Source: a virus
Taxonomy: Duplodnaviria > Heunggongvirae > Uroviricota > Caudoviricetes
Length of the DNA: 17,400 nt
Virus record (IMG/VR): IMGVR_UViG_2802429221_000010
Strand: one strand, 5' to 3'
Part shown: one piece after another, positions 1 through 17,400 of the stretch
Layout of the letters: each line of letters starts with the position of its first letter
Numbering within the stretch: the stretch's first letter is position 1
Made by a program: the position numbers and the translations under genes
The notes under the pieces: model-generated
What the model was told of the DNA's origin: nothing
Seen by the model: the letters and a program-made list of their open reading frames with translations, nothing else
Database searches by the model: none

Positions 1-1215
1 ATGCTGCTTTCAGACCTTGCTATCAGACGCGCGAAGCCGAAAGAAAAGGCTTATACGCTCAATGACGGTAACGGGCTTTCGTTACTCATTGAGCCGAACG
101 GCTCGAAAGGGTGGCGACTACGTTACAGGTTTGCAGGAAAGCCCAAAATGTTGTCATTGGGCGTGTACCCTGATGTGTCTCTGTCTGATGCCAGGGCGGC
201 AAGGGATGAGGCTAAAAGGCTTCTTGCTGGTGGTATAAATCCAAGTGAGGCCAGAAAAGCCCAAAAGCGAGAACAGGCGAGCAAATTTGGCAATACTTTT
301 GAGGGTATCGCTCGCGAATGGTACGAAAAGCGGATCGACAGGTGGTCATCGTCATACGCCGAGGAAATGATCGAGACGTTTGAAAAAGACGTTTTTCCGT
401 ACATTGGCGGTAGGCCGATCGCAGAAATTAAGCCGATGGAATTGCTGGCGGTTCTTTCCCGTCTTAATGACCGTGGTGCGACTGAAAAATTGCGTAAGGT
501 TCGCCAGCGATGTGGCGAGGTGTTCCGGTACGCAATCATCACCGGACGCGCCGAATATAATCCAGCCCCTGACCTGGTGAGCGCATTTGCTCCACATAAA
601 AAAGAGCATTACGCCTATCTGAAGGCCGACGAACTGCCGGAATTTTTCCGCGTTTTTAATACGTACACCGGAAGCCAGATCGTCAAACTGGCAATGCGGC
701 TATTAATTCTGACAGGTGTCAGACCCGGGGAATTACGGCAGGCAGAATGGCGGGAGATCGATTTTGATAATCGTTTGTGGGAAGTGCCTAAAGAACGAAT
801 GAAGATGCGCCGTCCGCATTGTGTGCCATTACCAGAACAGGCGATAAAAATACTGGAGCAGTTAAAAAACATGACAGGCCAGTATCAGTTTATTTTCCCC
901 GGTCGTATTCACCACAGTAAGCCAATGAGTGAAATGGCGATGAATGTACTCATTCGTCGTATTGGCTACGCCGGGCGCGTCACTGGTCATGGATTCCGGC
1001 ACACCATGAGCACCATTTTGCATGAACAGGGCTATAACACTGCGTGGATAGAAACACAGCTTGCGCATGTTGATAAAAACTCAATTCGTGGCACGTACAA
1101 CCATGCGCAATATCTGGATGGTCGCCGGGAAATGCTCCAGTGGTACGCCGACTATATGGATTCGCTTGAGCATGGCGGAAATGTTGTTTACATAAAATCT
1201 GAAAAATTAAATTGA
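1..1215 (+). CDS. int: Tyrosine site-specific integrase, P4-type (phage integrase family)
   Basis: 404-aa ORF. N-terminal stretch LSDLAIRRAKPKEKAYTLNDGNGLSLLIEPNGSKGWRLRYRF matches the P4-type integrase arm-binding domain. C-terminal catalytic box GHGFRHT (H-x-x-R) plus downstream Tyr (TYNHAQY). ORF starts at window position 1, so the true start could lie upstream. Confidence 0.93.
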   Translation: MLLSDLAIRRAKPKEKAYTLNDGNGLSLLIEPNGSKGWRLRYRFAGKPKMLSLGVYPDVSLSDARAARDEAKRLLAGGINPSEARKAQKREQASKFGNTFEGIAREWYEKRIDRWSSSYAEEMIETFEKDVFPYIGGRPIAEIKPMELLAVLSRLNDRGATEKLRKVRQRCGEVFRYAIITGRAEYNPAPDLVSAFAPHKKEHYAYLKADELPEFFRVFNTYTGSQIVKLAMRLLILTGVRPGELRQAEWREIDFDNRLWEVPKERMKMRRPHCVPLPEQAIKILEQLKNMTGQYQFIFPGRIHHSKPMSEMAMNVLIRRIGYAGRVTGHGFRHTMSTILHEQGYNTAWIETQLAHVDKNSIRGTYNHAQYLDGRREMLQWYADYMDSLEHGGNVVYIKSEKLN

Positions 1216-1245
1216 TTACATTGATATTCTTATATAGGTGATATC

Positions 1246-2154
1246 ATGCTTCCTGAAAGATTGTTTTACACTCTGAATAAAGCAGCTTTTGAGATAAATA
1301 GAGATGTTTATGATTTATTTCACTATATATCAATCGGAATGGTTGATGTAGCAATAAATATAGACTTGTCAGATCTTATTGAAGAAGGAAGGGTCTCTGT
1401 TCGTGGTAAATTTAATAAAGAAATATTTACTAATACAAGAAGTAAAAAATTCAGACATCGCTCTAACTATGCAAAAATAAGTGAAGTTATTAGTTGCGAA
1501 TCTAATGGAAAGTTAAAACATAGAAAAGTCATTAAGGCATGTGGTCTTTTTTCTGTCCGAACATCCAATCTTTTTAAGATGGATGCTGATTTTGATAACG
1601 TGAAAGAATTTGTTGTTGATAGGCTATATCCAGTGAGGCTTCCATCTTTTACGCACTATAACTTGGAGGATTATAACCCACGAGTAATTTTAATTGATGG
1701 TGGTATAAATATTAAAACAAGCGATTTAGTTATAACTAAAAGTGAATTATTTTTGCTTAAAAATGGTGGAGTGACAATAAATTGGAGATTAAACCAAGTC
1801 AAATCATCTATGGATAAGTATCCCGATTTTATTAAAAGTAAAATGGATGGGGGAAATTCACGTAGTTGCGAAACAATTAACAAAATGGTGGGTAAGCCTA
1901 GAAATATCTATCGAAATGTTATTGTTGATGTAGCGAAAGCTACTCGTATTTCTTATCCGTGGAGCCATACGACATTAATTATCAATAAAATACACTCCTT
2001 GCTTTATTCTGTTGATGCTGTTAATACACCTAAAGTAGGTACAATTAGAAATATTCTTTGTTCAGAAGGAATTGGCAAAACAGGAGTGGAAACAAAAGAT
2101 GATTTCCGCTTGGTTATCCCAGAGGAGTACAGAAAATTATTTAAATTGAATTAA
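1246..2154 (+). CDS. Hypothetical protein, 302 aa, AT-rich orphan gene; function unknown (candidate cargo)
   Basis: Stop-bounded ORF with AGGTGA Shine-Dalgarno 4 nt before the ATG, 30 bp after the int stop. Visibly AT-rich (roughly one-third GC by eye) against about 50% GC in int and alpA. No motif recognised. Confidence 0.6.
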   Translation: MLPERLFYTLNKAAFEINRDVYDLFHYISIGMVDVAINIDLSDLIEEGRVSVRGKFNKEIFTNTRSKKFRHRSNYAKISEVISCESNGKLKHRKVIKACGLFSVRTSNLFKMDADFDNVKEFVVDRLYPVRLPSFTHYNLEDYNPRVILIDGGINIKTSDLVITKSELFLLKNGGVTINWRLNQVKSSMDKYPDFIKSKMDGGNSRSCETINKMVGKPRNIYRNVIVDVAKATRISYPWSHTTLIINKIHSLLYSVDAVNTPKVGTIRNILCSEGIGKTGVETKDDFRLVIPEEYRKLFKLN

Positions 2155-2252
2155 ATTGTATTTAATTTAAATTTTAATATTTAATTTAAAAAATACATCC
2201 TTCTCTTGTGTATATTCCAGAAACAGACTTTTATATGCATCAGGAGAAGTGT

Positions 2253-2453
2253 ATGGATAAGCAAAATTTAATTCGTATGCCAGAAACCATGCGCCGTACA
2301 GGCTATGGTAGGGCATGGATCTATAAACTCATTGCCCAAGGGCGTTTTCCTAAACCTGTAAAAATTGGCTCGCGAGCGATTGCTTTCGTTGAGAGTGAAA
2401 TTGATGAGTGGATTAATCAGCGTATTGCGGAATCACGCGGAACAGCTACCTGA
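2253..2453 (+). CDS. alpA: AlpA-family transcriptional regulator / excisionase-like HTH protein
   Basis: Translation LIRMPETMRRTGYGRAWIYKLI...IAFVESEIDEWINQR parallels E. coli AlpA (ILRLPAVIQKTGMARATIYDWL...VGWIEAEIDEWLSQR). AGGAGA Shine-Dalgarno precedes the ATG at 2253; the ORF track start at 2208 lacks one. Confidence 0.85.
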   Translation: MDKQNLIRMPETMRRTGYGRAWIYKLIAQGRFPKPVKIGSRAIAFVESEIDEWINQRIAESRGTAT

Positions 2454-2531
2454 TTAAATGGCTACGGGGCCAGAAGCCCCAGCTATCCACCAGCAAATAA
2501 AAAGTAACTTAATTCGATAGCAGGAGTTTTT

Positions 2532-3332
2532 ATGAAACTGCGAAAAACGCCCGTACAGGGGCAGGGCTTCGTTCGGCCTGAAAACCAGAATCTGCAAAAT
2601 TTCGGCGAAATTATCCCGATTATTTCCGGCGTTATTGGCGGGAGTGAAACCACTATTGTTAGCGCCAGAGCGTTACATAAGGCGTTAGGTGTAGGGCGCG
2701 TTTTCCGTTCGTGGATCAAGGGGCGCATTGAAGAATACGGGTTCACGGAAGGCGTGGATTATGAGGTTGTTGAATATTTGAGCCGACCCGATCCGGTGAG
2801 CGCAAAATCTCGCCAGCAAACCGCTCTTGAGTACATCATCACAGTGAACATGGCAAAAGAACTGGCGATGGTCGAACGCACCGAACAGGGCCGCGCCGTT
2901 CGTCAGTACTTCATCAAATGCGAGGAGGAGCTACACAAGGTAGCGCCAGTGCGTTCCGCAGCGTTACGCCGGGAACTGAAAGCCCGTATCACAGTTGCCA
3001 GCTACTTTAAGCCAATGTGTGCCGCGTTGGAGGCGTACCGGGCTGAACTGGGTAAAAACACGTTCCAGCACCACTACACCACGGAAGCCAATATGCTGGC
3101 GCGTATCGTGCTGGGTGGCATGACTGCAAAACAGTGGGCGCAGGCGAACGGCATCACAGGCGAACCACGCGACCACATGAGCACGTTGCAGCTTGAGCAC
3201 CTTTCTTACCTTGAGCAGAGCAATATCACGCTGATTGAGTTAGGCCTGGACTACCACCAGCGGAAAGCTGAATTAATTCGTCTTTCGCAGCGTTGGTTAG
3301 CCCGTCGCATGGAGGAAAACAGCCATGTGTAA
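2532..3332 (+). CDS. Phage antirepressor-like protein (AntA/AntB-type N-terminal domain)
   Basis: 266-aa ORF with AGGAG Shine-Dalgarno. Segment SARALHKALGVGRVFRSWIKGRIEEYGFTEGVDYEV resembles the AntA-family core. Domain assignment is from memory, not a search. Confidence 0.65.
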   Translation: MKLRKTPVQGQGFVRPENQNLQNFGEIIPIISGVIGGSETTIVSARALHKALGVGRVFRSWIKGRIEEYGFTEGVDYEVVEYLSRPDPVSAKSRQQTALEYIITVNMAKELAMVERTEQGRAVRQYFIKCEEELHKVAPVRSAALRRELKARITVASYFKPMCAALEAYRAELGKNTFQHHYTTEANMLARIVLGGMTAKQWAQANGITGEPRDHMSTLQLEHLSYLEQSNITLIELGLDYHQRKAELIRLSQRWLARRMEENSHV

Positions 3333-4863
3333 CGCTCTGACCGTTACAAAAAGAGAAAGCGCCCCGTTGCCGGAGCGCCTTTGTGAACGAATAGCCTACT
3401 GCGCCATATTGCTTACTGTCTACGAGGCAGATTATAGCGTTGTGGTCGCACAGAGTGAAGGCGCTGATCACCGTTACTACAGCACGCCAGAAATGCAGAA
3501 TATTTTGCTGCAAAATGTCGTTGGTCACGCTGTCCGGAAAGCAAAAAATTTTGCTGGTAGCGCGACTGATGCGATTTTGTCAGGTCGCCAGGTGATGATC
3601 AATCTGATGTCTAATTTCGTTCTGGATAAAACAAAGGCGACCGCAGAGGGCCACCAGTGGGAAAGCTACACACTTGAACACATCGCCAACAATGCCAGAT
3701 TTGCGGCTGGTGGGCAATGTGATCAGTGTGCTGGCTTGCTGGTGGGCTATTCCTGCTCTTTAACATTGCCATGCCGCGATGTTTTCCAGGTATGCGACCC
3801 CATTTTTGTGCGCCTGTACTCTTTAAGGAATTTCTCAAGGATAAACGCACAGGGCGCGAATCTGTCTGACTCATATTCGTACGCTATCTTTCTGCGCTGT
3901 CTTTTCCGTGCCGGTGATGGTGTATTGGTTGATTCTTTGTTGGTCATTCTGTGTACCTGTAAAGCAATGCGCCGGAGTTCCTCACACCACGGCGATGATA
4001 GTTATTATTCTGATTCTTTGGCCTTGCGGCGCTGGAGTTCTTCACGTGCGACGGTGACGAGTTGCCCGATCTCCTCGACAGCTTTGACTCCGATTTTTTC
4101 CACCTGCGCCAGTGCATTGAGCGAAGAAACCAGGGGATTTTCTCCGCTTCCTTCTGCCTGGCGGCGGGCGATCTCACCACGCATGGCGGTTACTATGAAT
4201 CCGGCGTTGCTTTCGCCGTCCAGTTTTACGGATTCCATGCCTTCAAAAGCATCATGTGGGATACGAATTGAAATCTGTTTTGATTTGTCGTTGATAGTGT
4301 TTTTTGCCATGTGCATTCTCCTAAACAAAAGATGTGATTCAGTATACACAAAAAAGAATCACAAAAAATACTTGACCTGTGATTCAGTTAAATTTAATTT
4401 AAATCACACCTCAGTAAGAGGATGTAAACGACAACGCCCCGAACTGTTTGCGGCAGTAGCGGGGCGTCTAACCAAACCGTTAAATGAGGTAACGATTATG
4501 GCTGGGGCACAGCATACCCAAACTCACCCTAAATTTATATACACCTTCCTGGCGGTGCACCGTGATTGCATGGCTGACGGTAAAAACACTGTTCATGTAG
4601 CCGCCGATACGCTGGTTGATGCCTGCGAGATGCTCAATGACATGGGCTATATCTCGGCAACATGGAAAGGGCGCGAAGAAAACACGTTGTTTATTCAGAA
4701 ATGCGAAAACAATTTTATCTGGCGTTTTATCGCCCTGAGTACGGCACAACCGCGCGTGATTCACATCGAGGCCACCAGCGAACAGGAAGCACGCCAGCAA
4801 TCTCCTGATGGCTGCGTGATGGTATTCGCTGCCCATATTCGCCAGGAGGTGGAGCATGTGTAA
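3325..4863 (+). CDS. ORF of uncertain extent: translationally coupled start, plausible coding N-terminus, remainder probably not a real 512-aa protein
   Basis: ATG at 3325 overlaps the upstream stop (ccATGTGTAAcg). First roughly 120-160 codons have protein-like composition. From about 3800 the translation turns Ser/Cys/Arg-rich and low-complexity, runs antisense through the RHH-like gene (4005-4310) and its operator region, and ends in frame with the better-supported start at 4498. Confidence 0.25.
   Translation: MCNALTVTKRESAPLPERLCERIAYCAILLTVYEADYSVVVAQSEGADHRYYSTPEMQNILLQNVVGHAVRKAKNFAGSATDAILSGRQVMINLMSNFVLDKTKATAEGHQWESYTLEHIANNARFAAGGQCDQCAGLLVGYSCSLTLPCRDVFQVCDPIFVRLYSLRNFSRINAQGANLSDSYSYAIFLRCLFRAGDGVLVDSLLVILCTCKAMRRSSSHHGDDSYYSDSLALRRWSSSRATVTSCPISSTALTPIFSTCASALSEETRGFSPLPSAWRRAISPRMAVTMNPALLSPSSFTDSMPSKASCGIRIEICFDLSLIVFFAMCILLNKRCDSVYTKKNHKKYLTCDSVKFNLNHTSVRGCKRQRPELFAAVAGRLTKPLNEVTIMAGAQHTQTHPKFIYTFLAVHRDCMADGKNTVHVAADTLVDACEMLNDMGYISATWKGREENTLFIQKCENNFIWRFIALSTAQPRVIHIEATSEQEARQQSPDGCVMVFAAHIRQEVEHV
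4005..4310 (-). CDS. Ribbon-helix-helix-like small DNA-binding protein; candidate element repressor
   Basis: Translation MAKNTINDKSKQISIRIPHDAFEGMESVKLDGESNAGFIVTAMRGEI has a beta-strand then helix pattern typical of RHH (CopG/Arc) folds. AGGAGA sits 6 nt before the ATG at 4310 on the minus strand. Divergent from the + strand gene run, with palindromic repeats between. Confidence 0.6.
   Translation of the reverse strand: MAKNTINDKSKQISIRIPHDAFEGMESVKLDGESNAGFIVTAMRGEIARRQAEGSGENPLVSSLNALAQVEKIGVKAVEEIGQLVTVAREELQRRKAKESE
4330..4412. promoter_or_regulatory. Divergent promoter/operator region with TGTGATTC inverted repeats
   Basis: TGTGATTC (4333-4340) and GAATCACA (4355-4362) form one palindrome; TGTGATTCAG (4377-4386) and AATCACA (4402-4408) form a second. 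A TTGACC -35-like hexamer (4371-4376) lies between them, with a possible -10 TAATTT about 17 bp downstream. Confidence 0.45.
4498..4863 (+). CDS. Hypothetical protein, 121 aa
   Basis: ATG at 4498 preceded by GAGGT 7 nt upstream, located downstream of the promoter/operator region. Globular-looking composition. Stop overlaps the next gene's start (gcATGTGTAAtg). Confidence 0.5.
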   Translation: MAGAQHTQTHPKFIYTFLAVHRDCMADGKNTVHVAADTLVDACEMLNDMGYISATWKGREENTLFIQKCENNFIWRFIALSTAQPRVIHIEATSEQEARQQSPDGCVMVFAAHIRQEVEHV

Positions 4864-5080
4864 TGCAACATGGCCTGATGCAGCGGTAGACGCTATCAAA
4901 ACGCTGATGGATTCACTTATTGAGATTTCTGCTATCGCTGGTGTGGCGCATAAACACGCAGCCAGAGAATCAGAATGCATCTCCCATTATTTAGCATTTG
5001 TGCAGCTGAAAGCCGATCAGGCACTGGATAAGGCCGGAAAAATTATCATGGCTGATGTGCAGGAGGTGCACCATGCATAA
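4856..5080 (+). CDS. Hypothetical small protein, 74 aa
   Basis: AGGAGG 6 nt upstream of the ATG. Start overlaps the upstream stop and its stop overlaps the next start (ccATGCATAA). Begins MCNA, like the ORF at 3325. Confidence 0.5.
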   Translation: MCNATWPDAAVDAIKTLMDSLIEISAIAGVAHKHAARESECISHYLAFVQLKADQALDKAGKIIMADVQEVHHA

Positions 5081-5438
5081 CCTGTCAATTTCTGACCTTA
5101 ACAGCATTCAGTTTGACGAGAAATTTACCGGGCAGCTACTGGTCAATGTGGAGAATGGACGCGTGGTAAGTAATTATCACCTGCCGGATGGTGCAATTGC
5201 CGGAAGCGTTGAAGCATTGCTGGAGCTGGCAGAACGTGCGCGACTGATTAAGCCGTTAACGTGCCATCACGATGATAATCTGCATTTTACCGGACGCATG
5301 GTGAGTCACTACGAAAACGGCGTTGAAGTATCCTGCGAACGTCTGCGTGATGATTGCTGTTTCGGCACATTGCCGGAATTTATCGAATTGCTGACCAGTT
5401 GCGGTTATCAGGTCATTCAGGGGGGGAAACATGCGTGA
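5073..5438 (+). CDS. Hypothetical protein, 121 aa; paralogue of the 5657-5857 product
   Basis: AGGAGG 6 nt upstream of the ATG at 5073. N-terminus MHNLSISDLNSIQFDEKFTGQLLVNVENGRV aligns with MHNHEAHVPVVLNVPDDFTGRVLVYLDKGKV of the 5657 ORF. Confidence 0.6.
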   Translation: MHNLSISDLNSIQFDEKFTGQLLVNVENGRVVSNYHLPDGAIAGSVEALLELAERARLIKPLTCHHDDNLHFTGRMVSHYENGVEVSCERLRDDCCFGTLPEFIELLTSCGYQVIQGGKHA

Positions 5439-5664
5439 TGATCGTTTTAATTCCCTGAAACAGGAGTTTGATGGCGCACCGGAAGATACATCGGGCGCAT
5501 TGTTGAACGTTGCTGACATGATGAAAGCTGCATATTTTCTTATCAATACCAATGGCTACAAGTCAGAGGGTGAAATGATTCTTAGTATTGCGTCGGACTA
5601 TGCGGAATATGTGGCAGAGGCGCGTTACAGAAGAAAATTCACGGAGGATATAAGCCATGCATAA
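5431..5664 (+). CDS. Hypothetical small protein, 77 aa
   Basis: GGGGGG before the ATG. Start overlaps the upstream stop (ATGCGTGA) and stop overlaps the next start (ccATGCATAA). Confidence 0.5.
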   Translation: MRDDRFNSLKQEFDGAPEDTSGALLNVADMMKAAYFLINTNGYKSEGEMILSIASDYAEYVAEARYRRKFTEDISHA

Positions 5665-5857
5665 TCATGAAGCGCATGTACCCGTAGTGCTTAATGTGCC
5701 AGATGATTTCACCGGACGCGTACTGGTTTACCTGGATAAAGGGAAAGTGAAATCACAACGCCGACTGAAAAGTAATGAAATTTTGGGTTCTCCTGAGTTT
5801 TTTTCTGAACTCTGTATTCGTGCAGAAATAAAACCGGAACTGCTGACAGGAAAATAA
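5657..5857 (+). CDS. Hypothetical small protein, 66 aa; paralogue of the 5073-5438 product
   Basis: GGAGGA 8 nt upstream. Shares the MHN start and DFTG(Q/R)(L/V)LV motif with the 5073 ORF. Confidence 0.55.
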   Translation: MHNHEAHVPVVLNVPDDFTGRVLVYLDKGKVKSQRRLKSNEILGSPEFFSELCIRAEIKPELLTGK

Positions 5858-5861
5858 AACC

Positions 5862-6152
5862 ATGAAAAAGAAAAATTCTGGCTTTACTGCCAGCGGTCTC
5901 TCTCGGCCTGAAATCAGACACGGAGATATTTACCGCGACACCATACGTGGGGGACGAGCGGTTATTTGTCATGTTACGCCAGAAAATATCACCTACCGCC
6001 GTGACGCTTATGAATATGACTGCATAATGCCGTGCCGTCAGTTTGAGCGTGATTTTATTCTGGTGGAGAACAAACAACAGGAAGCGACGAGACGTGCAGC
6101 CATGAATATTAAAAAAATCCGGGCAATGTTGGTTGCGGGAGGTAAGAAGTGA
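5862..6152 (+). CDS. Hypothetical protein, 96 aa
   Basis: Stop-bounded ORF immediately upstream of the primase; its TGA overlaps the primase GTG start (GTGA at 6149-6152). Confidence 0.5.
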   Translation: MKKKNSGFTASGLSRPEIRHGDIYRDTIRGGRAVICHVTPENITYRRDAYEYDCIMPCRQFERDFILVENKQQEATRRAAMNIKKIRAMLVAGGKK

Positions 6153-7954
6153 AAAACGCACCGAGTCTAAAATATCAGCCGAAGGATAAATTCACTGAGG
6201 TAATCATTTTTGCCGGGACGGATGCTTACGCCCATGCTCAACACTGGATTGAAAGTGAAGGACGAAAACACGGCGATAACGTGCCTCCTGTTTACCTGGG
6301 GCCAAAGCAACTGGCAGACCTGGCGAATATCCGCATTATTGACGAGAAACGCCGTTTTGCGCGTGTCTATATCGCGGGGGAGATAGAGCCAATCCAGATC
6401 AATACTATCGCTGAAAAGCTGGCGCTGGCTGGCGTACAGGACGCGAAATTATACAAAGGTATCACCGACCGGGAGCCGGAAAACTGGCGCGACTACCTGC
6501 AACGGATCCGCGAACAGGCAGAGAGTGGGGAAGTTTCAGCGATGAAATTAGCCACAAAAAATATTGACCTACCCAGGCCAGCACTAAATCAGATGGGAGC
6601 CAGCCAGAGAGGGGAAGTGTTACTTGAATATTATGGAAGAGCACTGGCTATAAATGATGATTCTGATGTAGTTCACCATTACAACGGAATTGTCTGGGTG
6701 CCTGTATCTGATAAGGAACTCCAGCGGTCTATGGCGAAGATTTTTATTGATGCTGGAATCAGTTATTCGCAAAACGCCATTAAATTTGCCGTAGACACAA
6801 TGAAATTGAGCCTGCCTGTTATGGGCGGGGCAGACAGGAATCTTATTGGATTCAGTAACGGGGTATTTGATACCCGGACGGGAAATTTTCGGGAGCATAA
6901 CAAAAATGACTGGTTGTTAAATGCCAGTGAATTACCGTTCAGCCCACCAGCAGAGGGGGAAACGCTGGCAACACATGCGCCGAATTTCTGGAAGTGGCTG
7001 CGTCGTTCGGTGGCAGATAATGATCGTAAAGCTGATCGCGTACTGGCGGCATTATTCATGGTACTGGCGAACCGGTACGACTGGCAGTTATTCCTTGAGG
7101 TAACAGGCCCAGGCGGAAGCGGTAAAAGTGTGATGGCTGAGATTTGTACCATGCTGGCGGGTAAGGCCAACACAGTATCGGCAAGCATGAAGGCTCTGGA
7201 AGACGCAAGGGAACGCGCGTTAGTAGTTGGCTTTTCGCTGATTATCATGCCGGATATGACTCGCTACGCTGGCGATGGTGCAGGAATTAAGGCAATTACT
7301 GGCGGCGACAAGGTGGCAATTGATCCGAAACATAAAGCCCCCTACTCCACACGTATTCCGGCAGTAGTGCTTGCGGTAAACAATAACGCCATGTCATTCA
7401 GTGACCGAAGCGGGGGGATCTCGCGTCGTAGGGTGATATTTAATTTCTCTGAGGTCGTACCGGAGAACGAACGCGATCCCATGCTGGCGGAAAAGATAGA
7501 AGGCGAACTGGCGGTAGTGATTCGCCATTTGCTAACACGATTTACCGACCAGGACGAAGCTAAAAGACTACTTTATGAGCAGCAAAAATCAGAAGAAGCG
7601 CTGTTGATAAAGCGCGAAGGTGATTCACTGGTGGACTTTTGCGGCTATCTGATGTCGTTGGTTAAATGTGAAGGAATGATGGTGGGCAATGCGGAAATAG
7701 TGCCATTTAGCCCGAGGCGATACCTGTATCATGCTTATTTAGCCTATATGTCAGCGCATGGCCTGGGAAAACCAGTATCACTGACACGCTTTGGTACTGA
7801 TATGCCAGGAGCTATGGCGGAATACGGAAAGGAGTATAAGCGGGCTAAATGCACTAAAGGCCCGGATAAAGGGCGAGTGATAACAAATGTTCTGTTAGAT
7901 GATGATGCTGATGGCTGGTTGCCAGCAGCTACAGGGATTAACGACAGAACATAA
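6149..7954 (+). CDS. Primase-helicase-type replication protein (P4 alpha / D5-like NTPase)
   Basis: 601-aa ORF with Walker A GPGGSGKS at 7106-7129 and a downstream hydrophobic strand ending in acidic residues (LIIMPDM). The N-terminal half is long enough for a primase-like domain. Immediately followed by an iteron array. Confidence 0.88.
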   Translation: MKNAPSLKYQPKDKFTEVIIFAGTDAYAHAQHWIESEGRKHGDNVPPVYLGPKQLADLANIRIIDEKRRFARVYIAGEIEPIQINTIAEKLALAGVQDAKLYKGITDREPENWRDYLQRIREQAESGEVSAMKLATKNIDLPRPALNQMGASQRGEVLLEYYGRALAINDDSDVVHHYNGIVWVPVSDKELQRSMAKIFIDAGISYSQNAIKFAVDTMKLSLPVMGGADRNLIGFSNGVFDTRTGNFREHNKNDWLLNASELPFSPPAEGETLATHAPNFWKWLRRSVADNDRKADRVLAALFMVLANRYDWQLFLEVTGPGGSGKSVMAEICTMLAGKANTVSASMKALEDARERALVVGFSLIIMPDMTRYAGDGAGIKAITGGDKVAIDPKHKAPYSTRIPAVVLAVNNNAMSFSDRSGGISRRRVIFNFSEVVPENERDPMLAEKIEGELAVVIRHLLTRFTDQDEAKRLLYEQQKSEEALLIKREGDSLVDFCGYLMSLVKCEGMMVGNAEIVPFSPRRYLYHAYLAYMSAHGLGKPVSLTRFGTDMPGAMAEYGKEYKRAKCTKGPDKGRVITNVLLDDDADGWLPAATGINDRT

Positions 7955-7981
7955 TACGAAATTTATAAGCTGAAACGTAAA

Positions 7982-8319
7982 GGTAGACGGTTGGTAGACA
8001 GATTCACTTAACCCTCTACCAACCATCTACCAATTAATATTTTGAATTATAAAGATATTTTCAATGTGGTAGAGAGGTAGACAGTTATTTCTATATTCCT
8101 AAACCACGGGGGGTATATAAAAAACAGATAGTTAAGGGGGCATTTTTTAAATTTCTCTTTTAACTGTCTACACTGTCTACCATTTAGTAAAAATCATTAA
8201 TTATCAATGTATTAATGCGGTAGACCGTTGGTAGACAGTTTGCAGATTGTTTTTTTGTTATGTGTTAATAACATTAAATAAATCAATCAATTATATCGGT
8301 AGACAGTTGGTAGACAGTT
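7982..8319. repeat. Iteron array / putative replication origin of the element
   Basis: Six copies, in both orientations, of a doublet of GGTAGACAG-like units: ggtagacggttggtagacag (7982-8001), inverted copy (about 8012-8033), ggtagagaggtagacag (8069-8085), inverted copy (8163-8181), ggtagaccgttggtagacag (8219-8240), ggtagacagttggtagacag (8298-8319). Interspersed with AT-rich spacers, directly 3' of the primase-helicase gene. Confidence 0.7.
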
Positions 8320-8337
8320 GTAACGATGGGGCAAAGC

Positions 8338-8868
8338 ATGACTAAGCTGACCATTAACAGAAAACCAAAAGGTATTTACGGCACGCCGCAGAAAACGACG
8401 CAGGCGGCGCAGCAGCAGGATAAAACCACATCGGCGCATAAAGTGATGCCCGGTAACCAGAAAGCGCAGCAGAAGCCCACAGGGGCAACACCGTGGCGGC
8501 ATATGACCAAACGGCAGCGAAAAAACCGCAGACGCGTTAACCGCCTCACTGAGTTGTGGCCTGAATTATTCAGCCGGGAAGCACCGAAGCCGCTTAAGGT
8601 GGGGATATTCGACGACCTGATGCAGGATCTCGCCGTCAGGGGGCTGGCATTCGGGCCAGGGGCATTGCGTGCGACGCTGGCATCTTATGCGCAGTGTCCG
8701 CGCTATTACCGCGCCTTAATGGCTGGTGGGGTACGCTACGACCTGAAATGCCAGCCGTGCGGCGAGGTGACACCACAGGAACAACAGGACGCAGAAACGC
8801 GGCTGGTTGCGCTGAATGAGAAACGCAAACGTCAGCGTCGGGCAGCAAAGGAGAAAACAGGCGCATGA
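8338..8868 (+). CDS. ProQ/FinO-domain RNA-binding protein
   Basis: Segment PLKVGIFDDLMQDLAVRGL...LRATLASYAQCPRYYRALMAGGVRYDLKCQPCGEVTPQEQ aligns with E. coli ProQ N-terminal domain (PLKIGIFQDLVDRVAGEM...[39 protein letters not shown]). N-terminal half is basic and low-complexity. Start could be 8326 or 8338. Confidence 0.8.
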   Translation: MTKLTINRKPKGIYGTPQKTTQAAQQQDKTTSAHKVMPGNQKAQQKPTGATPWRHMTKRQRKNRRRVNRLTELWPELFSREAPKPLKVGIFDDLMQDLAVRGLAFGPGALRATLASYAQCPRYYRALMAGGVRYDLKCQPCGEVTPQEQQDAETRLVALNEKRKRQRRAAKEKTGA

Positions 8869-9152
8869 TTCACGACAGCAAAGCGGAAGCTCTGGAAGCG
8901 CGTGGTCTGTACCGGAGAGCGGCGGCGCGGTGGGCTGAGGTCATCATGCTGGCGAATGATGACAAGGCACGGGAACAGGCGGCAAAACGTCGCGCGGAAT
9001 GTATCCACAAGGCAGCACGCCCACCAGCAAGGCAGGATAATTTCGGGGAGATGCGCAAAACCATCAGCCGGGCACATGCCGGGATGGGATTACATCAGCC
9101 CAATGGTGAGGCATTCAGGAAATACCAAAAAAAGAACAATTGTAGTCAGTAA
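8865..9152 (+). CDS. PerC-family transcriptional regulator-like protein
   Basis: 95-aa ORF with ATGA overlap onto the upstream stop. N-terminal SKAEALEARGLYRRAAARWAEVI resembles the PerC/Pch signature as I recall it; not checked by search. Confidence 0.6.
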   Translation: MIHDSKAEALEARGLYRRAAARWAEVIMLANDDKAREQAAKRRAECIHKAARPPARQDNFGEMRKTISRAHAGMGLHQPNGEAFRKYQKKNNCSQ

Positions 9153-9286
9153 CAGAGGATGGGATTCTCTTGGTTTTTTGTTGATGCTTTCTGAGGAAAT
9201 CTACTACGTTGCTGAGCAGATGAATATTCAATTGCATCTGGGTTCCTGATAAGATTAATCTGAATATTTTCATTTGGAATAGGGAT

Positions 9287-10429
9287 ATGAATAAAACTTT
9301 AATTGCAACATTAGTCGGTATAGTAATGTTAACCGGATGTGGGCCAGAAGAGTTAACTCCAGAACAGAAACAGGAAGTAGCGGCTCTTAAAGCTGAACTG
9401 TCGCAAACGGAAGGTGAAATATCAGCAGCTAAGGAAGTTGACCAGCAGTTTTCTGGTGGGTTGATAAAAAATCTGACAACAGCAAGACTGGAAATATTAG
9501 GAACTAATAAAGCGCTTTTGGAACAGCGTATTAATGCTATTGAATCAGGCGCCAAAATTGATGTTGTTGTATCTGGAGTAAAACCTGATCCTGAGCTTGC
9601 GGCTTCAATTAAAACTGAAATTGACAGCTTAGATGCAAAAATCAACGAAGCCAAAGCTGATGCTCGTCAGTATAGTGGTGGTCTGATAAAGGTACTAAAA
9701 TTATCTACTGTTGCCACTGAAGAGCAGACTATGGCAATGTTGCAGCAAAAGTACCTCACAGCCAAGTATGGCCTCGCTGAAGTTAAGCTGGCATCAGTAC
9801 AAGATAATGACGCAAAAAACAGTACTGAAACGGAAGTAACAGCCAAAAATTCCCAAGATCAACTTCCTTTACTCCCGCCAGCGGATGGTCCGTTTGGCTT
9901 AGAAGCCGGTCTTACACAGAAAAACATCGAAGATATGATCGGTGCTAAGCTCAAGCCACTACCAGACAGTGTGAATCTGTATACTTCTGATAAATTACCG
10001 AAGCAAAACGCAGATTTTGAAATGTATGGTTTGTTGATCTCCCCGAAAGCTGGTTTATGTCAAATACGGGCTTTAGGAAAAAATATTGATACTGATAGCT
10101 ATGGATTGGCTCTTAAATCCAAGTTTGAAGAATTGAGTAATTCTTTAAGTTCTCTGTATGGAAAGGCTGATACTACAGACTTTTTGCTGGCTGGTTCAAT
10201 TTGGAAAGATCCTCAGGACTGGATGAGGGGGCTAAACAAAAAAGAACGCTTCTTATCTGCCACATGGAAAGGAACAAAAGAAATACCATTAAAAAACAAT
10301 ATTGATACTATCTCTATTGAGGCCAGAGCGAACAATTCCACTCAGGGATATGTCTATCTGCAGTACTCATTTACAAATGACGAAATTTGTCAGGCAGAAA
10401 TTGAAGGGGCGAAAAAAAGTTCCCTTTAA
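9287..10429 (+). CDS. Lipoprotein, 380 aa, with internally repeated coiled-coil-like N-terminal region; function unknown
   Basis: Signal peptide with lipobox MNKTLIATLVGIVMLTGC. Two copies of the motif (Q/R)Q(F/Y)SGGLIK(N/V)L within helical, charged segments. AGGGA Shine-Dalgarno. Lower GC than the replication module. Confidence 0.8.
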   Translation: MNKTLIATLVGIVMLTGCGPEELTPEQKQEVAALKAELSQTEGEISAAKEVDQQFSGGLIKNLTTARLEILGTNKALLEQRINAIESGAKIDVVVSGVKPDPELAASIKTEIDSLDAKINEAKADARQYSGGLIKVLKLSTVATEEQTMAMLQQKYLTAKYGLAEVKLASVQDNDAKNSTETEVTAKNSQDQLPLLPPADGPFGLEAGLTQKNIEDMIGAKLKPLPDSVNLYTSDKLPKQNADFEMYGLLISPKAGLCQIRALGKNIDTDSYGLALKSKFEELSNSLSSLYGKADTTDFLLAGSIWKDPQDWMRGLNKKERFLSATWKGTKEIPLKNNIDTISIEARANNSTQGYVYLQYSFTNDEICQAEIEGAKKSSL

Positions 10430-10442
10430 ACAATCCGTGCAA

Positions 10443-10468
10443 AGCCCCTTAGTAAGGGGCTTTTATAT
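10443..10468 (+). terminator. Rho-independent terminator
   Basis: GC stem GCCCCTT / AAGGGGC with a 3-nt loop, followed by TTTTATATAT, 14 nt after the lipoprotein stop. Confidence 0.6.
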
Positions 10469-10494
10469 ATTAATGTCCAACGGGGGGGGATTAG

Positions 10495-10818
10495 ATGAAA
10501 GATAATCTAGAAAAACTAATTGAAAATACTTTAAAAGATATTCTATTAGCTAATGCTGCTCTAACATTCATTTTTGCAATACCAATGGCTATTATCAGTA
10601 GGCATGGGATGGGCATCACAATCTGGTTTATAACTGTGCTCATTGCACCTGCTCTGTGTGCAGTAGGTGCATGGCTTGTATCTCGAACATTCGGCCATGC
10701 TGAGGAGTTTTTTCATCGTCGGTGGGCTAAGCGAATTTATGTTTTTTATACTCTTGCGGCTGCCGAGTTTTTGCTTGTGTACTCAATCGCGCAAATAATG
10801 AAAAATCTGATGAAATAA
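10495..10818 (+). CDS. Small inner-membrane protein, 107 aa, two or three predicted transmembrane helices
   Basis: GGGGGGGA Shine-Dalgarno. Hydrophobic stretches ALTFIFAIPMAIIS, ITIWFITVLIAPALCAVGAWLV and IYVFYTLAAAEFLLVYSIA. Confidence 0.7.
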   Translation: MKDNLEKLIENTLKDILLANAALTFIFAIPMAIISRHGMGITIWFITVLIAPALCAVGAWLVSRTFGHAEEFFHRRWAKRIYVFYTLAAAEFLLVYSIAQIMKNLMK

Positions 10819-11096
10819 TTAACAAGTTATTATCATGGGGTTTGTGGCTGTTAACCTGCAGTGAGGCGACAATCGTGTATTTATAAAAACTTCCCCTTTT
10901 CACTCCCCGCTGTTTCTTCTGCTATTGCCTTTATGTTTGCATGCACCAACATCTGCCATACTTTTGCAGAAAAATCAGAGCATTCAGTGCCGAAGGTTGG
11001 TTTATTGATGCTTTTCGTTTCATTTATTGCAATTGTCTCTGGTATCATTTCAATTTGTGCAATAATTGCAATTATTGTCATTCAGAAGGGATCATC

Positions 11097-11264
11097 ATGA
11101 AAAATCACGGAGTAAAGCCAGTTTTACTTTCCCGGAGGCAGATCGAAGCCCTGCAACGCATCCAGGACGAAGAGCGTCAGAAATCTGTGCTTGGTGTGGC
11201 ACCGTCGATTCATGTTATCGCTCGGCAACTGATGGATAAGGCACTTAAAGAGGTGAGACTGTGA
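11097..11264 (+). CDS. Small putative DNA-binding protein, 55 aa, RHH-like
   Basis: AAGGGA 6 nt before the ATG at 11097. Sequence VKPVLLSRRQIEALQRIQDEERQ fits a strand-helix RHH pattern. The longer track ORF starting at 10941 has an implausible Cys/Phe-rich N-terminus. Confidence 0.45.
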   Translation: MKNHGVKPVLLSRRQIEALQRIQDEERQKSVLGVAPSIHVIARQLMDKALKEVRL

Positions 11265-11331
11265 AATTAAATATCAGAGTGGATAAACCCAGCTATGGCA
11301 GAAAAAAGAGAACAGCGAGGCATTCAGGGCG

Positions 11332-11532
11332 TTGCTGGTGGAAAATCTTCAGCACCGGTTCAGTGGAGAGTTGCCTGATGCTCTAGGGAAGAAACTGGAA
11401 TCCCTGACGGTGGAAATTGGCGATTATGGCTTTGTTGATGTTGAAAGCACGACTGCCAACACAGAAATCGTAAAACAGGTCGTCAATGATGTAATGAAAA
11501 CCACGCTTAGCCAGCCATCCTGGCGCAACTGA
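11332..11532 (+). CDS. Small hypothetical protein, about 64-66 aa, non-ATG start
   Basis: Open frame with only TTG (11332) or GTG (11338) starts. Acidic, globular-looking translation. Followed by hairpin AGGGGC...GCCCCT at about 11541-11566. Confidence 0.35.
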   Translation: MLVENLQHRFSGELPDALGKKLESLTVEIGDYGFVDVESTTANTEIVKQVVNDVMKTTLSQPSWRN

Positions 11533-11632
11533 ATCAGTAAGGGGCGGTTATTGCCCCTTTCCTCCATACCCACAACGCATTCCCTTTCCGCATGAAATTA
11601 TTTTTTTATCGTATATGCATGAGGTGAGCTAC

Positions 11633-12160
11633 ATGTTGATGAGTAAAGCCGAATACGCCAAATACAAAGGCGTAAGCCGCCAGACAGTTTACGACTGGAT
11701 CGAGAAAGGCGAAGTGATCATGTCTGGCAAAAAAATTGATGTGGATGCGACAGATCAGCGGAACAGCCCACCAGCACAGGGGAAAGACACCGTTTCTGAA
11801 ATGTGGCCAGAGAGAACGCTGGAAATGACGTGGGGCGAGTTCTGGAAAGCAGTTAAGGCCAGAGACGGTAAAATCCCTGCACCAGTAACGGACGATGACA
11901 TACGGCAGCGTGTGCTGAATGCAGCCGGGGAATTAGGCTGGGAAGTGCACTTTCTTGATGATGGTGCTATCTGCCTTGAGGATGATGAAGGACAGCATTA
12001 CTTTGAACAATACAATTTGCGGGGTAATGCCTGGCTGGCAATTCATATGCTGCGTTGTGAACTATGCTATGTTGCCAGCGATTGTCCCGATGAACAGGAC
12101 ACATGGAGTGAGGCAGGACTAAACGCCCTGGCTGAATGGGAAAAATCAGGCCATCAATGA
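11633..12160 (+). CDS. HTH-domain protein, 175 aa; excisionase/terminase-small-subunit-like N-terminus
   Basis: GAGGTGAG Shine-Dalgarno before the ATG at 11633. N-terminus SKAEYAKYKGVSRQTVYDWIEKGEV is an HTH of the type seen in lambda Nu1 and excisionase-like proteins. Immediately followed by a direct-repeat array. Confidence 0.7.
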   Translation: MLMSKAEYAKYKGVSRQTVYDWIEKGEVIMSGKKIDVDATDQRNSPPAQGKDTVSEMWPERTLEMTWGEFWKAVKARDGKIPAPVTDDDIRQRVLNAAGELGWEVHFLDDGAICLEDDEGQHYFEQYNLRGNAWLAIHMLRCELCYVASDCPDEQDTWSEAGLNALAEWEKSGHQ

Positions 12161-12164
12161 CCTC

Positions 12165-12458
12165 AAAAAGTGTCAAGTTGAGCAGCTTGCCAGGTTGACA
12201 CTTTACACTCTGAACGCGAAAAAGTGTCAACCTTGCTGGAAGCCGCGCCATTACTGGCCTTGTACCATATTCACCACGTCAAAAAACCGAAAAAATCGCG
12301 AAAAGTGTCAAGTTGCCATGCTTAGAAATGCCAGGGATGGTTAAGTTTTGTTAAGGTTTTTCCCGAAAAAGTGTCAAGTGTGTCAATCTGCGATATTAAG
12401 ATTTATTAAGGCCTTAAGCCGGAAAGTGTCAACCAGCCCCCTAAGATTTCCTAAGGTG
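12165..12458. repeat. Array of AAAGTGTCAA direct/inverted repeats interleaved with TTAAGNTTT-N-TTAAGG repeats; putative protein-binding region
   Basis: AAAAGTGTCAAG at 12165-12177; inverted TTGACACTT at 12195-12203 (9-bp arms, 18-bp spacer); further copies near 12219-12231, 12300-12313, 12366-12380 (double) and 12422-12433. Second family: ggttaagttttgttaaggtt (about 12339-12358), attaagatttattaaggcc (about 12394-12412), cctaagatttcctaaggtg (about 12440-12458). Confidence 0.6.
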
Positions 12459-12464
12459 TAAATC

Positions 12465-12647
12465 ATGACCATCACCGAAGCCGATATGCTGGAGATGATC
12501 CGCAGCATTGCCGGAGTCAAACAACCAGCAAGCAAAATTAACAGGTGTTCAGCGCCTGTTTCCGTTGTGCTGCAACAGGAATGCCACCAGCGGCGGGAAA
12601 ACGAAAAGGCGTACCAATGGACGAAGCCAAACAAGTTACGGCGTTAA
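12465..12647 (+). CDS. Small hypothetical protein, 60 aa
   Basis: AAGGTG 7 nt before the ATG, directly downstream of the repeat array, followed by a hairpin. Confidence 0.4.
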   Translation: MTITEADMLEMIRSIAGVKQPASKINRCSAPVSVVLQQECHQRRENEKAYQWTKPNKLRR

Positions 12648-12655
12648 TTAGGAAT

Positions 12656-12680
12656 ACGGGCTGAGATAGCCCGCATTTTG
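12656..12680. terminator. Hairpin, possible bidirectional terminator between convergent genes
   Basis: CGGGCT-gagat-AGCCCG stem-loop followed by ATTTTG on the + strand, between the + strand ORF ending 12647 and the - strand ORF ending 12682. Confidence 0.4.
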
Positions 12681-12681
12681 C

Positions 12682-12939
12682 TCACAGCTTGTTATACATT
12701 TTTCCAGCGAAGTCATGAACCGCCTGAGGAATATCCGACGGCGTACCTAGCATTGTTGGCGCATCGGAAACAAAGAACATGATCGCTTCTTTGATTTCTT
12801 CGAAAGATGGGGTAGGGGTAATGCGCTTGAGATTTGAAACCGCCCGTCGGAACTCCGCCGTATCCATTGGATGCCTGCTAAACCACGTTGGACGAGAAGC
12901 CCAACATTTTACTGCTTCTTTCACCTTAGTGTTCATCAT
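12682..12939 (-). CDS. Hypothetical protein, 85 aa
   Basis: Minus-strand ORF with AAGGAAAA Shine-Dalgarno just upstream of ATGATG. Convergent with the + strand genes; no family recognised. Confidence 0.5.
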   Translation of the reverse strand: MMNTKVKEAVKCWASRPTWFSRHPMDTAEFRRAVSNLKRITPTPSFEEIKEAIMFFVSDAPTMLGTPSDIPQAVHDFAGKMYNKL

Positions 12940-13424
12940 TTTTCCTTTTGCTTATTACCATACAAAGCATGTGGAAAGAGAAGATTAACATGGAAAATAT
13001 GGAGTTGGTGAGCAAATGAAAGGTACTGGTAGCCTGTCGACATCTATCAGCATGATGATGTGAGGCCGTATCAGTGGCGGAAACCGAACAGGCTGCGACG
13101 GTGAGCGGAGCGTTACGGTAAGCCAACAGCCAAGCCAAACATTAAGTCTACAGGTAAGGTTGTTTTTTTGCAGGTGGCATTAATTTGTATGTTGGTTTAA
13201 GGAGCATTTTTATTGAAACCCGCCTTAATTGGTCGTTTTTGTATGTCATGTGGTTCTAAGATAACCGCTAAGTTAAGCAACAGATGTGGTTGGGGGCGAG
13301 CAGGTTAACAGTCTATCTATCAAATTTAATGTTTATTATTTGATAATTAGTGGTTTTGTATCCAGTTTTGTGAGAGATTGTTAATGCATTTAACATCTGA
13401 TGGTTTTTACTTAAGGGTTACATA

Positions 13425-14480
13425 GTGTCTACACAGAAAATTGAAGAAAAATTTACATCTGCACAAGATGCATTAGTAATTCAGCAATCCGATTTATCAT
13501 TAAAGTCACTTTCTGATATGGTTGAATTAGATGCAGTAGATATAAGTCCAAAATATCAGAGAAGGGAGCGTTGGACTGCGGAGAAAGAGTCAAGTTTGAT
13601 TGAATCATTCTTGCTAAACATCCCGGTCCCGCCAATTTATCTCGCAGAGGATAGATATGGAATCTACTCAGTAATAGATGGAAAGCAAAGAATAACGGCT
13701 ATAAATAAATTTTTAACAAATAAAATGAAACTCGTGGAATTAGAAAAATTTCCAGAGTTAGAAGGGTTCTATTTTAAAGACTTACCCCAACCTCTTTCTA
13801 ATGCATTAAGCATCCGACCATATTTAAGAGTGGTCACATTATTGCGCCAATCTGACCCAGACTTAAAGCATGAAGTCTTTCTGAGATTAAATAAAGCAGG
13901 AGTATCTTTAAATTCTCAAGAGATAAGAAATGTTGCTTTTAGAGGGGATTTAAATGATGCTCTTATTGAACTGTCGGATACTCCATTTTTAAAAGAAATG
14001 CTTAAATCAAATAAAAATACTAAAATTTACCAAGAAATGGGAGATGTTCAGTTTGTGTTGAGGTTTTTTACTGTGTTTGATTTGTGGGAAAATTTTCCAG
14101 GTAATATGGATAAAGCTATGGATCTATTTATGGCGAAAAAATCTCGCAGCTCAATTCAAGATGTTAACGAAATGAAGCGGTTATTTTTGCGCTCAATTCA
14201 TTTTTGCGAGACGGTGTGGGGTAATGATGCATACAAAAGAATTGATAACAGTCAACGCGTAATTCAAGGTATGTATGATGTCCAGATGGTTTGCCCTGCC
14301 TTTTTACAACAAAATGAATATGATCATGCCATGGAAAATGCTGCTGATGTAAGACGACTCTTAGTTGATGAACTTTCAAATAATGCGGATTTTCTTGAAT
14401 CAGTGACTCAGTTCACGTCTAACCCAAGAAATATTGCATATAGAATATCACACTTCTGTGACCTTCTGAGAAGAATTTAA
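13425..14480 (+). CDS. DUF262-domain protein (ParB/Srx-like NTP-binding domain as in GmrSD-type enzymes N-termini)
   Basis: GTG start with AAGGG 7 nt upstream. N-terminal motif ISPKYQRRERW (13548-13580) fits the DUF262 P-x-(F/Y)-Q-R...W box; DGKQRITA (13677-13700) fits the DGQQR box. AT-rich. Stop TAA 14478-14480 lies 1 nt before the next ATG. Confidence 0.85.
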   Translation: MSTQKIEEKFTSAQDALVIQQSDLSLKSLSDMVELDAVDISPKYQRRERWTAEKESSLIESFLLNIPVPPIYLAEDRYGIYSVIDGKQRITAINKFLTNKMKLVELEKFPELEGFYFKDLPQPLSNALSIRPYLRVVTLLRQSDPDLKHEVFLRLNKAGVSLNSQEIRNVAFRGDLNDALIELSDTPFLKEMLKSNKNTKIYQEMGDVQFVLRFFTVFDLWENFPGNMDKAMDLFMAKKSRSSIQDVNEMKRLFLRSIHFCETVWGNDAYKRIDNSQRVIQGMYDVQMVCPAFLQQNEYDHAMENAADVRRLLVDELSNNADFLESVTQFTSNPRNIAYRISHFCDLLRRI

Positions 14481-14481
14481 T

Positions 14482-15411
14482 ATGCCTATTCCAGCGAAGG
14501 ACAATTTGCTAAAAAGAATCCTGTCTGTAGATAATGCAACTCAACTACCAGCACTTATCGATAAAGATGTTATGCAGGAACAACACAATATCACAGCTAA
14601 TCTTCTGAGAAAAGGCTTAGGTATAGTAGCATTTAATATTCTGGAAGATTTTATAAAATCCAGAACTATAGAAATGTTTGATTTTATATCTAATGCACGT
14701 GTGAGATTCGAGCAGTTACCCGATTCTTTTAGAATTGCAGCAACAAATGGTGCATTAAGAGGATTAGTATATCAGGCTGGATTAGAAAAGAAAAATAATG
14801 GAGATTGGTTGGCACTAATACATTCTGAGGCCAAAAGTATTTTTTCAACGTCGCAATTTCCTTATACATTATCTCGAGTATCACTTCTTTCAGATGGTTC
14901 TAATGTTGGACATGATGATATACCAGAAGTAATGAAGTGTCTTGATATAACTGGTGGGTGGAAGACATTACAAAAAATATCGAACGATATTGGTGGTGGT
15001 ACATTAGATCTGAATGCTGCTTATAAAAATATGTTTTTCGATAGAAATAGATGTGCTCATGAAGCAGGTTTTAATTATCCATATACCTCTCTCGATAATT
15101 CTTTAAATGACATTGTTACTATTGCTTCTGCATTTGACATAGCGTTAACTACTCGTTGCAGGTATATAGAAAAACAACCTAATTTACCGCTTTCAGCTCA
15201 TAAAGAAAAAGATCCGTTTTCATATCGGTTTTTAATCGCTGATGGAGATGTTTTTCGAGAGAAAAAATCATTAGAACCTGGTGCGAAAACAATAAAAAAA
15301 TGGAGTAATATCTCTGATGCACAATCTAATTTAATTCCTAAGCTAAGACTCCGCGATGAGTTTTTGATTTATATAGGAAAACAGAGAAGGCTTAGTGATT
15401 GGTATTTGTGA
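14482..15411 (+). CDS. Hypothetical protein, 309 aa, with a HEPN-like R-x4-H motif; partner of the DUF262 gene
   Basis: Tightly coupled to the DUF262 gene (TAAtATG). Contains FDRNRCAHEAG (R-x4-H at 15043-15060), compatible with a HEPN RNase active site. No DUF1524/HNH-like (D/E)H-x-x-P motif seen. AT-rich. Confidence 0.75.
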   Translation: MPIPAKDNLLKRILSVDNATQLPALIDKDVMQEQHNITANLLRKGLGIVAFNILEDFIKSRTIEMFDFISNARVRFEQLPDSFRIAATNGALRGLVYQAGLEKKNNGDWLALIHSEAKSIFSTSQFPYTLSRVSLLSDGSNVGHDDIPEVMKCLDITGGWKTLQKISNDIGGGTLDLNAAYKNMFFDRNRCAHEAGFNYPYTSLDNSLNDIVTIASAFDIALTTRCRYIEKQPNLPLSAHKEKDPFSYRFLIADGDVFREKKSLEPGAKTIKKWSNISDAQSNLIPKLRLRDEFLIYIGKQRRLSDWYL

Positions 15412-15844
15412 TATTTTTTATATAGGGTTTTATATTTTTGTAAAATCCTATAATCCATAAAATGAATATTATATTTAATAATGTCTTGATTAGGCTAACG
15501 GCATAATTATGATAGGTGATTTTGTTATAATAAATTTTTTGAACAAAAATAGTTGTTTACCCCAACTCCTCAAACACCAAAATAATTTACTGCAGATCAC
15601 TGTACGTTGCCTTCATATCATTTTGGGCCACATTCTTGATATTCGTCAGATTAGGTATACTGGTAAGACTATTTGTTGATGGCGGCGAGTCACAACCGTT
15701 CCCTAGGTCTACCACTCAACTACAGAGGCTACTACGGTAGCCACTACGATTAACTACGCGATCCCGATATGGTGATTCCTATATCGGGTTATCTGTGCTC
15801 ATCCATCAGCTTGATCACGGATAACAGGGGATGTGTAATTCCCA

Positions 15845-15872
15845 AGCGAGTGATAAATGTGTATAGAAATGT
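15845..15872. repeat. Tandem direct repeat (AATGTGTATAGAA x2) in AT-rich intergenic region
   Basis: aaatgtgtatagaaatgtgtatagaatt read directly, upstream of the - strand HilA-like gene; a possible regulator binding site. Confidence 0.35.
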
Positions 15873-15993
15873 GTATAGAATTTATTTTAGAACTCGCGAA
15901 TGTGCCTTTATTACTGGTTTTGGGAGGTGTTGTGTTGTTCCCTTCGCCGCTCCAGTTTTTTTACGCCCTCATATATTATTTCTTTATAACGCA

Positions 15994-17400: not shown

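Follow-up and report, generated by a model that had tools for sequence, protein, structure and literature searches.

The locus described here lies at the start of a 17,400-nucleotide stretch of DNA, which was analysed as a whole and is referred to below as the window. Its first gene (int, positions 1-1215, plus strand) encodes a P4-type tyrosine integrase with the Pfam domains Arm-DNA-bind_3, Phage_int_M and Phage_integrase. It is followed on the same strand by an open reading frame of 302 codons, ORF302 (1246-2154), and by alpA (2253-2453; Pfam Phage_AlpA, 1e-19), which encodes the master activator or excisionase-type regulator of the satellite. Next come genes for an AntA-type antirepressor (ant), a 512-aa protein with a C-terminal Icd-like domain, a DUF4222 protein, a D5-type primase-helicase, ProQ/FinO, PerC and a small HTH_17-like protein; after these, an NsnA/GmrSD_N-like gene (PADLOC match at 7e-65) and a HEPN (RiboL-PSP) gene are found at 13425-15411. 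The window is a PICI-type phage satellite. E. coli relatives of the element are integrated at a tRNA-Gly adjoining actS/xdhA, and at more than 15 kb it is not a minimal int-alpA-prim satellite at fis. In Gram-negative phage satellites, alpA drives excision and replication, and the question addressed here is how helper phages switch on alpA.

ORF302, whose place between int and alpA we call the slot, runs from an ATG at 1246 to a TAA at 2152-2154 and encodes 302 aa. The Shine-Dalgarno sequence AGGTGA can be read directly at 1236-1241 on the plus strand. The start codon lies 30 bp after the int stop codon (1213-1215), and 98 bp separate the ORF302 stop from the alpA start. The N-termini of relatives align with this ATG (MLPER.. 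against M[AK]LPER..). An earlier, sequence-only reading of this DNA had noted the frame, its good Shine-Dalgarno sequence and its strong AT-richness relative to its neighbours, and all three observations hold: GC is 0.316 in ORF302, against 0.49 in int and 0.43 in the whole window, and GC3 is 0.23, against 0.51 in int and 0.61 in ant, beyond alpA. At the composition of ORF302, stops make up about 7.6% of random codons, so that, by simple arithmetic, a frame of 302 codons would stay open by chance with a probability of about 4e-11. Relative to the 92%-identical copy in locus L005, ORF302 shows a dN/dS of 0.175, and relative to the L006 copy 0.30; for int, the same pairs give 0.03-0.05. At a dN/dS of 0.18-0.30, ORF302 is a genuine protein-coding gene that is kept under purifying selection and evolves faster than its neighbour int. 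The possibility, raised by the same reading, that the frame carries no coding signal is contradicted by these ratios and by the existence of homologues. Between the int stop and the ORF302 start, no promoter-like or terminator-like site was found on the plus strand; the one terminator-like hairpin, at 1161-1179, falls within the 3' end of int. Co-transcription of ORF302 with int is therefore plausible. A search against Rfam revealed no RNA family in the window.

Comparison of ORF302 with Pfam, NCBIfam, PHROGs, PADLOC and PDB sequences gave no match, and neither did a tblastn search against 50,697 phage genomes. The sequence-only reading recognised no domain in the protein and suggested sensitive profile and structure-based searches; these, too, placed it in no known family by sequence or by fold. 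Profile searches of the PDB with the whole family described below, with its N-terminal module and with three classes of C-terminal modules identified no related structure, the N-module giving chance matches only, and an AF2 model of the whole protein, built with an alignment of 18 family sequences (pLDDT 75.8), has no significant structural neighbour.

The model and the family alignment nevertheless delimit distinct parts of the protein. A conserved N-terminal module (N-module; aa 1-45, 1246-1380, plus strand) bears the motif LPERxFYxLxKAAxxI..DLFHY..G and is predicted to adopt a beta-alpha-alpha-beta, winged-helix-like arrangement, with a weak likeness to the Xis/MerR fold. A kinship of this module with AlpA/HTH_17 was rejected at the level of sequence profiles: hhalign detected no relation to AlpA or to excisionases, with a probability of 0.1% against the AlpAs of the same loci. 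ORF302 also differs from excisionase/MerR winged-helix proteins such as AlpA, TorI, Xis and RdfS in that, at E<=1, the 18 family members have no Pfam match to HTH_17, AlpA or MerR, or to anything else, and in the net charge of its N-module, -4. A beta-rich middle domain (1381-1770, plus strand), with modelled strands at aa 50-157, ends in the family motif DLVITKSELFLLKNGG (aa 160-175, nt 1723-1770), in which I163 is the sole invariant column of alignment A2. After the beta-rich domain (to about aa 157), the model shows DLVITKSELFLL as a helix, and aa 180-220 as a disordered linker. The C-terminal module (C-module; aa 205-302, 1858-2151, plus strand) reads GKPRNIY..ATR..YP..three helices..FRLVIPEEY; the model predicts a three-helix domain at aa 221-273, and we regard this part as a candidate DNA-specificity module. 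The protein is strongly basic, with a net charge of +14 overall and +7 in the C-module, in keeping with the DNA-binding role proposed below. In sequence-profile comparisons, C-modules match no known HTH and no solved structure, and homology between the C-module classes themselves is not detectable.

The ORF302 family and its position next to int

A word-indexed search of 5.8 billion proteins retrieved only two near-identical E. coli clusters, even with the family profile as query. Exhaustive HMMER analysis of 1.84 billion representatives yielded 18 proteins at E<1e-3, some with similarity only over aa 2-200 and some only over aa 200-300; the named hosts are Providencia, Morganella and Gilliamella. 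The C-module of ORF302 is shared by Gilliamella and metagenome proteins (P0006-P0018) whose N-termini differ. The family consensus is M(A)LPERxYYxLxKAAxxL..DLLHY..G in the N-module and DLLIT..EL.LL.NGG in the middle motif, and the C-module in the ORF302 branch follows GKP.N.Y..D.A..TR..YP...FELVIP. We also designed by hand a degenerate DNA pattern of 48 bits for the N-module, which finds one match in the window, with none expected. Run on species-representative genomes, IMG/VR and metagenomes, this pattern uncovered 35 new loci; Buttiauxella, Serratia, Rosenbergiella and Hafnia are the named genomes, and the rest are IMG/VR or metagenome contigs. HMMER and the DNA pattern together give about 40 loci with relatives of ORF302. 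The gene is thus not the orphan that the sequence-only reading had taken it for, but belongs to a sparse family.

The family gene, denoted X below, is located directly 3' of a tyrosine integrase gene in all 30 loci for which upstream sequence is available. The gap between int and X in these loci is most often -4 (an ATGA overlap, 22 loci); it is +4 in two loci, +94 in two others and +30 in the ORF302 group. Wherever alpA can be detected downstream, it is the next gene. The order int-X-alpA on one strand is observed in the window and in the 24 other loci where both neighbours are visible, and a distant Gilliamella relative has the order int-X-alpA-D5 primase. We dropped an argument from a minimal four-gene island in Gilliamella, as the att repeat was not found at the island boundaries. 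The integrases of the family loci are only 26-30% identical to that of the window and their AlpAs 32-34%; identity in the N-module, at 39-51%, is above both. The gene that occupies the same slot in CP4-57 of E. coli K-12, yfjH, encodes a protein unrelated to ORF302 and lies on the opposite strand.

GC content in the family genes is 0.31-0.39, with one at 0.46, while that of the loci is 0.34-0.52, mostly 0.44-0.52. Low GC is found in all family members but one and so characterises the gene class rather than marking a single recent acquisition. The sequence-only reading had seen in the AT-richness a separately acquired moron; base composition does not bear this out, but the gene does lie within a discrete recombinational cassette, from about 1188 to 2267-2298, as described below. 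That reading also set cargo against a gene conserved in all related elements with a syntenic core function. ORF302 itself is not conserved, whereas the slot and its class of genes always occur in the order int-X-alpA.

Many relatives of ORF302 are found in elements linked to fis. In 10 loci of the family, the fis 3'-end repeat TACGGCATGAACTRA precedes int by 100-190 bp, and the fis gene itself lies at the far end of L019 and L021. The L021 element, of about 9.8 kb, is delimited by fis repeats at 123 and 9915. Further loci with the fis motif have the -4 overlap in 14 of 28 junctions. The 15-mer pattern of the fis end proved too unspecific to find Vibrio PICMIs; it revealed the fis link of these enterobacterial relatives.

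Exchange of the slot cassette and its phased repeats

Using the integrase of the window as a query, we collected 80 loci from IMG/VR (64-100% identity). One ORF of 196-355 aa, sometimes split in two, occupies 68 of the 75 int-alpA intervals, with a GC content of 0.30-0.49. The other seven junctions (216-651 bp) have no sizeable ORF, two of them containing only a 46-aa ORF; a slot gene is therefore not universally required. ORF302 occurs in only 2 of the 483 E. coli genomes with the int/alpA/ant backbone. Integrases that are 97-99% identical to one another and act at the same att site come with slot proteins that are unrelated. The slot is thus variable, as the sequence-only reading had proposed should be checked, and near-identical integrases are accompanied by dozens of different proteins.

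Clustering at about 85% identity sorts the 115 slot proteins into 56 clusters, which BLAST links into only three components. The largest, with 95 proteins including ORF302, is a mosaic network in which N- and C-terminal modules have been recombined. Another component corresponds to Pfam DUF6387, whose members (clusters C3, C20 and C31) are found in this slot, between int and alpA, in related elements. DUF6387 was rejected as the family of ORF302, which has no Pfam match and stands in a separate BLAST component.

Comparison with elements whose integrase is 97% identical (L002, L004, L046-L051) delimits the exchanged segment. Homology is lost at window position 1187 and regained at 2267 or 2298, and the integrase ends in ..GGNVVYIKSEKLN in the window and in ..GGNVVHGEFGKCG in the other elements. 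With one break at 1187 and the other inside alpA, the slot gene travels with the entire upstream region of alpA. The exchangeable cassette (1188-2297, plus strand) thus extends from the last nine codons of int, through the slot gene and all of the sequence before alpA, into the first 5-15 alpA codons.

Within this cassette, three phased copies of the repeat TATTTAAWTTRAA (2138-2190, plus strand) start at 2138, 2159 and 2178, that is, at spacings of 21 and 19 bp, the first overlapping the stop codon of ORF302. We consider them putative operator sites. The corresponding pattern, which was derived from the same data as those tested and describes AT-rich repeats of low complexity, has three matches in the window against 0.04 expected and, among 126 loci, is found only in those that bear ORF302. 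The repeats directly after the stop codon of the slot gene differ from one cassette type to the next and are spaced by about two helical turns. Thus L002 contains two copies of a perfect palindrome, ACCGCAATTGCGGT, 21 bp apart, L004-type cassettes contain ACCCTNAGGGT in four to five copies, and fis-type cassettes contain pairs of GTGATATCAC, GGAATATTCC or CGTAATATTACG. Of 47 cluster representatives, 22 have repeats of 11 nt or longer in the X-alpA spacer, against 3.8 +/- 1.9 in shuffled sequences, and a spacing of 20-22 bp is seen in 14 of the 47, against 0.24 in shuffles (maximum 2).

Each class of repeat motif pairs with one C-module class only, while one N-module may occur with several C-modules. 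The AlpA HTH is identical in the window and in L002, but the repeats differ (TATTTAAWTTRAA versus ACCGCAATTGCGGT); likewise, clusters C0 and C7 have a common AlpA, and ACCCTNAGGGT is present only in C0. As judged from these sequence comparisons, the repeats track the C-module of the slot protein and not AlpA. In Gilliamella L007, which has the C-module of ORF302, the same spacer contains two copies of TTATTTAATG exactly 21 bp apart; in DNA as AT-rich as this, the pair is only suggestive of a similar site for the same C-module. Co-variation of C-modules and repeats could also reflect linkage, since the C-module part of the gene physically adjoins the spacer. When repeats were set against the rest of the spacer as a control for linkage, other conserved, alpA-proximal segments were present in the spacer as well.

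Slot genes as iolg/icg genes and their proposed control of alpA

A class of genes between int and alpA is already known, and is known by position only. Work on the Vibrio satellite PICMI115 (Nat Commun 2024, PMC10803314) showed that helper-phage-induced excision depends on int, iolg and alpA; expression of the first two is constitutive, that of alpA is induced by the phage, and complementation of a delta-iolg mutant was done only with int and iolg together. The same paper reports iolg in 21 of 35 PICMI subfamilies, a contiguous icg in four and neither gene in three, and assigns iolg/icg to 13 unrelated families of unknown function, so that homology does not define the class. What places a gene in it is a location between int and alpA on the same strand, with an overlap with int of 1, 4 or 13 nt (iolg, integrase-overlapping gene) or contiguity (icg, integrase-contiguous gene). 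ORF302 has this location (int 1-1215, ORF302 1246-2154, alpA 2253-2453), and its 30-bp gap corresponds to icg.

Other features are shared as well. The ATGA overlap with int, the commonest PICMI arrangement (PMC10803314), recurs in relatives of ORF302; many of these relatives lie in satellites at the 3' end of fis, as PICMIs do; and both sets consist of many unrelated or mosaic families, with few elements lacking the gene. ORF302 relatives, many of them, match iolg genes of fis-integrating, PICMI-like satellites of Enterobacterales, and ORF302 itself, by its position, matches an 'icg' recombined into a tRNA-Gly PICI. The window differs from PICMIs, which are 6-kb elements of Vibrio, in being a larger, PICI-type island of E. 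coli. The class of integrase-overlapping genes thus extends to enterobacterial satellites, where it is modular and where each gene has its own phased repeats before alpA. The shuffling of N- and C-modules and the cassette-specific repeats upstream of alpA, like the ORF302 family, go unmentioned in the available sections of PMC10803314 and in the literature that we searched, in which we also found no follow-up work on iolg. That paper asks what activates the early regulon and in what way AlpA, Int and IOLG work together.

Our reading, to which we give about an even chance, is that the ORF302 product is modular, binds DNA and serves the alpA/excision switch as a regulator or cofactor, and that ORF302 represents one allele of an exchangeable, int-coupled cassette. 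ORF302-type cassettes, of the iolg/icg class, sit at the int-to-alpA junction of AlpA-controlled phage satellites. In the integrated state, the slot gene would be co-transcribed with int. The conserved N-module of its product may make a conserved contact, with Int, AlpA or a host protein as candidate partners; the middle part would be variable, and the C-module would recognise the phased repeats of its own cassette, after the slot gene and upstream of alpA, the presumed target. The protein bound to these repeats would set whether and when alpA is expressed, and expression of alpA would in turn lead to excision and replication of the satellite upon infection by a helper phage. By analogy with the PICMI deletion mutant, which no longer excises, PICMI genetics suggest a positive factor in the control of alpA rather than a repressor. 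Should this model be right, exchange of the cassette would account for a change of helper specificity among near-identical satellites.

More tentatively, and with clearly less chance of being right than wrong, slot proteins at the int-to-alpA junction may constitute the induction switch of AlpA-controlled Gram-negative satellites in general (PICIs, P4-like elements, PICMIs). They would then act as modular sensor-regulators, the exchangeable C-module binding cassette-specific operators at the alpA promoter and the shuffled middle and N-terminal modules sensing a signal from the helper phage or the host. A cassette swap would then re-target which phage induces the satellite, and slot proteins would be analogues, with unrelated folds, of Stl in staphylococcal SaPIs. 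Stl is a master repressor encoded next to int and transcribed divergently, and it diverges strongly between similar satellites. Control of the SaPI activation module is exerted from operators that adjoin the stl gene, and the specificity for helper phages follows from the diversity of Stl. ORF302-type cassettes are likewise adjacent to int and divergent between similar satellites, with candidate operators beside the gene. The two differ in that ORF302 has no sequence or fold relationship to Stl, lacks a recognisable HTH, is not known to bind a phage protein and is co-directional with int and alpA. They differ also in that Stl is a repressor, whereas the phenotype given for delta-iolg in PMC10803314 is a loss of excision.

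Alternatively, ORF302 may have no role in transcription and may instead be part of the complex that Int and AlpA form for excision or integration, as an accessory recombination directionality factor or a chaperone of Int. For IOLG, the PICMI authors proposed an excision complex with Int and AlpA (PMC10803314), and the delta-iolg mutant fails to excise. Coupling of the slot gene to int through ATGA, which implies matched expression of both proteins, the exchange of the C-terminal tail of int along with the slot gene and the weakly Xis/MerR-like predicted fold of the N-module would all fit such a role. The reading is weakened by the pairing of near-identical integrases, acting at the same att site, with unrelated slot proteins. 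Furthermore, about 2.1 kb separates the repeats, which stand directly upstream of alpA, from the att end on the int side, a distance beyond any plausible intasome, and hhalign relates the N-module neither to AlpA nor to excisionases. We therefore hold a role purely at the level of recombination to be unlikely; it is not mutually exclusive with a regulatory role at alpA.

The sequence-only reading had pointed to defence or anti-defence cargo. On such a view, the slot would be a cargo hotspot and ORF302 a stand-alone anti-phage or counter-defence moron, unrelated to the satellite life cycle. The slot indeed resembles the defence hotspots of P4-like satellites and PICIs (Rousset 2022, PMC9122126; Fillol-Salom 2022, via PMC10085698) in being an int-proximal variable region with frequent exchange between near-identical satellite backbones. 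The AT-rich gene is probably co-expressed with int in a lysogen-like state, and EcCIMP1 combines an unexplained superinfection immunity with an uncharacterised gene in this slot (PMC11773190). The hotspots, however, hold recognisable multi-gene defence systems of variable size, whereas the slot nearly always encodes a single protein of about 200-350 aa that belongs to one of a few mosaic superfamilies and is often coupled translationally to int. None of 11 slot types matches any of the 5027 models in PADLOC (PADLOC-DB 2.0: no family at E<=1 for ORF302 and none at E<=0.01 for ten other slot representatives), while the 3' locus of the window is readily recognised as NsnA-like; this defence-like cargo, with its HEPN gene, stands at the opposite end from the int-alpA slot. 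The N-module and the 4-bp coupling to int persist across integrases only 26-30% identical, the cassette includes its own phased repeats and the alpA leader, and excision of PICMI requires iolg (PMC10803314). With strict synteny, no PADLOC match, phased repeats and an iolg needed for excision, we do not favour a defence role and judge it improbable.

The idea that ORF302 is a non-functional or decaying frame, open by chance in AT-rich spacer DNA, could draw on its lack of a known domain and on its highly restricted occurrence, in two 90% clusters from E. coli only, but is effectively refuted by purifying selection, by the length of the frame at 32% GC, by homologues with the same domain order in several genera and by the confident AF2 model that the family alignment gives (pLDDT 76).

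Were the model of a regulator or cofactor of the alpA switch to hold, annotation of the slot would change. At present, slot proteins are annotated as 'hypothetical protein' and, once, as 'protein kinase'.

Sequence signals around alpA and int

In fis-type (fis-integrating, PICMI-like) satellites, a terminator-like hairpin followed by a T-run is conserved immediately 5' of the alpA start codon. We observed it in the spacers between the slot gene and alpA of loci L015, L018, L020, L022, L024, L038 and L042; in L022, for instance, the sequence just upstream of alpA reads ATGCCCTCGAAC..GTTCGAGGGCAT-TTTTTT-ATG. This hairpin suggests that alpA is under attenuation or antitermination control in these satellites. 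The fis-type cassettes also carry an operator-like motif, GTGATATCAC, and the same motif is found in the window as GTGATATCA (1237-1245), directly upstream of the ORF302 ATG, possibly left over from the donor element.

A different signal lies just 3' of int, within the first 60 nt past its stop codon: direct repeats of the form GTAGACT-N3-4-GTAGAC, present in L054, L055, L057, L060, L077, L113 and L122. These loci belong to the integrase clade of the window and hold other slot genes; the repeats are absent from the window's cassette.

Alternative and empty slots

In the E. coli K-12 element CP4-57 (L126), yfjH (318 aa, GC 0.37; 3645-4601, minus strand) lies on the opposite strand, though in the intA-alpA slot, and shows no detectable relation to any slot family found in this analysis. 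The 251-aa slot protein of L002 (WP_438429407.1; 3344-4099) is labelled 'protein kinase' in RefSeq. This label is probably spurious: no Pfam kinase domain was detected in the protein, and its near-identical counterpart in L003 is labelled 'hypothetical protein'. Seven related int-alpA junctions, of 216-651 bp, lack a sizeable slot ORF (L078, L083-L085, L087, L089 and L091), the slots of L083 and L091 containing a 46-aa ORF only.

Gene content downstream of the cassette

The closest E. coli relative of the window, L001 (NZ_CP137737.1, 16001-28000), is 98% identical to it over int-ORF302-alpA-ant, whereas a RepA-family helicase replication module occupies the place of the window's D5 primase, which indicates that modules are shuffled downstream of the cassette. 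The 512-aa ORF at 3325-4863 (plus strand) has an Icd-like cell-division-inhibitor domain that is confined to its last ~50 aa. The Icd-like proteins of related elements stand alone and measure ~120 aa, so the additional sequence here is either a fusion partner or a long extension at the N-terminus.

The match of the E. coli backbone relatives to the window ends at ~13200. The satellite's variable 3' end holds a candidate defence gene pair (13425-15411, plus strand): a DUF262/GmrSD_N protein gene, with PADLOC matches to NsnA (7e-65) and PD-T4-2_A (3.5e-33), and an abutting second gene that encodes a HEPN (RiboL-PSP) protein.

Follow-up and report, generated by a model that had tools for sequence, protein, structure and literature searches.

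A long stop-free frame running antisense through a two-gene, probable repressor cassette in a PICI/P4-related island resembles an enlarged phage P4 eta/kil

The window, by which we mean the whole 17,400-nt stretch analysed here (IMG/VR record IMGVR_UViG_2802429221_000010), carries a PICI/P4-related island in which the genes follow one another as int, cargo, AlpA, AntA, a long open reading frame (ORF), small ORFs, DUF4222 and a D5-type primase. This is the order of Gram-negative PICIs, with integrase and AlpA, a Bro-network gene and a primase, all co-oriented (Pfam Phage_integrase, Phage_AlpA, AntA and D5_N/DUF5906), and no late or packaging genes were identified in the window. The AntA/AntB gene of the Bro network occupies positions 2532-3332 of the plus strand (PF08346 AntA, E = 2.5e-23), and its substitutions are mostly at third positions (21/27/67 by codon position). 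It is followed on the same strand by the long ORF (3325-4863), which comprises 512 codons, from the ATG at 3325 to the TAA at 4861-4863, and which, counted from stop to stop, is open from 3301 (520 codons). The first-pass annotation, made from the letters alone, had described a coupled ATG opening a frame of 1539 nt, and both were confirmed at these coordinates. The ATG precedes the AntA stop codon (3330-3332) by 5 nt, within the 8-nt overlap ATGTGTAA, and has GGAGG ahead of it, so that the whole coupling junction spans 3309-3332 on the plus strand. The same arrangement, a Shine-Dalgarno sequence (SD) followed by an ATGNNTRA overlap of 8 nt, is found at 4856, 5073, 5431 and 5657, at the starts of four bona fide downstream genes, and a chain of five such junctions runs from AntA to o66. 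The next gene, o74 (74 aa, phrog_5146; 4856-5080, plus strand), is coupled to the stop of the long ORF by a second ATGTGTAA. The coupling geometry of the window is also seen in three loci from other genera (L007, L008 and L019), and in most of the loci examined the first ATG overlaps the stop of the upstream gene or lies no more than about 10 nt from it. Since the long ORF shares this type of start with four bona fide genes, its translation is most likely part of the design.

The long ORF is a mosaic of five parts: the coupled start, a 414-nt segment, two antisense genes, a 187-nt region and a 121-aa Icd/Kil gene. Its middle is of low complexity, as had been noticed at first sight, with Ser, Cys, Arg and Leu making up 39% of the central part against 24% and 16% in the flanks. 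The overlap with a gene on the opposite strand is also real, but it involves two genes and not the single one described earlier. The 66-aa gene (m66; 3747-3947, minus strand) matches phrog_21027 over its full length (E = 6e-31, 1-66 of 65 profile positions); it is annotated by PGAP in four relatives (L001, L002, L020 and L022), and the 90% cluster of its product has members on hundreds of contigs. The second gene (4005-4310, minus strand, ATG at 4310) encodes a protein of 101 aa that belongs to the YlcI/YnfO family, with 64.5 bits for NF041551, for which the cutoff is 30 bits, and E = 8e-57 for phrog_6522; its PF07704 score, 15.5 bits, is under the cutoff of 28.3. A profile built from 12 YlcI homologues found its best PDB matches in Arc (E = 0.12) and in CopG proteins (E = 0.8-1.1), all of them weak and within a strand-helix-helix region. 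The YlcI/YnfO product is a probable ribbon-helix-helix (RHH) repressor on this basis, and we infer that it is the repressor of the cassette.

The YlcI/YnfO gene is divergent from the Icd gene, and the two are separated by 187 nt (4311-4497) with the appearance of a promoter/operator region, containing TGTGATTCAGT direct repeats at 4333 and 4378 together with inverted partners. The long frame does cross this operator-like region, in agreement with the earlier description. A consensus promoter scan of 4311-4497 found no sigma-70 promoter, and windows of C/G ratio gave weak rut-like signals at 4300-4416 and 4729, with no clear rut site. The rare-codon content of the ORF frame could not be distinguished from that of the other frames.

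The in-frame ATG at 4498, which the long ORF had been seen to join, is the start of an Icd/Kil-like gene (4498-4863, plus strand; 121 aa) nested within the 3' end of the long ORF, in the frame of the latter (NF033153, 78 bits, residues 73-116). This gene has its own SD (GAGG at about 4484), and its start context, EVTIMAGAQHTQTHPKF, is similar to that of the P4 kil start. It is a tandem duplication of the Kil unit, each half matching the single Kil of other loci; P1 Icd has 73 aa and P4 Kil has 65 aa. Its substitutions are distributed as 3/4/20 by codon position. In the full-length translation the NF033153 domain covers only residues 464-507 (73.2 bits), that is 44 of 512 residues, and since the Icd-like family is defined by an Icd domain of about 48 residues with a short N-terminal part, the family name fits the nested 121-aa product and not the 512-aa one. 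Because of this nesting, the public annotation of the locus is inconsistent, and the locus appears variously as an 'Icd-like protein' of 512 aa, as a product of 121 aa and as an Icd pseudogene 'missing N-terminus'. The label 'transcriptional repressor' that PHROG attaches to these Icd-like proteins is probably a legacy of the old 'cI protein' annotation in P4. We share the suspicion of the first-pass annotation that treating the frame as one protein is an error: the name 'Icd-like protein' for the 512-aa product (NCBI, WP_236942341.1) is misleading, because the minus strand carries real genes here and the middle of the frame does not code for a conventional protein. A conventional polypeptide seems to be encoded by the last 121 codons (Icd/Kil) only.

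The segment between the coupled start and the 66-aa gene (3333-3746, plus strand, 414 nt) is read in the ORF frame only. The first 120-160 codons had been thought protein-like, which was not borne out: variable sites in this segment are spread evenly over the codon positions (38/36/40), as they are in 4311-4497 (21/15/22), so that codon periodicity is absent from both. The N-terminal 142 residues have no match in Pfam, NCBIfam or PHROG, and a BLAST comparison of the ORF with P4 Eta matched at the kil start alone. AlphaFold returned a mean pLDDT of 43 and a pTM of 0.30 for these residues from a shallow alignment of 19 sequences, low scores that are consistent with an unfolded N-terminal part. 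Amino-acid constraint is missing outside Icd. The segment is nevertheless without stops in all eight relatives compared, where 4.5 nonsense changes would be expected.

The same segment contains two features that belong to the minus strand. An intrinsic-terminator-like hairpin at 3346-3381 (minus strand; 11-bp stem at 3356-3381, T-rich tail) has a predicted folding energy of -22.6 kcal/mol in the minus-strand RNA (z = -5.3), and a second terminator-like hairpin, downstream of the 66-aa gene at 3626-3655 (minus strand; stem at 3636-3655, tail TTTGTTTTAT), has a z-score of -3.4 on the minus strand against -0.5 on the plus strand. At this second hairpin the element AAAACAAAGGCGGCC...GGCCGCC is kept across genera. 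The conserved peptides 'KRESAPLPERL' and 'KTKA' in the ORF translation can be traced to these terminator hairpins with A-tracts, the former to 3346-3381 and the latter to 3626-3655. The conserved stretch 3620-3760 was also considered as a C4-type RNA and ruled out by Rfam scans without a match, and 3685-3760 has a significant fold on neither strand.

The openness of the frame goes far past what chance would give. The long ORF contains no stop codon, compared with 23.0 in shuffled sequences, none of the 2000 shuffles was free of stops, and the other two plus-strand frames over the same interval hold 23 and 32. By segment, the probability of finding no stop in shuffles is 0.0009 for 3333-3746 and 0.010 for 4311-4497, and for each antisense gene, with its protein sequence given, it is 0.16-0.30; the joint probability of a stop-free frame for the window is about 2e-7. 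A chance open antisense frame, one of the explanations put forward in the first-pass annotation, is excluded statistically and by the recurrence of the frame at other loci, described below. At every locus the frame lies opposite the probable repressor gene on the other strand, and always in the wobble-coincident antisense phase, which is free of stops in all 16 repressor genes examined, whereas the codon-aligned antisense phase, equally permissive, contains 1-5 stops in every one of the 16. For 13 distinct repressor genes the product of the conditional probabilities of finding no stop is about 1e-7.

The frame also recurs in other elements. Among comparison loci retrieved by the Icd C-terminus alone, an intact open frame is present in 13 of the 14 informative loci from other Enterobacterales species. 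Nine of these have frames of 284-418 codons that end in kil, and four (L006, L007, L008 and L010) have frames of 219-292 codons in a phase other than that of kil. In L007 and L008 the frame starts at the stop of the gene before it, passes kil in another phase and enters the next gene; in L006 it begins about 160 nt after alpA, crosses isrK, C4 and kil, the last in a different phase, and ends just before the kil stop; in L010 it ends at the kil start. L014 has a frame broken by one stop. In IMG/VR, frames of 200-653 codons are found in 35 of 37 distinct cassette types, the longest, of 653 codons, spanning two tandem cassettes, and the long frame is missing in two cassette types (6 of 74 loci). 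E. coli relatives with other internal modules remain open for 518, 443, 291, 536 and 520 codons. The element is carried by E. coli strains such as K56-43-un (99.6% identical) and ARS-C101, and the loci number about 1000 in E. coli and 425 in IMG/VR. Indels in close relatives are multiples of 3, and in the more divergent L020 and L021 single-nucleotide indels add up to multiples of 3. Taken together, stop depletion and recurrence indicate that the frame is selected, and that selection keeps it open in many lineages. Some E. coli copies do have N-terminal frameshifts (P0017-P0021 and P0024), and these, with the IMG/VR types that have no long frame, show that at least some elements, possibly ones in decay, can do without the feature.

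A disrupted gene or lost stop, also proposed earlier, finds no trace in the alignments of the region, since in no relative is there a conserved earlier stop at which the first gene would ancestrally have ended; in P0001 the N-terminal 142 residues are fused straight to the Icd part. The idea of a recombination junction holds in so far as the ORF is a mosaic, but a junction does not account for a frame that stays open in every combination of modules seen, up to 653 codons. The in-phase 3' ends of the modules are conserved (K-E-Q/S-E stop), and module exchange at such ends could preserve the frame passively at the junctions.

These features recall the eta/kil region of phage P4, where eta, an open frame of 217 codons, is linked to the vis stop by the overlap ATGATGATG and encloses C4/CI and isrK/seqA. 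Translation of eta stops the termination of late-promoter transcripts in P4, according to the summary given in PMC10111431 (Forti et al. 1999, J Bacteriol 181:5225). As in P4, a long ORF is coupled at its start to the preceding gene's stop in an AlpA/Vis operon, runs through what may be an internal immunity region and promoter (in the window, the operator-like repeats and the probable RHH gene), and ends with an Icd/Kil unit in frame, for which NF033153 gives 73.2 bits in the window ORF and 73.3 bits at residues 146-193 of P4 Eta; kil has its own start in a similar context, and the two islands have homologous int (38%), Vis/AlpA (37%) and alpha primase (50%). In contrast, the window frame has 512 codons, not 197-199, and its upstream partner is AntA, one gene downstream of AlpA, instead of vis. 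It crosses an oppositely oriented cassette of two protein genes (the 66-aa gene and YlcI/YnfO) with an operator-like region, not a C4/CI RNA with seqA/isrK, and is therefore antisense to real genes over about 500 nt. There is no sequence similarity to Eta beyond the kil part, and a tblastn search of the ORF against phage genomes gave weak partial matches, P4 not among them. The reverse search, with all P4 proteins against the window, which may not cover the whole island, found int, vis and alpha only, with sid, delta, psu and epsilon absent. The Rfam families C4, isrK and c4-a1b1 had no match at E <= 1 in the window, L001, L002 or L003, while P4, as a positive control, scored 74.9, 60.8 and 44.1 bits, and L006 also scored well; no timm-like terminator was located in the element of the window. 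With the P4 immunity RNAs absent from the window and its close relatives, the immunity logic differs.

Other systems share parts of this organization. In the immI operon of P1/P7 (c4 RNA, icd, ant), translation of icd is reportedly required for transcription to reach ant, in work attributed to Biere, Citron and Schuster in 1992. The likeness lies in an Icd-family unit whose translation is tied to downstream read-through and in an antirepressor-type gene, Ant, in the operon; in the window, however, the gene order is reversed, with Ant upstream, there is no c4 RNA, and the translated tract is a long spacer before icd and not icd itself. The 'Bro zone' of Gram-negative PICIs (Mageeney et al. 2023, PMC10111431) and EcCIMP1 at proA-thrW (PMC11773190) resemble the island in the order of their integration (int, AlpA), Bro (AntA) and replication (D5-type primase) zones and in a PerC gene downstream, and the closest E. 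coli relative of the window adjoins proA and tRNA-Thr. The passages searched treat Bro proteins and immunity RNAs, and mention no stop-free frame antisense to a protein repressor cassette; papers on P4-like satellites and EcCIMP1 contain no mention of eta-like frames, and a full-text search gave no other source. Classical Rho polarity, as in leader-peptide or uORF control, offers the proposed principle, that ribosomes on the nascent RNA deny access to Rho, with nonsense codons expected to be polar, but the tract in the window has 390 codons, its product is unconstrained, and it overlaps two opposite-strand genes.

By analogy with P4, we consider it rather probable that the long ORF is an enlarged counterpart of eta/kil, in which the transit of ribosomes shields read-through RNA from premature Rho-type termination and the peptide encoded in the middle is immaterial. 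In this proposal the frame is free of stops because ribosomes must keep translating. Transcripts would begin upstream, in the AlpA/AntA operon, as an analogue of P4 PLL, and AntA would hand ribosomes to the long ORF by termination-reinitiation at ATGTGTAA. The ribosomes would then translate some 1.2 kb of RNA that would otherwise be non-coding or antisense, namely the region of the 3' terminators, the sequence opposite the 66-aa and YlcI genes, and the operator region. This continuous translation would protect the RNA from Rho-dependent termination, so that the local immunity cassette would not affect transcription from the upstream promoter, which would extend into kil and the replication genes. 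A side effect would be transcription antisense through the repressor genes, and the Icd/Kil gene could also be expressed alone from the internal divergent promoter region. Both the translation of the frame and the role of Rho as the terminator avoided would follow the P4 precedent.

The frame might also be translated by design for a reason other than Rho, which we regard as unlikely though worth considering: it could form part of a coupling chain to the kil and replication genes, stabilize an antisense RNA against RNases, or silence YlcI/m66 by convergent transcription. In favour are the chain of five SD + ATGNNTRA junctions, the bridge in L007 and L008, which ignores the kil frame and enters the next gene in frame and so fits the delivery of ribosomes downstream, and the antisense position relative to the probable repressor at all loci. 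However, kil and the downstream genes have their own SDs and would not obviously need delivered ribosomes, and the tested effect of P4 eta translation is on transcription termination, as PMC10111431 summarises Forti 1999; these options are also compatible with the anti-termination model and not mutually exclusive with it. That the whole sequence is a functional long protein, an N-terminally extended Icd/Eta, appears improbable. The openness of the frame is conserved, P4 Eta is a recognised product of unknown function, and NCBI annotates a 512-aa Icd-like protein with many near-identical full-length copies; full-length homologues, which the first-pass annotation had named in advance as evidence against its own suspicion, formally exist (the 90% cluster has 65 members, and variants of 512 aa occur on over 100 contigs), but they do not make the product a folded protein. 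Against this reading, substitutions have no codon-position bias outside Icd, relatives swap internal modules for unrelated sequence with the frame still open, the bridge frame differs from that of kil in four species, the middle lies opposite two genes that have family support of their own, and the N-terminal 142 residues have neither a family match nor a confident fold (pLDDT 43).

Strongly disfavoured, and to our judgement very improbable, is a neutral by-product of stop-poor antisense phases and recombination at in-phase module ends, or a chance run or recently disrupted gene. Taken alone and with its protein sequence given, each antisense gene does have a 16-30% likelihood of carrying no stop in this phase, the 3'-end sequences repeated where modules meet (D2, D5) would maintain the phase on exchange, and frameshifts occur in some copies. 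This would leave the improbably stop-free non-genic segments and the low joint probability to chance, however, along with a recurrence across species loci and IMG/VR types that includes AT-rich promoter regions; the codon-aligned antisense phase, a priori just as permissive, always has stops, and no relative retains an ancestral earlier stop.

The nested eta/kil-type frame is already known from P4, and what looks new is its enlarged version across a protein repressor cassette. We see about even chances that enterobacterial PICI/P4-related islands generally carry such a 'translational bridge', selected for ribosome transit only, which connects the AlpA/Bro operon with the kil-replication operon over an opposed repressor cassette, is always phase-locked to the wobble positions of the repressor and survives module shuffling. 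If so, the bridge would be a widespread immunity-bypass device by which transcripts from upstream promoters escape Rho and local repression; it would constrain the codon choice of the repressor, and would be present, and every time mis-annotated, in more than 1000 E. coli genomes. The locus offers a concrete, testable case of an ORF maintained so as to be translated, whatever its product, over 1.2 kb and two opposite-strand genes. It shows, too, that an opposing frame can influence which codons small repressor genes use. It also suggests that satellites with protein (YlcI/RHH) immunity, and not RNA immunity, could use the immunity-insensitive read-through of P4.

The plus-strand open frame reported at 3325–4863 was confirmed, running from the ATG at 3325 to the TAA at 4861–4863 (512 codons) within a stop-to-stop opening that begins at 3301. 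This ATG, preceded by GGAGG, is embedded in ATGTGTAA, in which the TAA is the stop of the AntA/AntB gene (2532–3332; PF08346, E 2.5e-23). Five distinct components lie beneath the frame, here called the bridge: a segment read only in the ORF frame (3333–3746), without match in Pfam, NCBIfam or PHROG families; a 66-aa minus-strand gene (3747–3947), matched end to end by phrog_21027 (E 6e-31); a 101-aa minus-strand YlcI/YnfO gene (4005–4310; NF041551, 64.5 bits; phrog_6522, E 8e-57); a divergent intergenic region (4311–4497), in which TGTGATTCAGT occurs as direct repeats plus inverted partners and a scan found no consensus promoter; and an Icd-like gene (4498–4863; NF033153, 78 bits) that has an SD and an ATG of its own. 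Since both genes of the minus strand are called by PGAP in the nearest E. coli relatives, the first-pass annotation was correct in describing a frame antisense to a real-looking gene (here YlcI/YnfO), but it missed the 66-aa gene.

The Icd-like gene is a Kil/Icd unit duplicated in tandem: residues 1–46 and 73–121 each match one single Kil of the related loci L007, L009, L011 and L015, and in most relatives the unit is single and about 65–70 aa long. The ylcI 3′ end is partly duplicated upstream of the 66-aa gene (3930–3985 vs 4011–4045, repeats D2 and D5), and both minus-strand proteins terminate in K-E-(Q/S)-E-stop. Judged by sequence, these repeats and common protein ends look like in-phase recombination joints for cassette exchange.

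To describe codon-level constraint, variable sites were counted by codon position (1/2/3) over eight related sequences. Third positions are in excess in AntA (21/27/67), in Icd (3/4/20) and, in their own frames, in the 66-aa gene (11/8/22) and ylcI (14/21/36). The codon-periodicity check that had been proposed for the ORF thus shows coding character in Icd, while the counts are flat at 3333–3746 (38/36/40) and 4311–4497 (21/15/22), where the substitution pattern is like that of non-coding DNA. Amino-acid constraint in the ORF frame is absent outside Icd, and the earlier caution against annotating the frame as one protein was justified. The first 142 residues are modelled with a mean pLDDT of 43, and the peptides conserved across genera, 'KRESAPLPERL' and 'KTKA...', coincide with two minus-strand hairpins and A-tracts. 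These intrinsic-terminator-like hairpins, at 3356–3381 (z −5.3 as minus-strand RNA, weaker on the plus strand, z −2.8) and 3636–3655 (z −3.4, unstable on the plus strand, z −0.5), fit putative terminators of the ylcI–66-aa transcript. An 87-aa minus-strand ORF (3611–3874) shares nucleotides with the 66-aa gene in a different frame, and its start, MSQTDSRPVRLSL, recurs in the related locus L002 and, diverged, in Shigella (L010); because this ORF crosses a terminator hairpin, it is probably not a gene.

The open frame is not due to chance, one of the origins that the first-pass annotation had offered. Over 3301–4707 it contains no stops, against 23.0 in shuffles (none of 2000 stop-free), and the remaining two plus-strand frames contain 23 and 32. 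The shuffles give probabilities of no stop of 0.0009 for 3333–3746, 0.42 for 3948–4004 and 0.010 for 4311–4497. When synonymous codons were redrawn with both minus-strand proteins held constant, the values were 0.16–0.18 for the 66-aa gene and 0.26–0.30 for ylcI, so that openness is unremarkable for the antisense-of-gene parts alone and remarkable for the non-genic parts; the joint probability is ~2e-7. From the numbers of variable sites, ~4.5 and ~3.5 nonsense changes are expected in 3333–3746 and 4311–4497, respectively, and no stop was gained in either. Indels in close relatives are multiples of three, and the more divergent L020 and L021 carry single-nucleotide indels that sum to multiples of three.

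The other two proposed origins, a disrupted gene that lost its stop and a recombination-junction artefact, are unsupported by E. coli and E. ruysiae relatives that have the same flanks and other internal modules. Their frame is open throughout, between the ATG coupled to AntA and the stop of Icd, with 518 (L001), 443 (L002), 291 (L003), 344 (L005), 536 (L020) and 520 (L022) codons. Some E. coli copies are frameshifted in the N-terminal part. E. coli SA31-1 (L021, 2477–4041) has 331 + 225 codons in two frames overlapping by ~100 nt. This element also carries an Arc-like RHH gene, and its second-frame peptide resembles an out-of-frame reading of the region with C4 RNA in E. albertii (L006), so that L021 may combine protein and RNA immunity. 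NCBI lists the exact 512-aa sequence as WP_236942341.1 ('Icd-like protein'), in a 90% cluster of 65 members. Many 'Icd-like' database entries of 214–248 aa are read-throughs of the bridge frame with different middles; in one (P0001, 234 aa) the Icd part follows immediately on residues 1–142 of the window's frame.

As an independent sample, one genome per species was scanned with the Icd C-terminus only (15 loci, 14 informative). Frames of 284–418 codons end in kil in 9 loci, and the other 5 are short in the kil frame, with a long open frame in another phase. In Pectobacterium (L007) the bridge (292 codons) starts at the AntA stop, runs antisense through the repressor gene, passes kil out of frame and then reads into the following gene in that gene's frame; L008 has the same layout, with 267 codons. 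The Shigella frame (267 codons) ends at the kil start, and that of E. albertii, the sole locus of the sample with C4 and isrK, has 219 codons. L014, where one stop divides the frame into 107 + 146 codons and the upstream int and alpA are missing, looks like an element remnant. Nine kil-frame and four other-phase loci therefore make the bridge intact in 13/14. Among 74 analysable IMG/VR loci, representing 37 distinct upstream cassette types, 200–653 open codons end at the kil stop in 35 types; in the two exceptional types, cargo genes separate alpA from kil. The 653-codon bridge (L087, 1695–3656) spans two tandem YlcI-type cassettes, remnant kil start included, and another element (L042, 1416–3236) has a bridging frame of 606 codons.

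Several features point to a frame intended for translation. The junction at 3325, an SD followed by ATGNNTRA with an 8-nt overlap with the AntA end, recurs near-verbatim at 4856, 5073, 5431 and 5657, between bona fide same-operon genes. Through the five GGAGG-like SD + ATGNNTRA junctions, AntA is chained to the long ORF and to four small ORFs; a GTGA overlap joins DUF4222 to the primase. In Pectobacterium and an Enterobacterales MAG, the bridge and the gene upstream of it are joined with the same geometry, and other loci have ATGA overlaps or 8–9-nt gaps. Across all 16 repressor-side genes examined (YlcI-type, Arc-like), the bridge occupies the antisense phase with coincident third positions, without a stop; the codon-aligned antisense phase, a priori about equally permissive, has 1–5 stops in 16/16. 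The conditional probability of no stop, multiplied over 13 distinct genes, is ~1e-7. The two repressor types align as a single strand-helix-helix pattern and have Arc and CopG as best, weak PDB matches, so that their common phase may be due to shared ancestry.

The island is related to P4 through int (38% identity), AlpA/Vis (37%) and alpha primase (50%), and differs from it in lacking sid, delta, psu and epsilon; zone order, with PerC and ProQ downstream, is that of Gram-negative PICIs as outlined in PMC10111431 and PMC11773190. In P4 (L004), 217 open codons make up the frame that ends at kil. This frame begins with a ATGATGATG start that overlaps the stop of vis and includes the isrK/seqA and C4/CI RNA genes, and its C-terminus has the same NF033153 domain as the window ORF, at the same score. 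This frame is the eta/kil pair. According to the account of Forti et al. (1999) in PMC10111431, kil is a short nested product made from an internal constitutive promoter, and eta translation blocks termination and thereby lets late-promoter transcripts read through. In PHROG 1743, 6196 and 6928, Icd/Kil/Eta proteins bear the label 'transcriptional repressor', which probably goes back to an obsolete CDS, 'cI gene product (AA 1-137)', still present in the P4 reference record (8168–8584).

Elsewhere in the window, a 302-aa ORF between int and alpA (1246–2154, and 1838–2130; AT-rich, GC about 0.30) has no Pfam match, though a HOLDH RNA model matches weakly inside it (E 0.012, well under the gathering threshold); at this place relatives have the int-alpA RNA motif (RF02996) together with another gene. 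A long perfect hairpin just 3′ of the primase gene (7977–8062), probably the operon terminator, caused a spurious, sub-threshold 'Plastid-psbM' match. In a locally GC-rich segment (0.60; 8326–9152), a gene with a ProQ/FinO domain is coupled directly to one of the PerC family, a context likewise described for E. coli PICI EcCIMP1 in PMC11773190. The AT-rich pair GmrSD_N (DUF262) and HEPN RiboL-PSP (13425–15411), probable defence cargo, is followed by a Trans_reg_C winged-helix domain protein (15994–17400, minus strand).

The 512-codon frame is best read, by analogy, as an eta-type bridge enlarged by module insertion, which would cross a protein-based immunity cassette where P4 has the CI RNA. 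Ribosomes would traverse it on upstream-promoter transcripts, their transit would block Rho, and YlcI would be the repressor. This claim is tempered by the frameshifted copies and the two exceptional cassette types, and also because neither C4 and isrK RNAs in the window, nor a clear rut signature, nor a consensus intergenic promoter was found. The window frame extends the known P4 eta/kil type and is of moderate interest, which would be higher if experiments showed that it serves translation only and that this is general.

Follow-up and report, generated by a model that had tools for sequence, protein, structure and literature searches.

The closest described relatives of the locus analysed here are two Gram-negative (GN) PICIs, EcCICFT073 (Fillol-Salom et al. 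2018, PMC6092414) and EcCIMP1 (Pick et al. 2025, PMC11773190). In the searched portions of these two papers, transcription of GN PICIs is described as unidirectional and the global repressor is called unclear. Those portions also record that AlpA switches on a reporter fusion to ORF3 of EcCICFT073, and that EcCIMP1, which has been mobilised experimentally, occupies the thrW/proA site (PMC11773190). The same portions hold no mention that we could find of an antisense RHH gene, an 8-nt junction rule or the MHN family (PMC6092414, PMC11773190).

Other systems resemble parts of the locus. In the Stl-Str arrangement of SaPIs and other Gram-positive PICIs, a small repressor gene is divergent from a rightward replication operon, with operators between the two. 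The P1 immI operon (c4 RNA, icd, ant) shares with our locus an Icd-type first cistron preceding antirepressor or replication genes, and the P4 immunity/left operon, also from a satellite, shares small ORFs that precede the primase gene. The Icd protein of P1, 73 aa long, inhibits FtsZ. In both P1 immI and P4, translation of a leader ORF reportedly keeps transcription going by protecting it from Rho termination.

Setting of the locus and its control region

We analysed one stretch of 17,400 nt (the window). The element in it encodes int, AlpA, AntA, a D5-type primase, ProQ and PerC. In near-identical genomes it lies at the thrW tRNA-Thr site, and a 98.5%-identical element was placed at tRNA-Thr, adjoining proA, which is the site of EcCIMP1. 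The initial annotation had taken the DNA for a satellite, and the gene content and attachment site bear this out. EcCICFT073 and EcCIMP1 share int, alpA, the D5-type primase and PerC with it; EcCICFT073 also has the order YlcI (minus strand), Icd-like gene, small genes, DUF4222 and primase, as well as the stop-free frame discussed below, but its cassette set differs from the window's (74 aa, MHN121, 77 aa, MHN66). In our reading, the region comprises the regulatory switch of an EcCICFT073/EcCIMP1-type PICI (phage-inducible chromosomal island), a phage satellite of E. coli, along with the island's early (replication) operon, and we consider this explanation, taken in all its parts together, somewhat likelier right than wrong. 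The plus-strand genes that frame the region are as follows:

2532 to 3332, plus strand: antA, AntA/AntB-type antirepressor gene (Pfam AntA, E 2.5e-23; PGAP annotation in related loci L001 and L002)
5862 to 6152, plus strand: DUF4222 gene (Pfam, E 7.7e-18), the conserved end of a variable array
6149 to 7954, plus strand: D5_N/DUF5906 primase-helicase gene, joined through a 4-nt GTGA overlap

Between antA and the variable array lie a putative repressor cassette on the minus strand and the start of an Icd-like operon:

3356 to 3381, minus strand: predicted intrinsic terminator hairpin for minus-strand transcription (-22.6 kcal/mol on that strand, z -3.4)
3636 to 3655, minus strand: second terminator-like hairpin, after the 66-aa gene (hairpin prediction)
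3747 to 3947, minus strand: 66-aa gene, co-oriented with the repressor gene (phrog_21027, E 1.7e-30; PGAP CDS in L001)
4005 to 4310, minus strand: gene for a YlcI/YnfO-family ribbon-helix-helix protein, the candidate repressor (NCBIfam NF041551, E 5e-18; phrog_6522, phrog_949)
4333 to 4363, no strand assigned: operator-like inverted repeat 1, TGTGATTC-N15-GAATCACA
4373 to 4413, no strand assigned: operator-like inverted repeat 2, TGACCTGTGATT-N17-AATCACACCTCA, overlapping a -35-like TTGACC at 4372 to 4377
4434 to 4467, plus strand: GC-rich hairpin in the Icd-like leader (ACGCCCCG...CGGGGCGT; z -3.4)
4498 to 4863, plus strand: Icd-like gene, 121 aa from an internal ATG with an SD (NF033153, E 3.8e-22; phrog_6196, phrog_1743)

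The YlcI/YnfO gene is divergent from the Icd-like operon, as the repressor gene is in Stl-Str. Here, however, a stop-free ORF on the opposite strand overlaps it and connects the plus-strand genes located to the left with the replication operon; AlpA activation is also present. The locus departs from P1 immI and P4 as well: an Rfam search found no C4/CI-type RNA, control would be exerted by a protein repressor whose gene lies antisense within the ORF, and the Icd-like domain ends a frame of 300-650 codons.

Five consecutive stop/start junctions

One design recurs at five consecutive joints from antA to the second MHN gene: the upstream gene carries an SD in its final 5-7 codons, and C-ATG-NN-TRA comes next, giving an 8-nt overlap.

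3324 to 3332, plus strand: junction 1, C-ATG-TG-TAA, 8-nt stop/start overlap of antA and the long ORF
4855 to 4863, plus strand: junction 2, C-ATG-TG-TAA, SD CAGGAGG within codons Q-E-V
5072 to 5080, plus strand: junction 3, C-ATG-CA-TAA, SD CAGGAGG within codons Q-E-V
5420 to 5426, plus strand: poly-G tract (G7), acting as the SD of the 77-aa gene
5430 to 5438, plus strand: junction 4, C-ATG-CG-TGA (ATGCGTGA)
5656 to 5664, plus strand: junction 5, C-ATG-CA-TAA, SD GGAGGA within codons T-E-D

At junction 1 the SD is held by the final antA codons, E-E-N-S-H-V. Because of this design the last two residues of the upstream protein are His-Ala or His-Val, and the downstream gene starts 8 nt before the upstream one ends. 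The initial annotation had reported two repeated junction motifs. For CATGTGTAA the motif itself is there, at 3324-3332 and 4855-4863, but the ranges given were 1-2 nt too wide; CCATGCATAA had been placed exactly, at 5071-5080 and 5655-5664. Junction 4 had been overlooked.

Repetition of such short motifs is in itself unremarkable: by the estimate N^2/2/4^k, hundreds of pairs of repeated 9- or 10-mers are expected by chance in 17.4 kb. The window has 5 occurrences of the generalised motif CATGYRTRA; shuffles give 1.65 +/- 1.38, and a count of 5 is reached in 8 of 200 of them. All five copies, however, lie on the plus strand at consecutive stop/start overlaps (3324, 4855, 5072, 5430, 5656). We conclude that this placement, unlike the raw count, is beyond chance.

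Termination-reinitiation coupling at overlapping stop and start codons is well known from ATGA and TGATG joints, for instance in the trp operon. The joints of the window resemble these in having a stop/start overlap with the SD inside the upstream gene. They differ in that the usual overlap is 1 or 4 nt, whereas all five successive joints here have 8 nt and C at -1. Among related loci, the joint between the Icd-like gene and the next gene is an 8-nt overlap in nine of ten, including Pectobacterium and Klebsiella, and most distinct junction contexts have C before the ATG. Of the overlaps in a lambdoid prophage of CFT073, about ten are 4 nt long and just one is 8 nt.

Could ordinary phage-like operon compaction account for all this, the junctions arising from SD, ATG and stop constraints together with shared ancestry and the long frame being a neutral by-product? 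Start/stop overlaps are common in phages, and the motif count only marginally exceeds that of the shuffles. Yet compaction would have to yield five successive 8-nt overlaps where the 4-nt type is dominant elsewhere. For this reason, and for those given below for the frame, we regard the explanation as unlikely.

From antA (2532) to the end of the primase gene (7954), the plus-strand cistrons are chained with untranslated gaps of at most 4 nt. The gap between alpA and antA is 78 nt, and the chain is thus incomplete from alpA in the window.

A stop-free frame across the putative repressor cassette

The initial annotation treated the ORF starting at 3325 as part of a small-gene module. It is instead far longer:

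3325 to 4863, plus strand: 512-codon stop-free frame, of which the last 121 codons are the Icd-like gene

This frame runs antisense to the YlcI/YnfO gene and the 66-aa gene and also crosses the promoter/operator region. It has no stops, whereas the other two plus frames have 26 and 33, and the probability of finding none outside the minus-strand genes is 4e-6 in the window. An equivalent open frame is present in 14 of 18 related loci, among them the model PICI EcCICFT073 (433 codons) and K. pneumoniae (348 codons), with 0 stops against 13-43 in the other plus frames; these loci share kinship and are not independent trials. In four loci the frame is not continuous: L005 encodes another repressor, L012 and L013 carry frameshifts (which may be assembly errors), and in Pectobacterium (L010) the break falls precisely where an ATGA overlap joins it to the Icd-like start.

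A neutral origin of the frame gains from the inherent permissiveness of the wobble-aligned antisense frame within the minus-strand genes, each of which has a probability of 0.07-0.8 of showing no stop there. These genes, poor in Tyr, His and Gln, are often stop-free in this frame by themselves, as is K-12 ylcI, which lies outside any PICI. This does not cover the stretches outside the minus-strand genes, which in each of six diverged loci add 145-345 codons without a stop (P 6e-4 to 2e-9). Nor does neutrality sit well with three further findings. The minus-strand genes checked all share one wobble-aligned phase. Relatives differ by large indels whose lengths are multiples of 3; L009 and the window, for example, differ by indels of 126 and 402 nt. 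In separate lineages the frame's start is coupled to the plus-strand gene before it, by an 8-nt overlap here and in L004 and by ATGA in Klebsiella; in L007 it starts 9 nt after alpA.

Perhaps, then, the frame is itself a gene for an Icd-family protein of about 430-520 aa, the 'ORF3' of published maps, and the minus-strand ORFs are mere shadows? Gene callers sometimes call it (528 aa in L014; a 305-aa 'Icd-like protein' in L003), and unidirectional transcription, as described in the PICI literature, would agree with it. The minus-strand ORFs, however, match the curated families NF041551 and phrog_21027, and the YlcI/YnfO gene has a strong SD before its ATG at 4310 and a ribbon-helix-helix-like pattern in its product, as judged from the residues. 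Divergence follows pos2<pos1<pos3 on the minus genes and not on the plus frame in 11 of 12 comparisons, the remaining one being a pos1/pos2 tie. The plus-strand product is rich in Ser, Cys and Leu, and upstream of the Icd-like domain it has no family match in Pfam, NCBIfam or PHROG. The terminators and operator repeats also fit minus-strand expression: the hairpin at 3356, which falls within codons 11-19 of the long ORF, has a T-run that is strong on the minus strand and weak on the plus strand. The hairpin at 3636 reads on the plus strand as the long-ORF peptide 'KTKAT', conserved in all lineages. We consider a real long gene highly improbable.

We favor instead a frame that is kept open for the sake of continuous translation. 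We infer that an unbroken translation chain carries AlpA-driven transcription over the repressor cassette. In the quiet state the RHH protein would repress the internal Icd-like promoter. Upon helper induction, transcription driven by AlpA from upstream would cross the cassette free of Rho-dependent polarity and collide with repressor expression. The overlaps would allow this by coupling termination to reinitiation, such that ribosomes trail RNA polymerase with no gap. The small proteins would then work jointly and early. These steps are predicted from sequence: that the long frame is translated, that ribosomes reinitiate at the overlaps, and that Rho has any role.

MHN proteins and exchangeable cassettes

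Four small genes occupy the array between the Icd-like gene and DUF4222:

4856 to 5080, plus strand: 74-aa gene (phrog_5146, E 1.7e-48), product of helical look from sequence
5073 to 5438, plus strand: MHN121, two tandem copies of the MHN domain (aa 1-61 and 62-121)
5431 to 5664, plus strand: 77-aa gene (phrog_24341, E 4.1e-46), ends conserved, middle a hypervariable mosaic
5657 to 5857, plus strand: MHN66, single-domain paralogue, beta-hairpin plus helix (AlphaFold2 pLDDT 90.9)

The two MHN proteins had been called paralogues, correctly: BLASTP aligns them with 23/61 identical residues (38%, E 3e-8). A second, internal match (E 5e-5) identifies the 121-aa protein as a tandem two-domain form; the structure model of both domains together is of low confidence. 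Both proteins match phrog_340 (E 5.6e-30 and 1.3e-19), and the family comprises 86 representative clusters among 1.8 billion proteins. We conclude that an MHN beta-hairpin/helix domain of about 60 aa is present three times through duplication, as the initial annotation had supposed for the MHN genes.

That annotation went further and proposed tandem duplication of a translationally coupled pair, a helical partner with an MHN gene, into two modules. The 10-nt junction CCATGCATAA common to both MHN genes speaks for this, as does the helical-looking protein of 74-77 aa that precedes each. The 74- and 77-aa partners are unrelated, however (no BLASTP match; hhalign probability 0.1%), and the MCN ORFs, also proposed as duplicates, have nothing in common past MCNA. 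Natural fusions tie MHN121 to the downstream 77-aa gene and not to the proposed upstream partner. In EcCICFT073 the 74- and 77-aa families adjoin without an MHN gene, and some relatives carry one MHN gene only. Duplication of pairs is therefore very unlikely; only the MHN domain was duplicated.

Module shuffling, the other half of the proposal, stood up better. Homology blocks to other E. coli elements begin or end at 4851, 5431 and 5660, identity is about 100% in junction-straddling blocks against 0.6-0.75 in gene interiors, and relatives include natural fusions, chimeras and repeat-deletion forms. Hence the array between the Icd-like gene and DUF4222 consists of small cassettes that can be exchanged, their interiors variable and their ends, which span the junctions, conserved; the MHN cassette family expands, contracts, fuses and recombines at its repeats. 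The G-tract before the 77-aa gene differs in length among relatives; with G5, MHN121 is fused to the 77-aa protein.

Mosaic lambdoid phage genomes are said to carry conserved boundary ('linker') sequences, in line with the modular theory. The likeness lies in short conserved gene borders flanking variable interiors, with breakpoints at gene boundaries; the blocks here differ by including a fixed SD/8-nt overlap design, in the early operon of a satellite. Are the junction blocks then mainly recombination linkers for cassette exchange, with no part in translational coupling? Breakpoints at the junctions, nearly invariant blocks across them and numerous chimeras all favor such a role, which is compatible with coupling and does not exclude it. 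In Klebsiella and Pectobacterium, however, the 8-nt design and the C at -1 are kept despite diverged flanks, which points to functional constraint on the joint itself. A linker role in place of coupling is accordingly improbable.

The initial annotation saw no recognisable domain in the small proteins. This is right for Pfam, but the ORF ending at 4863 has the NCBIfam Icd-like domain listed above. Every small protein matches a PHROG family of unknown function, and structural and family searches of these proteins gave no match pointing to an activity. MHN121 and the 77-aa protein probably form a complex aimed at a helper or host target. His at -2 is found in every typical-length 77-aa homologue that has the family's conserved C-terminal tail (43/55); in the other homologues the tail has diverged or is truncated or extended. 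The final position, in contrast, can be A, G, E or V.

Type and distribution of the element

The predicted genes of the window mark it as a phage satellite of the Gram-negative (GN) phage-inducible chromosomal island (PICI) type. It has the features by which PICIs are recognized, namely, an integrase with a specific att site, AlpA, and a primase/replication module.

Landmark genes of the element
1-1215, tyrosine integrase at one end (Phage_integrase, Arm-DNA-bind_3)
2253-2453, AlpA-family regulator, downstream of the integrase gene (Phage_AlpA, E 9.7e-20)
2532-3332, AntA antirepressor
6149-7954, D5-type primase of the pri-rep module (D5_N, DUF5906, Pox_D5)

In E. coli 537-20, a 98.5%-identical element adjoins tRNA-Thr and proA, the site of the experimentally mobilized PICI EcCIMP1 (PMC11773190). 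Helper-phage induction, excision, and packaging have experimental proof for the relatives EcCICFT073 and EcCIMP1 only (PMC6092414 and PMC11773190, respectively). Of 5426 complete E. coli genomes, 1659 contain parts of the 3300-5900 interval, but only 45 have 80% or more of it. The region is therefore highly mosaic. Three related loci (L005, L006, and L016) have islands that share the YlcI/Icd-like/DUF4222/primase module and lie within capsid or terminase genes of prophages; PMC10111431 describes such helper-embedded PICIs.

Two further gene pairs lie beyond the primase. ProQ/FinO-family and PerC-family genes downstream of it (8326-9152) overlap by 4 nt; for the PerC homologue of EcCIMP1, PMC11773190 reports LEE1 repression. 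The accessory region holds a candidate defense pair (13425-15411) that encodes a 351-aa GmrSD_N (DUF262-type) protein matching PADLOC NsnA (E 7e-65) and a 309-aa RiboL-PSP HEPN protein.

Overlapping junctions and the small-gene array

The initial annotation had described duplicated pairs of small genes joined by recurring start/stop junctions. Its features are real, but the duplicated-pair reading is not supported. The region is better described as a cassette operon, probably chained in translation through one uniform 8-nt design of its junctions, combined with a small repeated domain and a selected stop-free frame.

The recurring junctions are indeed present: CATGTGTAA lies at positions 3324-3332 and 4855-4863, and CCATGCATAA lies at 5071-5080 and 5655-5664. 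A fifth site of the pattern, at 5430 (ATGCGTGA), had been overlooked. Repeated 9-10-mers are a chance expectation in 17.4 kb, and CATGYRTRA, found 5 times in the window, occurs 1.65 ± 1.38 times in shuffled sequences (8 of 200 shuffles reach 5). The five sites are five consecutive stop/start overlaps, running from antA to the second MHN gene. It is this placement, rather than the motif count, that sets the junctions apart.

At every joint, a Shine-Dalgarno (SD) sequence within the last codons of the upstream gene is followed by C-ATG-NN-TRA; therefore, the upstream protein has His-Val or His-Ala as its last residues, and the next start precedes the stop by 8 nt. The Icd-like protein, the 74-aa protein encoded at 4856-5080, and MHN121 are unrelated but share the C-terminus Q-[E/G]-[V/G]-x-H-[V/A], coded by CAGGRGG-N6-ATG. 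AntA and the 77-aa protein (5431-5664) end in E-[E/D]-x-S-H-[V/A], and here GGAGGA precedes the ATG by nine bases. The joint between the Icd-like gene and its neighbor keeps the 8-nt overlap in 9 of the 10 loci examined, including Pectobacterium and Klebsiella loci with diverged flanks, and C precedes the ATG in most distinct junction contexts. All 77-aa homologues that keep the conserved C-terminal tail (43 of 55) have His at -2, while the last residue may be A, G, E, or V; a fixed His before a variable final residue would be expected from a constraint acting on C-ATG at the nucleotide level. Elsewhere in the element and in a lambdoid prophage of CFT073, 4-nt overlaps prevail (about ten versus a single 8-nt overlap). 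We infer that the overlaps probably provide termination-reinitiation coupling.

The two MHN proteins, MHN121 (5073-5438) and MHN66 (5657-5857), are paralogues, as had been proposed: 23 of 61 residues are identical (E 3e-8), and both match phrog_340 (E 5.6e-30 for MHN121, over two stretches, and 1.3e-19 for MHN66). A second copy of the domain is found in the 121-aa protein (E 5e-5). Duplication does not extend to a coupled pair of genes, however. Only the MHN member is paralogous; the 74- and 77-aa partners are unrelated (hhalign probability of 0.1%), and the two MCN open reading frames (ORFs) are not related either. In all, the novel small MHN domain is present three times.

Among 1.8 billion representative proteins, a profile search recovered 86 MHN members, mostly single-domain proteins of 60-90 aa, with some two-domain forms. 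The confident AlphaFold2 model of MHN66 (pLDDT 90.9) predicts a beta-hairpin that leads into a helix and then a short helix. That of MHN121 is uncertain (pLDDT 64, pTM 0.49, too low to judge pseudo-dimer packing of the repeats) and would contain two sets of the MHN66-like elements, with one additional short strand per set. The domain had no match among solved structures or viral predicted structures, nor in a Pfam copy without PF27490; a precomputed PF27490 tag is attached to some relatives (P0022 and P0024). Scans of genome contigs gave no match with MHN121 and 3 loci only with the Icd-like query. When MHN121 and the YlcI-like protein were compared by tblastn with 50,697 phage records, no match was found. 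They are therefore satellite or prophage-island proteins, not phage proteins.

Natural variants show that the MHN family is recombination-prone. Deletions between the two repeats leave forms of 67, 83, and 91 aa, the N-terminus of MHN121 occurs joined to the C-terminus of MHN66, and fusions to Icd-like, AntA, and DUF4222 fragments exist. Fusions of MHN121 to the 77-aa protein are abundant (169-196 aa), which argues that these two proteins act together and contradicts the pairing of MHN121 originally put forward. Fused and split forms are set apart in their DNA by a single G, located in a poly-G tract that doubles as the SD of the 77-aa gene:

5420-5426, poly-G tract (G7 in the window), just upstream of the 77-aa gene ATG

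The tract is G5 where the genes are fused and G6 or G7 where they are split, with G8 in EcCICFT073 and G9 in E. ruysiae. It may be slippage-prone, with the products toggling between a split and a fused state. The idea that the pairs are toxin-antitoxin systems was rejected, as there was no profile match and MHN121 is fused to the downstream, not the upstream, gene.

The small genes behave as cassettes. Megablast blocks common to other E. coli elements start or stop at 4851, 5431, and 5660, which are the joints. In five loci with the 74-aa, MHN121, and 77-aa genes, blocks straddling the joints (4946-5110 and 5423-5467) are ~100% identical; within the genes, identity drops to 0.6-0.75. In the 77-aa family, the two ends are conserved, and the part between them is mosaic and hypervariable. 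The array that separates the Icd-like gene from DUF4222 comprises 1-5 genes from several families, differing by island. Chimeras of cassette genes (MHN121 N-terminus/MHN66 C-terminus, Icd-like/74-aa, Icd-like/MHN, AntA/MHN, and DUF4222/MHN) are seen among proteins P0070, P0226, P0065, P0053, and P0026; some may be assembly artifacts. Together, the junction rule and this cassette behavior offer a handle on how satellites shuffle their small early genes.

The six proteins encoded within 4498-6152 had no PADLOC match to a known anti-phage defense system. Among the small proteins, Pfam, NCBIfam, and PADLOC matched only Icd-like, YlcI/YnfO, and DUF4222. For the 74-aa, 77-aa, and MHN proteins, a role as helper- or host-directed early factors would fit the gene positions, the hypervariable nature of the 77-aa protein, and the fusions; the MHN domain and its hypervariable 77-aa neighbor are candidates for such a role.

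A stop-free frame across an antisense cassette

From antA to the primase, the plus strand carries an unbroken chain of reading frames, including a stop-free bridge across a divergent repressor-like cassette. The bridging ORF opens at 3325 and ends at 4863: it has 512 codons and 0 stops, whereas the other plus frames have 26 and 33 and the minus frames 17-19. The Icd-like gene makes up its final 121 codons, and the product of this gene matches NF033153 (Icd-like cell-division inhibitor, a 48-aa domain) over residues 73-116 of 121 with 78.1 bits against a curated cut-off of 25.

Features of the antisense cassette and regulatory region
3356-3381, minus-strand terminator, within codons 11-19 of the long frame
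3636-3655, minus-strand terminator-like hairpin, inside the long frame
3747-3947, minus strand, 66-aa gene (phrog_21027, E 1.7e-30)
4005-4310, minus strand, YlcI/YnfO-family gene (NF041551, E 5e-18)
4333-4413, two operator-like inverted repeats of TGTGATTC, inside the long frame
Inside the long frame, promoter-like TTGACC
4434-4467, GC-rich leader hairpin of the Icd-like gene, 8-bp stem

The YlcI/YnfO protein matches NF041551, an N-terminal 42-aa domain, with 64.9 bits against a cut-off of 30, and from its sequence pattern we read it as a ribbon-helix-helix (RHH) protein. The antisense RHH gene and the operator-like repeats are conserved in this locus and 13 relatives, EcCICFT073 among them, and in these the gene is masked by a frame of 300-650 codons that selection keeps open. 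Two-strand amino acid conservation over the YlcI region is non-discriminating because third positions coincide, but the order of divergence among codon positions does discriminate. On the minus genes this order was pos2<pos1<pos3 in 11 of 12 comparisons, the remaining one being a pos1/pos2 tie. The product of the long frame is Ser/Cys/Leu-rich and, the Icd-like domain aside, matches no family. Hence, what is conserved on the plus strand is openness, not a protein.

The open frame was found in 14 of 18 related loci, each with 0 stops versus 13-43 in the other plus frames. It is mostly 312-653 codons long (433 in EcCICFT073, 344 in E. ruysiae, and 348 in K. pneumoniae ATCC 13883), the shortest being 248 (L016). 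All minus-strand genes checked are in the phase in which the third codon positions of the two strands coincide, and the antisense frame in that phase is often open unaided (P of 0.07-0.8 per gene by synonymous-codon resampling); that of K-12 ylcI is likewise stop-free. A further 145-345 codons, however, are stop-free outside the minus genes, upstream of the annotated Icd-like start. In these regions the other plus frames contain 7-28 stops (per-locus P from 6e-4 to 2e-9). Relatives differ by clean large indels of 45, 126, and 402 nt, all multiples of 3; only these three were usable, as alignment noise in replaced segments makes mod-3 counting mostly uninformative.

The frame start overlaps antA by 8 nt in the window and BRO-N by 8 nt in locus L004. 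It forms an ATGA joint in Klebsiella, and in an ST131 island it is an ATG that follows a G-run, 9 nt downstream of alpA. These arrangements indicate that the start is coupled to the preceding plus-strand gene in separate lineages. In a degenerate relative from Pectobacterium betavasculorum (L010 5636-6189), the frame is broken exactly at the Icd-like start. There, a TGA that overlaps the Icd-like ATG (ATGA) closes the ORF on the strand opposite the YlcI-like gene, so that continuity is via coupling, not one frame. The other exceptions are L005, where the repressor differs and a TIR gene has been inserted, and two run-assembled contigs, where the frame is lost to a single frameshift.

The terminator region at 3346-3381 is strong on the minus strand and weaker on the plus strand, where a ribosome would melt the plus form. 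The leader hairpin has no U-tail and so is not an intrinsic terminator; its ACGCCC...GGGCGT-CTAACC motif is also visible in diverged relatives.

A possible repressor and switch

GN PICIs look unidirectionally transcribed and their global repressor is unclear, according to Fillol-Salom et al. (PMC6092414). The same paper reports that AlpA drives its own promoter and is required by an EcCICFT073 ORF3 reporter fusion. ORF3 is most likely the long frame. GN PICIs have been described with an activator, AlpA, and no known repressor. Could the RHH protein be that missing master repressor, and the stop-free frame, coupled to the AlpA-controlled genes before it, a selected ribosome bridge over its cassette? 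The frame would then also have concealed the repressor gene both from gene callers and from maps in print, that of EcCICFT073 among them. We regard this as possible but rather doubtful. A selected stop-free frame hiding an antisense repressor candidate is apparently undescribed in the literature searched.

In P1 immI and P4, leader-ORF translation shields transcription from Rho-dependent termination. A comparable switch in the satellite would work as follows. In the quiet state, the RHH protein, whose gene lies divergently beside the inverted repeats, would bind them and repress the internal (Icd-like) promoter. Upon helper induction, AlpA-driven transcripts would be translated continuously across the cassette, and with ribosomes kept behind RNA polymerase, read-through would escape Rho termination and polarity. 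Read-through would in turn interfere with repressor expression, and the operon (Icd-like, cassettes, DUF4222, and primase) would then be on. P1 immI control differs in using a C4 antisense RNA: Rfam found no C4/CI-family RNA upstream of icd in the window, nor any C4/IsrK-type or other credible RNA at gathering score across the whole window or at E<=10 across 3300-4900. Within the Icd-like family, P1 Icd is the only member known to inhibit FtsZ and cell division (PMC11897509).

A large satellite class would have a testable switch mechanism if the RHH protein is a repressor and the open frame a route past it. The same reading, if true, would explain why "partial Icd-like" pseudogenes and 528-aa ORF calls coexist in inconsistent annotation of the long frame. 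In L003 (3619-4536), PGAP annotates a 305-aa "Icd-like protein"; in L015 (3122-3569) and L017 (3113-3569), it has "incomplete" partial CDSs, and in L001 nothing is called. In a Logan contig (L014 1402-2988), the gene caller reports the 528-aa ORF and omits the YlcI-like gene.

Follow-up and report, generated by a model that had tools for sequence, protein, structure and literature searches.

The window, by which is meant the whole 17.4-kb stretch of DNA that was analysed, carries a small leftward gene of the YlcI/YnfO family (ylcI) which lies back to back with a rightward run of genes that opens with an Icd-like gene. As a sequence-only reading of this DNA had claimed, the rightward run leads to a primase, which is a D5_N/DUF5906/P4-type primase-helicase located at 6149-7954. 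The genes and gene-level features of the region are:

1-1215, plus strand: int, convergent with ylcI
2208-2453, plus strand: alpA, convergent with ylcI
2532-3332, plus strand: antA, convergent with ylcI
3636-3655, minus strand: terminator-like hairpin and T-run from a consensus scan only, which would end a ylcI-orf66 transcript
3747-3947, minus strand: orf66, a facultative 66-aa gene (PGAP call) downstream of ylcI, phrog_21027, unknown function
4005-4310, minus strand: YlcI/YnfO-family gene, 101 aa, from its ORF and family-model matches; residues ~9-55 are the predicted RHH DNA-binding domain (strand ~11-17, helix 19-28, helix 35-55) and residues 59-100 a long conserved C-terminal helix
4318-4322, minus strand: Shine-Dalgarno sequence AGGAG of ylcI, read from the sequence, 7 nt 5' of the ATG at 4310
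4498-4863, plus strand: Icd-like gene, 121 aa, first of the rightward operon (NCBIfam NF033153, 78.1 bits), with Shine-Dalgarno GAGG at 4486-4489

The order int, alpA, ylcI leftward and small ORFs to primase rightward is kept in related loci across different replication proteins (D5_N, DUF927 and AAA_25). Like Gram-negative PICIs and PICI-like elements, the island has int, alpA and primase-helicase in order, a tRNA site and a size in the range of about 10-20 kb, and it is without a full virion gene set. It shares its tRNA-Thr site and gene set (int, AlpA, AntA, Icd-like, DUF4222, primase and PerC) with EcCIMP1, a helper-induced island (PMC11773190). As to a relief of repression by AntA, which the sequence-only reading raised, AntA is present in just 23 of 96 related loci and is therefore not an obligate partner. 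DNA similar to ylcI occurs in 502 of 5426 complete E. coli genomes, and the module is also present in Yersinia, Klebsiella, Enterobacter, Photorhabdus, Pantoea and others, as well as in a packaged 16.5-kb capsid-forming element where it is unannotated and consists of a 67-aa RHH protein with its own inverted repeats. A mechanical 512-aa ORF (3325-4863, plus strand) spans the region in the window, of which just the last 121 codons (4498-4863) are the gene. PGAP labels the Icd-like gene as truncated or partial in identical records; its relatives measure 41-117 aa, mostly 60-72, and its Shine-Dalgarno sequence and ATG are conserved in 17/17 loci.

The 101-aa minus-strand gene with a strong Shine-Dalgarno sequence is present as described earlier, running from the ATG at 4310 to a stop at 4005, and its homologues in related loci have a purine-rich Shine-Dalgarno sequence at the equivalent position. 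RefSeq names the same ORF 'YlcI/YnfO family protein' in near-identical E. coli records. The protein belongs to this family by its match to NCBIfam NF041551 (64.9 bits over residues 9-50, cutoff 30), a model which gives 37.6 bits for K-12 YlcI and 58.7 bits for an unannotated protein at locus L099, and it matches phrog_6522 along its full length. An RHH-like N-terminus had been suggested, and in the AF2 monomer prediction the ~48 N-terminal residues do model as an RHH domain with the beta-alpha-alpha fold of ~45 residues that is typical of the superfamily. None of the curated Pfam RHH models is reached by the 101-aa protein, PSK_trans_fac remaining sub-threshold (15.9 against a gathering score of 28.3); the same sub-threshold match recurs in 36 of 49 family members, the best of them with an E of 9.8e-4. 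A PDB sequence profile search returned no RHH chain at E <= 10, and Foldseek with the full-length model gave no match. The PDB search did return a weak match of helix-hairpin-helix type between residues 45-86 and the HhH domain of Hef (E 0.012), which is not relied on because AF2 gives one continuous helix. I73-G74 is invariant. A tblastn search with the 101-aa protein in 50,697 phage records gave no match, and a short relative in LR881103 was reached solely via the RNA model described below. The literature search found no binding, transcript or phenotype data for any YlcI/YnfO protein and, among the papers searched, no RHH repressor in Gram-negative satellites. The upstream region of K-12 ylcI does not show the architecture of the window, whose operators and promoters are the following:

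4333-4363, no strand: operator O1, TGTGATTC (4333-4340)-N15-GAATCACA (4356-4363), from repeat search, shuffles and cross-genus half-sites
4341-4346, minus strand: TATACT, by prediction the probable -10 for ylcI, kept between half-sites 3 and 4
4364-4377, plus strand: UP-element-like A-tract AAAAATAC and, 3' of it, TTGACC as the -35 of the rightward operon promoter, P(+), from cross-locus conservation
4378-4408, no strand: operator O2, TGTGATT (4378-4384)-N17-AATCACA (4402-4408), from repeat search, shuffles and cross-locus geometry
4395-4400, plus strand: TAATTT, the probable -10 of P(+), 17 bp after TTGACC

The two palindromes claimed for the intergenic region between ylcI and the Icd-like gene are indeed two inverted-repeat pairs, both of the form TGTGATT-N17-AATCACA, and the TTGACC hexamer that they were said to flank lies at 4372-4377 between O1 and O2. 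Each operator is 31 bp long and the two are offset in register by 45 bp. TGTGATT occurs five times in the window, four of them within the 76 bp of O1-O2, and the paired pattern occurs twice against a mean of 0.00 expected, with 0 of 200 dinucleotide-preserving shuffles yielding even one pair. The half-site centres are 24 bp apart, equal to 2.3 helical turns, which is atypical of simple RHH operators. No further paired operator was found anywhere in the window, the regions 5' of int, alpA and antA included, and the predicted regulon is therefore ylcI and the replication operon; the result lends no support to the proposed standing as a 'master' repressor and speaks against int and alpA being directly controlled.

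A simple consensus promoter scan found no promoter in the intergenic region, with P(+) below threshold, and because of this the promoter assignments rest on cross-locus conservation. P(+) matches the consensus weakly, at 8 of 12 positions. Its layout, an A-rich octamer (e.g. AAAAAGnn) with TTGACn, a spacer and TAnnnT (mostly TAAnnT), recurs in 15 of 17 loci with a spacer of 17-18 bp (17 bp in 13). The ylcI -10 is kept between half-sites 3 and 4 as TATACT, TATAAT, TATATT or TATAGT regardless of operator class, and its -35 position (4364-4369) is poor, ATTTTT. In the ylcI promoter one half-site of O1 adjoins the -10 and the other the spacer on its -35 side, and O2 fills the P(+) spacer from the -35 onward and overlaps the predicted start site of the rightward operon. 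In each operator, relative to the predicted promoter elements, one half-site sits in the spacer beside the -35 and the other just 3' of the -10, a geometry from which it follows that operator occupancy would exclude RNA polymerase. The bracketing by O2 is repeated in other loci including L099. The layout expected of an autoregulated repressor is supported, with spacer and -10 of each of the two divergent promoters bracketed by one operator.

Protein and operators are linked by their co-variation. The layout is kept in 17 loci of ~10 genera and in 80 viral contigs, and where the half-site sequence shifts it does so in all arms jointly and always with the recognition strand (residues 11-17). Strand K/RQISIRI goes with TGTGATT (E. 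coli, Yersinia and Klebsiella), QL(T/F)TVRV with TGTGTTTC (E. coli, Photorhabdus and Scandinavium), QSLTARI with TGTAAG(AC/TA), QSVTARI with TGTAATTA, QMTT(L/I)RV with GTGAGATATA or GTGATATACA, Q(I/L)KN(V/I)R(I/V) with GTGTGTAT or GTGTGCAT, and QQLNARF with TGGTATTCA. Half-sites are conserved across genera inside one strand class and replaced between classes. Repeated 7-mers are shared by 78 of 134 locus pairs with the same strand core versus 29 of 769 with different cores (permutation 0/2000), an association of which linkage in a recombining block could yield a part because the strand codons physically adjoin the operators. The type of Icd-like gene does not follow operator class, the window and loci L004 and L017 having the same operators with different Icd-like genes. 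In many E. coli genomes a match of ~93% is confined to 4005-4266 (residues 16-101) and similarity is lost at the strand codons and operators; natural strand swaps accompany operator swaps with residues ~25-101 staying ~76-100% identical at the DNA level. Strand and operators form one swappable cassette in E. coli islands, with the rest of the protein constant. Within the strand the outward-facing positions 12 and 14 are variable and R16 is invariant. The comparison places specificity in the N-terminal strand and predicts binding to inverted repeats, in keeping with RHH proteins, which bind inverted or tandem ones, and it supports the earlier view of the palindromes as operators of the 101-aa protein, whose recognition strand their half-sites track across genera.

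A further layer, which the sequence-only reading had missed, is a candidate antisense RNA over the Icd-like start:

4424-4505, minus strand: candidate cis-antisense RNA of ~80 nt with two hairpins, from covariation, fold and strand asymmetry
~4433-4468, minus strand: SL2 of the candidate RNA, then a U-rich tail
~4470-4503, minus strand: SL1 of the candidate RNA, with the anti-start codon in the stem and the anti-Shine-Dalgarno CCUC in the loop
4511-4516, minus strand: -10-like hexamer TATGCT inside Icd-like codons 5-7, a putative promoter with a weak -35

The fold (MFE -31.6 kcal/mol, z = -4.37) is common to 17/17 loci, in all of which the minus-strand RNA is stabler than its complement, by a mean of 12.2 kcal/mol. 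SL2 is 98.5% paired with seven pairs changed on both sides (0/500 shuffles), SL1 and SL2 together are 88.6% paired versus 36-50% when slid, and the alignment holds 25 G-U versus 0 A-C cells, a strand asymmetry. The covariance model built for this RNA, R1, scores 88.4 bits on the window. T1, A2 and T6 of the TATGCT hexamer are invariant in 17/17 loci and the codons that overlap it differ in residues (Q/N/K, H/S/C/R and T/N/I). Termination may be partial because the U-tail begins 3-4 nt past the stem. Rfam held no relevant family, at gathering score over the whole window or at E <= 10 over 3300-5100, where only below-noise matches (snoRNA, mir-367 and R1162 antisense RNA) appeared. C4, isrK and c4-a1b1 gave no match in either search, and the same search detects C4 in EcCIMP1 and in locus L018. 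An immunity RNA of the C4/CI type, Rfam RF01695 of clan CL00128, which would be expected on the sense strand upstream of an Icd-like gene, is thus absent here; the candidate RNA lies on the opposite strand. L018 carries both C4 and the YlcI module, and simple replacement of an Ash/C4 cassette by the YlcI cassette is ruled out for this reason.

Since ylcI lies back to back with the replication genes, with sites over both promoters and a candidate antisense RNA over the first replication-operon gene, the module looks like the on/off switch of an E. coli phage-satellite-like island. RHH proteins are obligate dimers that form a two-stranded antiparallel sheet. It is proposed that RHH dimers bind the two 31-bp operators and that the long C-terminal helix, as modelled, probably joins these dimers into tetramers. 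Occupancy of O2 would shut a rightward promoter that may be intrinsically strong (UP-like A-tract, TTGACC, 17 bp, TAATTT) and that would drive the Icd-like gene, small ORFs, DUF4222 and the primase/helicase, and occupancy of O1 would shut the weak leftward ylcI promoter and so constitute negative autoregulation. Specificity would reside in the N-terminal strand (~11-17) co-evolving with the operators, and the cassette would define immunity-like groups. The ~80-nt RNA would be transcribed convergently from within the first Icd-like codons and end at a hairpin and U-tail shortly after the rightward start site, and with this end it is therefore predicted to be complementary to the whole leader, Shine-Dalgarno sequence and start codon. 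It may keep leaky transcripts from being translated, make them less stable or interfere with transcription, and control is thus probably two-layered, by protein and antisense RNA. In silico, autoregulated repression of the replication operon has good support, and the whole explanation, an RHH repressor on two operators with a strand-operator cassette and an antisense second layer, is considered likely.

The alternative that survives best, though it is unlikely, is that the operator-bound protein is mainly an activator or switch factor, showing Mnt- or lambda CI-like self-stimulation or an Arc/Cro-like late shut-off. [quoted passage not shown] However, O1 brackets the ylcI -10 exactly as O2 brackets that of P(+), which favours repression at both, and ylcI stands apart as a leftward unit under a strong Shine-Dalgarno sequence of its own, as expected of a gene of the quiescent state.

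Somewhat less probable still is that the repeats are bound by another factor, be it as primase/Rep iterons or by AlpA, the Icd-like protein or host CRP. TGTGA/TCACA does resemble CRP half-sites, but the core spacing is 21 bp and not 6, and further classes carry TGTAAGAC, GTGAGATATA or TGGTATTCA instead of TGTGATT; a fixed host factor is therefore excluded, and the CRP-site reading is ruled out by spacing and class variation together. Iterons are common near satellite replication genes, yet the sites lie on promoter cores, whereas PICI origins have been mapped downstream of the primase (PMC6092414), and the replication protein that goes with these same operators is D5_N in the window but Toprim-DUF927 in L017. 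The Icd-like protein matches PHROG families that carry the label 'transcriptional repressor', but identical operators accompany different Icd-like variants and track the RHH strand alone.

A type II toxin-antitoxin pair, in which the 101-aa protein would be an RHH antitoxin, orf66 the toxin and the palindromes only a means of autoregulation, is very improbable. orf66, which is probably co-transcribed with ylcI, has a homologue in 41 of 84 related loci and is missing from the other 43 and from 6 of 8 loci with called genes, so that the obligate adjacent toxin of a type II antitoxin is wanting, and it has no Pfam, NCBIfam or PADLOC match. One of the two operators covers the promoter of the divergent replication operon and not that of ylcI, gene order ties ylcI to the replication module rather than to a toxin, and the C-terminal helix is conserved even in loci without the partner gene. 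Chance palindromes beside a non-functional ORF, for which the AT-richness of the region (GC 0.42-0.45) might speak, are refuted by the comparative data and have practically no likelihood, given the empty shuffles, an architecture that persists through ~10 genera while all arms change in a compensated way, and a protein family with curated NCBIfam and PHROG models.

For a sizeable subset of Gram-negative islands, the YlcI/YnfO repressor reading offers a concrete candidate repressor whose operators are defined, and it offers a function for an uncharacterised family whose K-12 members are y-genes. It may also hold a natural RHH recognition code, in which strand positions 12 and 14 correspond to the variable part of the half-site while the rest of the scaffold stays constant, and which could aid the engineering of orthogonal repressors. 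The candidate RNA would add to those absent from Rfam, and Icd-like genes would be under small-RNA control by two solutions, the sense-strand C4 and the cis-antisense RNA found here. The locus also illustrates an annotation trap in which the repressor gene is concealed by long spurious ORFs on its antisense strand. The global repressor of Gram-negative PICIs has been called 'unclear', with AlpA an activator (PMC6092414), and it is a tentative suggestion, more doubtful than the mechanism itself, that a large class of enterobacterial satellites has its missing repression ('immunity') module in the RHH protein, the operators that co-evolve with it and the anti-Icd RNA. Were this true, the class would include capsid-forming PICIs, at least one of them with the module hidden under a spurious annotated ORF, the swappable cassette would sort islands into immunity groups that do not cross-react with one another, an antirepressor encoded by a helper phage or by the island would lift repression by targeting the conserved C-terminal helix, and Gram-negative PICIs would gain an Stl-like switch besides AlpA activation.

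The earlier analogy with Stl stands in part. As in Stl/Rpr of SaPIs and Gram-positive PICIs, the gene diverges from an excision/replication operon with operators in the shared intergenic region, an arrangement conserved in related loci; the direction of int and the fold do not agree. Stl/Rpr is transcribed co-directionally with int (PMC6092414), whereas int here is on the strand opposite to ylcI. Stl is also a larger HTH protein, unlike the RHH fold modelled here. A master repressor of the Stl/Rpr type governs its entire element and gives way to a helper-phage protein.

In P1 immI (c4 RNA - icd - ant) and with the CI-type RNA of P4 and PICIs, as in the window, an Icd-like gene opens the operon and a structured RNA, here a candidate, occludes its translation start, and EcCIMP1 has C4 and isrK at the same position immediately upstream of its Icd-like gene. 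Those RNAs are processed sense-strand RNAs acting on upstream or downstream targets, in contrast to the candidate cis-antisense RNA on the opposite strand here, to which a protein repressor is added.

NikR forms RHH tetramers on the operator GTATGA-N16-TCATAC, two RHH dimers being joined by a C-terminal tetramerisation domain. Its inverted half-sites are, as in O1 and O2, about two helical turns apart. Unlike NikR, the 101-aa protein has no metal-binding domain and no sequence relationship to it, and a tetramer is suggested here by the predicted long helix.

The closest analogues in logic appear to be pMV158 CopG/RNAII and P22 Mnt/sar. Copy control of pMV158/pLS1 combines the RHH protein CopG with antisense RNA II acting on repB, and the features shared with the proposed module are an RHH repressor and a countertranscribed RNA at a translation-initiation region in the negative control of a replication operon. 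CopG, of 45 aa and without the C-terminal helix, is the first gene of its own operon, whereas ylcI is divergent, and the setting is a plasmid there and an integrated island here; with regard to the RNA, Rfam gave a non-significant match to another plasmid antisense RNA, on the opposite strand.

In P22 immI the Mnt repressor acts at O_mnt between the divergent promoters P_mnt and P_ant, with the sar antisense RNA. Like Mnt, the protein encoded by ylcI is a small (here predicted) RHH protein with a C-terminal oligomerisation helix, divergent from the operon it would repress; as in immI, the operator overlaps the promoters, and as with sar a short convergent antisense RNA, here a candidate, is directed against translation of an operon gene. 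No sequence similarity to Mnt or Arc is detectable in the PDB sequence search (E <= 10). P22 has one operator of 17-21 bp, while here two of 31 bp have half-sites ~24 bp apart; unlike sar, the RNA here spans the ribosome-binding site of the first gene and the whole leader, and where the P22 operon encodes an antirepressor, this one encodes Icd-like and replication proteins.

The 101-aa minus-strand ORF of the window belongs to the YlcI/YnfO family (64.9 bits against the curated model, cutoff 30) and also matches a PHROG of unknown function over its full length. It lies where the sequence-only reading had placed an RHH-like repressor gene, with AGGAG 7 nt 5' of its start as that reading had it. 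The family is small, comprising 70 clusters (50% identity) in 1.84 billion proteins, and occurs in a long form of about 100 aa and a short form of about 60 aa which includes K-12 YlcI; a literature search found no functional studies of it. The AlphaFold2 model, made from a 49-sequence alignment (mean pLDDT 84), consists of an extended segment, helices at residues 19-28 and 35-55 and a single long helix at 59-100. This C-terminal helix is strongly conserved, with I73 and G74 invariant, and may provide a surface for interaction or oligomerisation. Residues 59-84 (window 4059-4136, 'LSSL(D/N)ALAQVEKIGVKAxEEI') weakly match the helix-hairpin-helix domain of Hef (1x2i, E 0.012), and AlphaFold renders them as one continuous helix; they may be either an oligomerisation helix or an HhH motif. 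A spurious stop-free frame of 512 aa (3325-4863, +) runs antisense to ylcI and across the promoters; the real gene within it is confined to the last 121 codons. The genes and putative promoters are arranged as follows:

Genes and putative promoters of the window
1-1215, +, int, the first gene; a gene of unknown function lies between it and AlpA
2208-2453, +, AlpA
2532-3332, +, AntA-type protein
3747-3947, -, 66-aa gene
4005-4310, -, YlcI/YnfO-family gene (ylcI), 101 aa
4346-4341, -, TATACT, -10 of the putative leftward (ylcI) promoter, conserved in every operator class; poor -35
4372-4377 and 4395-4400, +, TTGACC and TAATTT of the putative rightward promoter, with an A-tract in front and a 17-bp spacer between
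4498-4863, +, Icd-like gene, the first after ylcI, followed by four small ORFs and DUF4222
6149-7954, +, D5_N/DUF5906/P4-type primase-helicase, followed by ProQ/FinO and PerC
after PerC, low-GC cargo including an NsnA-like GmrSD_N protein and a HEPN protein

The two palindromes that had been described as imperfect are in fact more regular than that, since both read TGTGATT-N17-AATCACA, and the TTGACC hexamer is where it had been located. The palindromes are 31 bp each (4333-4363 and 4378-4408) and stand in a 45-bp register. Four of the five copies of the TGTGATT heptamer in the 17.4-kb window fall in this region, and the paired arrangement occurs twice compared with zero times in 200 shuffles. 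There are no further operator pairs elsewhere in the window, so there is no indication that int, alpA or antA are directly controlled.

The predicted binding specificity can be followed across related loci, of which eight from other genera, eight chosen for proteins with different N-termini and 80 viral contigs were compared. Read towards ylcI from the end next to the replication operon, all share an identical architecture composed of a distal half-site, about 17 nt including a -10, a half-site, GTCAA (the complement of TTGAC), a T-tract, a half-site, a TATACT-like -10 and a last half-site, followed by the SD and ATG. The half-site sequence itself varies among loci, with all arms shifting together and in step with residues 11-17 of the protein, the predicted recognition strand:

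Recognition strands and their half-sites
K/RQISIRI, TGTGATT (E. coli, Yersinia pekkanenii, Klebsiella michiganensis)
QL(T/F)TVRV, TGTGTTTC (E. coli, Photorhabdus, Scandinavium)
QSLTARI, TGTAAG(AC/TA) (Enterobacter, Klebsiella, viral contigs)
QSVTARI, TGTAATTA
QMTT(L/I)RV, GTGAGATATA / GTGATATACA (E. coli, Y. enterocolitica)
Q(I/L)KN(V/I)R(I/V), GTGTGTAT / GTGTGCAT
QQLNARF, TGGTATTCA

Among 43 distinct loci a repeated 7-mer is shared by 78 of 134 pairs with the same strand core versus 29 of 769 pairs with different cores (0 of 2000 label permutations), a figure which is inflated by the relatedness of the loci. Stronger evidence for the operators comes from the cross-genus footprint of the window and two related loci (L004 and L017), in which all four half-sites are retained and the intervening spacers have diverged. 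Neither the Icd-like neighbour gene nor, in the loci compared, the replication protein tracks the operator class. Many E. coli islands resemble the window (about 93%) over 4005-4266 only, which encodes residues 16-101, and have diverged in strand codons and operators; strand and operators therefore behave as a specificity cassette that can be exchanged while the scaffold stays constant. Since the strand codons and the operators are adjacent, linkage contributes to their association. The alternate strand positions 12 and 14 are variable (Q/S, L/T, S/T, M/T, I/N, Q/N) while R16 of the protein and the GTG core of the half-sites are constant, which suggests a simple recognition code. Taken as a whole, it is very likely that the predicted RHH protein binds TGTGATT-type half-sites.

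In the rightward promoter one half-site directly follows the -35 and the other directly follows the -10, and the operator at 4333-4363 brackets the leftward promoter as a mirror image of this arrangement. A generic promoter scan called neither promoter; the rightward pattern, an A-rich octamer (8 nt, e.g. AAAAAGnn) followed by TTGACn, 17-18 bp of spacer and TAnnnT, is kept in 15 of 17 loci. As judged from the sequence, the half-site geometry is that of polymerase exclusion at both putative promoters, of which the target would be strong and the autoregulated one weak, and both are probably repressed by the YlcI-like protein. In six loci from other genera (L004, L006, L008, L010, L016 and L017) the replication-operon leader contains, between hairpin and distal operator (e.g. 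L017 about 2885-2900), a conserved CCTGTGGATAAGG block that includes a perfect DnaA box (TGTGGATAA = TTATCCACA); the window carries ACATCCTCTTACTGAGG at this place.

A bipartite hairpin that had gone unnoticed (4434-4467) lies between the second operator and the start of the Icd-like gene. It is 98.5% paired over 17 loci with seven pairs altered on both sides, and outperforms 500 of 500 shuffles, slid controls being only 37-53% paired. Its alignment holds 25 G-U and no A-C cells, and therefore 197 of 200 cells pair on the minus strand but just 172 on the plus strand. Extension in the 5' direction yields a minus-strand RNA of about 80 nt (4505->4424) that forms two stem-loops and carries a U-rich tail (z = -4.37). 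All 17 loci share this fold, and in all 17 the minus-strand RNA is more stable than its complement, by a mean of 12.2 kcal/mol. Stem-loop 1 likewise covaries; in the window its stem contains the anti-start codon and its loop the anti-Shine-Dalgarno CCUC. The hexamer TATGCT (4516-4511), of the form TAnnnT, is located 7 nt 5' of the RNA; none of the 17 loci departs from its T, A and T, even though the overlying codons specify different amino acids (five different codons, all T-ending), which points to selection on the DNA, presumably as a -10 element. With 47-90 bits, a covariance model derived from 12 sequences detects the RNA in each YlcI locus that was searched and invariably on the strand of ylcI, and no family in Rfam 15 matches it. 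That a structured minus-strand RNA exists is a strong probability, and it is read as a candidate cis-antisense RNA to the leader, SD and translation start of the Icd-like gene, and the RNA would be transcribed towards the rightward promoter, which is about 95 bp distant. Inhibition of Icd-like expression by this RNA is favoured with less assurance. One of the viral contigs (L049, 1484-1564, +) contains a second copy of the structure (58 bits) about 800 bp deeper into the replication operon, presumably preceding a second Icd-like gene. The Icd-like protein of the window has 121 aa versus 41-117 aa (mostly 60-72) in relatives and contains the domain start 'KF(I/T)(Y/W)xF(L/I)A' twice (residues about 12-19 and 72-79), which hints at a duplication within the gene or at a fusion; in identical records PGAP calls the gene either truncated (73 aa) or a partial pseudogene.

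The window is an E. coli island which in near-identical genomes is integrated at tRNA-Thr, with proA on one side and yagU on the other. Its insertion site and gene set are the same as those of EcCIMP1, a PICI whose helper phage induction and transfer were shown by experiment (PMC11773190), and it also agrees with the scheme of integration, Bro, replication and late zones proposed for Gram-negative PICIs (PMC10111431). The basic 66-aa protein, whose gene lies 57 nt 3' of ylcI in the window and is present in 41 of 84 related loci, corresponds to phrog_21027 (unknown function) and has no match in Pfam, NCBIfam or PADLOC; AntA is found in 23 of 96 loci only. A strong hairpin, rich in GC and with a minus-strand T-run (3356-3381), lies 24 nt past the AntA stop codon and may be a bidirectional terminator between the alpA-antA unit and the ylcI unit, which converges with it. 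A 181-aa protein (11615-12160, +) has HTH_17 at its N-terminus and matches PHROGs of terminase small subunit and Cox-like excisionase weakly; it may serve the island in redirecting packaging or in excision. In the cargo (13425-15411, +, GC about 0.34) a GmrSD_N/DUF262 protein that matches PADLOC NsnA (7e-65) and PD-T4-2_A is followed by a RiboL-PSP-type HEPN protein, likely forming an anti-phage defence cassette; the APEC E123 sister island has GapS1 at the corresponding end.

EcCIMP1 itself has no YlcI gene and instead carries C4 and isrK RNAs (16600-16827, -) inside an ash-family gene directly upstream of its Icd-like gene. A Yersinia locus (L018) carries C4, isrK and c4-a1b1 (2121-2322, -) in the same setting, coexisting with YlcI and the antisense RNA. 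Thus two different small-RNA devices appear to control Icd-like genes, and the YlcI cassette would appear to be one among several combinable immunity parts. The RNA model also matches LR881103 ('phage vB_KppS-Ant'), an induced and packaged element of 16.5 kb that carries genes for capsid, portal and terminase and in which an annotated 324-aa CDS (8578-9552, +) conceals the four parts of the module:

Module parts in LR881103
8982-9185, -, YlcI/YnfO protein, 67 aa, 58.7 bits, unannotated
inverted repeats GTGTACCCCCAC / GTGGGGGTGCAC, bracketing TTGACG-17-TATAGT
antisense RNA, within the span of the 324-aa CDS
9364-9552, separate Icd-like gene, 62 aa

This CDS repeats the 512-aa ORF artefact of the window, which explains how the regulator can go overlooked.

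According to the literature no repressor is known for Gram-negative satellites (PMC6092414), for which the module offers a testable candidate. It also supplies a candidate function for the YlcI/YnfO family, a natural specificity-swap series in its strand and operator classes, and an RNA not represented in Rfam. A role of the YlcI-like protein as the maintenance repressor whose inactivation induces the island is only a tentative proposal, and rather an unlikely one. The analogy to Stl that had been drawn is limited to divergence from the replication operon. The module is of a kind already known, an RHH repressor plus a countertranscript, and is not claimed as a new kind of system; by position it is nearest to the c4-icd immunity of P1/P4, and in logic jointly to Mnt/O_mnt/sar of P22 and CopG/RNA II of pMV158.

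Follow-up and report, generated by a model that had tools for sequence, protein, structure and literature searches.

A predicted iteron-type replication origin beside the helicase-initiator gene of a Gram-negative PICI-like island

Analysis of a 17,400-nucleotide stretch of viral DNA (the window) raised the question of what role is played by a cluster of short repeats positioned between a helicase gene and a gene encoding a ProQ/FinO-domain protein. The cluster consists of 12 GGTAGAC-type heptamers arranged as six doublets between positions 7982 and 8315, with four doublets on the plus strand and two on the minus strand. Exact GGTAGAC was detected 10 times in the 17.4-kb window, and eight of these copies fall within the 334 bp of the array; the other two (4885 and 15707) are isolated and correspond to chance level. 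When the whole window was shuffled (n = 200), GGTAGAC occurred on average 0.72 times and at most four times, and none of the 200 shuffles reached the observed count. Pairs of GTAGA cores spaced 6 to 14 bp apart were not found elsewhere in the 17.4 kb, and the core is kept at all 12 sites of the array. The first-pass annotation had described six doublets in both orientations, separated by AT-rich spacers and lying immediately after the helicase stop codon. This description was confirmed: the spacers contain 64 to 89% AT, and the first repeat begins 27 bp after the TAA codon at 7952 to 7954. The consensus it had proposed, GGTAGAC(N)GTTGGTAGACAG, implies a register of 11 bp and applies to D1, D5, D6, and, in inverted form, D2, but not to D3 and D4, which have registers of 8 bp and 9 bp. 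The GC content of the 371-bp intergenic stretch from 7955 to 8325 is 28 to 33%, compared with 45 to 60% in the flanking genes. As in iteron-type origins, short repeats clustered above chance thus stand beside AT-rich, easily melted DNA.

The coordinates of all features are given in Table 1. The array contains two copies of one module in which inverted doublets surround an AT spacer (D2/D3, 8014 to 8082; D4/D5, 8166 to 8236); D1 is located upstream of both modules and D6 downstream. Together, D1 and D2 constitute a 17-nt inverted repeat with 94% complementarity, and a 38-nt unit that holds D6 (8282 to 8319) repeats the segment from 8203 to 8240 at 84% identity. In relatives with GTAGAC-type repeats, the first origin module is the one that aligns with D4-spacer-D5. 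The least stable 30-bp duplexes were located at 8031 to 8062, 8185 to 8216, and 8266 to 8295, all within the top 1% of the window; for the 30-mer from 8032 to 8061, the nearest-neighbor dG was -27.4, compared with a window mean of -38.8. The spacers at 8032 to 8067 and 8182 to 8218 are candidate unwinding sites. Two matches to the IHF consensus were detected, at 8202 and 8281. No DnaA box was found between 7900 and 8400, which fits initiation without the host initiator. Phage P4 initiates its replication without the host initiator.

Table 1. Features of the window, with positions counted from its first nucleotide
Feature	Position	Strand	Description
Integrase	1-1215	+	Arm-DNA-bind_3, Phage_int_M, and Phage_integrase domains; reading frame open
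AlpA-like regulator	2208-2453	+	PHROG "excisionase and transcriptional regulator" families, E 3e-12; frame open
Initiator-helicase (predicted), 601 aa	6149-7954	+	TOPRIM-like N-terminal domain, D5_N and SF3 core, C-terminal P4-alpha-type origin-binding domain
N-terminal domain, residues 1-128	6149-6532	+	No sequence-family match; weak TOPRIM-like fold; stands where P4 has its primase domain
Origin-binding domain (predicted), residues 491-592	7619-7924	+	phmmer match to PDB 1KA8 (P4 alpha domain), E 6.2e-19
"Wing" segment, residues 564-583	7838-7897	+	KRAKCTKGPDKGRVITNVLL; varies together with repeat sequence; 5-residue insertion relative to P4
Whole origin region (predicted)	7955-8325		AT-rich intergenic DNA with 12 iterons
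Doublet D1	7982-7999	+	GGTAGACGGTTGGTAGAC; 11-bp register
Doublet D2	8014-8031	-	GGTAGATGGTTGGTAGAG on minus strand; GGTAGAT/GGTAGAG variants; 11-bp register; left arm of module A
Spacer D2-D3	8032-8067		36 bp, 89% AT; between divergent doublets; least stable DNA of the region
Doublet D3	8068-8082	+	GGTAGAGAGGTAGAC; 8-bp register; right arm of module A
Central segment D3-D4	8083-8165		83 bp, 70% AT, two G-runs; between convergent doublets
Doublet D4	8166-8181	-	GGTAGACAGTGTAGAC; TGTAGAC/GGTAGAC; 9-bp register; left arm of module B
Spacer D4-D5	8182-8218		37 bp, 84% AT; between divergent doublets; IHF-consensus match at 8202
Doublet D5	8219-8236	+	GGTAGACCGTTGGTAGAC; 11-bp register; right arm of module B
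Spacer D5-D6	8237-8297		61 bp, 80% AT; IHF-consensus match at 8281
Doublet D6	8298-8315	+	GGTAGACAGTTGGTAGAC; 11-bp register; ends ~10-22 bp before the ProQ/FinO start
ProQ/FinO-domain protein	8326-8868	+	Next gene 3' of the repeat region
PerC	8865-9152	+	Downstream of the ProQ/FinO gene
DUF262 (GmrSD_N) and HEPN pair	13425-15411	+

The window represents an integrative island, in which all large ORFs of the ORF list from position 1 to approximately 15.4 kb are located on the plus strand. Between the AlpA-like regulator and the helicase, the genes for an AntA antirepressor, an Icd-like segment, and a DUF4222 protein follow each other in this order, all on the plus strand. Several unknown ORFs are positioned 3' of PerC; the DUF262-HEPN gene pair looks like an anti-phage defense system. 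Scanning of 20 ORFs against Pfam and PHROG revealed no capsid, portal, tail, or lysis families, several of these ORFs (e.g., 9287 to 10429) being without any match. Gram-negative PICIs are small elements of approximately 8 to 15 kb without a phage structural or lysis gene set (Fillol-Salom 2018, PMC6092414). [quoted passage not shown] As judged from the sequence, the gene order of the window is that of the Gram-negative PICIs described in PMC6092414: a terminal integrase, an AlpA-family regulator, and transcription in one direction, together with a pri-rep homologue that is followed by iteron sets flanking AT-rich DNA. No att repeat that would define where the island ends on the right was found in the window. 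The tRNA-Thr of a related island (L001), taken as a guide to attachment sites, has no match in the window, the integrase module of which differs from that of L001. The repeat region recurs with 100% identity in E. coli 537-20, where the island that contains it adjoins tRNA-Thr and proBA. Of 5426 complete E. coli genomes, 105 carry the region, in every case on the chromosome. The experimentally studied island EcCIMP1, which is associated with thrW, the same tRNA, was considered as the same replicon and rejected; it encodes a 918-aa TOPRIM-DUF927 primase.

Analysis of the 601-aa protein encoded directly upstream of the repeats by Pfam revealed D5_N, DUF5906, and Pox_D5 domains. Residues 146 to 592 are 50% identical to residues 327 to 769 of phage P4 alpha. 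The helicase ORF is full length, and the Walker A motif (GPGGSGKS) and the other SF3 motifs are intact. This protein had been annotated as a primase-helicase. Its assignment as a helicase was borne out by the SF3 core and the homology to P4 alpha, whereas the primase label found no support: the 326-residue primase domain of P4 alpha (residues 1 to 326) has no counterpart in the window protein. Residues 1 to 154 gave no match in Pfam or NCBIfam. A structure search for a primase in the N-terminal domain returned a TOPRIM-like signal only, which was weak, and visual inspection (IIFAG) did not show the customary TOPRIM glutamate. A primase catalytic domain was thus not recognizable in the protein. 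The name "primase" stems only from TIGR01613 ("primase_Cterm"), the span of which corresponds to the helicase part. Other islands carry the same N-terminal domain in fusion with RepA-type helicases. For the predicted product, the label "helicase-initiator" is supported.

Searching for characterized relatives of this arrangement revealed EcCICFT073 as a close match. A temperature-sensitive plasmid was maintained when it carried the pri-rep gene of this PICI together with the 3' region, and deletion of rep or ori reduced maintenance (PMC6092414). Across the full length of the protein, the predicted initiator of the window shares 43% identity with EcCICFT073 Pri-Rep, the C terminus of which likewise matches 1KA8. 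The 290 bp 3' of the pri-rep stop codon contain 11 GGTAGA[C/T/G] sites in both orientations, and the published pri deletion primer includes GGTAGACAGGGTAGACAG. Both islands thus share unidirectional transcription and repeats with a GGTAGA core that lie in either orientation right behind the gene, and the gene order of the window is that of EcCICFT073 (int, AlpA-like HTH, YlcI/YnfO, Icd-like, small ORFs, DUF4222, "DNA primase family protein," AT-rich repeats, and PerC). The two differ in the wing of the origin-binding domain, which reads TRKVKGVTQTN in EcCICFT073 and KRAKCTKGPDKGRVITN in the window protein ("wing" is a name given here by analogy with winged-helix domains). The EcCICFT073 array mixes GGTAGAC, GGTAGAT, and GGTAGAG and differs from the window in module number and spacing. 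Different genes are also found downstream (hypothetical protein, SSB, PerC, and capsid in EcCICFT073 versus ProQ-FinO, PerC, and unknown genes in the window), and the integration sites of the two islands are not the same.

We propose, with a probability of roughly 0.85, that the segment from 7955 to 8325 is the predicted vegetative replication origin of a Gram-negative PICI and is read by the C-terminal domain of the adjacent helicase. This reading is favored because of the homology to P4 alpha and EcCICFT073 Pri-Rep, the layout found in relatives, and the co-variation of the repeats with the C-terminal tail of the helicase. The earlier suggestion of an iteron-type origin layout served by the element's own initiator thus appears well founded, given the 1KA8-type domain, the EcCICFT073 homology, and the recurrence of the layout in 22 of 23 loci. 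In the proposed mechanism, a helper phage would induce the island and cause its excision, after which replication would proceed independently of a helper or host initiator. The adjacent 601-aa protein would act as a self-loading SF3 helicase-initiator, and its C-terminal P4-alpha-type domain would recognize the GGTAGAC heptamers. Origin-binding domains of helicase subunits may occupy the paired sites, which lie about one helical turn apart. At the divergent sets beside the 36- to 37-bp spacers with 84 to 89% AT, hexamers loaded head to head could then separate the strands of the spacer. One may speculate that twelve sites would fit two hexamers. The origin layout itself is already known from PICI and P4 elements (EcCICFT073 and P4), so that the window is a further example; new is the allele only, a helicase with a GPDKG wing combined with GGTAGAC doublets in two modules.

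Comparison with phage P4 revealed further similarities and, at the same time, the most serious alternative. Like the P4 satellites, the island encodes an alpha-type helicase with a P4 origin-binding domain (50% identity and 1KA8 match), and the iteron cluster is positioned directly 3' of the helicase gene. The repeats are related 7- to 8-mers in both orientations, GGTGAACA in P4 and GGTAGACA in the window. In P4, they are annotated as "ori type 1 repeats" (GGTGAACA on the other strand) and are present in both ori and crr, and the exact P4 repeat is used by numerous relatives of the window helicase in E. coli and Klebsiella. In contrast to P4 alpha, the wing of the window protein has a 5-residue insertion (GPDKG). 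The P4 satellite genes sid, psu, delta, and epsilon, which serve capsid sizing and control of the helper, were not among the Pfam and PHROG matches of the scanned ORFs. The position of the window array is that of crr in P4 (4291 to 4590), which lies directly 3' of alpha (stop at 4636), is composed of a duplicated unit whose iterons face either way, and serves as a cis-acting helper, not as the start site; P4 ori is 4.5 kb away from crr. By analogy, and owing to this positional match, the region could be a cis-acting enhancer that is bound by the initiator while synthesis starts elsewhere in the island. The two similar modules of the window (D2-AT-D3 and D4-AT-D5) resemble the duplicated layout of crr, and in the most P4-like homologous locus (L024), GGTGAAC clusters flank the gene at a distance of 2 to 3 kb on either side, with none adjoining it. 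Two sites apart from each other, ori and crr, are required in P4, however, and the window has a single iteron cluster: no second cluster or doublet was found in the 17.4 kb, which contain only two lone GGTAGAC copies outside the region. In EcCICFT073, moreover, plasmid maintenance required nothing beyond the rep gene and its 3' region (PMC6092414). An enhancer role instead of an origin role is consequently considered improbable.

An origin at this position also agrees with the rule established for SaPIs and PICIs, according to which iterons are located immediately 3' of rep, with an AT-rich center and at least two opposed iterons on each side (PMC9371898). The layout of the window fits this rule. 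SaPI Rep/PriRep is a hexameric self-loading helicase that acts as the initiator, with a C-terminal winged helix and 6 to 12 short downstream iterons (PMC9371898). The ATPase core of the window protein matches the SaPI5 PriRep structure 7OLA (E 8.5e-10); this similarity is distant and limited to the ATPase core. Unlike in SaPIs, the heptamers of the window are arranged in doublets, and their sequence is different. SaPIs belong to hosts of another phylum and are transcribed divergently from a repressor.

The conservation of the arrangement was analyzed in relatives by scanning one genome per species, which yielded 23 loci encoding homologues of the helicase. These loci come from Enterobacterales, including Klebsiella, Kluyvera, Raoultella, Enterobacter, Serratia, Erwinia, and Pantoea. 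An over-represented heptamer was detected in the 350 bp after the stop codon in 22 of the 23 loci, with four to nine copies each, and the same heptamer occurred zero to three times in the remaining 5 to 7 kb of those loci. In 19 of the 22, none of 200 shuffles reached the observed count; in the other three, one to three shuffles did. The exception was L024, with its GGTGAAC clusters set apart from the gene as in P4. The heptamer varies by locus, with GGTAGAC(A), GGTGAAC(A) (which is that of P4), GGTGGAG, GGTGGAC, GGCGGAC, and GGTAGAT as variants. The genes downstream of the repeats in these relatives fall into approximately 19 unrelated groups; therefore, the repeats travel with the helicase and not with ProQ or PerC. 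Within E. coli, the repeats are contiguous with a window-type helicase in 102 of the 105 genomes that have them.

These data bear on a second alternative, in which the repeats would be mainly transcriptional, either as operators or a promoter for ProQ/FinO-PerC or, in the case of D1/D2, as a terminator or stabilizing hairpin for the helicase mRNA, and would have no origin role. The RNA of D1/D2 can form a 16-bp hairpin, with a folding energy of -28.8 kcal/mol for 7955 to 8060 (z -6.2), and D6 ends shortly before the ProQ start. In addition, ETEC1747 (L031) carries a copy with 95% identity in front of ProQ/PerC and behind a different, RepA-type helicase, which has its own AAAGTGAGGA repeats. 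This copy, however, starts at the equivalent of window position 7904, among the final 50 bp of the alpha-like helicase gene, and follows a truncated ProQ fragment; it is therefore a recombination relic and not an independent ProQ leader. A transcriptional role is also at odds with the finding that, across 22 loci, the repeats stay with the helicase as the downstream gene changes, and that the repeat type tracks the C terminus of the helicase. Promoter and terminator consensus scans gave counts that were not above shuffle level, and Rfam analysis of the whole window revealed nothing credible, the only match being a sub-threshold one to a plastid 3'UTR on the D1/D2 hairpin. A purely transcriptional function is hence regarded as very unlikely.

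A third alternative is that the region is an inactive relic, i.e., the origin-like sequence of a decayed, non-replicating island. Decay is seen in related copies: several strains carry an IS3 at position 8209, the helicase of locus L034 is interrupted by an IS3, and the L031 copy of the region is itself a relic. Among 10 copies of the region (nine from E. coli and one from E. ruysiae), the iteron columns were not less variable than the spacers (15/84 versus 65/287; Fisher P = 0.45), and there is therefore no support for purifying selection at the depth of these ten copies. The window itself does not have the appearance of a decayed element: its helicase is full length with intact Walker A and SF3 motifs, 12 of 12 GTAGA cores are kept, and the integrase and AlpA-like genes both have open reading frames. 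A relic is thus the least credible of the three alternatives and hardly to be expected. Under the favored reading as an origin, the region marks the island as a phage satellite that is probably self-replicating and not a dead prophage remnant. Self-replication would bear on the spread of the cargo, which comprises the PerC regulator, the ProQ/FinO-type RNA-binding protein, and the DUF262-HEPN pair.

C-terminal alignment and sliding identity analysis of 24 loci, P4, and CFT073 demonstrated that the repeat type goes with the last ~40 to 60 residues of the protein and not with the remainder. After the conserved EYGKEY, loci with GTAGAC repeats have the wing K-R-x-x-x-T-[KR]-[GN]-P-D-K-G-R-x-x-[ST]-N-V-L-L, and those with GGTGAAC repeats, P4 included, have TK[HQNE]G[ILMV][RQ][ST]N. 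The wings KSTKG[NH]MRSN, KKATRGRIQSN, and TIKGRRQTN correspond to GGTGGAG, GGCGGAC, and GGTAGAT, respectively. Although only 50% identical to the window protein, P4 alpha has the wing motif TK[QH]G[IL][QR][ST]N together with GGTGAAC, a combination common to L003 to L009 and L038 to L040; the protein tail of the L038-type allele of this group reads MKRKTKHGLRSNV.... Mosaic helicases revealed the same relationship. The L023 protein is 95 to 100% identical to those of L019 and L020 over ~520 aa and 40 to 67% identical in the last ~60 aa, and the repeats are GGTGGAG in L023 and GGTGAAC in L019 and L020 (L020 and L023 are from the same metagenome-assembled genome). The comparison of L015 with L014 showed a mosaic pattern of the same kind. 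Matches to the window helicase are present in approximately 850 E. coli genomes. In approximately 650 E. coli genomes, the similarity of the helicase DNA to that of the window ends at gene nucleotide 1690 (window position 7838, codon 564), where the wing starts; three such alleles that were fetched combine GGTGAAC repeats, nine per allele, with the wing MK[RK][KR]TK[HE]G[LV]RSNV.

Near-identical helicases were thus found with different wings and different repeats (GGTGAAC, GGTAGAC, GGTGGAG, GGTGGAC, GGCGGAC, and GGTAGAT). It is conceivable, with a chance that we place slightly below even, that the last ~40 codons of the helicase and the iteron field form one exchangeable specificity cassette across P4, classical PICIs, and capsid-forming PICIs. 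The co-variation could in part reflect physical linkage, with adjacent parts recombining or being inherited as one block. The mapping between wing and repeat is not one-to-one: in CFT073 and L021/L022, the wing is very different, but the GGTAGA core is nearly the same. If such a cassette exists, co-resident satellites would obtain orthogonal replicons, and the alleles would provide a natural series for reading the recognition code of the winged helix. The comparative result, i.e., near-identical helicases with different tails and different repeats, is more useful than the single locus. It offers a ready set of initiator-origin pairs for the study of replicon specificity and satellite incompatibility and for the engineering of orthogonal origins. 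The repeat of P4 itself recurs in hundreds of E. coli islands. Among capsid-forming PICIs, an example of the wing-plus-iteron pattern was observed in vB_KppS-Ant.

Comparison of the window with the related island at tRNA-Thr/thrW (L001) by megablast revealed no match for the integrase end (positions 1 to 2345), whereas the rest of the window is common to the two islands at 96 to 98% identity. This result indicates that one replication module is paired with different integration modules. A search of 5,426 E. coli genomes revealed only 2 in which the whole of positions 1 to 2400 was matched. The window helicase is 100% identical to a helicase from Escherichia ruysiae (L002).

Analysis of the hybrid island L031 revealed, in this order, a RepA-family helicase gene, the AAAGTGAGGA repeat field that belongs to it, a 120-bp fragment of the 5' end of the ProQ gene, and a relic. 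The relic begins within the alpha-like helicase gene, in its final 50 bp, spans the GGTAGAC origin and ends in a full ProQ gene. L031 therefore carries two origin types in tandem, namely, the AAAGTGAGGA field and the relic GGTAGAC origin, several iterons of the latter containing substitutions. The DNA encoding the helicase N-terminal domain is 71% identical between the window and L031, and the same domain is fused to RepA/AAA_25-type helicases elsewhere among E. coli islands. Such sequence comparisons identify this 128-residue domain as a mobile module. Its comparison with a TOPRIM-like fold gave a weak match. The comparison covered residues 1 to 128 of the window helicase and the proteins P0004, P0007, P0016, and P0034.

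The helicases of two further loci, L020 (contig JBCNOW010000024) and L023 (contig JBCNOW010000009), both from one genome bin (MAG SMAGNO137), share 95 to 100% identity over approximately 520 residues and differ in their C-terminal tails. The repeats are GGTGAAC in L020, the origin of which looks truncated, and GGTGGAG in L023. In several E. coli strains, IS3-family elements were found inserted within the origin, in the interval between doublets D4 and D5 (window position ~8209), and in another strain such an element interrupts the helicase gene. The interrupted copies, whether of the origin or of the helicase, are probably inactivated.

Inspection of the sequence around D5 and D6 revealed a 38-nt unit that occurs twice, with 84% identity and an offset of 79 bp. 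The unit is composed of ATCAATnnATTAnnnnC and an iteron doublet. Because these units are repeated and each opens with a match to the IHF consensus, D5 and D6 appear to represent a local duplication.

Features of the window and of related loci.
Feature	Record	Position	Remark
Hybrid island (L031)	E. coli ETEC1747, NZ_CP122722	452-2872	
IS3-family insertion (L028)	NZ_CP069996	2755-4021	Origin, between D4 and D5
IS3-family insertion (L034)	NZ_CP195980	774-1936	Helicase gene
L026	LR881103, "Escherichia phage vB_KppS-Ant"	9938-12289	
Long ORF	Window	3325-4863	512 codons
Helicase N-terminal domain	Window	6149-6532	
38-nt unit, first copy	Window	8203-8240	
38-nt unit, second copy	Window	8282-8319	
ProQ/FinO-domain protein	Window	8326-8868	Directly 3' of origin, then PerC
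Adjacent gene pair	Window	13425-15411	Distal end of island

The helicase of L026 is 74% identical to that of the window, and ten GGTGAA[C/T] repeats lie directly after its gene. The 16.5-kb "induced prophage" record that contains this gene also carries capsid, portal, and terminase genes and is apparently a capsid-forming PICI that was entered in the database as a phage.

The ProQ/FinO-domain protein bears a Q/K-rich N-terminal extension, and PGAP places the start of its gene at 8338 instead of 8326. Rfam analysis revealed no partner RNA for this protein. The long ORF resembles known families only over the C-terminal ~50 residues, where it matches the PHROG "transcriptional repressor" family, and the corresponding DNA in L001 is annotated as small minus-strand genes together with an Icd-like gene that is truncated. 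It is possible that the long ORF is not a genuine gene. The distal pair combines a gene for a GmrSD_N/DUF262 domain (E = 5e-23) with a gene for a RiboL-PSP HEPN domain (E = 2e-6), and by its domain content the pair looks like anti-phage defence carried as satellite cargo.

What the first reader, a model, noticed from the sequence alone, without database searches (positions are those of the whole stretch)
8326..9152. Element-encoded ProQ/FinO-domain RNA chaperone next to a PerC-like regulator
The ProQ/FinO domain is clearly readable and is preceded by a basic, Gln/Lys-rich tail. It is coupled by ATGA overlap to a small PerC-like protein. Mobile-element FinO-family proteins can act on host or element RNAs, and PerC homologues on prophages are known to cross-regulate virulence loci in E. 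coli (established knowledge). Their pairing on a satellite-like element suggests regulatory crosstalk with the host.
Basis: partly seen in the sequence, partly recalled or inferred. Interest (0 to 1): 0.45.

Follow-up and report, generated by a model that had tools for sequence, protein, structure and literature searches.

The report
Satellite ProQ/FinO–PerC gene pair
A small phage-dependent mobile island in Escherichia carries, right after its replication origin, an RNA-binding protein gene and a small regulator gene; both calls are correct, but databases already name the pair in hundreds of genomes and nobody has tested what it does.

Summary
Window 8338(8326)-8868 encodes a FinO-domain protein (Pfam PF04352, E=2.9e-22). 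Its predicted fold matches only FinO-family structures, and the Arg/Tyr/Arg RNA-binding triad is kept. A disordered basic Gln/Thr/Lys tail precedes the domain. Window 8865-9152 encodes a full-length PerC-family protein (PF06069, E=3.8e-32), and the two genes overlap by ATGA.

The host element is a PICI-type satellite: integrase, AlpA, an RgdR-like DUF4222 protein, a D5-type primase and an iteron origin. It sits at tRNA-Thr (thrW).

The pair is not singular. RefSeq already labels both genes, and 239 of 5,426 complete E. coli genomes carry the contiguous pair. In Escherichia, Citrobacter and Salmonella satellites the ProQ-like gene sits next to a PerC-like gene just downstream of primase and origin, often with an SSB gene. 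This holds across three primase/origin types and down to 39%/53% identity. PerC-like genes also occur without ProQ, and an orphan ProQ clade exists in other islands.

Published homologues (PchE, EcCIMP1_025) alter host flagella, curli and LEE expression rather than activating LEE. No RNA partner could be identified.

Verdict: a new member of a known kind. The conserved post-origin module is a modest new point. Interest 0.3.

The parts
7982..8318 (.). Replication origin of the satellite. It holds 11 copies of the iteron GGTAGACNGT in both orientations around an AT-rich core (about 8032-8160). The last iteron pair ends 7 nt before ATG 8326 and 19 nt before ATG 8338.
   Evidence: There are 11 of 15 window-wide matches in 337 nt, against 1.45 expected in the whole window. 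GC falls to 0.32-0.35. [quoted passage not shown]
8338..8868 (+). ProQ/FinO-domain protein gene (176 aa, 20 kDa, pI 10.6). An alternative upstream start at 8326 would add MGQS.
   Evidence: Pfam PF04352 E=2.9e-22. PDB profile hits to ProQ, FinO, RocC and NMB1681. AF2 model plus Foldseek. RefSeq start and name. dN/dS 0.18-0.32 against homologues.
8338..8508 (+). N-terminal tail, residues 1-57. It has a conserved M-T-K-L-T-I-N-R-K-P-K-G motif followed by a disordered Gln/Thr/Lys-rich linker.
   Evidence: Composition and pI 10.8. pLDDT below 50 for residues 11-49. The motif is invariant in the 14-sequence alignment and kept in the Salmonella homologue at 39% identity.
8509..8556 (+). Highly basic helix, residues 58-73 (KRQRKNRRRVNRLTEL, 8 K/R in 16). 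It aligns with the N-terminal helix region of FinO.
   Evidence: Helix H58-73 in the AF2 model. The NCBIfam FinO model aligns residues 33-176 to FinO positions 44-179. Composition.
8557..8772 (+). FinO-domain core, residues 74-145, holding R111, Y123 and R133. These are the equivalents of E. coli ProQ R58, Y70 and R80. The PCGE motif is at residues 140-143.
   Evidence: Residue mapping by pairwise alignment. These positions are invariant or nearly invariant in A1. [quoted passage not shown]
8773..8865 (+). Long basic C-terminal helix, residues 146-176. There is no ProQ-type linker or Tudor-like C-terminal domain.
   Evidence: H146-174 in the AF2 model. The protein ends at residue 176. The NCBIfam ProQ equivalog scores 53 bits against a cut-off of 127.
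8865..8868 (+). ATGA overlap. The start codon of the PerC-like gene overlaps the stop codon of the ProQ-like gene.
   Evidence: Sequence read directly. The overlap is not conserved: there is a 2-nt gap in E. coli 042, a 14-nt overlap in Salmonella, and the gene order is inverted in L009.
8865..9152 (+). PerC-family protein gene (95 aa, 10.8 kDa, pI 10.2), of the PchE-like subgroup.
   Evidence: Pfam PF06069 E=3.8e-32, full length. 52% identical to Sakai PchE and 49% to EcCIMP1_025. dN/dS 0.15-0.37. The AF2 model has three confident helices in residues 5-51 and no significant PDB fold match.
9287..10429 (+). 380-aa lipoprotein-like gene of unknown function. It follows ProQ-PerC in the same block and probably completes the operon.
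   Evidence: It is co-linear with ProQ-PerC in L001, L013, L018 and L011 at 93-100% identity. No convincing terminator lies between 9152 and 9287. There is no Pfam, PHROG or PADLOC family and only weak lipoprotein-signal hits.
10441..10463 (+). Strong intrinsic-terminator-like hairpin (10-bp stem, then UUUUAUAU). It is the probable 3' end of the ProQ-PerC-LP380 transcript.
   Evidence: Terminator scan. The fold has energy -14.5 kcal/mol and z=-3.25.
6149..7954 (+). Primase/helicase of the satellite (D5_N, DUF5906 and Pox_D5 domains). It is preceded by the overlapping DUF4222/RgdR-like gene (5862-6152).
   Evidence: Pfam and NCBIfam hits. 45% identity of the DUF4222 protein to Sakai RgdR/ECs1581.
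1..2453 (+). Left arm of the satellite: tyrosine integrase (1-1215), an unknown 302-aa gene, and the AlpA activator (2208-2453).
   Evidence: Pfam hits. In the 99.8%-identical E. coli E189 locus the integrase lies 166 nt from tRNA-Thr, next to proA.

Best explanation
The two genes form a conserved 'post-origin' module of enterobacterial PICI-type phage satellites.

Shown here:
1. The first gene encodes a true FinO-domain protein with a FinO-like layout: a conserved N-terminal peptide, a disordered basic linker, a very basic helix, the FinO domain with the Arg/Tyr/Arg RNA-binding triad, and a C-terminal helix. It has no ProQ-type C-terminal domain.
2. The second gene encodes a PchE-like PerC-family protein.
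3. Both are under purifying selection.
4. In satellites they sit side by side directly downstream of primase and origin. This holds whichever primase/origin type the satellite uses.

Inferred:
1. The pair, together with the 380-aa gene that follows, is transcribed from a promoter at the right edge of the origin. This is by analogy with the ECs1586-SSB-pchE polycistron of satellite Sp7.
2. The FinO-domain protein binds hairpin-plus-3'-tail RNAs such as terminators and antisense RNAs. Its basic N-terminal region speeds RNA-RNA pairing or protects the RNA, as FinO does with FinP/traJ and FopA with Inc/repZ. The RNA comes from the satellite or its helper phage, with possible spill-over to host RNAs.
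3. The PerC-like protein is a small helical regulator without a recognisable DNA-binding fold. It probably works through a protein partner to change transcription, including host flagellar, curli and LEE genes in strains that carry them.

Together the module gives the satellite one post-transcriptional regulator and one transcriptional regulator.
For: Identity of the two proteins: Pfam, NCBIfam, PDB profile and fold evidence; conserved R111/Y123/R133; dN/dS of 0.15-0.37.

Module conservation. ProQ lies next to PerC just after primase and origin in these loci:
- window, E. coli E189 and E. ruysiae;
- O104:H4 2011C-3493, which has a different primase, with 97% homology starting exactly at 8325;
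- E. coli 042 and E. albertii, as SSB-ProQ-PerC, in 042 on a minimal element of about 7.5 kb;
- Citrobacter;
- L032-34;
- L009, with the order inverted;
- Salmonella, with a third primase type, different iterons, and ProQ at 39% and PerC at 53% identity.
The commonest variant keeps a truncated PerC after an inserted Ant-like gene. The contiguous pair is in 239 of 5,426 complete E. coli genomes.

Operon inference. There is no good terminator between perC and the next gene, and a strong one at 10441-10463. In Sp7, 5'RACE places the pchE transcript start 10 nt upstream of the first post-origin gene (PMC7369912), and that position is right after the last iterons.

Precedents for function. FopA binds Inc/repZ (PMC7491321). 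FinO/ProQ proteins bind terminator-type hairpins (PMC9977716). PchE and EcCIMP1_025 have host phenotypes (PMC7369912, PMC11773190).
Against: No RNA partner was found. Rfam gave nothing relevant. The only well-formed promoter-plus-terminator sRNA candidate in the window (about 3424-3347, minus strand) belongs to the antA arm and is absent from other ProQ-bearing satellites.

No consensus promoter scores well just upstream of 8338.

The two genes do not co-diverge. Relative to the window, ProQ/PerC identity is 79%/62% in E. coli 042 but 57%/75% in Citrobacter. They therefore recombine independently, which argues against a tight specific partnership.

PerC-like genes often occur without ProQ: Sp7, EcCIMP1, Klebsiella and L027. 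A ProQ clade at 59-68% identity stands alone in YfjJ/AlpA-type islands.

Nothing here shows expression, RNA binding or any phenotype.
Confidence: 0.55

Rival explanations
1. The pair is accessory cargo whose main job is to rewire the host, mainly virulence, motility and adhesion. The PerC-like protein would act on host promoters and the FinO-domain protein on host sRNAs and mRNAs.
For: PchE over-expression changes flhDC, csgD, ler, eae and motility (PMC7369912). EcCIMP1_025 silences LEE1-lux (PMC11773190). Fillol-Salom et al. list PerC variants as PICI virulence accessory genes (PMC6092414). Chromosomal ProQ and plasmid FopA also bind host RNAs (PMC7491321, PMC9977716). pchE promoter fusions are active in ordinary growth.
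Against: The module sits in the core, next to primase, origin and SSB, and not in the variable cargo region at 12.6-17.4 kb, where the defence genes lie. It is kept in a minimal satellite of about 7.5 kb that carries nothing else. The element occurs in horse, poultry, pig, human and water isolates, and LEE carriage of those hosts was not checked here. The published host phenotypes come from over-expression.
Confidence: 0.25
2. The FinO-domain protein is a replication accessory factor. It would work at the origin together with, or in place of, SSB, by binding structured single-stranded nucleic acid such as primer RNA, R-loops or iteron hairpins. It would not be a riboregulator.
For: The gene is always the first or second one after the origin. 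SSB is its usual neighbour, and in Sp7 the slot directly upstream of pchE holds SSB (ECs1587), preceded by an 83-aa gene (ECs1586), and no ProQ gene. The window's element lacks SSB and has ProQ directly after the origin. The inverted iterons at 7982-8031 can form a 16-bp hairpin (z=-4.2). FopA's main target controls plasmid replication (PMC7491321). Vibrio episomal satellites list a ProQ/FinO-like gene alongside parA and repA (PMC13230959).
Against: The same ProQ-PerC block at 97% identity is combined with unrelated primase/origin sets, and the family spans three primase types and different iterons. It is therefore not origin-specific. Many satellites have both SSB and ProQ. Orphan copies exist with no replication genes nearby. 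No member of the FinO family is known to act on DNA replication forks (my own knowledge).
Confidence: 0.12
3. The module is a weapon against the helper phage or competing elements. It would bind and mis-regulate helper-phage antisense or terminator RNAs, or helper transcription through PerC, to favour the satellite.
For: Satellites commonly place interference genes downstream of the replication module (PMC6092414). ProQ-type proteins bind many prophage RNAs (PMC9977716). The commonest variant has an Ant-like anti-repressor fragment inserted between ProQ and PerC.
Against: There is no similarity to any PADLOC defence model. No helper phage is known for this element. The evidence is positional only.
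Confidence: 0.08

Closest known systems
FinO of F-like conjugative plasmids (PDB 1DVO)
   Same: It is a FinO domain encoded on a mobile element and preceded by a basic N-terminal extension and helix. The NCBIfam FinO model aligns to residues 33-176. The profile hits 1dvo at 1.9e-16, and Foldseek gives rmsd 1.9 A over 102 columns.
   Different: Identity is only about 28-33%. The score of 61 bits is far below the FinO subfamily cut-off of 136. There is no tra operon and no FinP/traJ pair. The N-terminal motif MTKLTINRKPKG is specific to the satellite subfamily.
Chromosomal ProQ of E. coli and Salmonella (PDB 5NB9)
   Same: This is the best sequence match among solved structures (1.8e-19). R58, Y70 and R80 and the PCGE motif are conserved as R111, Y123, R133 and P140-E143.
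   Different: There is no linker and no Tudor-like C-terminal domain. The domain is C-terminal to a 73-residue basic extension rather than at the N-terminus. The ProQ equivalog model scores 53 bits against a cut-off of 127. The gene lies on a satellite, not in the core genome.
FopA (YafB) of IncI plasmid pCol1B9
   Same: It is described as a FinO-domain protein on a mobile element that lacks the FinO N-terminal domain and the ProQ C-terminal domain and has an N-terminal region with two stretches of positive charge. Its main ligand is an element-encoded antisense RNA that controls replication (PMC7491321). This is the best functional analogy.
   Different: No sequence comparison was possible because the FopA record is not in the collections. 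No Inc/repZ-type antisense system is visible next to the satellite primase.
PchE of O157:H7 satellite Sp7 / OI-51 / EcCIEDL933
   Same: It is 52% identical to the window's PerC-like protein. It occupies the same place after primase and origin in a PICI-type element that also has an RgdR/DUF4222 gene upstream of the primase. It is transcribed as a polycistron that starts at the origin edge (PMC7369912).
   Different: Its upstream partner is SSB (PF00436), not a FinO-domain protein. Sp7 is a capsid-forming satellite, whereas the window's element has no virion genes.
EcCIMP1_025 of satellite EcCIMP1 (E. coli MP1)
   Same: It is 49% identical. Its element is integrated at the same tRNA-Thr/proA site with a near-identical integrase type. 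It is an experimentally mobilised PICI (PMC11773190).
   Different: EcCIMP1 has no ProQ-like gene. Its PerC-like gene lies far from the primase, near the right end and on the same strand as the primase. It represses LEE1 rather than activating it.
PerC of the EPEC EAF plasmid and PchA/B/C of EHEC lambdoid prophages
   Same: They belong to the same Pfam family, PF06069.
   Different: These are the LEE1 activators. PICI-type homologues are reported to have no effect on LEE1 or to repress it (PMC11773190). No NCBIfam model, PchABC-specific or otherwise, matches the window protein.
ProQ/FinO-like genes listed in other satellites (E. cloacae PICI AVS0889; Vibrio cf-PISP)
   Same: These are annotation-level reports of a ProQ/FinO-like gene, and separately a PerC gene, in PICIs (PMC13612085), and of a ProQ/FinO-like gene in episomal satellites (PMC13230959).
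   Different: Those papers treat the genes as separate accessory or maintenance genes. Neither paper describes a ProQ-PerC(-SSB) post-origin module, and neither tests function.

Membership tests
ProQ/FinO family (PF04352) | Sequence match to the family model above the curated threshold | tested here: met
   79.1 bits against a gathering score of 27, E=2.9e-22, model positions 5-108/109.
ProQ/FinO family (PF04352) | FinO-domain fold | tested here: met
   The AF2 model has pLDDT 86-95 over residues 60-170. The top 26 Foldseek PDB hits are all NMB1681, RocC, FinO or Lpp1663, with TM-scores to target of 0.6-0.84.
ProQ/FinO family (PF04352) | Conserved RNA-binding residues (ProQ R58, Y70, R80) | tested here: met
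   R111, Y123 and R133 align to them and are invariant or nearly invariant in the subfamily. The importance of the Arg and Tyr is stated in PMC7491321.
ProQ/FinO family (PF04352) | Binds structured RNA (hairpin with 3' tail) and has a cognate RNA ligand | not testable with these tools
   No ligand could be nominated. Rfam gave nothing relevant, and the candidate sRNA is not linked to the gene.
FinO proper (NCBIfam NF010317) | Score above the subfamily cut-off, and association with a tra/FinP system | tested here: not met
   61.1 bits against a cut-off of 136. There are no conjugation genes in the window.
ProQ proper (NCBIfam NF003434 equivalog) | Score above the cut-off, and a linker plus Tudor-like C-terminal domain | tested here: not met
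   53.4 bits against a cut-off of 127. Only model positions 6-120 of 205 are matched, and the protein ends 31 residues after the domain.
PerC family (PF06069) | Full-length match above the curated threshold | tested here: met
   110.8 bits against 22.6, model positions 1-89/90. Invariant D4, A7, E8, G14, Y16, R17, R18, A19, R22, R36, C46, P54 and R85 are shared with homologues from six genera.
PerC family (PF06069) | Activates the LEE1 promoter (the property of PerC and PchABC) | not testable with these tools
   The nearest characterised relatives do not activate it. PchE has no effect on LEE1 fusions, and EcCIMP1_025 represses (PMC11773190).
Gram-negative PICI-type phage satellite | Integrase at the left end next to a specific att site | tested here: met
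   A tyrosine integrase lies at 1-1215. In the 99.8%-identical E189 locus it abuts tRNA-Thr/proA. The right att repeat is not inside the window.
Gram-negative PICI-type phage satellite | AlpA activator, then primase/rep, then an origin made of two iteron sets flanking an AT-rich stretch | tested here: met
   AlpA at 2208-2453 and primase at 6149-7954. Eleven iterons lie at 7982-8318 around the AT-rich core. The layout follows PMC6092414.
Gram-negative PICI-type phage satellite | No phage structural or lysis genes, and small size | tested here: inconclusive
   No virion or lysis domains are found in the 17.4-kb window. The right boundary lies outside the window, so total size is unknown.
Gram-negative PICI-type phage satellite | Induction and packaging by a helper phage | not testable with these tools
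   No helper is known. No Rpp, TerS or capsid-redirecting gene was recognised.

The most novel reading that the evidence does not exclude
The FinO-domain protein and the PerC-like protein could be two halves of one satellite-specific control device. The RNA chaperone, through its conserved N-terminal MTKLTINRKPKG peptide and basic helix, would handle an as yet unseen satellite or helper-phage RNA. The PerC-like protein would turn that signal into a change in transcription. Together they would set the timing of satellite gene expression, or of helper exploitation, after the origin fires. That would be the first riboregulatory circuit described for PICI-type satellites and the first native function assigned to the PerC family.
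Probability: 0.12. Interest if true: 0.6.

Novelty: new member of a known kind. Interest (0 to 1): 0.3.

Why it matters
FinO-domain proteins on plasmids (FinO, FopA) each control their element through a dedicated antisense RNA. Phage satellites have no described equivalent in enterobacteria.

This gene is common. DNA matches to one or both genes are found in 1,872 of 5,426 complete E. coli genomes, and the commonest protein variant is recorded in more than 4,000 assembly blocks. It sits in a fixed place next to the satellite origin. It is therefore a cheap and well-defined target for RIP/CLIP-seq.

The PerC family has been studied only as a virulence activator. Its conserved position in satellites of commensals suggests that its ancestral job belongs to the mobile element.

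Neither point is surprising to specialists, and the annotation is already public. The value lies in pointing out a testable module rather than in a discovery.

Tried and rejected
1. Rfam scan of the whole window at E<=1. It returned only two chance-level hits (Plastid-psbM on the iteron palindrome, and HOLDH) and no C4/CI-type or other known sRNA.

2. Search for an RNA partner with promoter and terminator scans. The two minus-strand 'terminators' inside the ProQ gene (8546-8530 and 8390-8377) are weak 5-bp stems. The T run of the first is the reverse complement of Lys/Asn/Arg codons for the conserved basic helix. Their count does not exceed the shuffles (2 against 1.5). I rejected them.

3. 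The best candidate sRNA is a promoter TTCACT-17-TATAAT at 3459-3431 with an 11-bp terminator at 3381-3356 on the minus strand (z=-2.4). It is conserved and unannotated in 392 E. coli genomes. However, it travels with the antA arm and is absent from the 042, Salmonella and L003-type satellites that carry ProQ. I rejected it as a dedicated partner.

4. Retrieval of FopA (pCol1B9 HE654725, R64 AP005147). The records are not held. tblastn against plasmids, even at E<=5, matched only 54 Escherichia plasmid records. The absence of FopA hits is therefore uninformative.

5. A scan of one genome per species gave only two loci, E. ruysiae and E. albertii. The close subfamily is confined to Escherichia and near relatives. 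The full-library HMMER search found 1,488 FinO-family clusters, of which only 7 reach E<=1e-30.

6. Fold search for the PerC-like model. There was no significant PDB match (best E=2.4, TPR-like helical hairpins), so no mechanism could be read from the fold.

7. I asked whether Rpp (the PICI packaging redirector) or RgdR might be the ProQ- or PerC-like protein. They are not. Rpp is a distinct 144-aa protein (PMC6739421). RgdR corresponds to the DUF4222 gene upstream of the primase.

8. I asked whether EcCICFT073 c1499 and c1500, whose deletion has no effect on transfer, are PerC-like. They are capsid and decoration homologues.
Full report

Yes. The window has an ORF at 8326-8868 (+) and an overlapping ORF at 8865-9152 (+).

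Pfam assigns the first to PF04352 ProQ/FinO (E=2.9e-22, 79 bits against a cut-off of 27, nearly the whole model). It assigns the second to PF06069 PerC (E=3.8e-32, 111 bits against 22.6, model positions 1-89 of 90). The ATGA start/stop overlap at 8865-8868 is visible in the sequence.

A profile of the ProQ-like family hits solved ProQ, FinO, RocC and NMB1681 at 1e-19 to 1e-10. The AlphaFold2 model is confident over the domain (pLDDT 86-95). Its top 26 Foldseek matches in the PDB are all FinO-family structures, and nothing else reaches significance.

The 'basic Gln/Lys-rich tail' is also real. Residues 1-57 hold 10 K/R, 8 Q, 10 T and a single acidic residue (pI 10.8) and are predicted disordered. 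A helix with 8 K/R in 16 residues follows.

One correction concerns the start. The likelier start is ATG 8338, not 8326. RefSeq uses it. All homologues begin M[TS]xLTI[NS]RKPKG. A GGGG lies at Shine-Dalgarno distance upstream.

**2. What is the element?**

The window is the left and central part of a PICI-type phage satellite. Its gene order is:
- tyrosine integrase (1-1215)
- AlpA (2208-2453)
- AntA-type anti-repressor
- divergent YlcI
- Icd-like gene
- several small ORFs
- a DUF4222 protein (5862-6152)
- a D5_N/DUF5906/Pox_D5 primase-helicase (6149-7954)

The 370-nt gap between the primase and the ProQ-like gene contains 11 copies of the iteron GGTAGACNGT in both orientations around an AT-rich core. 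Only 1.45 matches are expected in the whole window, and GC falls to 0.32. This is the origin layout described for Gram-negative PICIs (PMC6092414).

A locus 99.8% identical in E. coli E189 places the integrase next to tRNA-Thr (thrW) and proA. The experimentally mobilised satellite EcCIMP1 uses the same site (PMC11773190).

The DUF4222 protein is 45% identical to RgdR/ECs1581 of O157.

To the right of about 12.6 kb lies variable cargo. It includes an NsnA-like GmrSD_N protein and a RiboL-PSP HEPN protein. This stretch has no match in 5,426 complete E. coli genomes. The conserved backbone is closest to E. ruysiae.

**3. How singular is the pair?**

It is not singular. RefSeq already names the two genes 'ProQ/FINO family protein' and 'PerC family transcriptional regulator'. 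At DNA level, one or both genes are found in 1,872 of 5,426 complete E. coli genomes, and the contiguous pair in 239.

I sampled protein-level relatives and their neighbourhoods. In primase-bearing satellites the arrangements were:
- window, E189 and E. ruysiae: primase(D5)-ori-ProQ-PerC-380aa
- O104:H4 2011C-3493: a different primase and origin joined to the same ProQ-PerC-380aa block, with 97% homology beginning exactly at window position 8325
- E. coli 042 and E. albertii: primase(DUF927)-SSB-ProQ-PerC. In E. coli 042 it lies on a minimal element of about 7.5 kb at tRNA-Pro
- L032-34: the same arrangement as 042
- Citrobacter: SSB-ProQ-PerC-380aa
- L009: primase(D5)-SSB-PerC-ProQ, with the order inverted
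- Salmonella: primase(Zn-ribbon/Toprim/DUF927), an origin with different iterons, ProQ at 39% identity and PerC at 53% identity with a 14-nt overlap. This variant is recorded in more than 400 contigs
- the commonest variant, in more than 4,000 assembly blocks: SSB-ProQ, then an inserted 138-aa Ant-like gene, then a truncated PerC ORF

So within satellites, a PerC gene or its remnant is always adjacent to the ProQ-like gene in my sample. The converse does not hold. PerC-like genes occur without ProQ in Sp7/OI-51 (SSB-PchE), EcCIMP1, Klebsiella and elsewhere. A ProQ clade at 59-68% identity stands alone in YfjJ/AlpA-type islands.

The two genes do not co-diverge. ProQ/PerC identities relative to the window are 79%/62% in 042 and 57%/75% in Citrobacter. 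Adjacency is conserved but specific pairing is not. Both genes are under purifying selection (dN/dS 0.15-0.37).

**4. What kind of FinO-domain protein is it?**

The residues that align with E. coli ProQ R58, Y70 and R80 are R111, Y123 and R133. They are conserved, as is the PCGE motif. [quoted passage not shown]

The architecture is FinO-like rather than ProQ-like. The domain is preceded by a basic extension and helix, and the NCBIfam FinO model aligns to residues 33-176. It is followed only by one long helix, with no linker or Tudor-like domain.

It is nevertheless neither FinO nor ProQ proper. It scores 61 bits against 136 for FinO and 53 bits against 127 for ProQ.

The conserved N-terminal peptide MTKLTINRKPKG persists at 39% identity. 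It marks a satellite-associated subfamily. Across 1.84 billion representative proteins, 1,488 clusters match the FinO family but only 7 match at E<=1e-30.

**5. What about the PerC-like protein?**

It is 52% identical to PchE and 49% to EcCIMP1_025. Its model shows three confident helices in residues 5-51 and a weaker fourth. It has no significant structural neighbour, and the best, non-significant, matches are TPR-like hairpins. The fold gives no sign of a classical DNA-binding domain, but this is weak negative evidence.

Published work on the nearest homologues matters here. PchE over-expression raises flhDC and motility and lowers csgD, ler and eae (PMC7369912). EcCIMP1_025 silences LEE1-lux in C. 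rodentium, and the PerC-like proteins of EcCIEDL933 and EcCICFT073 had no effect on LEE1 fusions (PMC11773190). PICI-borne PerC variants were already listed as accessory genes in PMC6092414.

**6. How it most likely works**

Shown: identity, fold, conserved binding residues, selection, and position in a conserved post-origin module that is independent of primase/origin type.

Inferred (a), the transcription unit. The genes form an operon with the 380-aa lipoprotein-like gene. No convincing terminator lies between 9152 and 9287, and a strong one lies at 10441-10463. In Sp7, 5'RACE maps the start of the ECs1586-SSB-pchE polycistron 10 nt upstream of the first post-origin gene. That site lies directly after the last iterons. 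By analogy, a promoter at the right edge of the window's origin is likely, possibly overlapped by the iteron pair at 8298-8318. No consensus promoter scores well there.

Inferred (b), the ProQ-like protein. It binds hairpin-plus-3'-tail RNAs, and its basic N-terminal region promotes RNA pairing or protection. FinO does this with FinP/traJ and FopA with Inc/repZ (PMC7491321, PMC9977716).

Inferred (c), the PerC-like protein. It alters transcription, probably through a protein partner.

I could not nominate the RNA. Rfam found nothing relevant. The one well-formed sRNA candidate (minus strand, about 3424-3347) is tied to the antA arm and not to ProQ.

**7. Rivals**

- Host rewiring as the primary role. 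Over-expression phenotypes of homologues support it. The core position of the module, and its retention in a minimal satellite, weaken it.
- A replication-accessory role at the origin. Constant proximity to the origin and SSB suggests it, as does the Sp7 arrangement, where the post-origin slot upstream of pchE holds SSB and no ProQ gene. Free recombination of the module with unrelated primase/origin sets, and the orphan copies, argue against it.
- Interference with the helper phage. The evidence is positional only, and there is no PADLOC match.

**8. Comparison with what is known, and novelty**

The genes are correctly filed as a ProQ/FinO-family protein and a PerC-family protein on a PICI-type satellite.

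All three facts are already in public annotation or literature. PerC on Gram-negative PICIs appears in PMC6092414 and PMC11773190. ProQ/FinO-like genes in satellites are mentioned in PMC13612085 and PMC13230959.

What I did not find described is the recurrent (SSB)-ProQ-PerC post-origin module and the satellite-specific N-terminal motif. My full-text searches found no paper that tests the satellite FinO-domain protein.

This is a new member of a known kind, with a modest comparative point added. Interest 0.3.

Noticed in passing
window 7982-8318: Satellite replication origin. It holds 11 GGTAGACNGT iterons in both orientations around an AT-rich core. The inverted iterons at 7982-8031 can fold into a 16-bp hairpin (z=-4.2) right after the primase stop codon. 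The last iteron pair abuts the ProQ-like start.
   Followed up: yes
window 5862-6152: The DUF4222 gene overlapping the primase start is a homologue of RgdR/ECs1581, the O157 'prophage regulator' of type III secretion and motility (45% identity). It has HGD where RgdR has its functionally important RGD motif. DUF4222 precedes the primase in nearly all the related satellites sampled.
   Followed up: partly
window about 3347-3459, minus strand: Candidate sRNA of about 78 nt. It has the best sigma-70-like promoter in the window (TTCACT-17-TATAAT, 3459-3431) followed by an 11-bp GC-rich terminator (3381-3356) and a U-run. It is unannotated in RefSeq and conserved in 392 complete E. coli genomes. 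It travels with the antA/Bro arm and not with the ProQ-like gene.
   Followed up: partly
window 13425-15411: Probable anti-phage cargo. One gene is an NsnA-like GmrSD_N/DUF262 protein (PADLOC NsnA, E=7e-65). The next encodes a RiboL-PSP-type HEPN protein. In E189 the same position holds a methyltransferase, a DUF262 protein and a HEPN-like nuclease, so this is a variable defence hotspot.
   Followed up: partly
window 9287-10429 and 10441-10463: A 380-aa lipoprotein-like protein with no family assignment is co-inherited with ProQ-PerC (93-100% identity in E. coli, E. ruysiae and Citrobacter). A strong terminator follows it. It probably belongs to the same operon, and its function is unknown.
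   Followed up: partly
window 8325 (joint); L018 (E. coli O104:H4 2011C-3493): The 2011 outbreak strain carries the same ProQ-PerC-380aa block at 97% identity over window 8325-12434, but with a different primase and origin. The recombination joint falls exactly at the origin/ProQ boundary.
   Followed up: yes
L003-L008, locus coordinates 6479-7129: This is the most abundant ProQ-like variant, found in more than 4,000 assembly blocks. A 138-aa gene with an Ant-like region (PHROG 63) overlaps the ProQ stop. The PerC gene downstream is reduced to a 49-aa C-terminal ORF that gene callers miss.
   Followed up: partly
window 12600-17400: The right third of the window has no match in 5,426 complete E. 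coli genomes. It ends in a 468-aa (cut off) ToxR/CadC-like regulator on the minus strand (Trans_reg_C domain). The att repeat of tRNA-Thr is not in the window, so the element's right end lies beyond it or differs. The source may be a non-coli Escherichia.
   Followed up: partly
window 3325-4863: The 512-aa ORF in the mechanical list is not a gene. RefSeq annotates only an Icd-like protein in its last 121 codons (about 4498-4863). The rest overlaps minus-strand genes (YlcI and a 66-aa ORF) and non-coding DNA.
   Followed up: no
L016, L017, L028-L031: A clade of ProQ-like genes at 59-68% identity sits alone, without primase or PerC, in islands that carry YagK/YfjJ, AlpA, UCP030791 and DUF1187 genes (CP4-57/CP4-6-like). 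In strain Sanji the copy is frameshifted and lies next to a resistance region.
   Followed up: no

What the first reader, a model, noticed from the sequence alone, without database searches (positions are those of the whole stretch)
13425..15411. Tightly coupled DUF262 + HEPN-like two-gene module in AT-rich accessory DNA: candidate anti-phage system
Both DUF262 signature boxes are readable in the first gene (PKYQRRERW and DGKQRITA). The second gene starts 1 nt after the first gene's stop and carries an R-x4-H motif (RNRCAH) of HEPN type, with no DUF1524/His-Me motif that would mark a classic split GmrSD. The pair is markedly AT-rich and preceded by about 290 bp of AT-rich promoter-like DNA. 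DUF262 is the N-terminal module of GmrSD, BrxU and SspE-type defence proteins (established knowledge); a DUF262 protein with a separate putative HEPN partner is not an arrangement I can assign to a named system. Whether it is element cargo or chromosomal flank is unresolved.
Basis: partly seen in the sequence, partly recalled or inferred. Interest (0 to 1): 0.85.

Follow-up and report, generated by a model that had tools for sequence, protein, structure and literature searches.

The report
DUF262–HEPN phage-defence cassette, PD-T4-2 class
The two genes are real and form a conserved, mobile pair: a DNA-sensing DUF262 NTPase and a HEPN RNase. The pair belongs to an already described and experimentally validated kind of anti-phage system (PD-T4-2 class), and here it is cargo in the variable slot of an integrative island.

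Summary

The pair keeps the same order, with a -1 to +1 nt junction, in Cronobacter, E. coli, Pseudomonas, Aeromonas, Pontibacter and Chitinophaga. It usually sits in prophage hotspots.

In this window it is island cargo. It lies between conserved island DNA (ending about 13165) and the conserved right end with attR (15757-15955, tRNA-Gly). Sibling E. coli islands carry GAPS1, or an MTase+DUF262+HEPN trio, in the same slot.

PD-T4-2 (Vassallo 2022) is exactly DUF262 + RiboL-PSP-HEPN, and the ParB/HEPN operon link was noted in 2013.

It is nevertheless a distinct subfamily. The HEPN partner is about twice as long and has an extra C-terminal domain of unassigned fold. No PADLOC PD-T4-2_B match was found for it or for any of 59 relatives.

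Verdict: a new variant of a known kind, of moderate interest. The mechanism is inferred, not shown.

The parts
13165..13424 (+). Cargo-specific, AT-rich upstream region (GC 0.34); presumed promoter region of the cassette
   Evidence: Homology with the sibling E. coli island (APEC E123) stops at about 13165. It is not shared with the 80%-identical P2-prophage copies of the cassette, whose DNA homology starts at 13426. No + strand sigma-70 consensus hit at the scan threshold. A weak TTGTGA-17-TAACAT at about 13368-13396 was read by eye only.
13425..14480 (+). Gene 1: 351-aa ParB-type DUF262 NTPase domain plus C-terminal helical (ParBDB-like) domain; predicted sensor/switch
   Evidence: Pfam GmrSD_N 4.9e-23. 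PADLOC NsnA 7.3e-65 over the full length, PD-T4-2_A 3.5e-33 over residues 28-273. phrog_2598 1.3e-64 over the full length. Motifs YQRRERW, DGKQR and F152..N156 are invariant in 39 homologues. 2345 homologues found, 60-65% identical across phyla.
14482..15174 (+). Gene 2, N-terminal HEPN domain (residues 1-231) with R188-N-R-C-A-H193; predicted RNase effector
15175..15411 (+). Gene 2, C-terminal domain (residues 232-309), beta-beta-beta-alpha-beta-beta, fold unassigned; includes the stop codon
15421..15452 (+). 14-bp stem hairpin right after the gene 2 stop; terminator-like end of the mobile cassette
   Evidence: MFE -14.6 kcal/mol, z -3.6 against shuffles. Conserved in the P2-prophage copies with a compensatory G-C to A-T change. 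DNA homology with those copies ends at 15450. There is no U-tract, so terminator function is inferred.
15757..15955 (+). Conserved right end of the island, including the attR core (15940-15955, TTCCCTTCGCCGCTCCA, the 3' end of tRNA-Gly)
   Evidence: 93% identical to the right end of the E. coli HNSQ2209 island at glyU. The empty site (regulator, tRNA-Gly(ccc), actS) in L023 aligns up to the tRNA 3' end and then diverges.
1..1215 (+). Tyrosine integrase of the island that carries the cassette
   Evidence: Pfam Arm-DNA-bind_3, Phage_int_M and Phage_integrase. 98% identical to the integrase next to tRNA-Gly in E. coli HNSQ2209.

Best explanation
The locus is a two-gene anti-phage defence cassette of the DUF262 + RiboL-PSP/MAE_28990-type HEPN class, whose validated prototype is PD-T4-2. 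It is carried as exchangeable cargo in the attR-proximal hotspot of a satellite-like integrative island inserted at tRNA-Gly.

Proposed mechanism, with the basis for each step:
1. Gene 1 is a ParB-fold DUF262 NTPase joined to a helical DNA-binding (ParBDB-like) domain. It binds DNA and acts as the infection sensor and NTP-driven switch, as the DUF262 module does in GmrSD, BrxU and SspE. The domain assignment is shown here; the sensing role is inferred by analogy.
2. Gene 2 is translationally coupled to gene 1 and is made in step with it. It is a HEPN ribonuclease whose invariant R-x4-H site forms on dimerisation. The fold and motif are shown here; RNase activity and dimerisation are inferred from the HEPN superfamily.
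3. When gene 1 recognises phage DNA or a phage replication product, the HEPN partner is released or activated. It then cleaves RNA (tRNA, mRNA or rRNA) and stops phage production by growth arrest or abortive infection. This step is inferred.
4. The C-terminal beta-alpha domain of gene 2 probably docks the effector to the sensor or to its RNA substrate. This step is speculative.

In short, the system resembles GmrSD with the cis DUF1524 DNase replaced by a trans-encoded HEPN RNase.
For: - Domain identity of both proteins.
- Co-conservation: same order, junction of -1 to +1 nt, and R-x4-H and DGxQR retained in 7 of 7 loci examined across Gammaproteobacteria and Bacteroidota.
- Residence in known defence hotspots: the P2/186-like prophage slot between gpA/DinI and the portal gene, a degraded P2-like prophage in Cronobacter, and the variable end of a Pf-type filamentous prophage in P. 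aeruginosa.
- In this window the cassette is bounded by conserved island DNA and attR. The same slot in sibling E. coli islands holds GapS1, or MTase+DUF262+MAE_28990-HEPN.
- Cassette-type mobility: 80% DNA identity with the prophage copies over 13426-15450 only, that is, the two ORFs plus the hairpin.
- Literature: PD-T4-2 = DUF262 + HEPN_RiboL-PSP, validated against T4. RiboL-PSP-HEPN listed as 'operon with ParB'. DUF262 acts as an NTPase sensor in GmrSD and SspE.
Against: - There is no experiment on this pair or on any member of its ~305-aa HEPN subfamily.
- The mechanism of PD-T4-2 itself is uncharacterised, so sensor/effector roles are assigned by analogy.
- The Pfam HEPN score of gene 2 is only just above the gathering cutoff (28.6 against 28.4).
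- PADLOC PD-T4-2_B does not match gene 2 or any of 59 relatives, and PD-T4-2_A matches gene 1 only moderately (113 bits over residues 28-273).
- No physical interaction between the two proteins could be tested.
- No promoter was detected by the consensus scan.
- No methyltransferase is present here, so how self is distinguished from non-self is unknown.
Confidence: 0.7

Rival explanations
1. A toxin-antitoxin-type addiction or abortive-infection module. The HEPN protein is a constitutively active RNase toxin that the DUF262 protein neutralises stoichiometrically. The main role is stabilising the island or prophage, and phage defence is at most a side effect.
Against: The upstream partner is a 351-aa, highly conserved NTPase with intact catalytic motifs. 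This is unlike small labile antitoxins and unlike the MNT nucleotidyltransferases that pair with HEPN toxins. Gene 1 is more conserved than the presumed toxin (61-65% against 39-46%). The validated relative PD-T4-2 was isolated for phage protection and also protects in its native strain.
Confidence: 0.15
2. A degenerate or minimal Menshen system, in which an NsnA sensor has lost NsnB and NsnC and acquired an unrelated neighbour.
For: The best PADLOC match of gene 1 is NsnA: 7.3e-65, aligned over 346 of 385 model positions.
Against: No ABC-ATPase (NsnB) or inPIN-effector (NsnC) gene is present; gene 2 follows after 1 nt, and the island ends about 530 bp later. The two-gene layout is constant in all 7 loci inspected. 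The NsnA model also matches other phage DUF262 proteins paired with HEPN at 1e-55 to 1e-61, and one with an uncharacterised partner at 8.5e-32, so it is a generic DUF262+ParBDB model. The Menshen survey treats PD-T4-2 as a separate DUF262 system.
Confidence: 0.03
3. A modification-dependent (type IV-like) or methylation-linked restriction module in which DNA, not RNA, is the real target. DUF262/ParB itself would be the nuclease, with HEPN as a regulatory or RNA-binding accessory.
For: ParB/DUF262 domains were first annotated as nucleases. Related cassettes are linked to DNA methyltransferases: the E. coli E189/PD23 islands, and N6_Mtase directly upstream of the pair in Pontibacter. PD-lambda-5 is described as a compacted RM+Abi system.
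Against: In characterised systems the DUF262 module is an NTPase sensor, and cleavage is done by DUF1524, which is absent here. The HEPN catalytic R and H are invariant, which argues for an active RNase rather than an inactive accessory. There is no MTase in this window.
Confidence: 0.1
4. Not a defence system: an island-encoded ParB-like DNA-binding protein and its partner that serve the element's own replication, partition or regulation.
For: Gene 1 has the ParB fold (weak TIGR00180 and phrog_1033 ParB matches). It lies on an element that has its own primase and regulators.
Against: The cassette is exchangeable cargo, absent from sibling islands with 97% identical cores. It occurs on unrelated elements (P2-like, Pf-like, chromosomal sites) and in different phyla. 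It has foreign base composition.
Confidence: 0.03

Closest known systems
PD-T4-2 (Vassallo et al. 2022, E. coli ECOR65; PD-T4-2A DUF262 + PD-T4-2B HEPN)
   Same: A two-gene operon with DUF262 (PF03235) first and a RiboL-PSP-type HEPN (PF18735) second. No DUF1524. Carried by mobile elements or hotspots in Enterobacteria.
   Different: - PD-T4-2 is 1540 bp in total with a B protein of about 165 aa. Here the pair is 1987 bp with a 309-aa B protein that has an extra ~78-aa C-terminal domain.
- The PADLOC PD-T4-2_B model matches neither gene 2 nor any of 59 relatives. PD-T4-2_A matches gene 1 at only 113 bits over residues 28-273.
- A direct alignment to the ECOR65 proteins could not be made, because the sequence was not retrievable with these tools.
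MTase + DUF262 + MAE_28990/MAE_18760-HEPN cassettes (Anantharaman et al. 2013; E. coli E189/PD23 islands)
   Same: A DUF262/ParB protein immediately followed by a HEPN of the RiboL-PSP/MAE_28990 clade. It occupies exactly the same island slot in sibling elements.
   Different: A third gene (a DNA methyltransferase) is present there and absent here. The DUF262 proteins are only 28% identical. The HEPN partner is 253 aa, lacks the C-terminal domain, and shows no detectable profile similarity.
Menshen (NsnA-NsnB-NsnC)
   Same: Gene 1 has the NsnA architecture (ParB-DUF262 + ParBDB) and matches the NsnA HMM over its full length.
   Different: There is no NsnB ABC ATPase and no inPIN-type NsnC effector. 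The effector here is an N-terminal HEPN.
GmrSD / BrxU / SspE
   Same: An N-terminal DUF262 NTPase with QRxxxW, DGxQR and FxxxN motifs, followed by a helical DNA-binding middle domain.
   Different: Those are single polypeptides with a C-terminal DUF1524 His-Me DNase or nickase. Here no DUF1524 is present, and the predicted effector is a separate RNase.
PD-lambda-5A (ParB + C-terminal HEPN-like region, with MTase PD-lambda-5B)
   Same: It combines a ParB-fold domain with a RiboL-PSP-like HEPN segment. 2 of 59 gene 2 relatives weakly match its PADLOC model.
   Different: It is a fusion protein with a canonical ParBc rather than DUF262, and it is paired with a methyltransferase. Gene 2 of the window does not match it.

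Membership tests
PD-T4-2 (DUF262 + HEPN) | Two adjacent co-oriented genes, with the DUF262 protein upstream and the HEPN protein downstream | tested here: met
   13425-14480 then 14482-15411, with a 1-nt spacer. The same layout is seen in 7 homologous loci.
PD-T4-2 (DUF262 + HEPN) | Protein A belongs to PF03235 (DUF262/GmrSD_N) | tested here: met
   E 4.9e-23, 82.7 bits against a cutoff of 33.2. PD-T4-2A HHpred gives PF03235 at 99.7%.
PD-T4-2 (DUF262 + HEPN) | Protein B is a RiboL-PSP-type HEPN (PF18735) with R-x4-6-H | tested here: met
PD-T4-2 (DUF262 + HEPN) | Recognised by the PADLOC PD-T4-2_A profile | tested here: inconclusive
   3.5e-33, 113 bits, residues 28-273 only. This is weaker than the NsnA profile (218 bits) and similar to unrelated phage DUF262 proteins.
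PD-T4-2 (DUF262 + HEPN) | Recognised by the PADLOC PD-T4-2_B profile | tested here: not met
   No match at E <= 1 for gene 2 or for any of 59 family members.
PD-T4-2 (DUF262 + HEPN) | Protection against T4 or T-even phages | not testable with these tools
   Requires plaque assays.
HEPN superfamily | All-alpha up-and-down helical bundle with an R-x4-6-H motif at a conserved position | tested here: met
Menshen (NsnABC) | NsnA-like ParB-DUF262 + ParBDB protein | tested here: met
   PADLOC NsnA 7.3e-65, residues 7-350 aligned to model positions 36-381 of 385.
Menshen (NsnABC) | NsnB ABC-type ATPase gene following NsnA | tested here: not met
   The next gene is the HEPN protein. No ATPase family matched. 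No further ORF of 60 aa or more lies before attR.
Menshen (NsnABC) | NsnC effector with an N-terminal inPIN domain | tested here: not met
   The gene 2 N-terminus is a helical HEPN, not a Rossmann-like PIN fold.
GmrSD / BrxU / SspE | C-terminal DUF1524 His-Me nuclease domain | tested here: not met
   No PF07510 or other nuclease family in either protein at E <= 1. There are only weak N-terminal matches to SspE/HEC-05/06-type models in relatives.
Dazbog (DzbAB) | Match to DzbA/DzbB profiles | tested here: not met
   No Dazbog model among the PADLOC matches at E <= 1.
HEPN-MNT toxin-antitoxin | Adjacent minimal nucleotidyltransferase antitoxin | tested here: not met
   The partner is a DUF262 protein. 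No nucleotidyltransferase (NTP_transf) family matched.

The most novel reading that the evidence does not exclude
The ~305-aa HEPN+CTD subfamily, paired with its unusually conserved DUF262 partner, may be a mechanistically distinct two-component system. In this reading a DNA-bound, NTP-driven ParB-like switch directly licenses an RNase with no ATPase transducer in between. The previously undescribed C-terminal beta-alpha domain would be the signal receiver or the RNA-substrate selector; its weak likeness to MutS domain I and the tRNA-endonuclease N-domain is the only lead. That would give a minimal, tractable model for how DUF262 sensors couple DNA recognition to a trans-acting effector, which is still unknown for PD-T4-2, Menshen and Dazbog.
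Probability: 0.3. Interest if true: 0.55.

Novelty: new variant of a known kind. Interest (0 to 1): 0.35.

Why it matters
DUF262 sensors are well understood only when fused to DUF1524 DNases. How they control separate effectors in PD-T4-2, Menshen and Dazbog is an open question.

This subfamily is compact (two genes) and well delimited: 495 clusters at 50% identity. It is spread across phyla and moves as a cassette between P2-like prophage hotspots, filamentous prophages and satellite-like islands.

The PADLOC 2.0 models tested here do not match the HEPN partner, so annotation with those models would under-count this kind of system. A dedicated HMM pair would improve defence-system censuses.

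The pair would also be a convenient experimental entry point for DNA-sensing to RNA-cleaving signal transfer. It is not a new principle, because the architecture is named and validated.

Tried and rejected
- Looked for the exact pair in 5,426 complete E. coli genomes. It is absent, and only the flanking island DNA matches. A 65%/44%-identical homologous pair occurs in 3 genomes.
- tblastn of gene 2 against phage and plasmid collections gave no match. Gene 1 gave only distant phage DUF262 proteins.
- Tried to find true PD-T4-2 among phage-borne DUF262 pairs (P2_4B2, Klebsiella phage ST16-OXA48phi5.4, Ralstonia phage YO101_3, E. coli phage 689R6). None scores as PD-T4-2 by PADLOC. Three of the four do have RiboL-PSP/MAE_28990 HEPN partners.
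- PDB sequence searches for both proteins found nothing.
- First looked for attR with the thrW (tRNA-Thr) core of a sibling island and found no match. The island turned out to use tRNA-Gly.
- Rfam found no RNA family in the window. ARAGORN found no tRNA.
- A profile-profile comparison of the gene 2 family with the E189 MAE_28990 HEPN was uninformative.
- Menshen, GmrSD, Dazbog and HEPN-MNT memberships were rejected (see the membership table).
Full report
**Observation**

The two ORFs are at the stated coordinates.

Gene 1 (13425-14480, GTG start, 351 aa) contains PKYQRRERW (residues 42-50) and DGKQRITA (85-92). It also contains the third DUF262 motif, F152-x3-N156. Pfam GmrSD_N/DUF262 matches at E 4.9e-23. 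In an alignment of 39 homologues all three motifs are invariant.

Gene 1 ends with TAA at 14478-14480. One T follows, then the ATG of gene 2 at 14482.

Gene 2 (309 aa) carries RNRCAH at residues 188-193. No DUF1524 or other His-Me nuclease family matched either protein, even at E <= 1.

The pair has GC 0.344, against 0.468 for the core of the surrounding element.

The only weak point is the 'promoter-like' label. The consensus scan found no + strand sigma-70 site in 13165-13424, and there was no excess of hits over shuffles.

**Is gene 2 a HEPN protein?**

Yes, on four lines of evidence.
- Pfam HEPN_RiboL-PSP matches residues 35-222, just above the gathering cutoff (28.6 against 28.4 bits).
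- Nearly all of the 93 homologues found carry the precomputed PF18735 assignment. Several are named 'HEPN' or 'RiboL-PSP-HEPN domain-containing protein' by NCBI or UniProt.
- In a 59-sequence alignment R188, A192 and H193 are invariant.
- An AlphaFold2 model built on that alignment is confident (pLDDT 91.7, pTM 0.90). It shows a helical domain (residues 5-231) with the R-x4-H motif at the C-terminal end of helix 177-193.

**Co-conservation**

In every locus inspected, a 351-353-aa DUF262 protein is followed by a 305-309-aa HEPN protein. The junction ranges from a 1-nt overlap to a 1-nt spacer. DGxQR and R-x4-H are retained in all of them. The loci are:
- Cronobacter dublinensis, in a degraded P2-like prophage.
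- P. aeruginosa, at the variable end of a filamentous (Zot-encoding) prophage, with three different right flanks.
- Pontibacter, just downstream of an N6 methyltransferase.
- E. coli, in a P2-like prophage between gpA/DinI and the portal gene.
- Chitinophaga.
- Aeromonas veronii.
- A metagenomic 186/P2-like prophage.

Gene 1 is markedly more conserved than gene 2: 61-65% against 39-46% identity in the same genomes. The C-terminal domain of gene 2 is the most variable part, at 27-45%.

The HEPN+CTD family is well delimited. It gives 495 representative clusters at E <= 1e-3, nearly all 300-320 aa and matched end to end.

**Context in the window**

The window is an integrative island. Its recognisable genes are:
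- a tyrosine integrase (1-1215);
- an AntA-type antirepressor;
- a D5_N/DUF5906 primase (6149-7954);
- a ProQ/FinO protein;
- a PerC-like protein;
- an HTH protein with weak similarity to a small terminase.

The core (2346-13160) is about 97% identical to islands in E. coli genomes. Homology to the APEC E123 island stops at about 13165.

The integrase end is 98% identical to an island at tRNA-Gly (glyU), next to actS/xdhA, in E. coli HNSQ2209. Window 15757-15955 matches the right end of that island at 93%. It contains the attR core TTCCCTTCGCCGCTCCA (15940-15955), which is the 3' end of tRNA-Gly.

Genomes that encode the identical 468-aa regulator (window 15994-17400, minus strand) show the empty site: regulator, tRNA-Gly(ccc), actS, xdhA. 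Their alignment to the window breaks exactly at the tRNA 3' end.

The DUF262/HEPN pair is therefore island cargo, in a variable slot of about 2.6 kb (13165-15756).

The same slot in sibling islands holds:
- GapS1 in APEC E123;
- a DNA methyltransferase + DUF262 + MAE_28990-type HEPN trio in E189 and PD23;
- two uncharacterised genes in strain 537-20.

The slot therefore behaves as a defence-type hotspot.

The closest relatives of the cassette (90% and 83-84% protein identity) lie in P2-like prophages. DNA identity of about 80% with them runs only from 13426 to 15450. That stretch covers the two ORFs plus a conserved hairpin (15421-15452, z -3.6, with one compensatory change). The unit that moves between elements is this cassette.

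**Comparison with known systems**

PADLOC gives NsnA (Menshen) at 7.3e-65 and PD-T4-2_A at 3.5e-33 for gene 1, and nothing for gene 2.

*PD-T4-2.* The literature settles the architecture question.
- Vassallo et al. 2022 list PD-T4-2 as 'DUF262, HEPN', a two-CDS system of 1540 bp from ECOR65.
- Their HHpred table assigns PD-T4-2A to PF03235 and PD-T4-2B (aligned to residue ~163) to PF18735 HEPN_RiboL-PSP at 97.8%.
- Deleting the system in its native strain restored T4 plaquing.
- Anantharaman et al. [quoted passage not shown]
- Li et al. 2025 list PD-T4-2, Dazbog and Menshen as the DUF262 systems without DUF1524, all mechanistically uncharacterised.

The arrangement is therefore named and validated.

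*Membership at the profile level is not met.* PD-T4-2_B matches none of 59 family members. PD-T4-2_A matches gene 1 no better than it matches other phage DUF262 proteins whose partners are 220-258-aa RiboL-PSP or MAE_28990 HEPNs. The NsnA model is evidently a generic DUF262+ParBDB detector.

*Other systems are excluded.*
- Menshen: there is no NsnB ATPase and no inPIN NsnC.
- GmrSD/BrxU/SspE: there is no DUF1524.
- Dazbog: there is no profile match.
- HEPN-MNT: there is no nucleotidyltransferase partner.

I could not retrieve the ECOR65 sequences for a direct alignment.

**Mechanism**

What is shown here: the domain identities, the intact catalytic and NTP-binding motifs, the tight coupling, co-inheritance, cassette mobility and hotspot residence.

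What is inferred from established knowledge of DUF262 (an NTPase sensor in GmrSD, BrxU and SspE) and of HEPN RNases:
1. Gene 1 binds DNA and acts as an NTP-dependent infection sensor.
2. It licenses the HEPN dimer to cut RNA.
3. RNA cleavage stops phage production.

Speculative: the C-terminal domain acts as a docking or substrate-selection module.

Linked methyltransferases in related cassettes hint that DNA modification status may be what is read. This window has no methyltransferase.

The rivals are scored lower, for the reasons given under each: a TA-type addiction module, a DNA-targeting restriction module, degenerate Menshen, and an element housekeeping function.

**Verdict**

This is a new variant of a known kind. 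It is a well-conserved long-HEPN subfamily of the DUF262+HEPN (PD-T4-2) class, and the PADLOC 2.0 models tested here do not match its HEPN partner.

Interest is moderate (0.35). It is useful for annotation and as a compact model for DUF262-to-effector signalling, but it is not a new principle.

Noticed in passing
window 1246-2154 (+): A 302-aa, very AT-rich (GC 0.316) orphan ORF directly after the integrase, with no Pfam, PADLOC or PHROG match. Sibling E. coli islands carry other genes in this position (for example a 'protein kinase'), so this looks like a second cargo slot, possibly holding another uncharacterised defence gene.
   Followed up: partly
L020 1092-4190 (E. coli E189) and L021 2797-5895 (E. 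coli PD23): Sibling islands carry a DNA methyltransferase + DUF262 (370 aa, 28% identical to gene 1) + MAE_28990/MAE_18760 HEPN (253 aa) trio in exactly the slot that holds the pair in the window. Two different DUF262-HEPN systems compete for one hotspot.
   Followed up: partly
L013 20352-21950 (E. coli APEC E123): The same island slot holds a GapS1 family gene in this strain, where the island is integrated at tRNA-Thr rather than tRNA-Gly. The integrase module and the cargo are exchanged independently of the 97%-identical core.
   Followed up: partly
L012 7088-8353 (Aeromonas veronii): A 421-aa Ribonuc_L-PSP-domain gene lies convergent to, and immediately after, the DUF262/HEPN pair. This is notable because the HEPN family is named after fusions to L-PSP.
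   Followed up: no
window 15855-15878: A perfect tandem 12-mer, AAATGTGTATAG x2, lies in the conserved right end of the island, about 65 bp from attR. Similar GTGTATAG and GCGTATAG words lie between tRNA-Gly and the integrase gene in the HNSQ2209 island. These may be integrase arm-type binding sites.
   Followed up: no
window 15994-17400 (-): The chromosomal flank encodes a 468-aa OmpR/PhoB-type (Trans_reg_C) regulator, AT-rich (GC 0.328), next to yqeI/yqeJ-like genes in related genomes. It has no megablast-level match in 5,426 complete E. coli genomes, so the host is probably not E. coli sensu stricto even though the island core is 97% E. coli-like.
   Followed up: partly
window 3325-4863 (+): This 512-aa ORF is probably not a gene. 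In the near-identical E. coli islands the region is annotated with several small genes (YlcI/YnfO on the opposite strand, an Icd-like protein and others), and the translation looks low-complexity.
   Followed up: no
window 13425-15411 versus L002, L005, L008, L011, L012: The presumed sensor (DUF262) is much more conserved than the presumed effector: 61-65% against 39-46% identity, and 27-45% for the C-terminal domain. The cause is unexplained.
   Followed up: partly

Follow-up and report, generated by a model that had tools for sequence, protein, structure and literature searches.

A probable attR junction of a PICI-type satellite in the glyU tRNA gene of Escherichia marmotae, with a recurrent one-base lesion in the displaced tRNA fragment

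What occupies a stretch of viral DNA that codes for nothing recognisable and yet lies between two well-formed genes? The window analysed here is a stretch of 17,400 nucleotides from the virus record IMGVR_UViG_2802429221_000010. Its gap at 15412-15993 is bounded by two convergent 3' ends, the stop codon of a plus-strand gene (14482-15411) and the stop codon of a minus-strand gene (15994-17400). A sequence-only reading had described the gap as a possible element boundary or regulatory region with no convincing ORF. The ORF list and Pfam agree on the latter point. The longest ORF touching the gap (15769-16056, 95 aa) has no Pfam match and spans the junction of element and chromosome into the opposite-strand gene, and the rest reach at most 56 aa. 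A tRNA gene scan of the gap found nothing. Rfam 15 gave no match at gathering thresholds in the whole window and no family match in the gap even at E<=1, where the sole signal is a chance snoRNA match (E 0.54). The gap is a composite of four pieces: the tail of a cargo cassette, the right arm of a satellite, a tRNA-derived core and chromosomal DNA. We are highly confident that it is the attR of a PICI-type satellite of ~16 kb that is inserted in the 3' end of the tRNA-Gly gene glyU of Escherichia marmotae.

The core of the junction is a displaced 3' end of glyU. The last 18 nt of glyU are TTCCCTTCGCCCGCTCCA, and window positions 15938-15954 (plus strand) read TTCCCTTCGCCGCTCCA, so that 17 of 18 nt are matched. 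Comparison with the intact tRNA resolves this copy as TTCCCTTCG-CCGCTCCA, i.e., the tRNA 3' end minus one C of the CCC run of the acceptor stem. It is the single match to the core in the window at <=2 mismatches, and 200 shuffles yielded none. The sequence-only reading had expected the 3' end of the integration target to recur as a direct repeat, either here or in the gap at 12950-13424. It does recur, and it does so here; the other gap has no copy of the core. Island-free genomes place the boundary at the same point. In nine loci with an identical YgeH-like protein, the CCA of glyU is joined directly to gtttttttacgccctcatata..., which is the window sequence from 15955 onward. In the empty-site loci among L006-L015, glyU is followed by gtttttttacgccctcatat..., identical in some and with 1-3 mismatches over 45 nt in others. 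Two E. coli flank types likewise have an empty glyU joined straight to the right flank. The insertion is precise. The 39 bp at 15955-15993, an intergenic stretch that separates glyU from the stop codon of the ygeH-like gene, therefore belong to the host, and the end of the island falls inside the core. For annotation it is useful, if not surprising, that the right end of the island is fixed to within the 17-nt core and that the gene pair to its left is attR-proximal cargo. Strand exchange would take place at this 17-nt copy of the tRNA 3' end.

The other end of the satellite is next to glyU itself. Window position 1 is the ATG of a P4-type tyrosine integrase gene (1-1215, plus strand; Pfam Arm-DNA-bind_3, Phage_int_M and Phage_integrase), the product of which acts in trans on the att site in the gap. 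In L020 and L026, which have an identical integrase, 163 bp separate an intact upstream tRNA-Gly glyU from the int start codon, and in E. coli F9792 the same integrase adjoins tRNA-Gly (glyU) downstream of actS. The island begins at glyU, shortly before window position 1, ends at about 15947 and is roughly 16 kb long. The integrase gene is followed by that of an AlpA-type excisionase/regulator (2253-2453, plus strand), a candidate directionality factor. The identical L020 gene matches Phage_AlpA, and the PHROG assignment is 'excisionase and transcriptional regulator' (E 3e-12). Further satellite genes encode an AntA-like protein, an Icd-like protein, a DUF4222 protein, a primase with D5_N/DUF5906/Pox_D5 domain matches (6149-7954), ProQ and PerC. 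A gene set of the int/alpA/primase/ProQ/PerC type belongs to Gram-negative PICI-type satellites (PMC6092414; PMC10111431). As in PICIs, int, alpA and primase stand in this order on an island in the ~10-16 kb range at a specific att site. The capsid-size and regulation genes psu, delta and sid of P4-like satellites gave no match in a non-exhaustive scan of 10 ORFs per library. Window positions 979-13219 are 95-98% identical to islands in many E. coli genomes, and the contigs that have the exact integrase of the window come from Escherichia marmotae or unclassified Escherichia. Assemblies of E. marmotae with this island include GCA_002965885.1 and GCA_013368865.2. Strain ETEC1747 has a single element at its glyU locus.

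Directly after int lies an uncharacterised ORF of 302 aa (1246-2154, plus strand) with 28-33% GC and no Pfam, PADLOC or PHROG match. Relatives have other genes in this slot, which looks like a second variable cargo slot. A 456-bp segment at 12592-13047, which holds an 85-aa ORF on the minus strand (12682-12939), has been inserted when compared with L001-L004. It is also found in E. coli APEC E123 (L005) and forms a small variable module to the left of the cargo slot. A 512-aa protein (3325-4863, plus strand) matches the 'transcriptional repressor' family phrog_6196 (E 1e-28) over its last ~50 residues only, and its first ~440 residues match nothing.

The left part of the gap, from 15412 to about 15675, is the AT-rich 3' tail of a variable anti-phage cargo cassette (13171-15675, approximate ends, plus strand). 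The cassette comprises a DUF262/GmrSD_N (NsnA-like) gene (13425-14480, plus strand; Pfam, and PADLOC NsnA with E 7e-65) and the RiboL-PSP HEPN gene (plus strand; Pfam and PADLOC) that borders the gap at 15411. It is absent from E. coli SA31-1, where the slot is almost empty: backbone equivalent to 13048-13170 is followed by 66 bp and then by 15709 onward. The backbone realigns from about 15676. The attR-proximal slot of relatives holds DUF4747 with a partner gene, GapS1, superinfection exclusion protein B, or nothing, and the cargo of the window has no match in 5,426 complete E. coli genomes. These boundaries account for the composition of the gap. GC content is 15-38% at 15420-15660 and about 50% at 15660-15780, and the GC-rich stretch that had been noted at about 15675-15790 is indeed present. 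It is the resumption of the satellite backbone, with ~45-50% GC, after the AT-rich cargo and is no separate functional element.

The same pair of DUF262/NsnA-like and RiboL-PSP-HEPN genes is also found inside a P2-like prophage of Cronobacter dublinensis (L056 6002-8023). The Cronobacter copy has 80% DNA identity to the window from 13426 to 15450, through a hairpin past the stop codon. Since cassette and hairpin recur together in that prophage, the cassette has moved between P2-like phage and satellite. The hairpin (15421-15452, plus strand) begins 10 nt past the HEPN stop codon and folds at -14.3 kcal/mol (z -3.7). The Cronobacter hairpin has the same fold, with two pairs changed on both sides and one G-U changed to G-C. 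The window hairpin has only 3 G-C pairs and no U-tract, and it is likely the transcript-end hairpin of the cargo operon. The remainder of the tail (15453-15675) is an orphan AT-rich spacer that is present in L058 and L063 and absent from the Cronobacter copy. It has no ORF of more than 56 aa, matches neither phages nor complete E. coli genomes, and goes with this cargo in this satellite lineage only.

Between cargo and core lies the conserved right arm (P arm) of the satellite att site (15676-15937, plus strand), recognised by homology across E. coli genomes. In 56 complete E. coli genomes, unannotated DNA matches positions 15712-15958 at 80-93% identity, and the identity given for the arm itself is 88-93%. 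In all seven loci inspected, this DNA is located at glyU, immediately before the chromosomal flank, and the region is therefore the right att arm of the satellite. Within the arm, the features named in the sequence-only reading exist at positions that differ by 8-10 nt from those given there. What was described as a 13-bp tandem repeat at 15845-15872 is a repeat with a period of 12 nt at 15855-15880, AAATGTGTATAG x2.2 (x2 = 15855-15878; TRF score 52). The hairpin CCCGATAT-N10-ATATCGGG has its arms at 15763-15770 and 15781-15788 and not at 15771-15796. Two features had escaped notice, an inverted repeat GTTATCTGTGCTCA-N10-TGATCACGGATAAC at 15788-15825 and the 17-nt core at 15938-15954.

Repeat search and conservation single out the tandem repeat as a doubled arm-type motif, tgTGTATAGAaatgTGTATAGAa (plus strand), and as a candidate site of integrase binding. 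Only the doubled motif and the core are invariant among the copies from E. coli, E. marmotae, Salmonella diarizonae, two Rahnella species and IMG/VR contigs. In all distinct attR copies (13 or more), exactly 60 nt separate the motif from TCCCTT, and this spacing is kept in Rahnella and in an IMG/VR contig even though the intervening sequence is not conserved. A second doubled copy, agTGTATAGTaatgCGTATAGGa, is co-oriented with the first and lies 116-117 nt after the CCA in all copies of attL, for which the left arm was rebuilt from L020. The two motifs are separated by 211 nt from start to start across both arms. The locus combines a direct repeat of a tRNA 3' end, an empty site, an integrase at attL and arm-type repeats on both arms.

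By its position and by analogy, the tandem repeat is most likely an arm-type site that is bound by the N-terminal domain of the integrase, and the Arm-DNA-bind_3 domain of this integrase counts for such a role. In the published HE-PICI attP, two co-oriented copies of tgTGTATTGCantgTGTATTGCa are found, one 81 bp upstream and the other 132 bp downstream of the centre, and the authors allow for AlpA or another protein as the binder of such motifs (PMC10111431). In the mechanism that we propose, the arm-binding domain of the P4-type integrase would sit on the doubled GTGTATAG motif, and the right-arm motif together with the matching doubled motif beside int would assemble the recombination complex. 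Such binding and a present-day ability of the island to excise are inferred. A fifth, inverted copy of the motif (ATGTGTATAG, minus strand) overlaps the int start codon (L020 3989-4003; window 1-3 and upstream), which suggests that the integrase may autoregulate its own expression. The right arm also has four ACTAC repeats with a phase of 12, 12 and 10 nt (15719-15757, plus strand), a candidate binding array for an accessory protein of the AlpA/Xis-like kind. A similar TCTAC/ACTAC array with a 10-nt phase is found in the P' arm of attL, and the P-arm array is absent from L003, L004, L033 and L034. In two Rahnella species (L030 159-2863; L031 1681-4384), an intact tRNA-Gly and an attR copy are only 2.7 kb apart, and these mini-remnants retain the doubled motif and its 60-nt spacing.

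The phage lambda attP has a 15-bp core that is flanked by the arm-type sites P1 and P2 and P'1-P'3. The glyU satellite is similar in having two arm-type sites on one arm and two direct sites plus one more on the other, the extra site being the inverted copy at the int start codon. In both, the integrase has a separate arm-binding N-terminal domain. Unlike lambda, the satellite targets a tRNA 3' end and has a 17-18-nt block of identity, and the IHF consensus has no match in its reconstructed attP. The satellite phage P4 reportedly integrates at the leuX tRNA. It shares with the glyU satellite a P4-family integrase (Arm-DNA-bind_3, Phage_int_M and a catalytic domain), a tRNA 3'-end target, repeated arm motifs and an identity block that is ~20 nt long, whereas the glyU satellite has no cos of the P2/P4 type and carries the PICI-like genes alpA, D5/DUF5906 primase, ProQ and PerC. 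Phage satellites and P2-like phages are also said to have hotspots of defence genes. The cargo slot of the glyU satellite, placed just inside attR and with differing cargo in each relative, does not differ in kind from these, and an attR with a defence-cargo slot is a further case of an already known PICI-type architecture.

Among the closest known systems are also the HE-PICIs and related Gram-negative PICIs, which have a doubled motif with a 12-nt period (tgTGTAT...antgTGTAT...), as here (Mageeney, Williams et al., 2023; PMC10111431). HE-PICIs and the glyU satellite alike have one doubled motif per arm, co-oriented and at fixed distances from the crossover. From start to start, the motifs lie 211 nt apart in the glyU satellite versus 81+132, i.e., 213 +/- 4, in HE-PICIs, and the motif core is TGTATAGA in the former versus TGTATTGC in the latter (PMC10111431). 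The PICIs of that study further share with the glyU satellite a P4-type integrase with AlpA and damage to the acceptor stem of the tRNA fragment at attR. With its base-exact spacing, the glyU att site is a further example of the doubled TGTAT-type arm motif, and it extends the HE-PICI arm architecture to a tRNA-targeting relative. The junction itself is a well-defined but ordinary attR of a PICI-type satellite, and its only point of wider interest is the recurrent lesion in the tRNA fragment.

Other functions could be imagined for the same DNA. The sequence-only reading expected the promoter of the HilA-like gene in the gap. This YgeH/HilA-family winged-helix regulator (15994-17400, minus strand; Pfam Trans_reg_C) is chromosomal. 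Sources place the protein in Escherichia marmotae, one E. coli record is named 'HilA family transcriptional regulator YgeH', and the gene has no match in complete E. coli genomes. The gene is host DNA, and it starts at 17400 and stops at 15994, with its 3' end abutting the gap. The promoter expectation is wrong because the gene ends at the gap and does not start there. A regulatory region of this kind could draw on generic AT-richness and on five promoter-like matches, but 3.9 are expected by chance, the promoter and terminator scan of the gap stayed at chance level, and empty-site genomes have only about 190 bp, mostly tRNA gene, between the stop codon of the HilA-like gene and actS. We regard this explanation as having next to no chance of being right. 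Scarcely better are the prospects of a packaging signal, i.e., of a satellite cos or pac site in the GC-rich patch, where GGCGGCGA resembles lambda cosN GGGCGGCGACCT. The resemblance is an 8-nt identity at 15681-15688, and lambda-like cos packaging is known for E. coli PICIs (PMC6092414). Against it, the homologous backbone of SA31-1, cq9 and ETEC1747 does not keep the octamer. Lambda cosN has no match in the window at <=2 mismatches and at <=3 mismatches matches only in int, at chance level, so that no cosN-like match above chance, as would mark a lambda-like PICI, is found in the whole window. The 19-nt cos of the P2/P4 type was likewise absent from the window when up to 3 mismatches were allowed. 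The satellite may use a packaging signal of another kind. Elsewhere in the window, the N-terminal HTH of a 181-aa protein (11615-12160, plus strand) shows a weak match to the small terminase subunit (phrog_57, E 6e-7). This protein may redirect packaging in an Rpp-like manner, which is relevant as no lambda-type cos was found.

More can be said for an RNA role of the right arm. Inverted-repeat search and RNA folding identify three consecutive inverted repeats on the plus strand (15763-15788, 15788-15825 and 15827-15843). Besides any role as DNA, they could give rise to a structured RNA where the rightward transcription of the satellite ends, for instance a 3'-end stabiliser, a terminator cluster or a small RNA. 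The hairpins lie downstream of the cargo operon, the first (15763-15788) was flagged as terminator-like, and the plus-strand RNA of the stack (-37.7 kcal/mol) folds more strongly than the minus strand (z -4.05 versus -2.5). Yet no U-tract follows any of the three. A test for intrinsic terminators at 15421-15452 and 15763-15788 found the stems and, after neither of them, a T-run. The lack of an Rfam match speaks against the structure as well, as does the covariation term, which is unfavourable (+1.89), with changes in relatives that are mostly mismatches; L033 was misaligned in that alignment and its 'compensatory' counts were disregarded. The hairpins are also missing from the L034, L027, Rahnella and Salmonella copies, all of which retain the arm motif and the core. 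A structured RNA is on balance improbable. The stacked repeats are lineage-specific and not essential to the att site, and they are possibly sites for accessory proteins or a transcript-end structure.

The lesion in the core is more than a peculiarity of the window. One C of the run is lost (CC) in 10 of 14 distinct attR copies, whereas the run is CCC in all attL copies and in all empty attB sites. The core block is otherwise unchanged, except in one decayed Rahnella copy with a C-to-T change. The deleted state is found on E. coli ygeQ-type, E. coli yecR-type, E. marmotae ygeH-type and Rahnella flanks, and the empty sites of three Escherichia flank types have an intact CCC. Two elements, L004 and L029, are informative here. 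They are identical over 2000 nt upstream of the core (0/2000 differences) and sit on unrelated flanks, yet one has CCC and the other CC. It follows that the deletion state does not travel with the element. The crossover is then probably to the left of the C-run, within about 15938-15947, which would put the deletion inside or beside the displaced part of the tRNA that derives from the host. The lesion would arise at or soon after integration, or by segregation of a heteroduplex. A placement of the crossover from the HE-PICI distances of 81 and 132 was dropped, as it depends on whether the start or the centre of the motif is the measuring point.

Such a deletion agrees with the "attR tRNA-fragment damage" published for PICIs. 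"Damage" in the acceptor stem of these fragments was described as PICI-specific, and an addiction effect on excision was suggested; damage is listed there for the Pro, Thr, Sec, Ser and Ile2 tRNAs, and Gly is not in the list (PMC10111431). The damage is always exactly one C in the glyU satellite, as opposed to deletions of variable length in that study. We tentatively consider, as a possibility with less than even prospects, that the deletion is not random decay. Either the integrase would inflict it at integration, or an attP overlap shorter by one base would be combined with segregation of the heteroduplex to attR. If this is true, a defective tRNA 3' end tends to remain at attR after each integration. 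Excision would then rebuild a broken glyU, an addiction-like penalty for loss of the satellite, or it would be impeded and the island locked in. With identical elements, three flank types and intact empty sites, the set of lesions offers natural data for testing attR damage by PICI integrases. Excision scars, i.e., an empty glyU with the deletion, were found neither among the top E. coli matches nor in IMG/VR. XJ34 was the only scar candidate of the right length, and it was rejected, having an intact tRNA and a T-run deletion elsewhere.

A related question is whether the junction still works. The 1-nt deletion might disable attR, and one could regard the site as a fossil, a non-functional scar of a locked island with this deletion and perhaps further decay. 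The core does differ from attL and attB by a 1-nt deletion that adjoins the probable crossover, and the 2.7-kb Rahnella remnant with the C-to-T change has decayed further. Moreover, a search of IMG/VR and of complete E. coli genomes brought up no excised circle and no attP or tandem junction. However, the arm motif, the 60-nt spacing and the remaining core are perfectly kept, and elements that are near-identical (4/2000 nt) or identical (0/2000 nt) are found in different species or on different flank types. Movement has therefore been very recent, even though most copies carry the deletion, and we consider a fossil site rather unlikely. Recent mobility is also indicated by E. coli L058 (GCA_050053395.1), in which 5624-8534 is 99.7% identical to window 13048-15958, cargo included. 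This copy has the deletion too, on a flank that differs from that of the window (ygeQ/GH15) and with a different (DUF927) primase backbone, which points to a recent transfer between E. coli and E. marmotae or to recombination at the right end.

When metagenomes were scanned for the scar pattern, the only matches were high-GC soil contigs that are unrelated to the element, and these were set aside as scar candidates. The search pattern selected for the deletion, and the contigs are thus no guide to its frequency. In three of them (L040, L049 and L055), a full-length tRNA-Gly from high-GC soil bacteria lacks the same C in its 3' acceptor strand. Displaced fragments that begin at the anticodon loop and share this deletion are present on further soil contigs.
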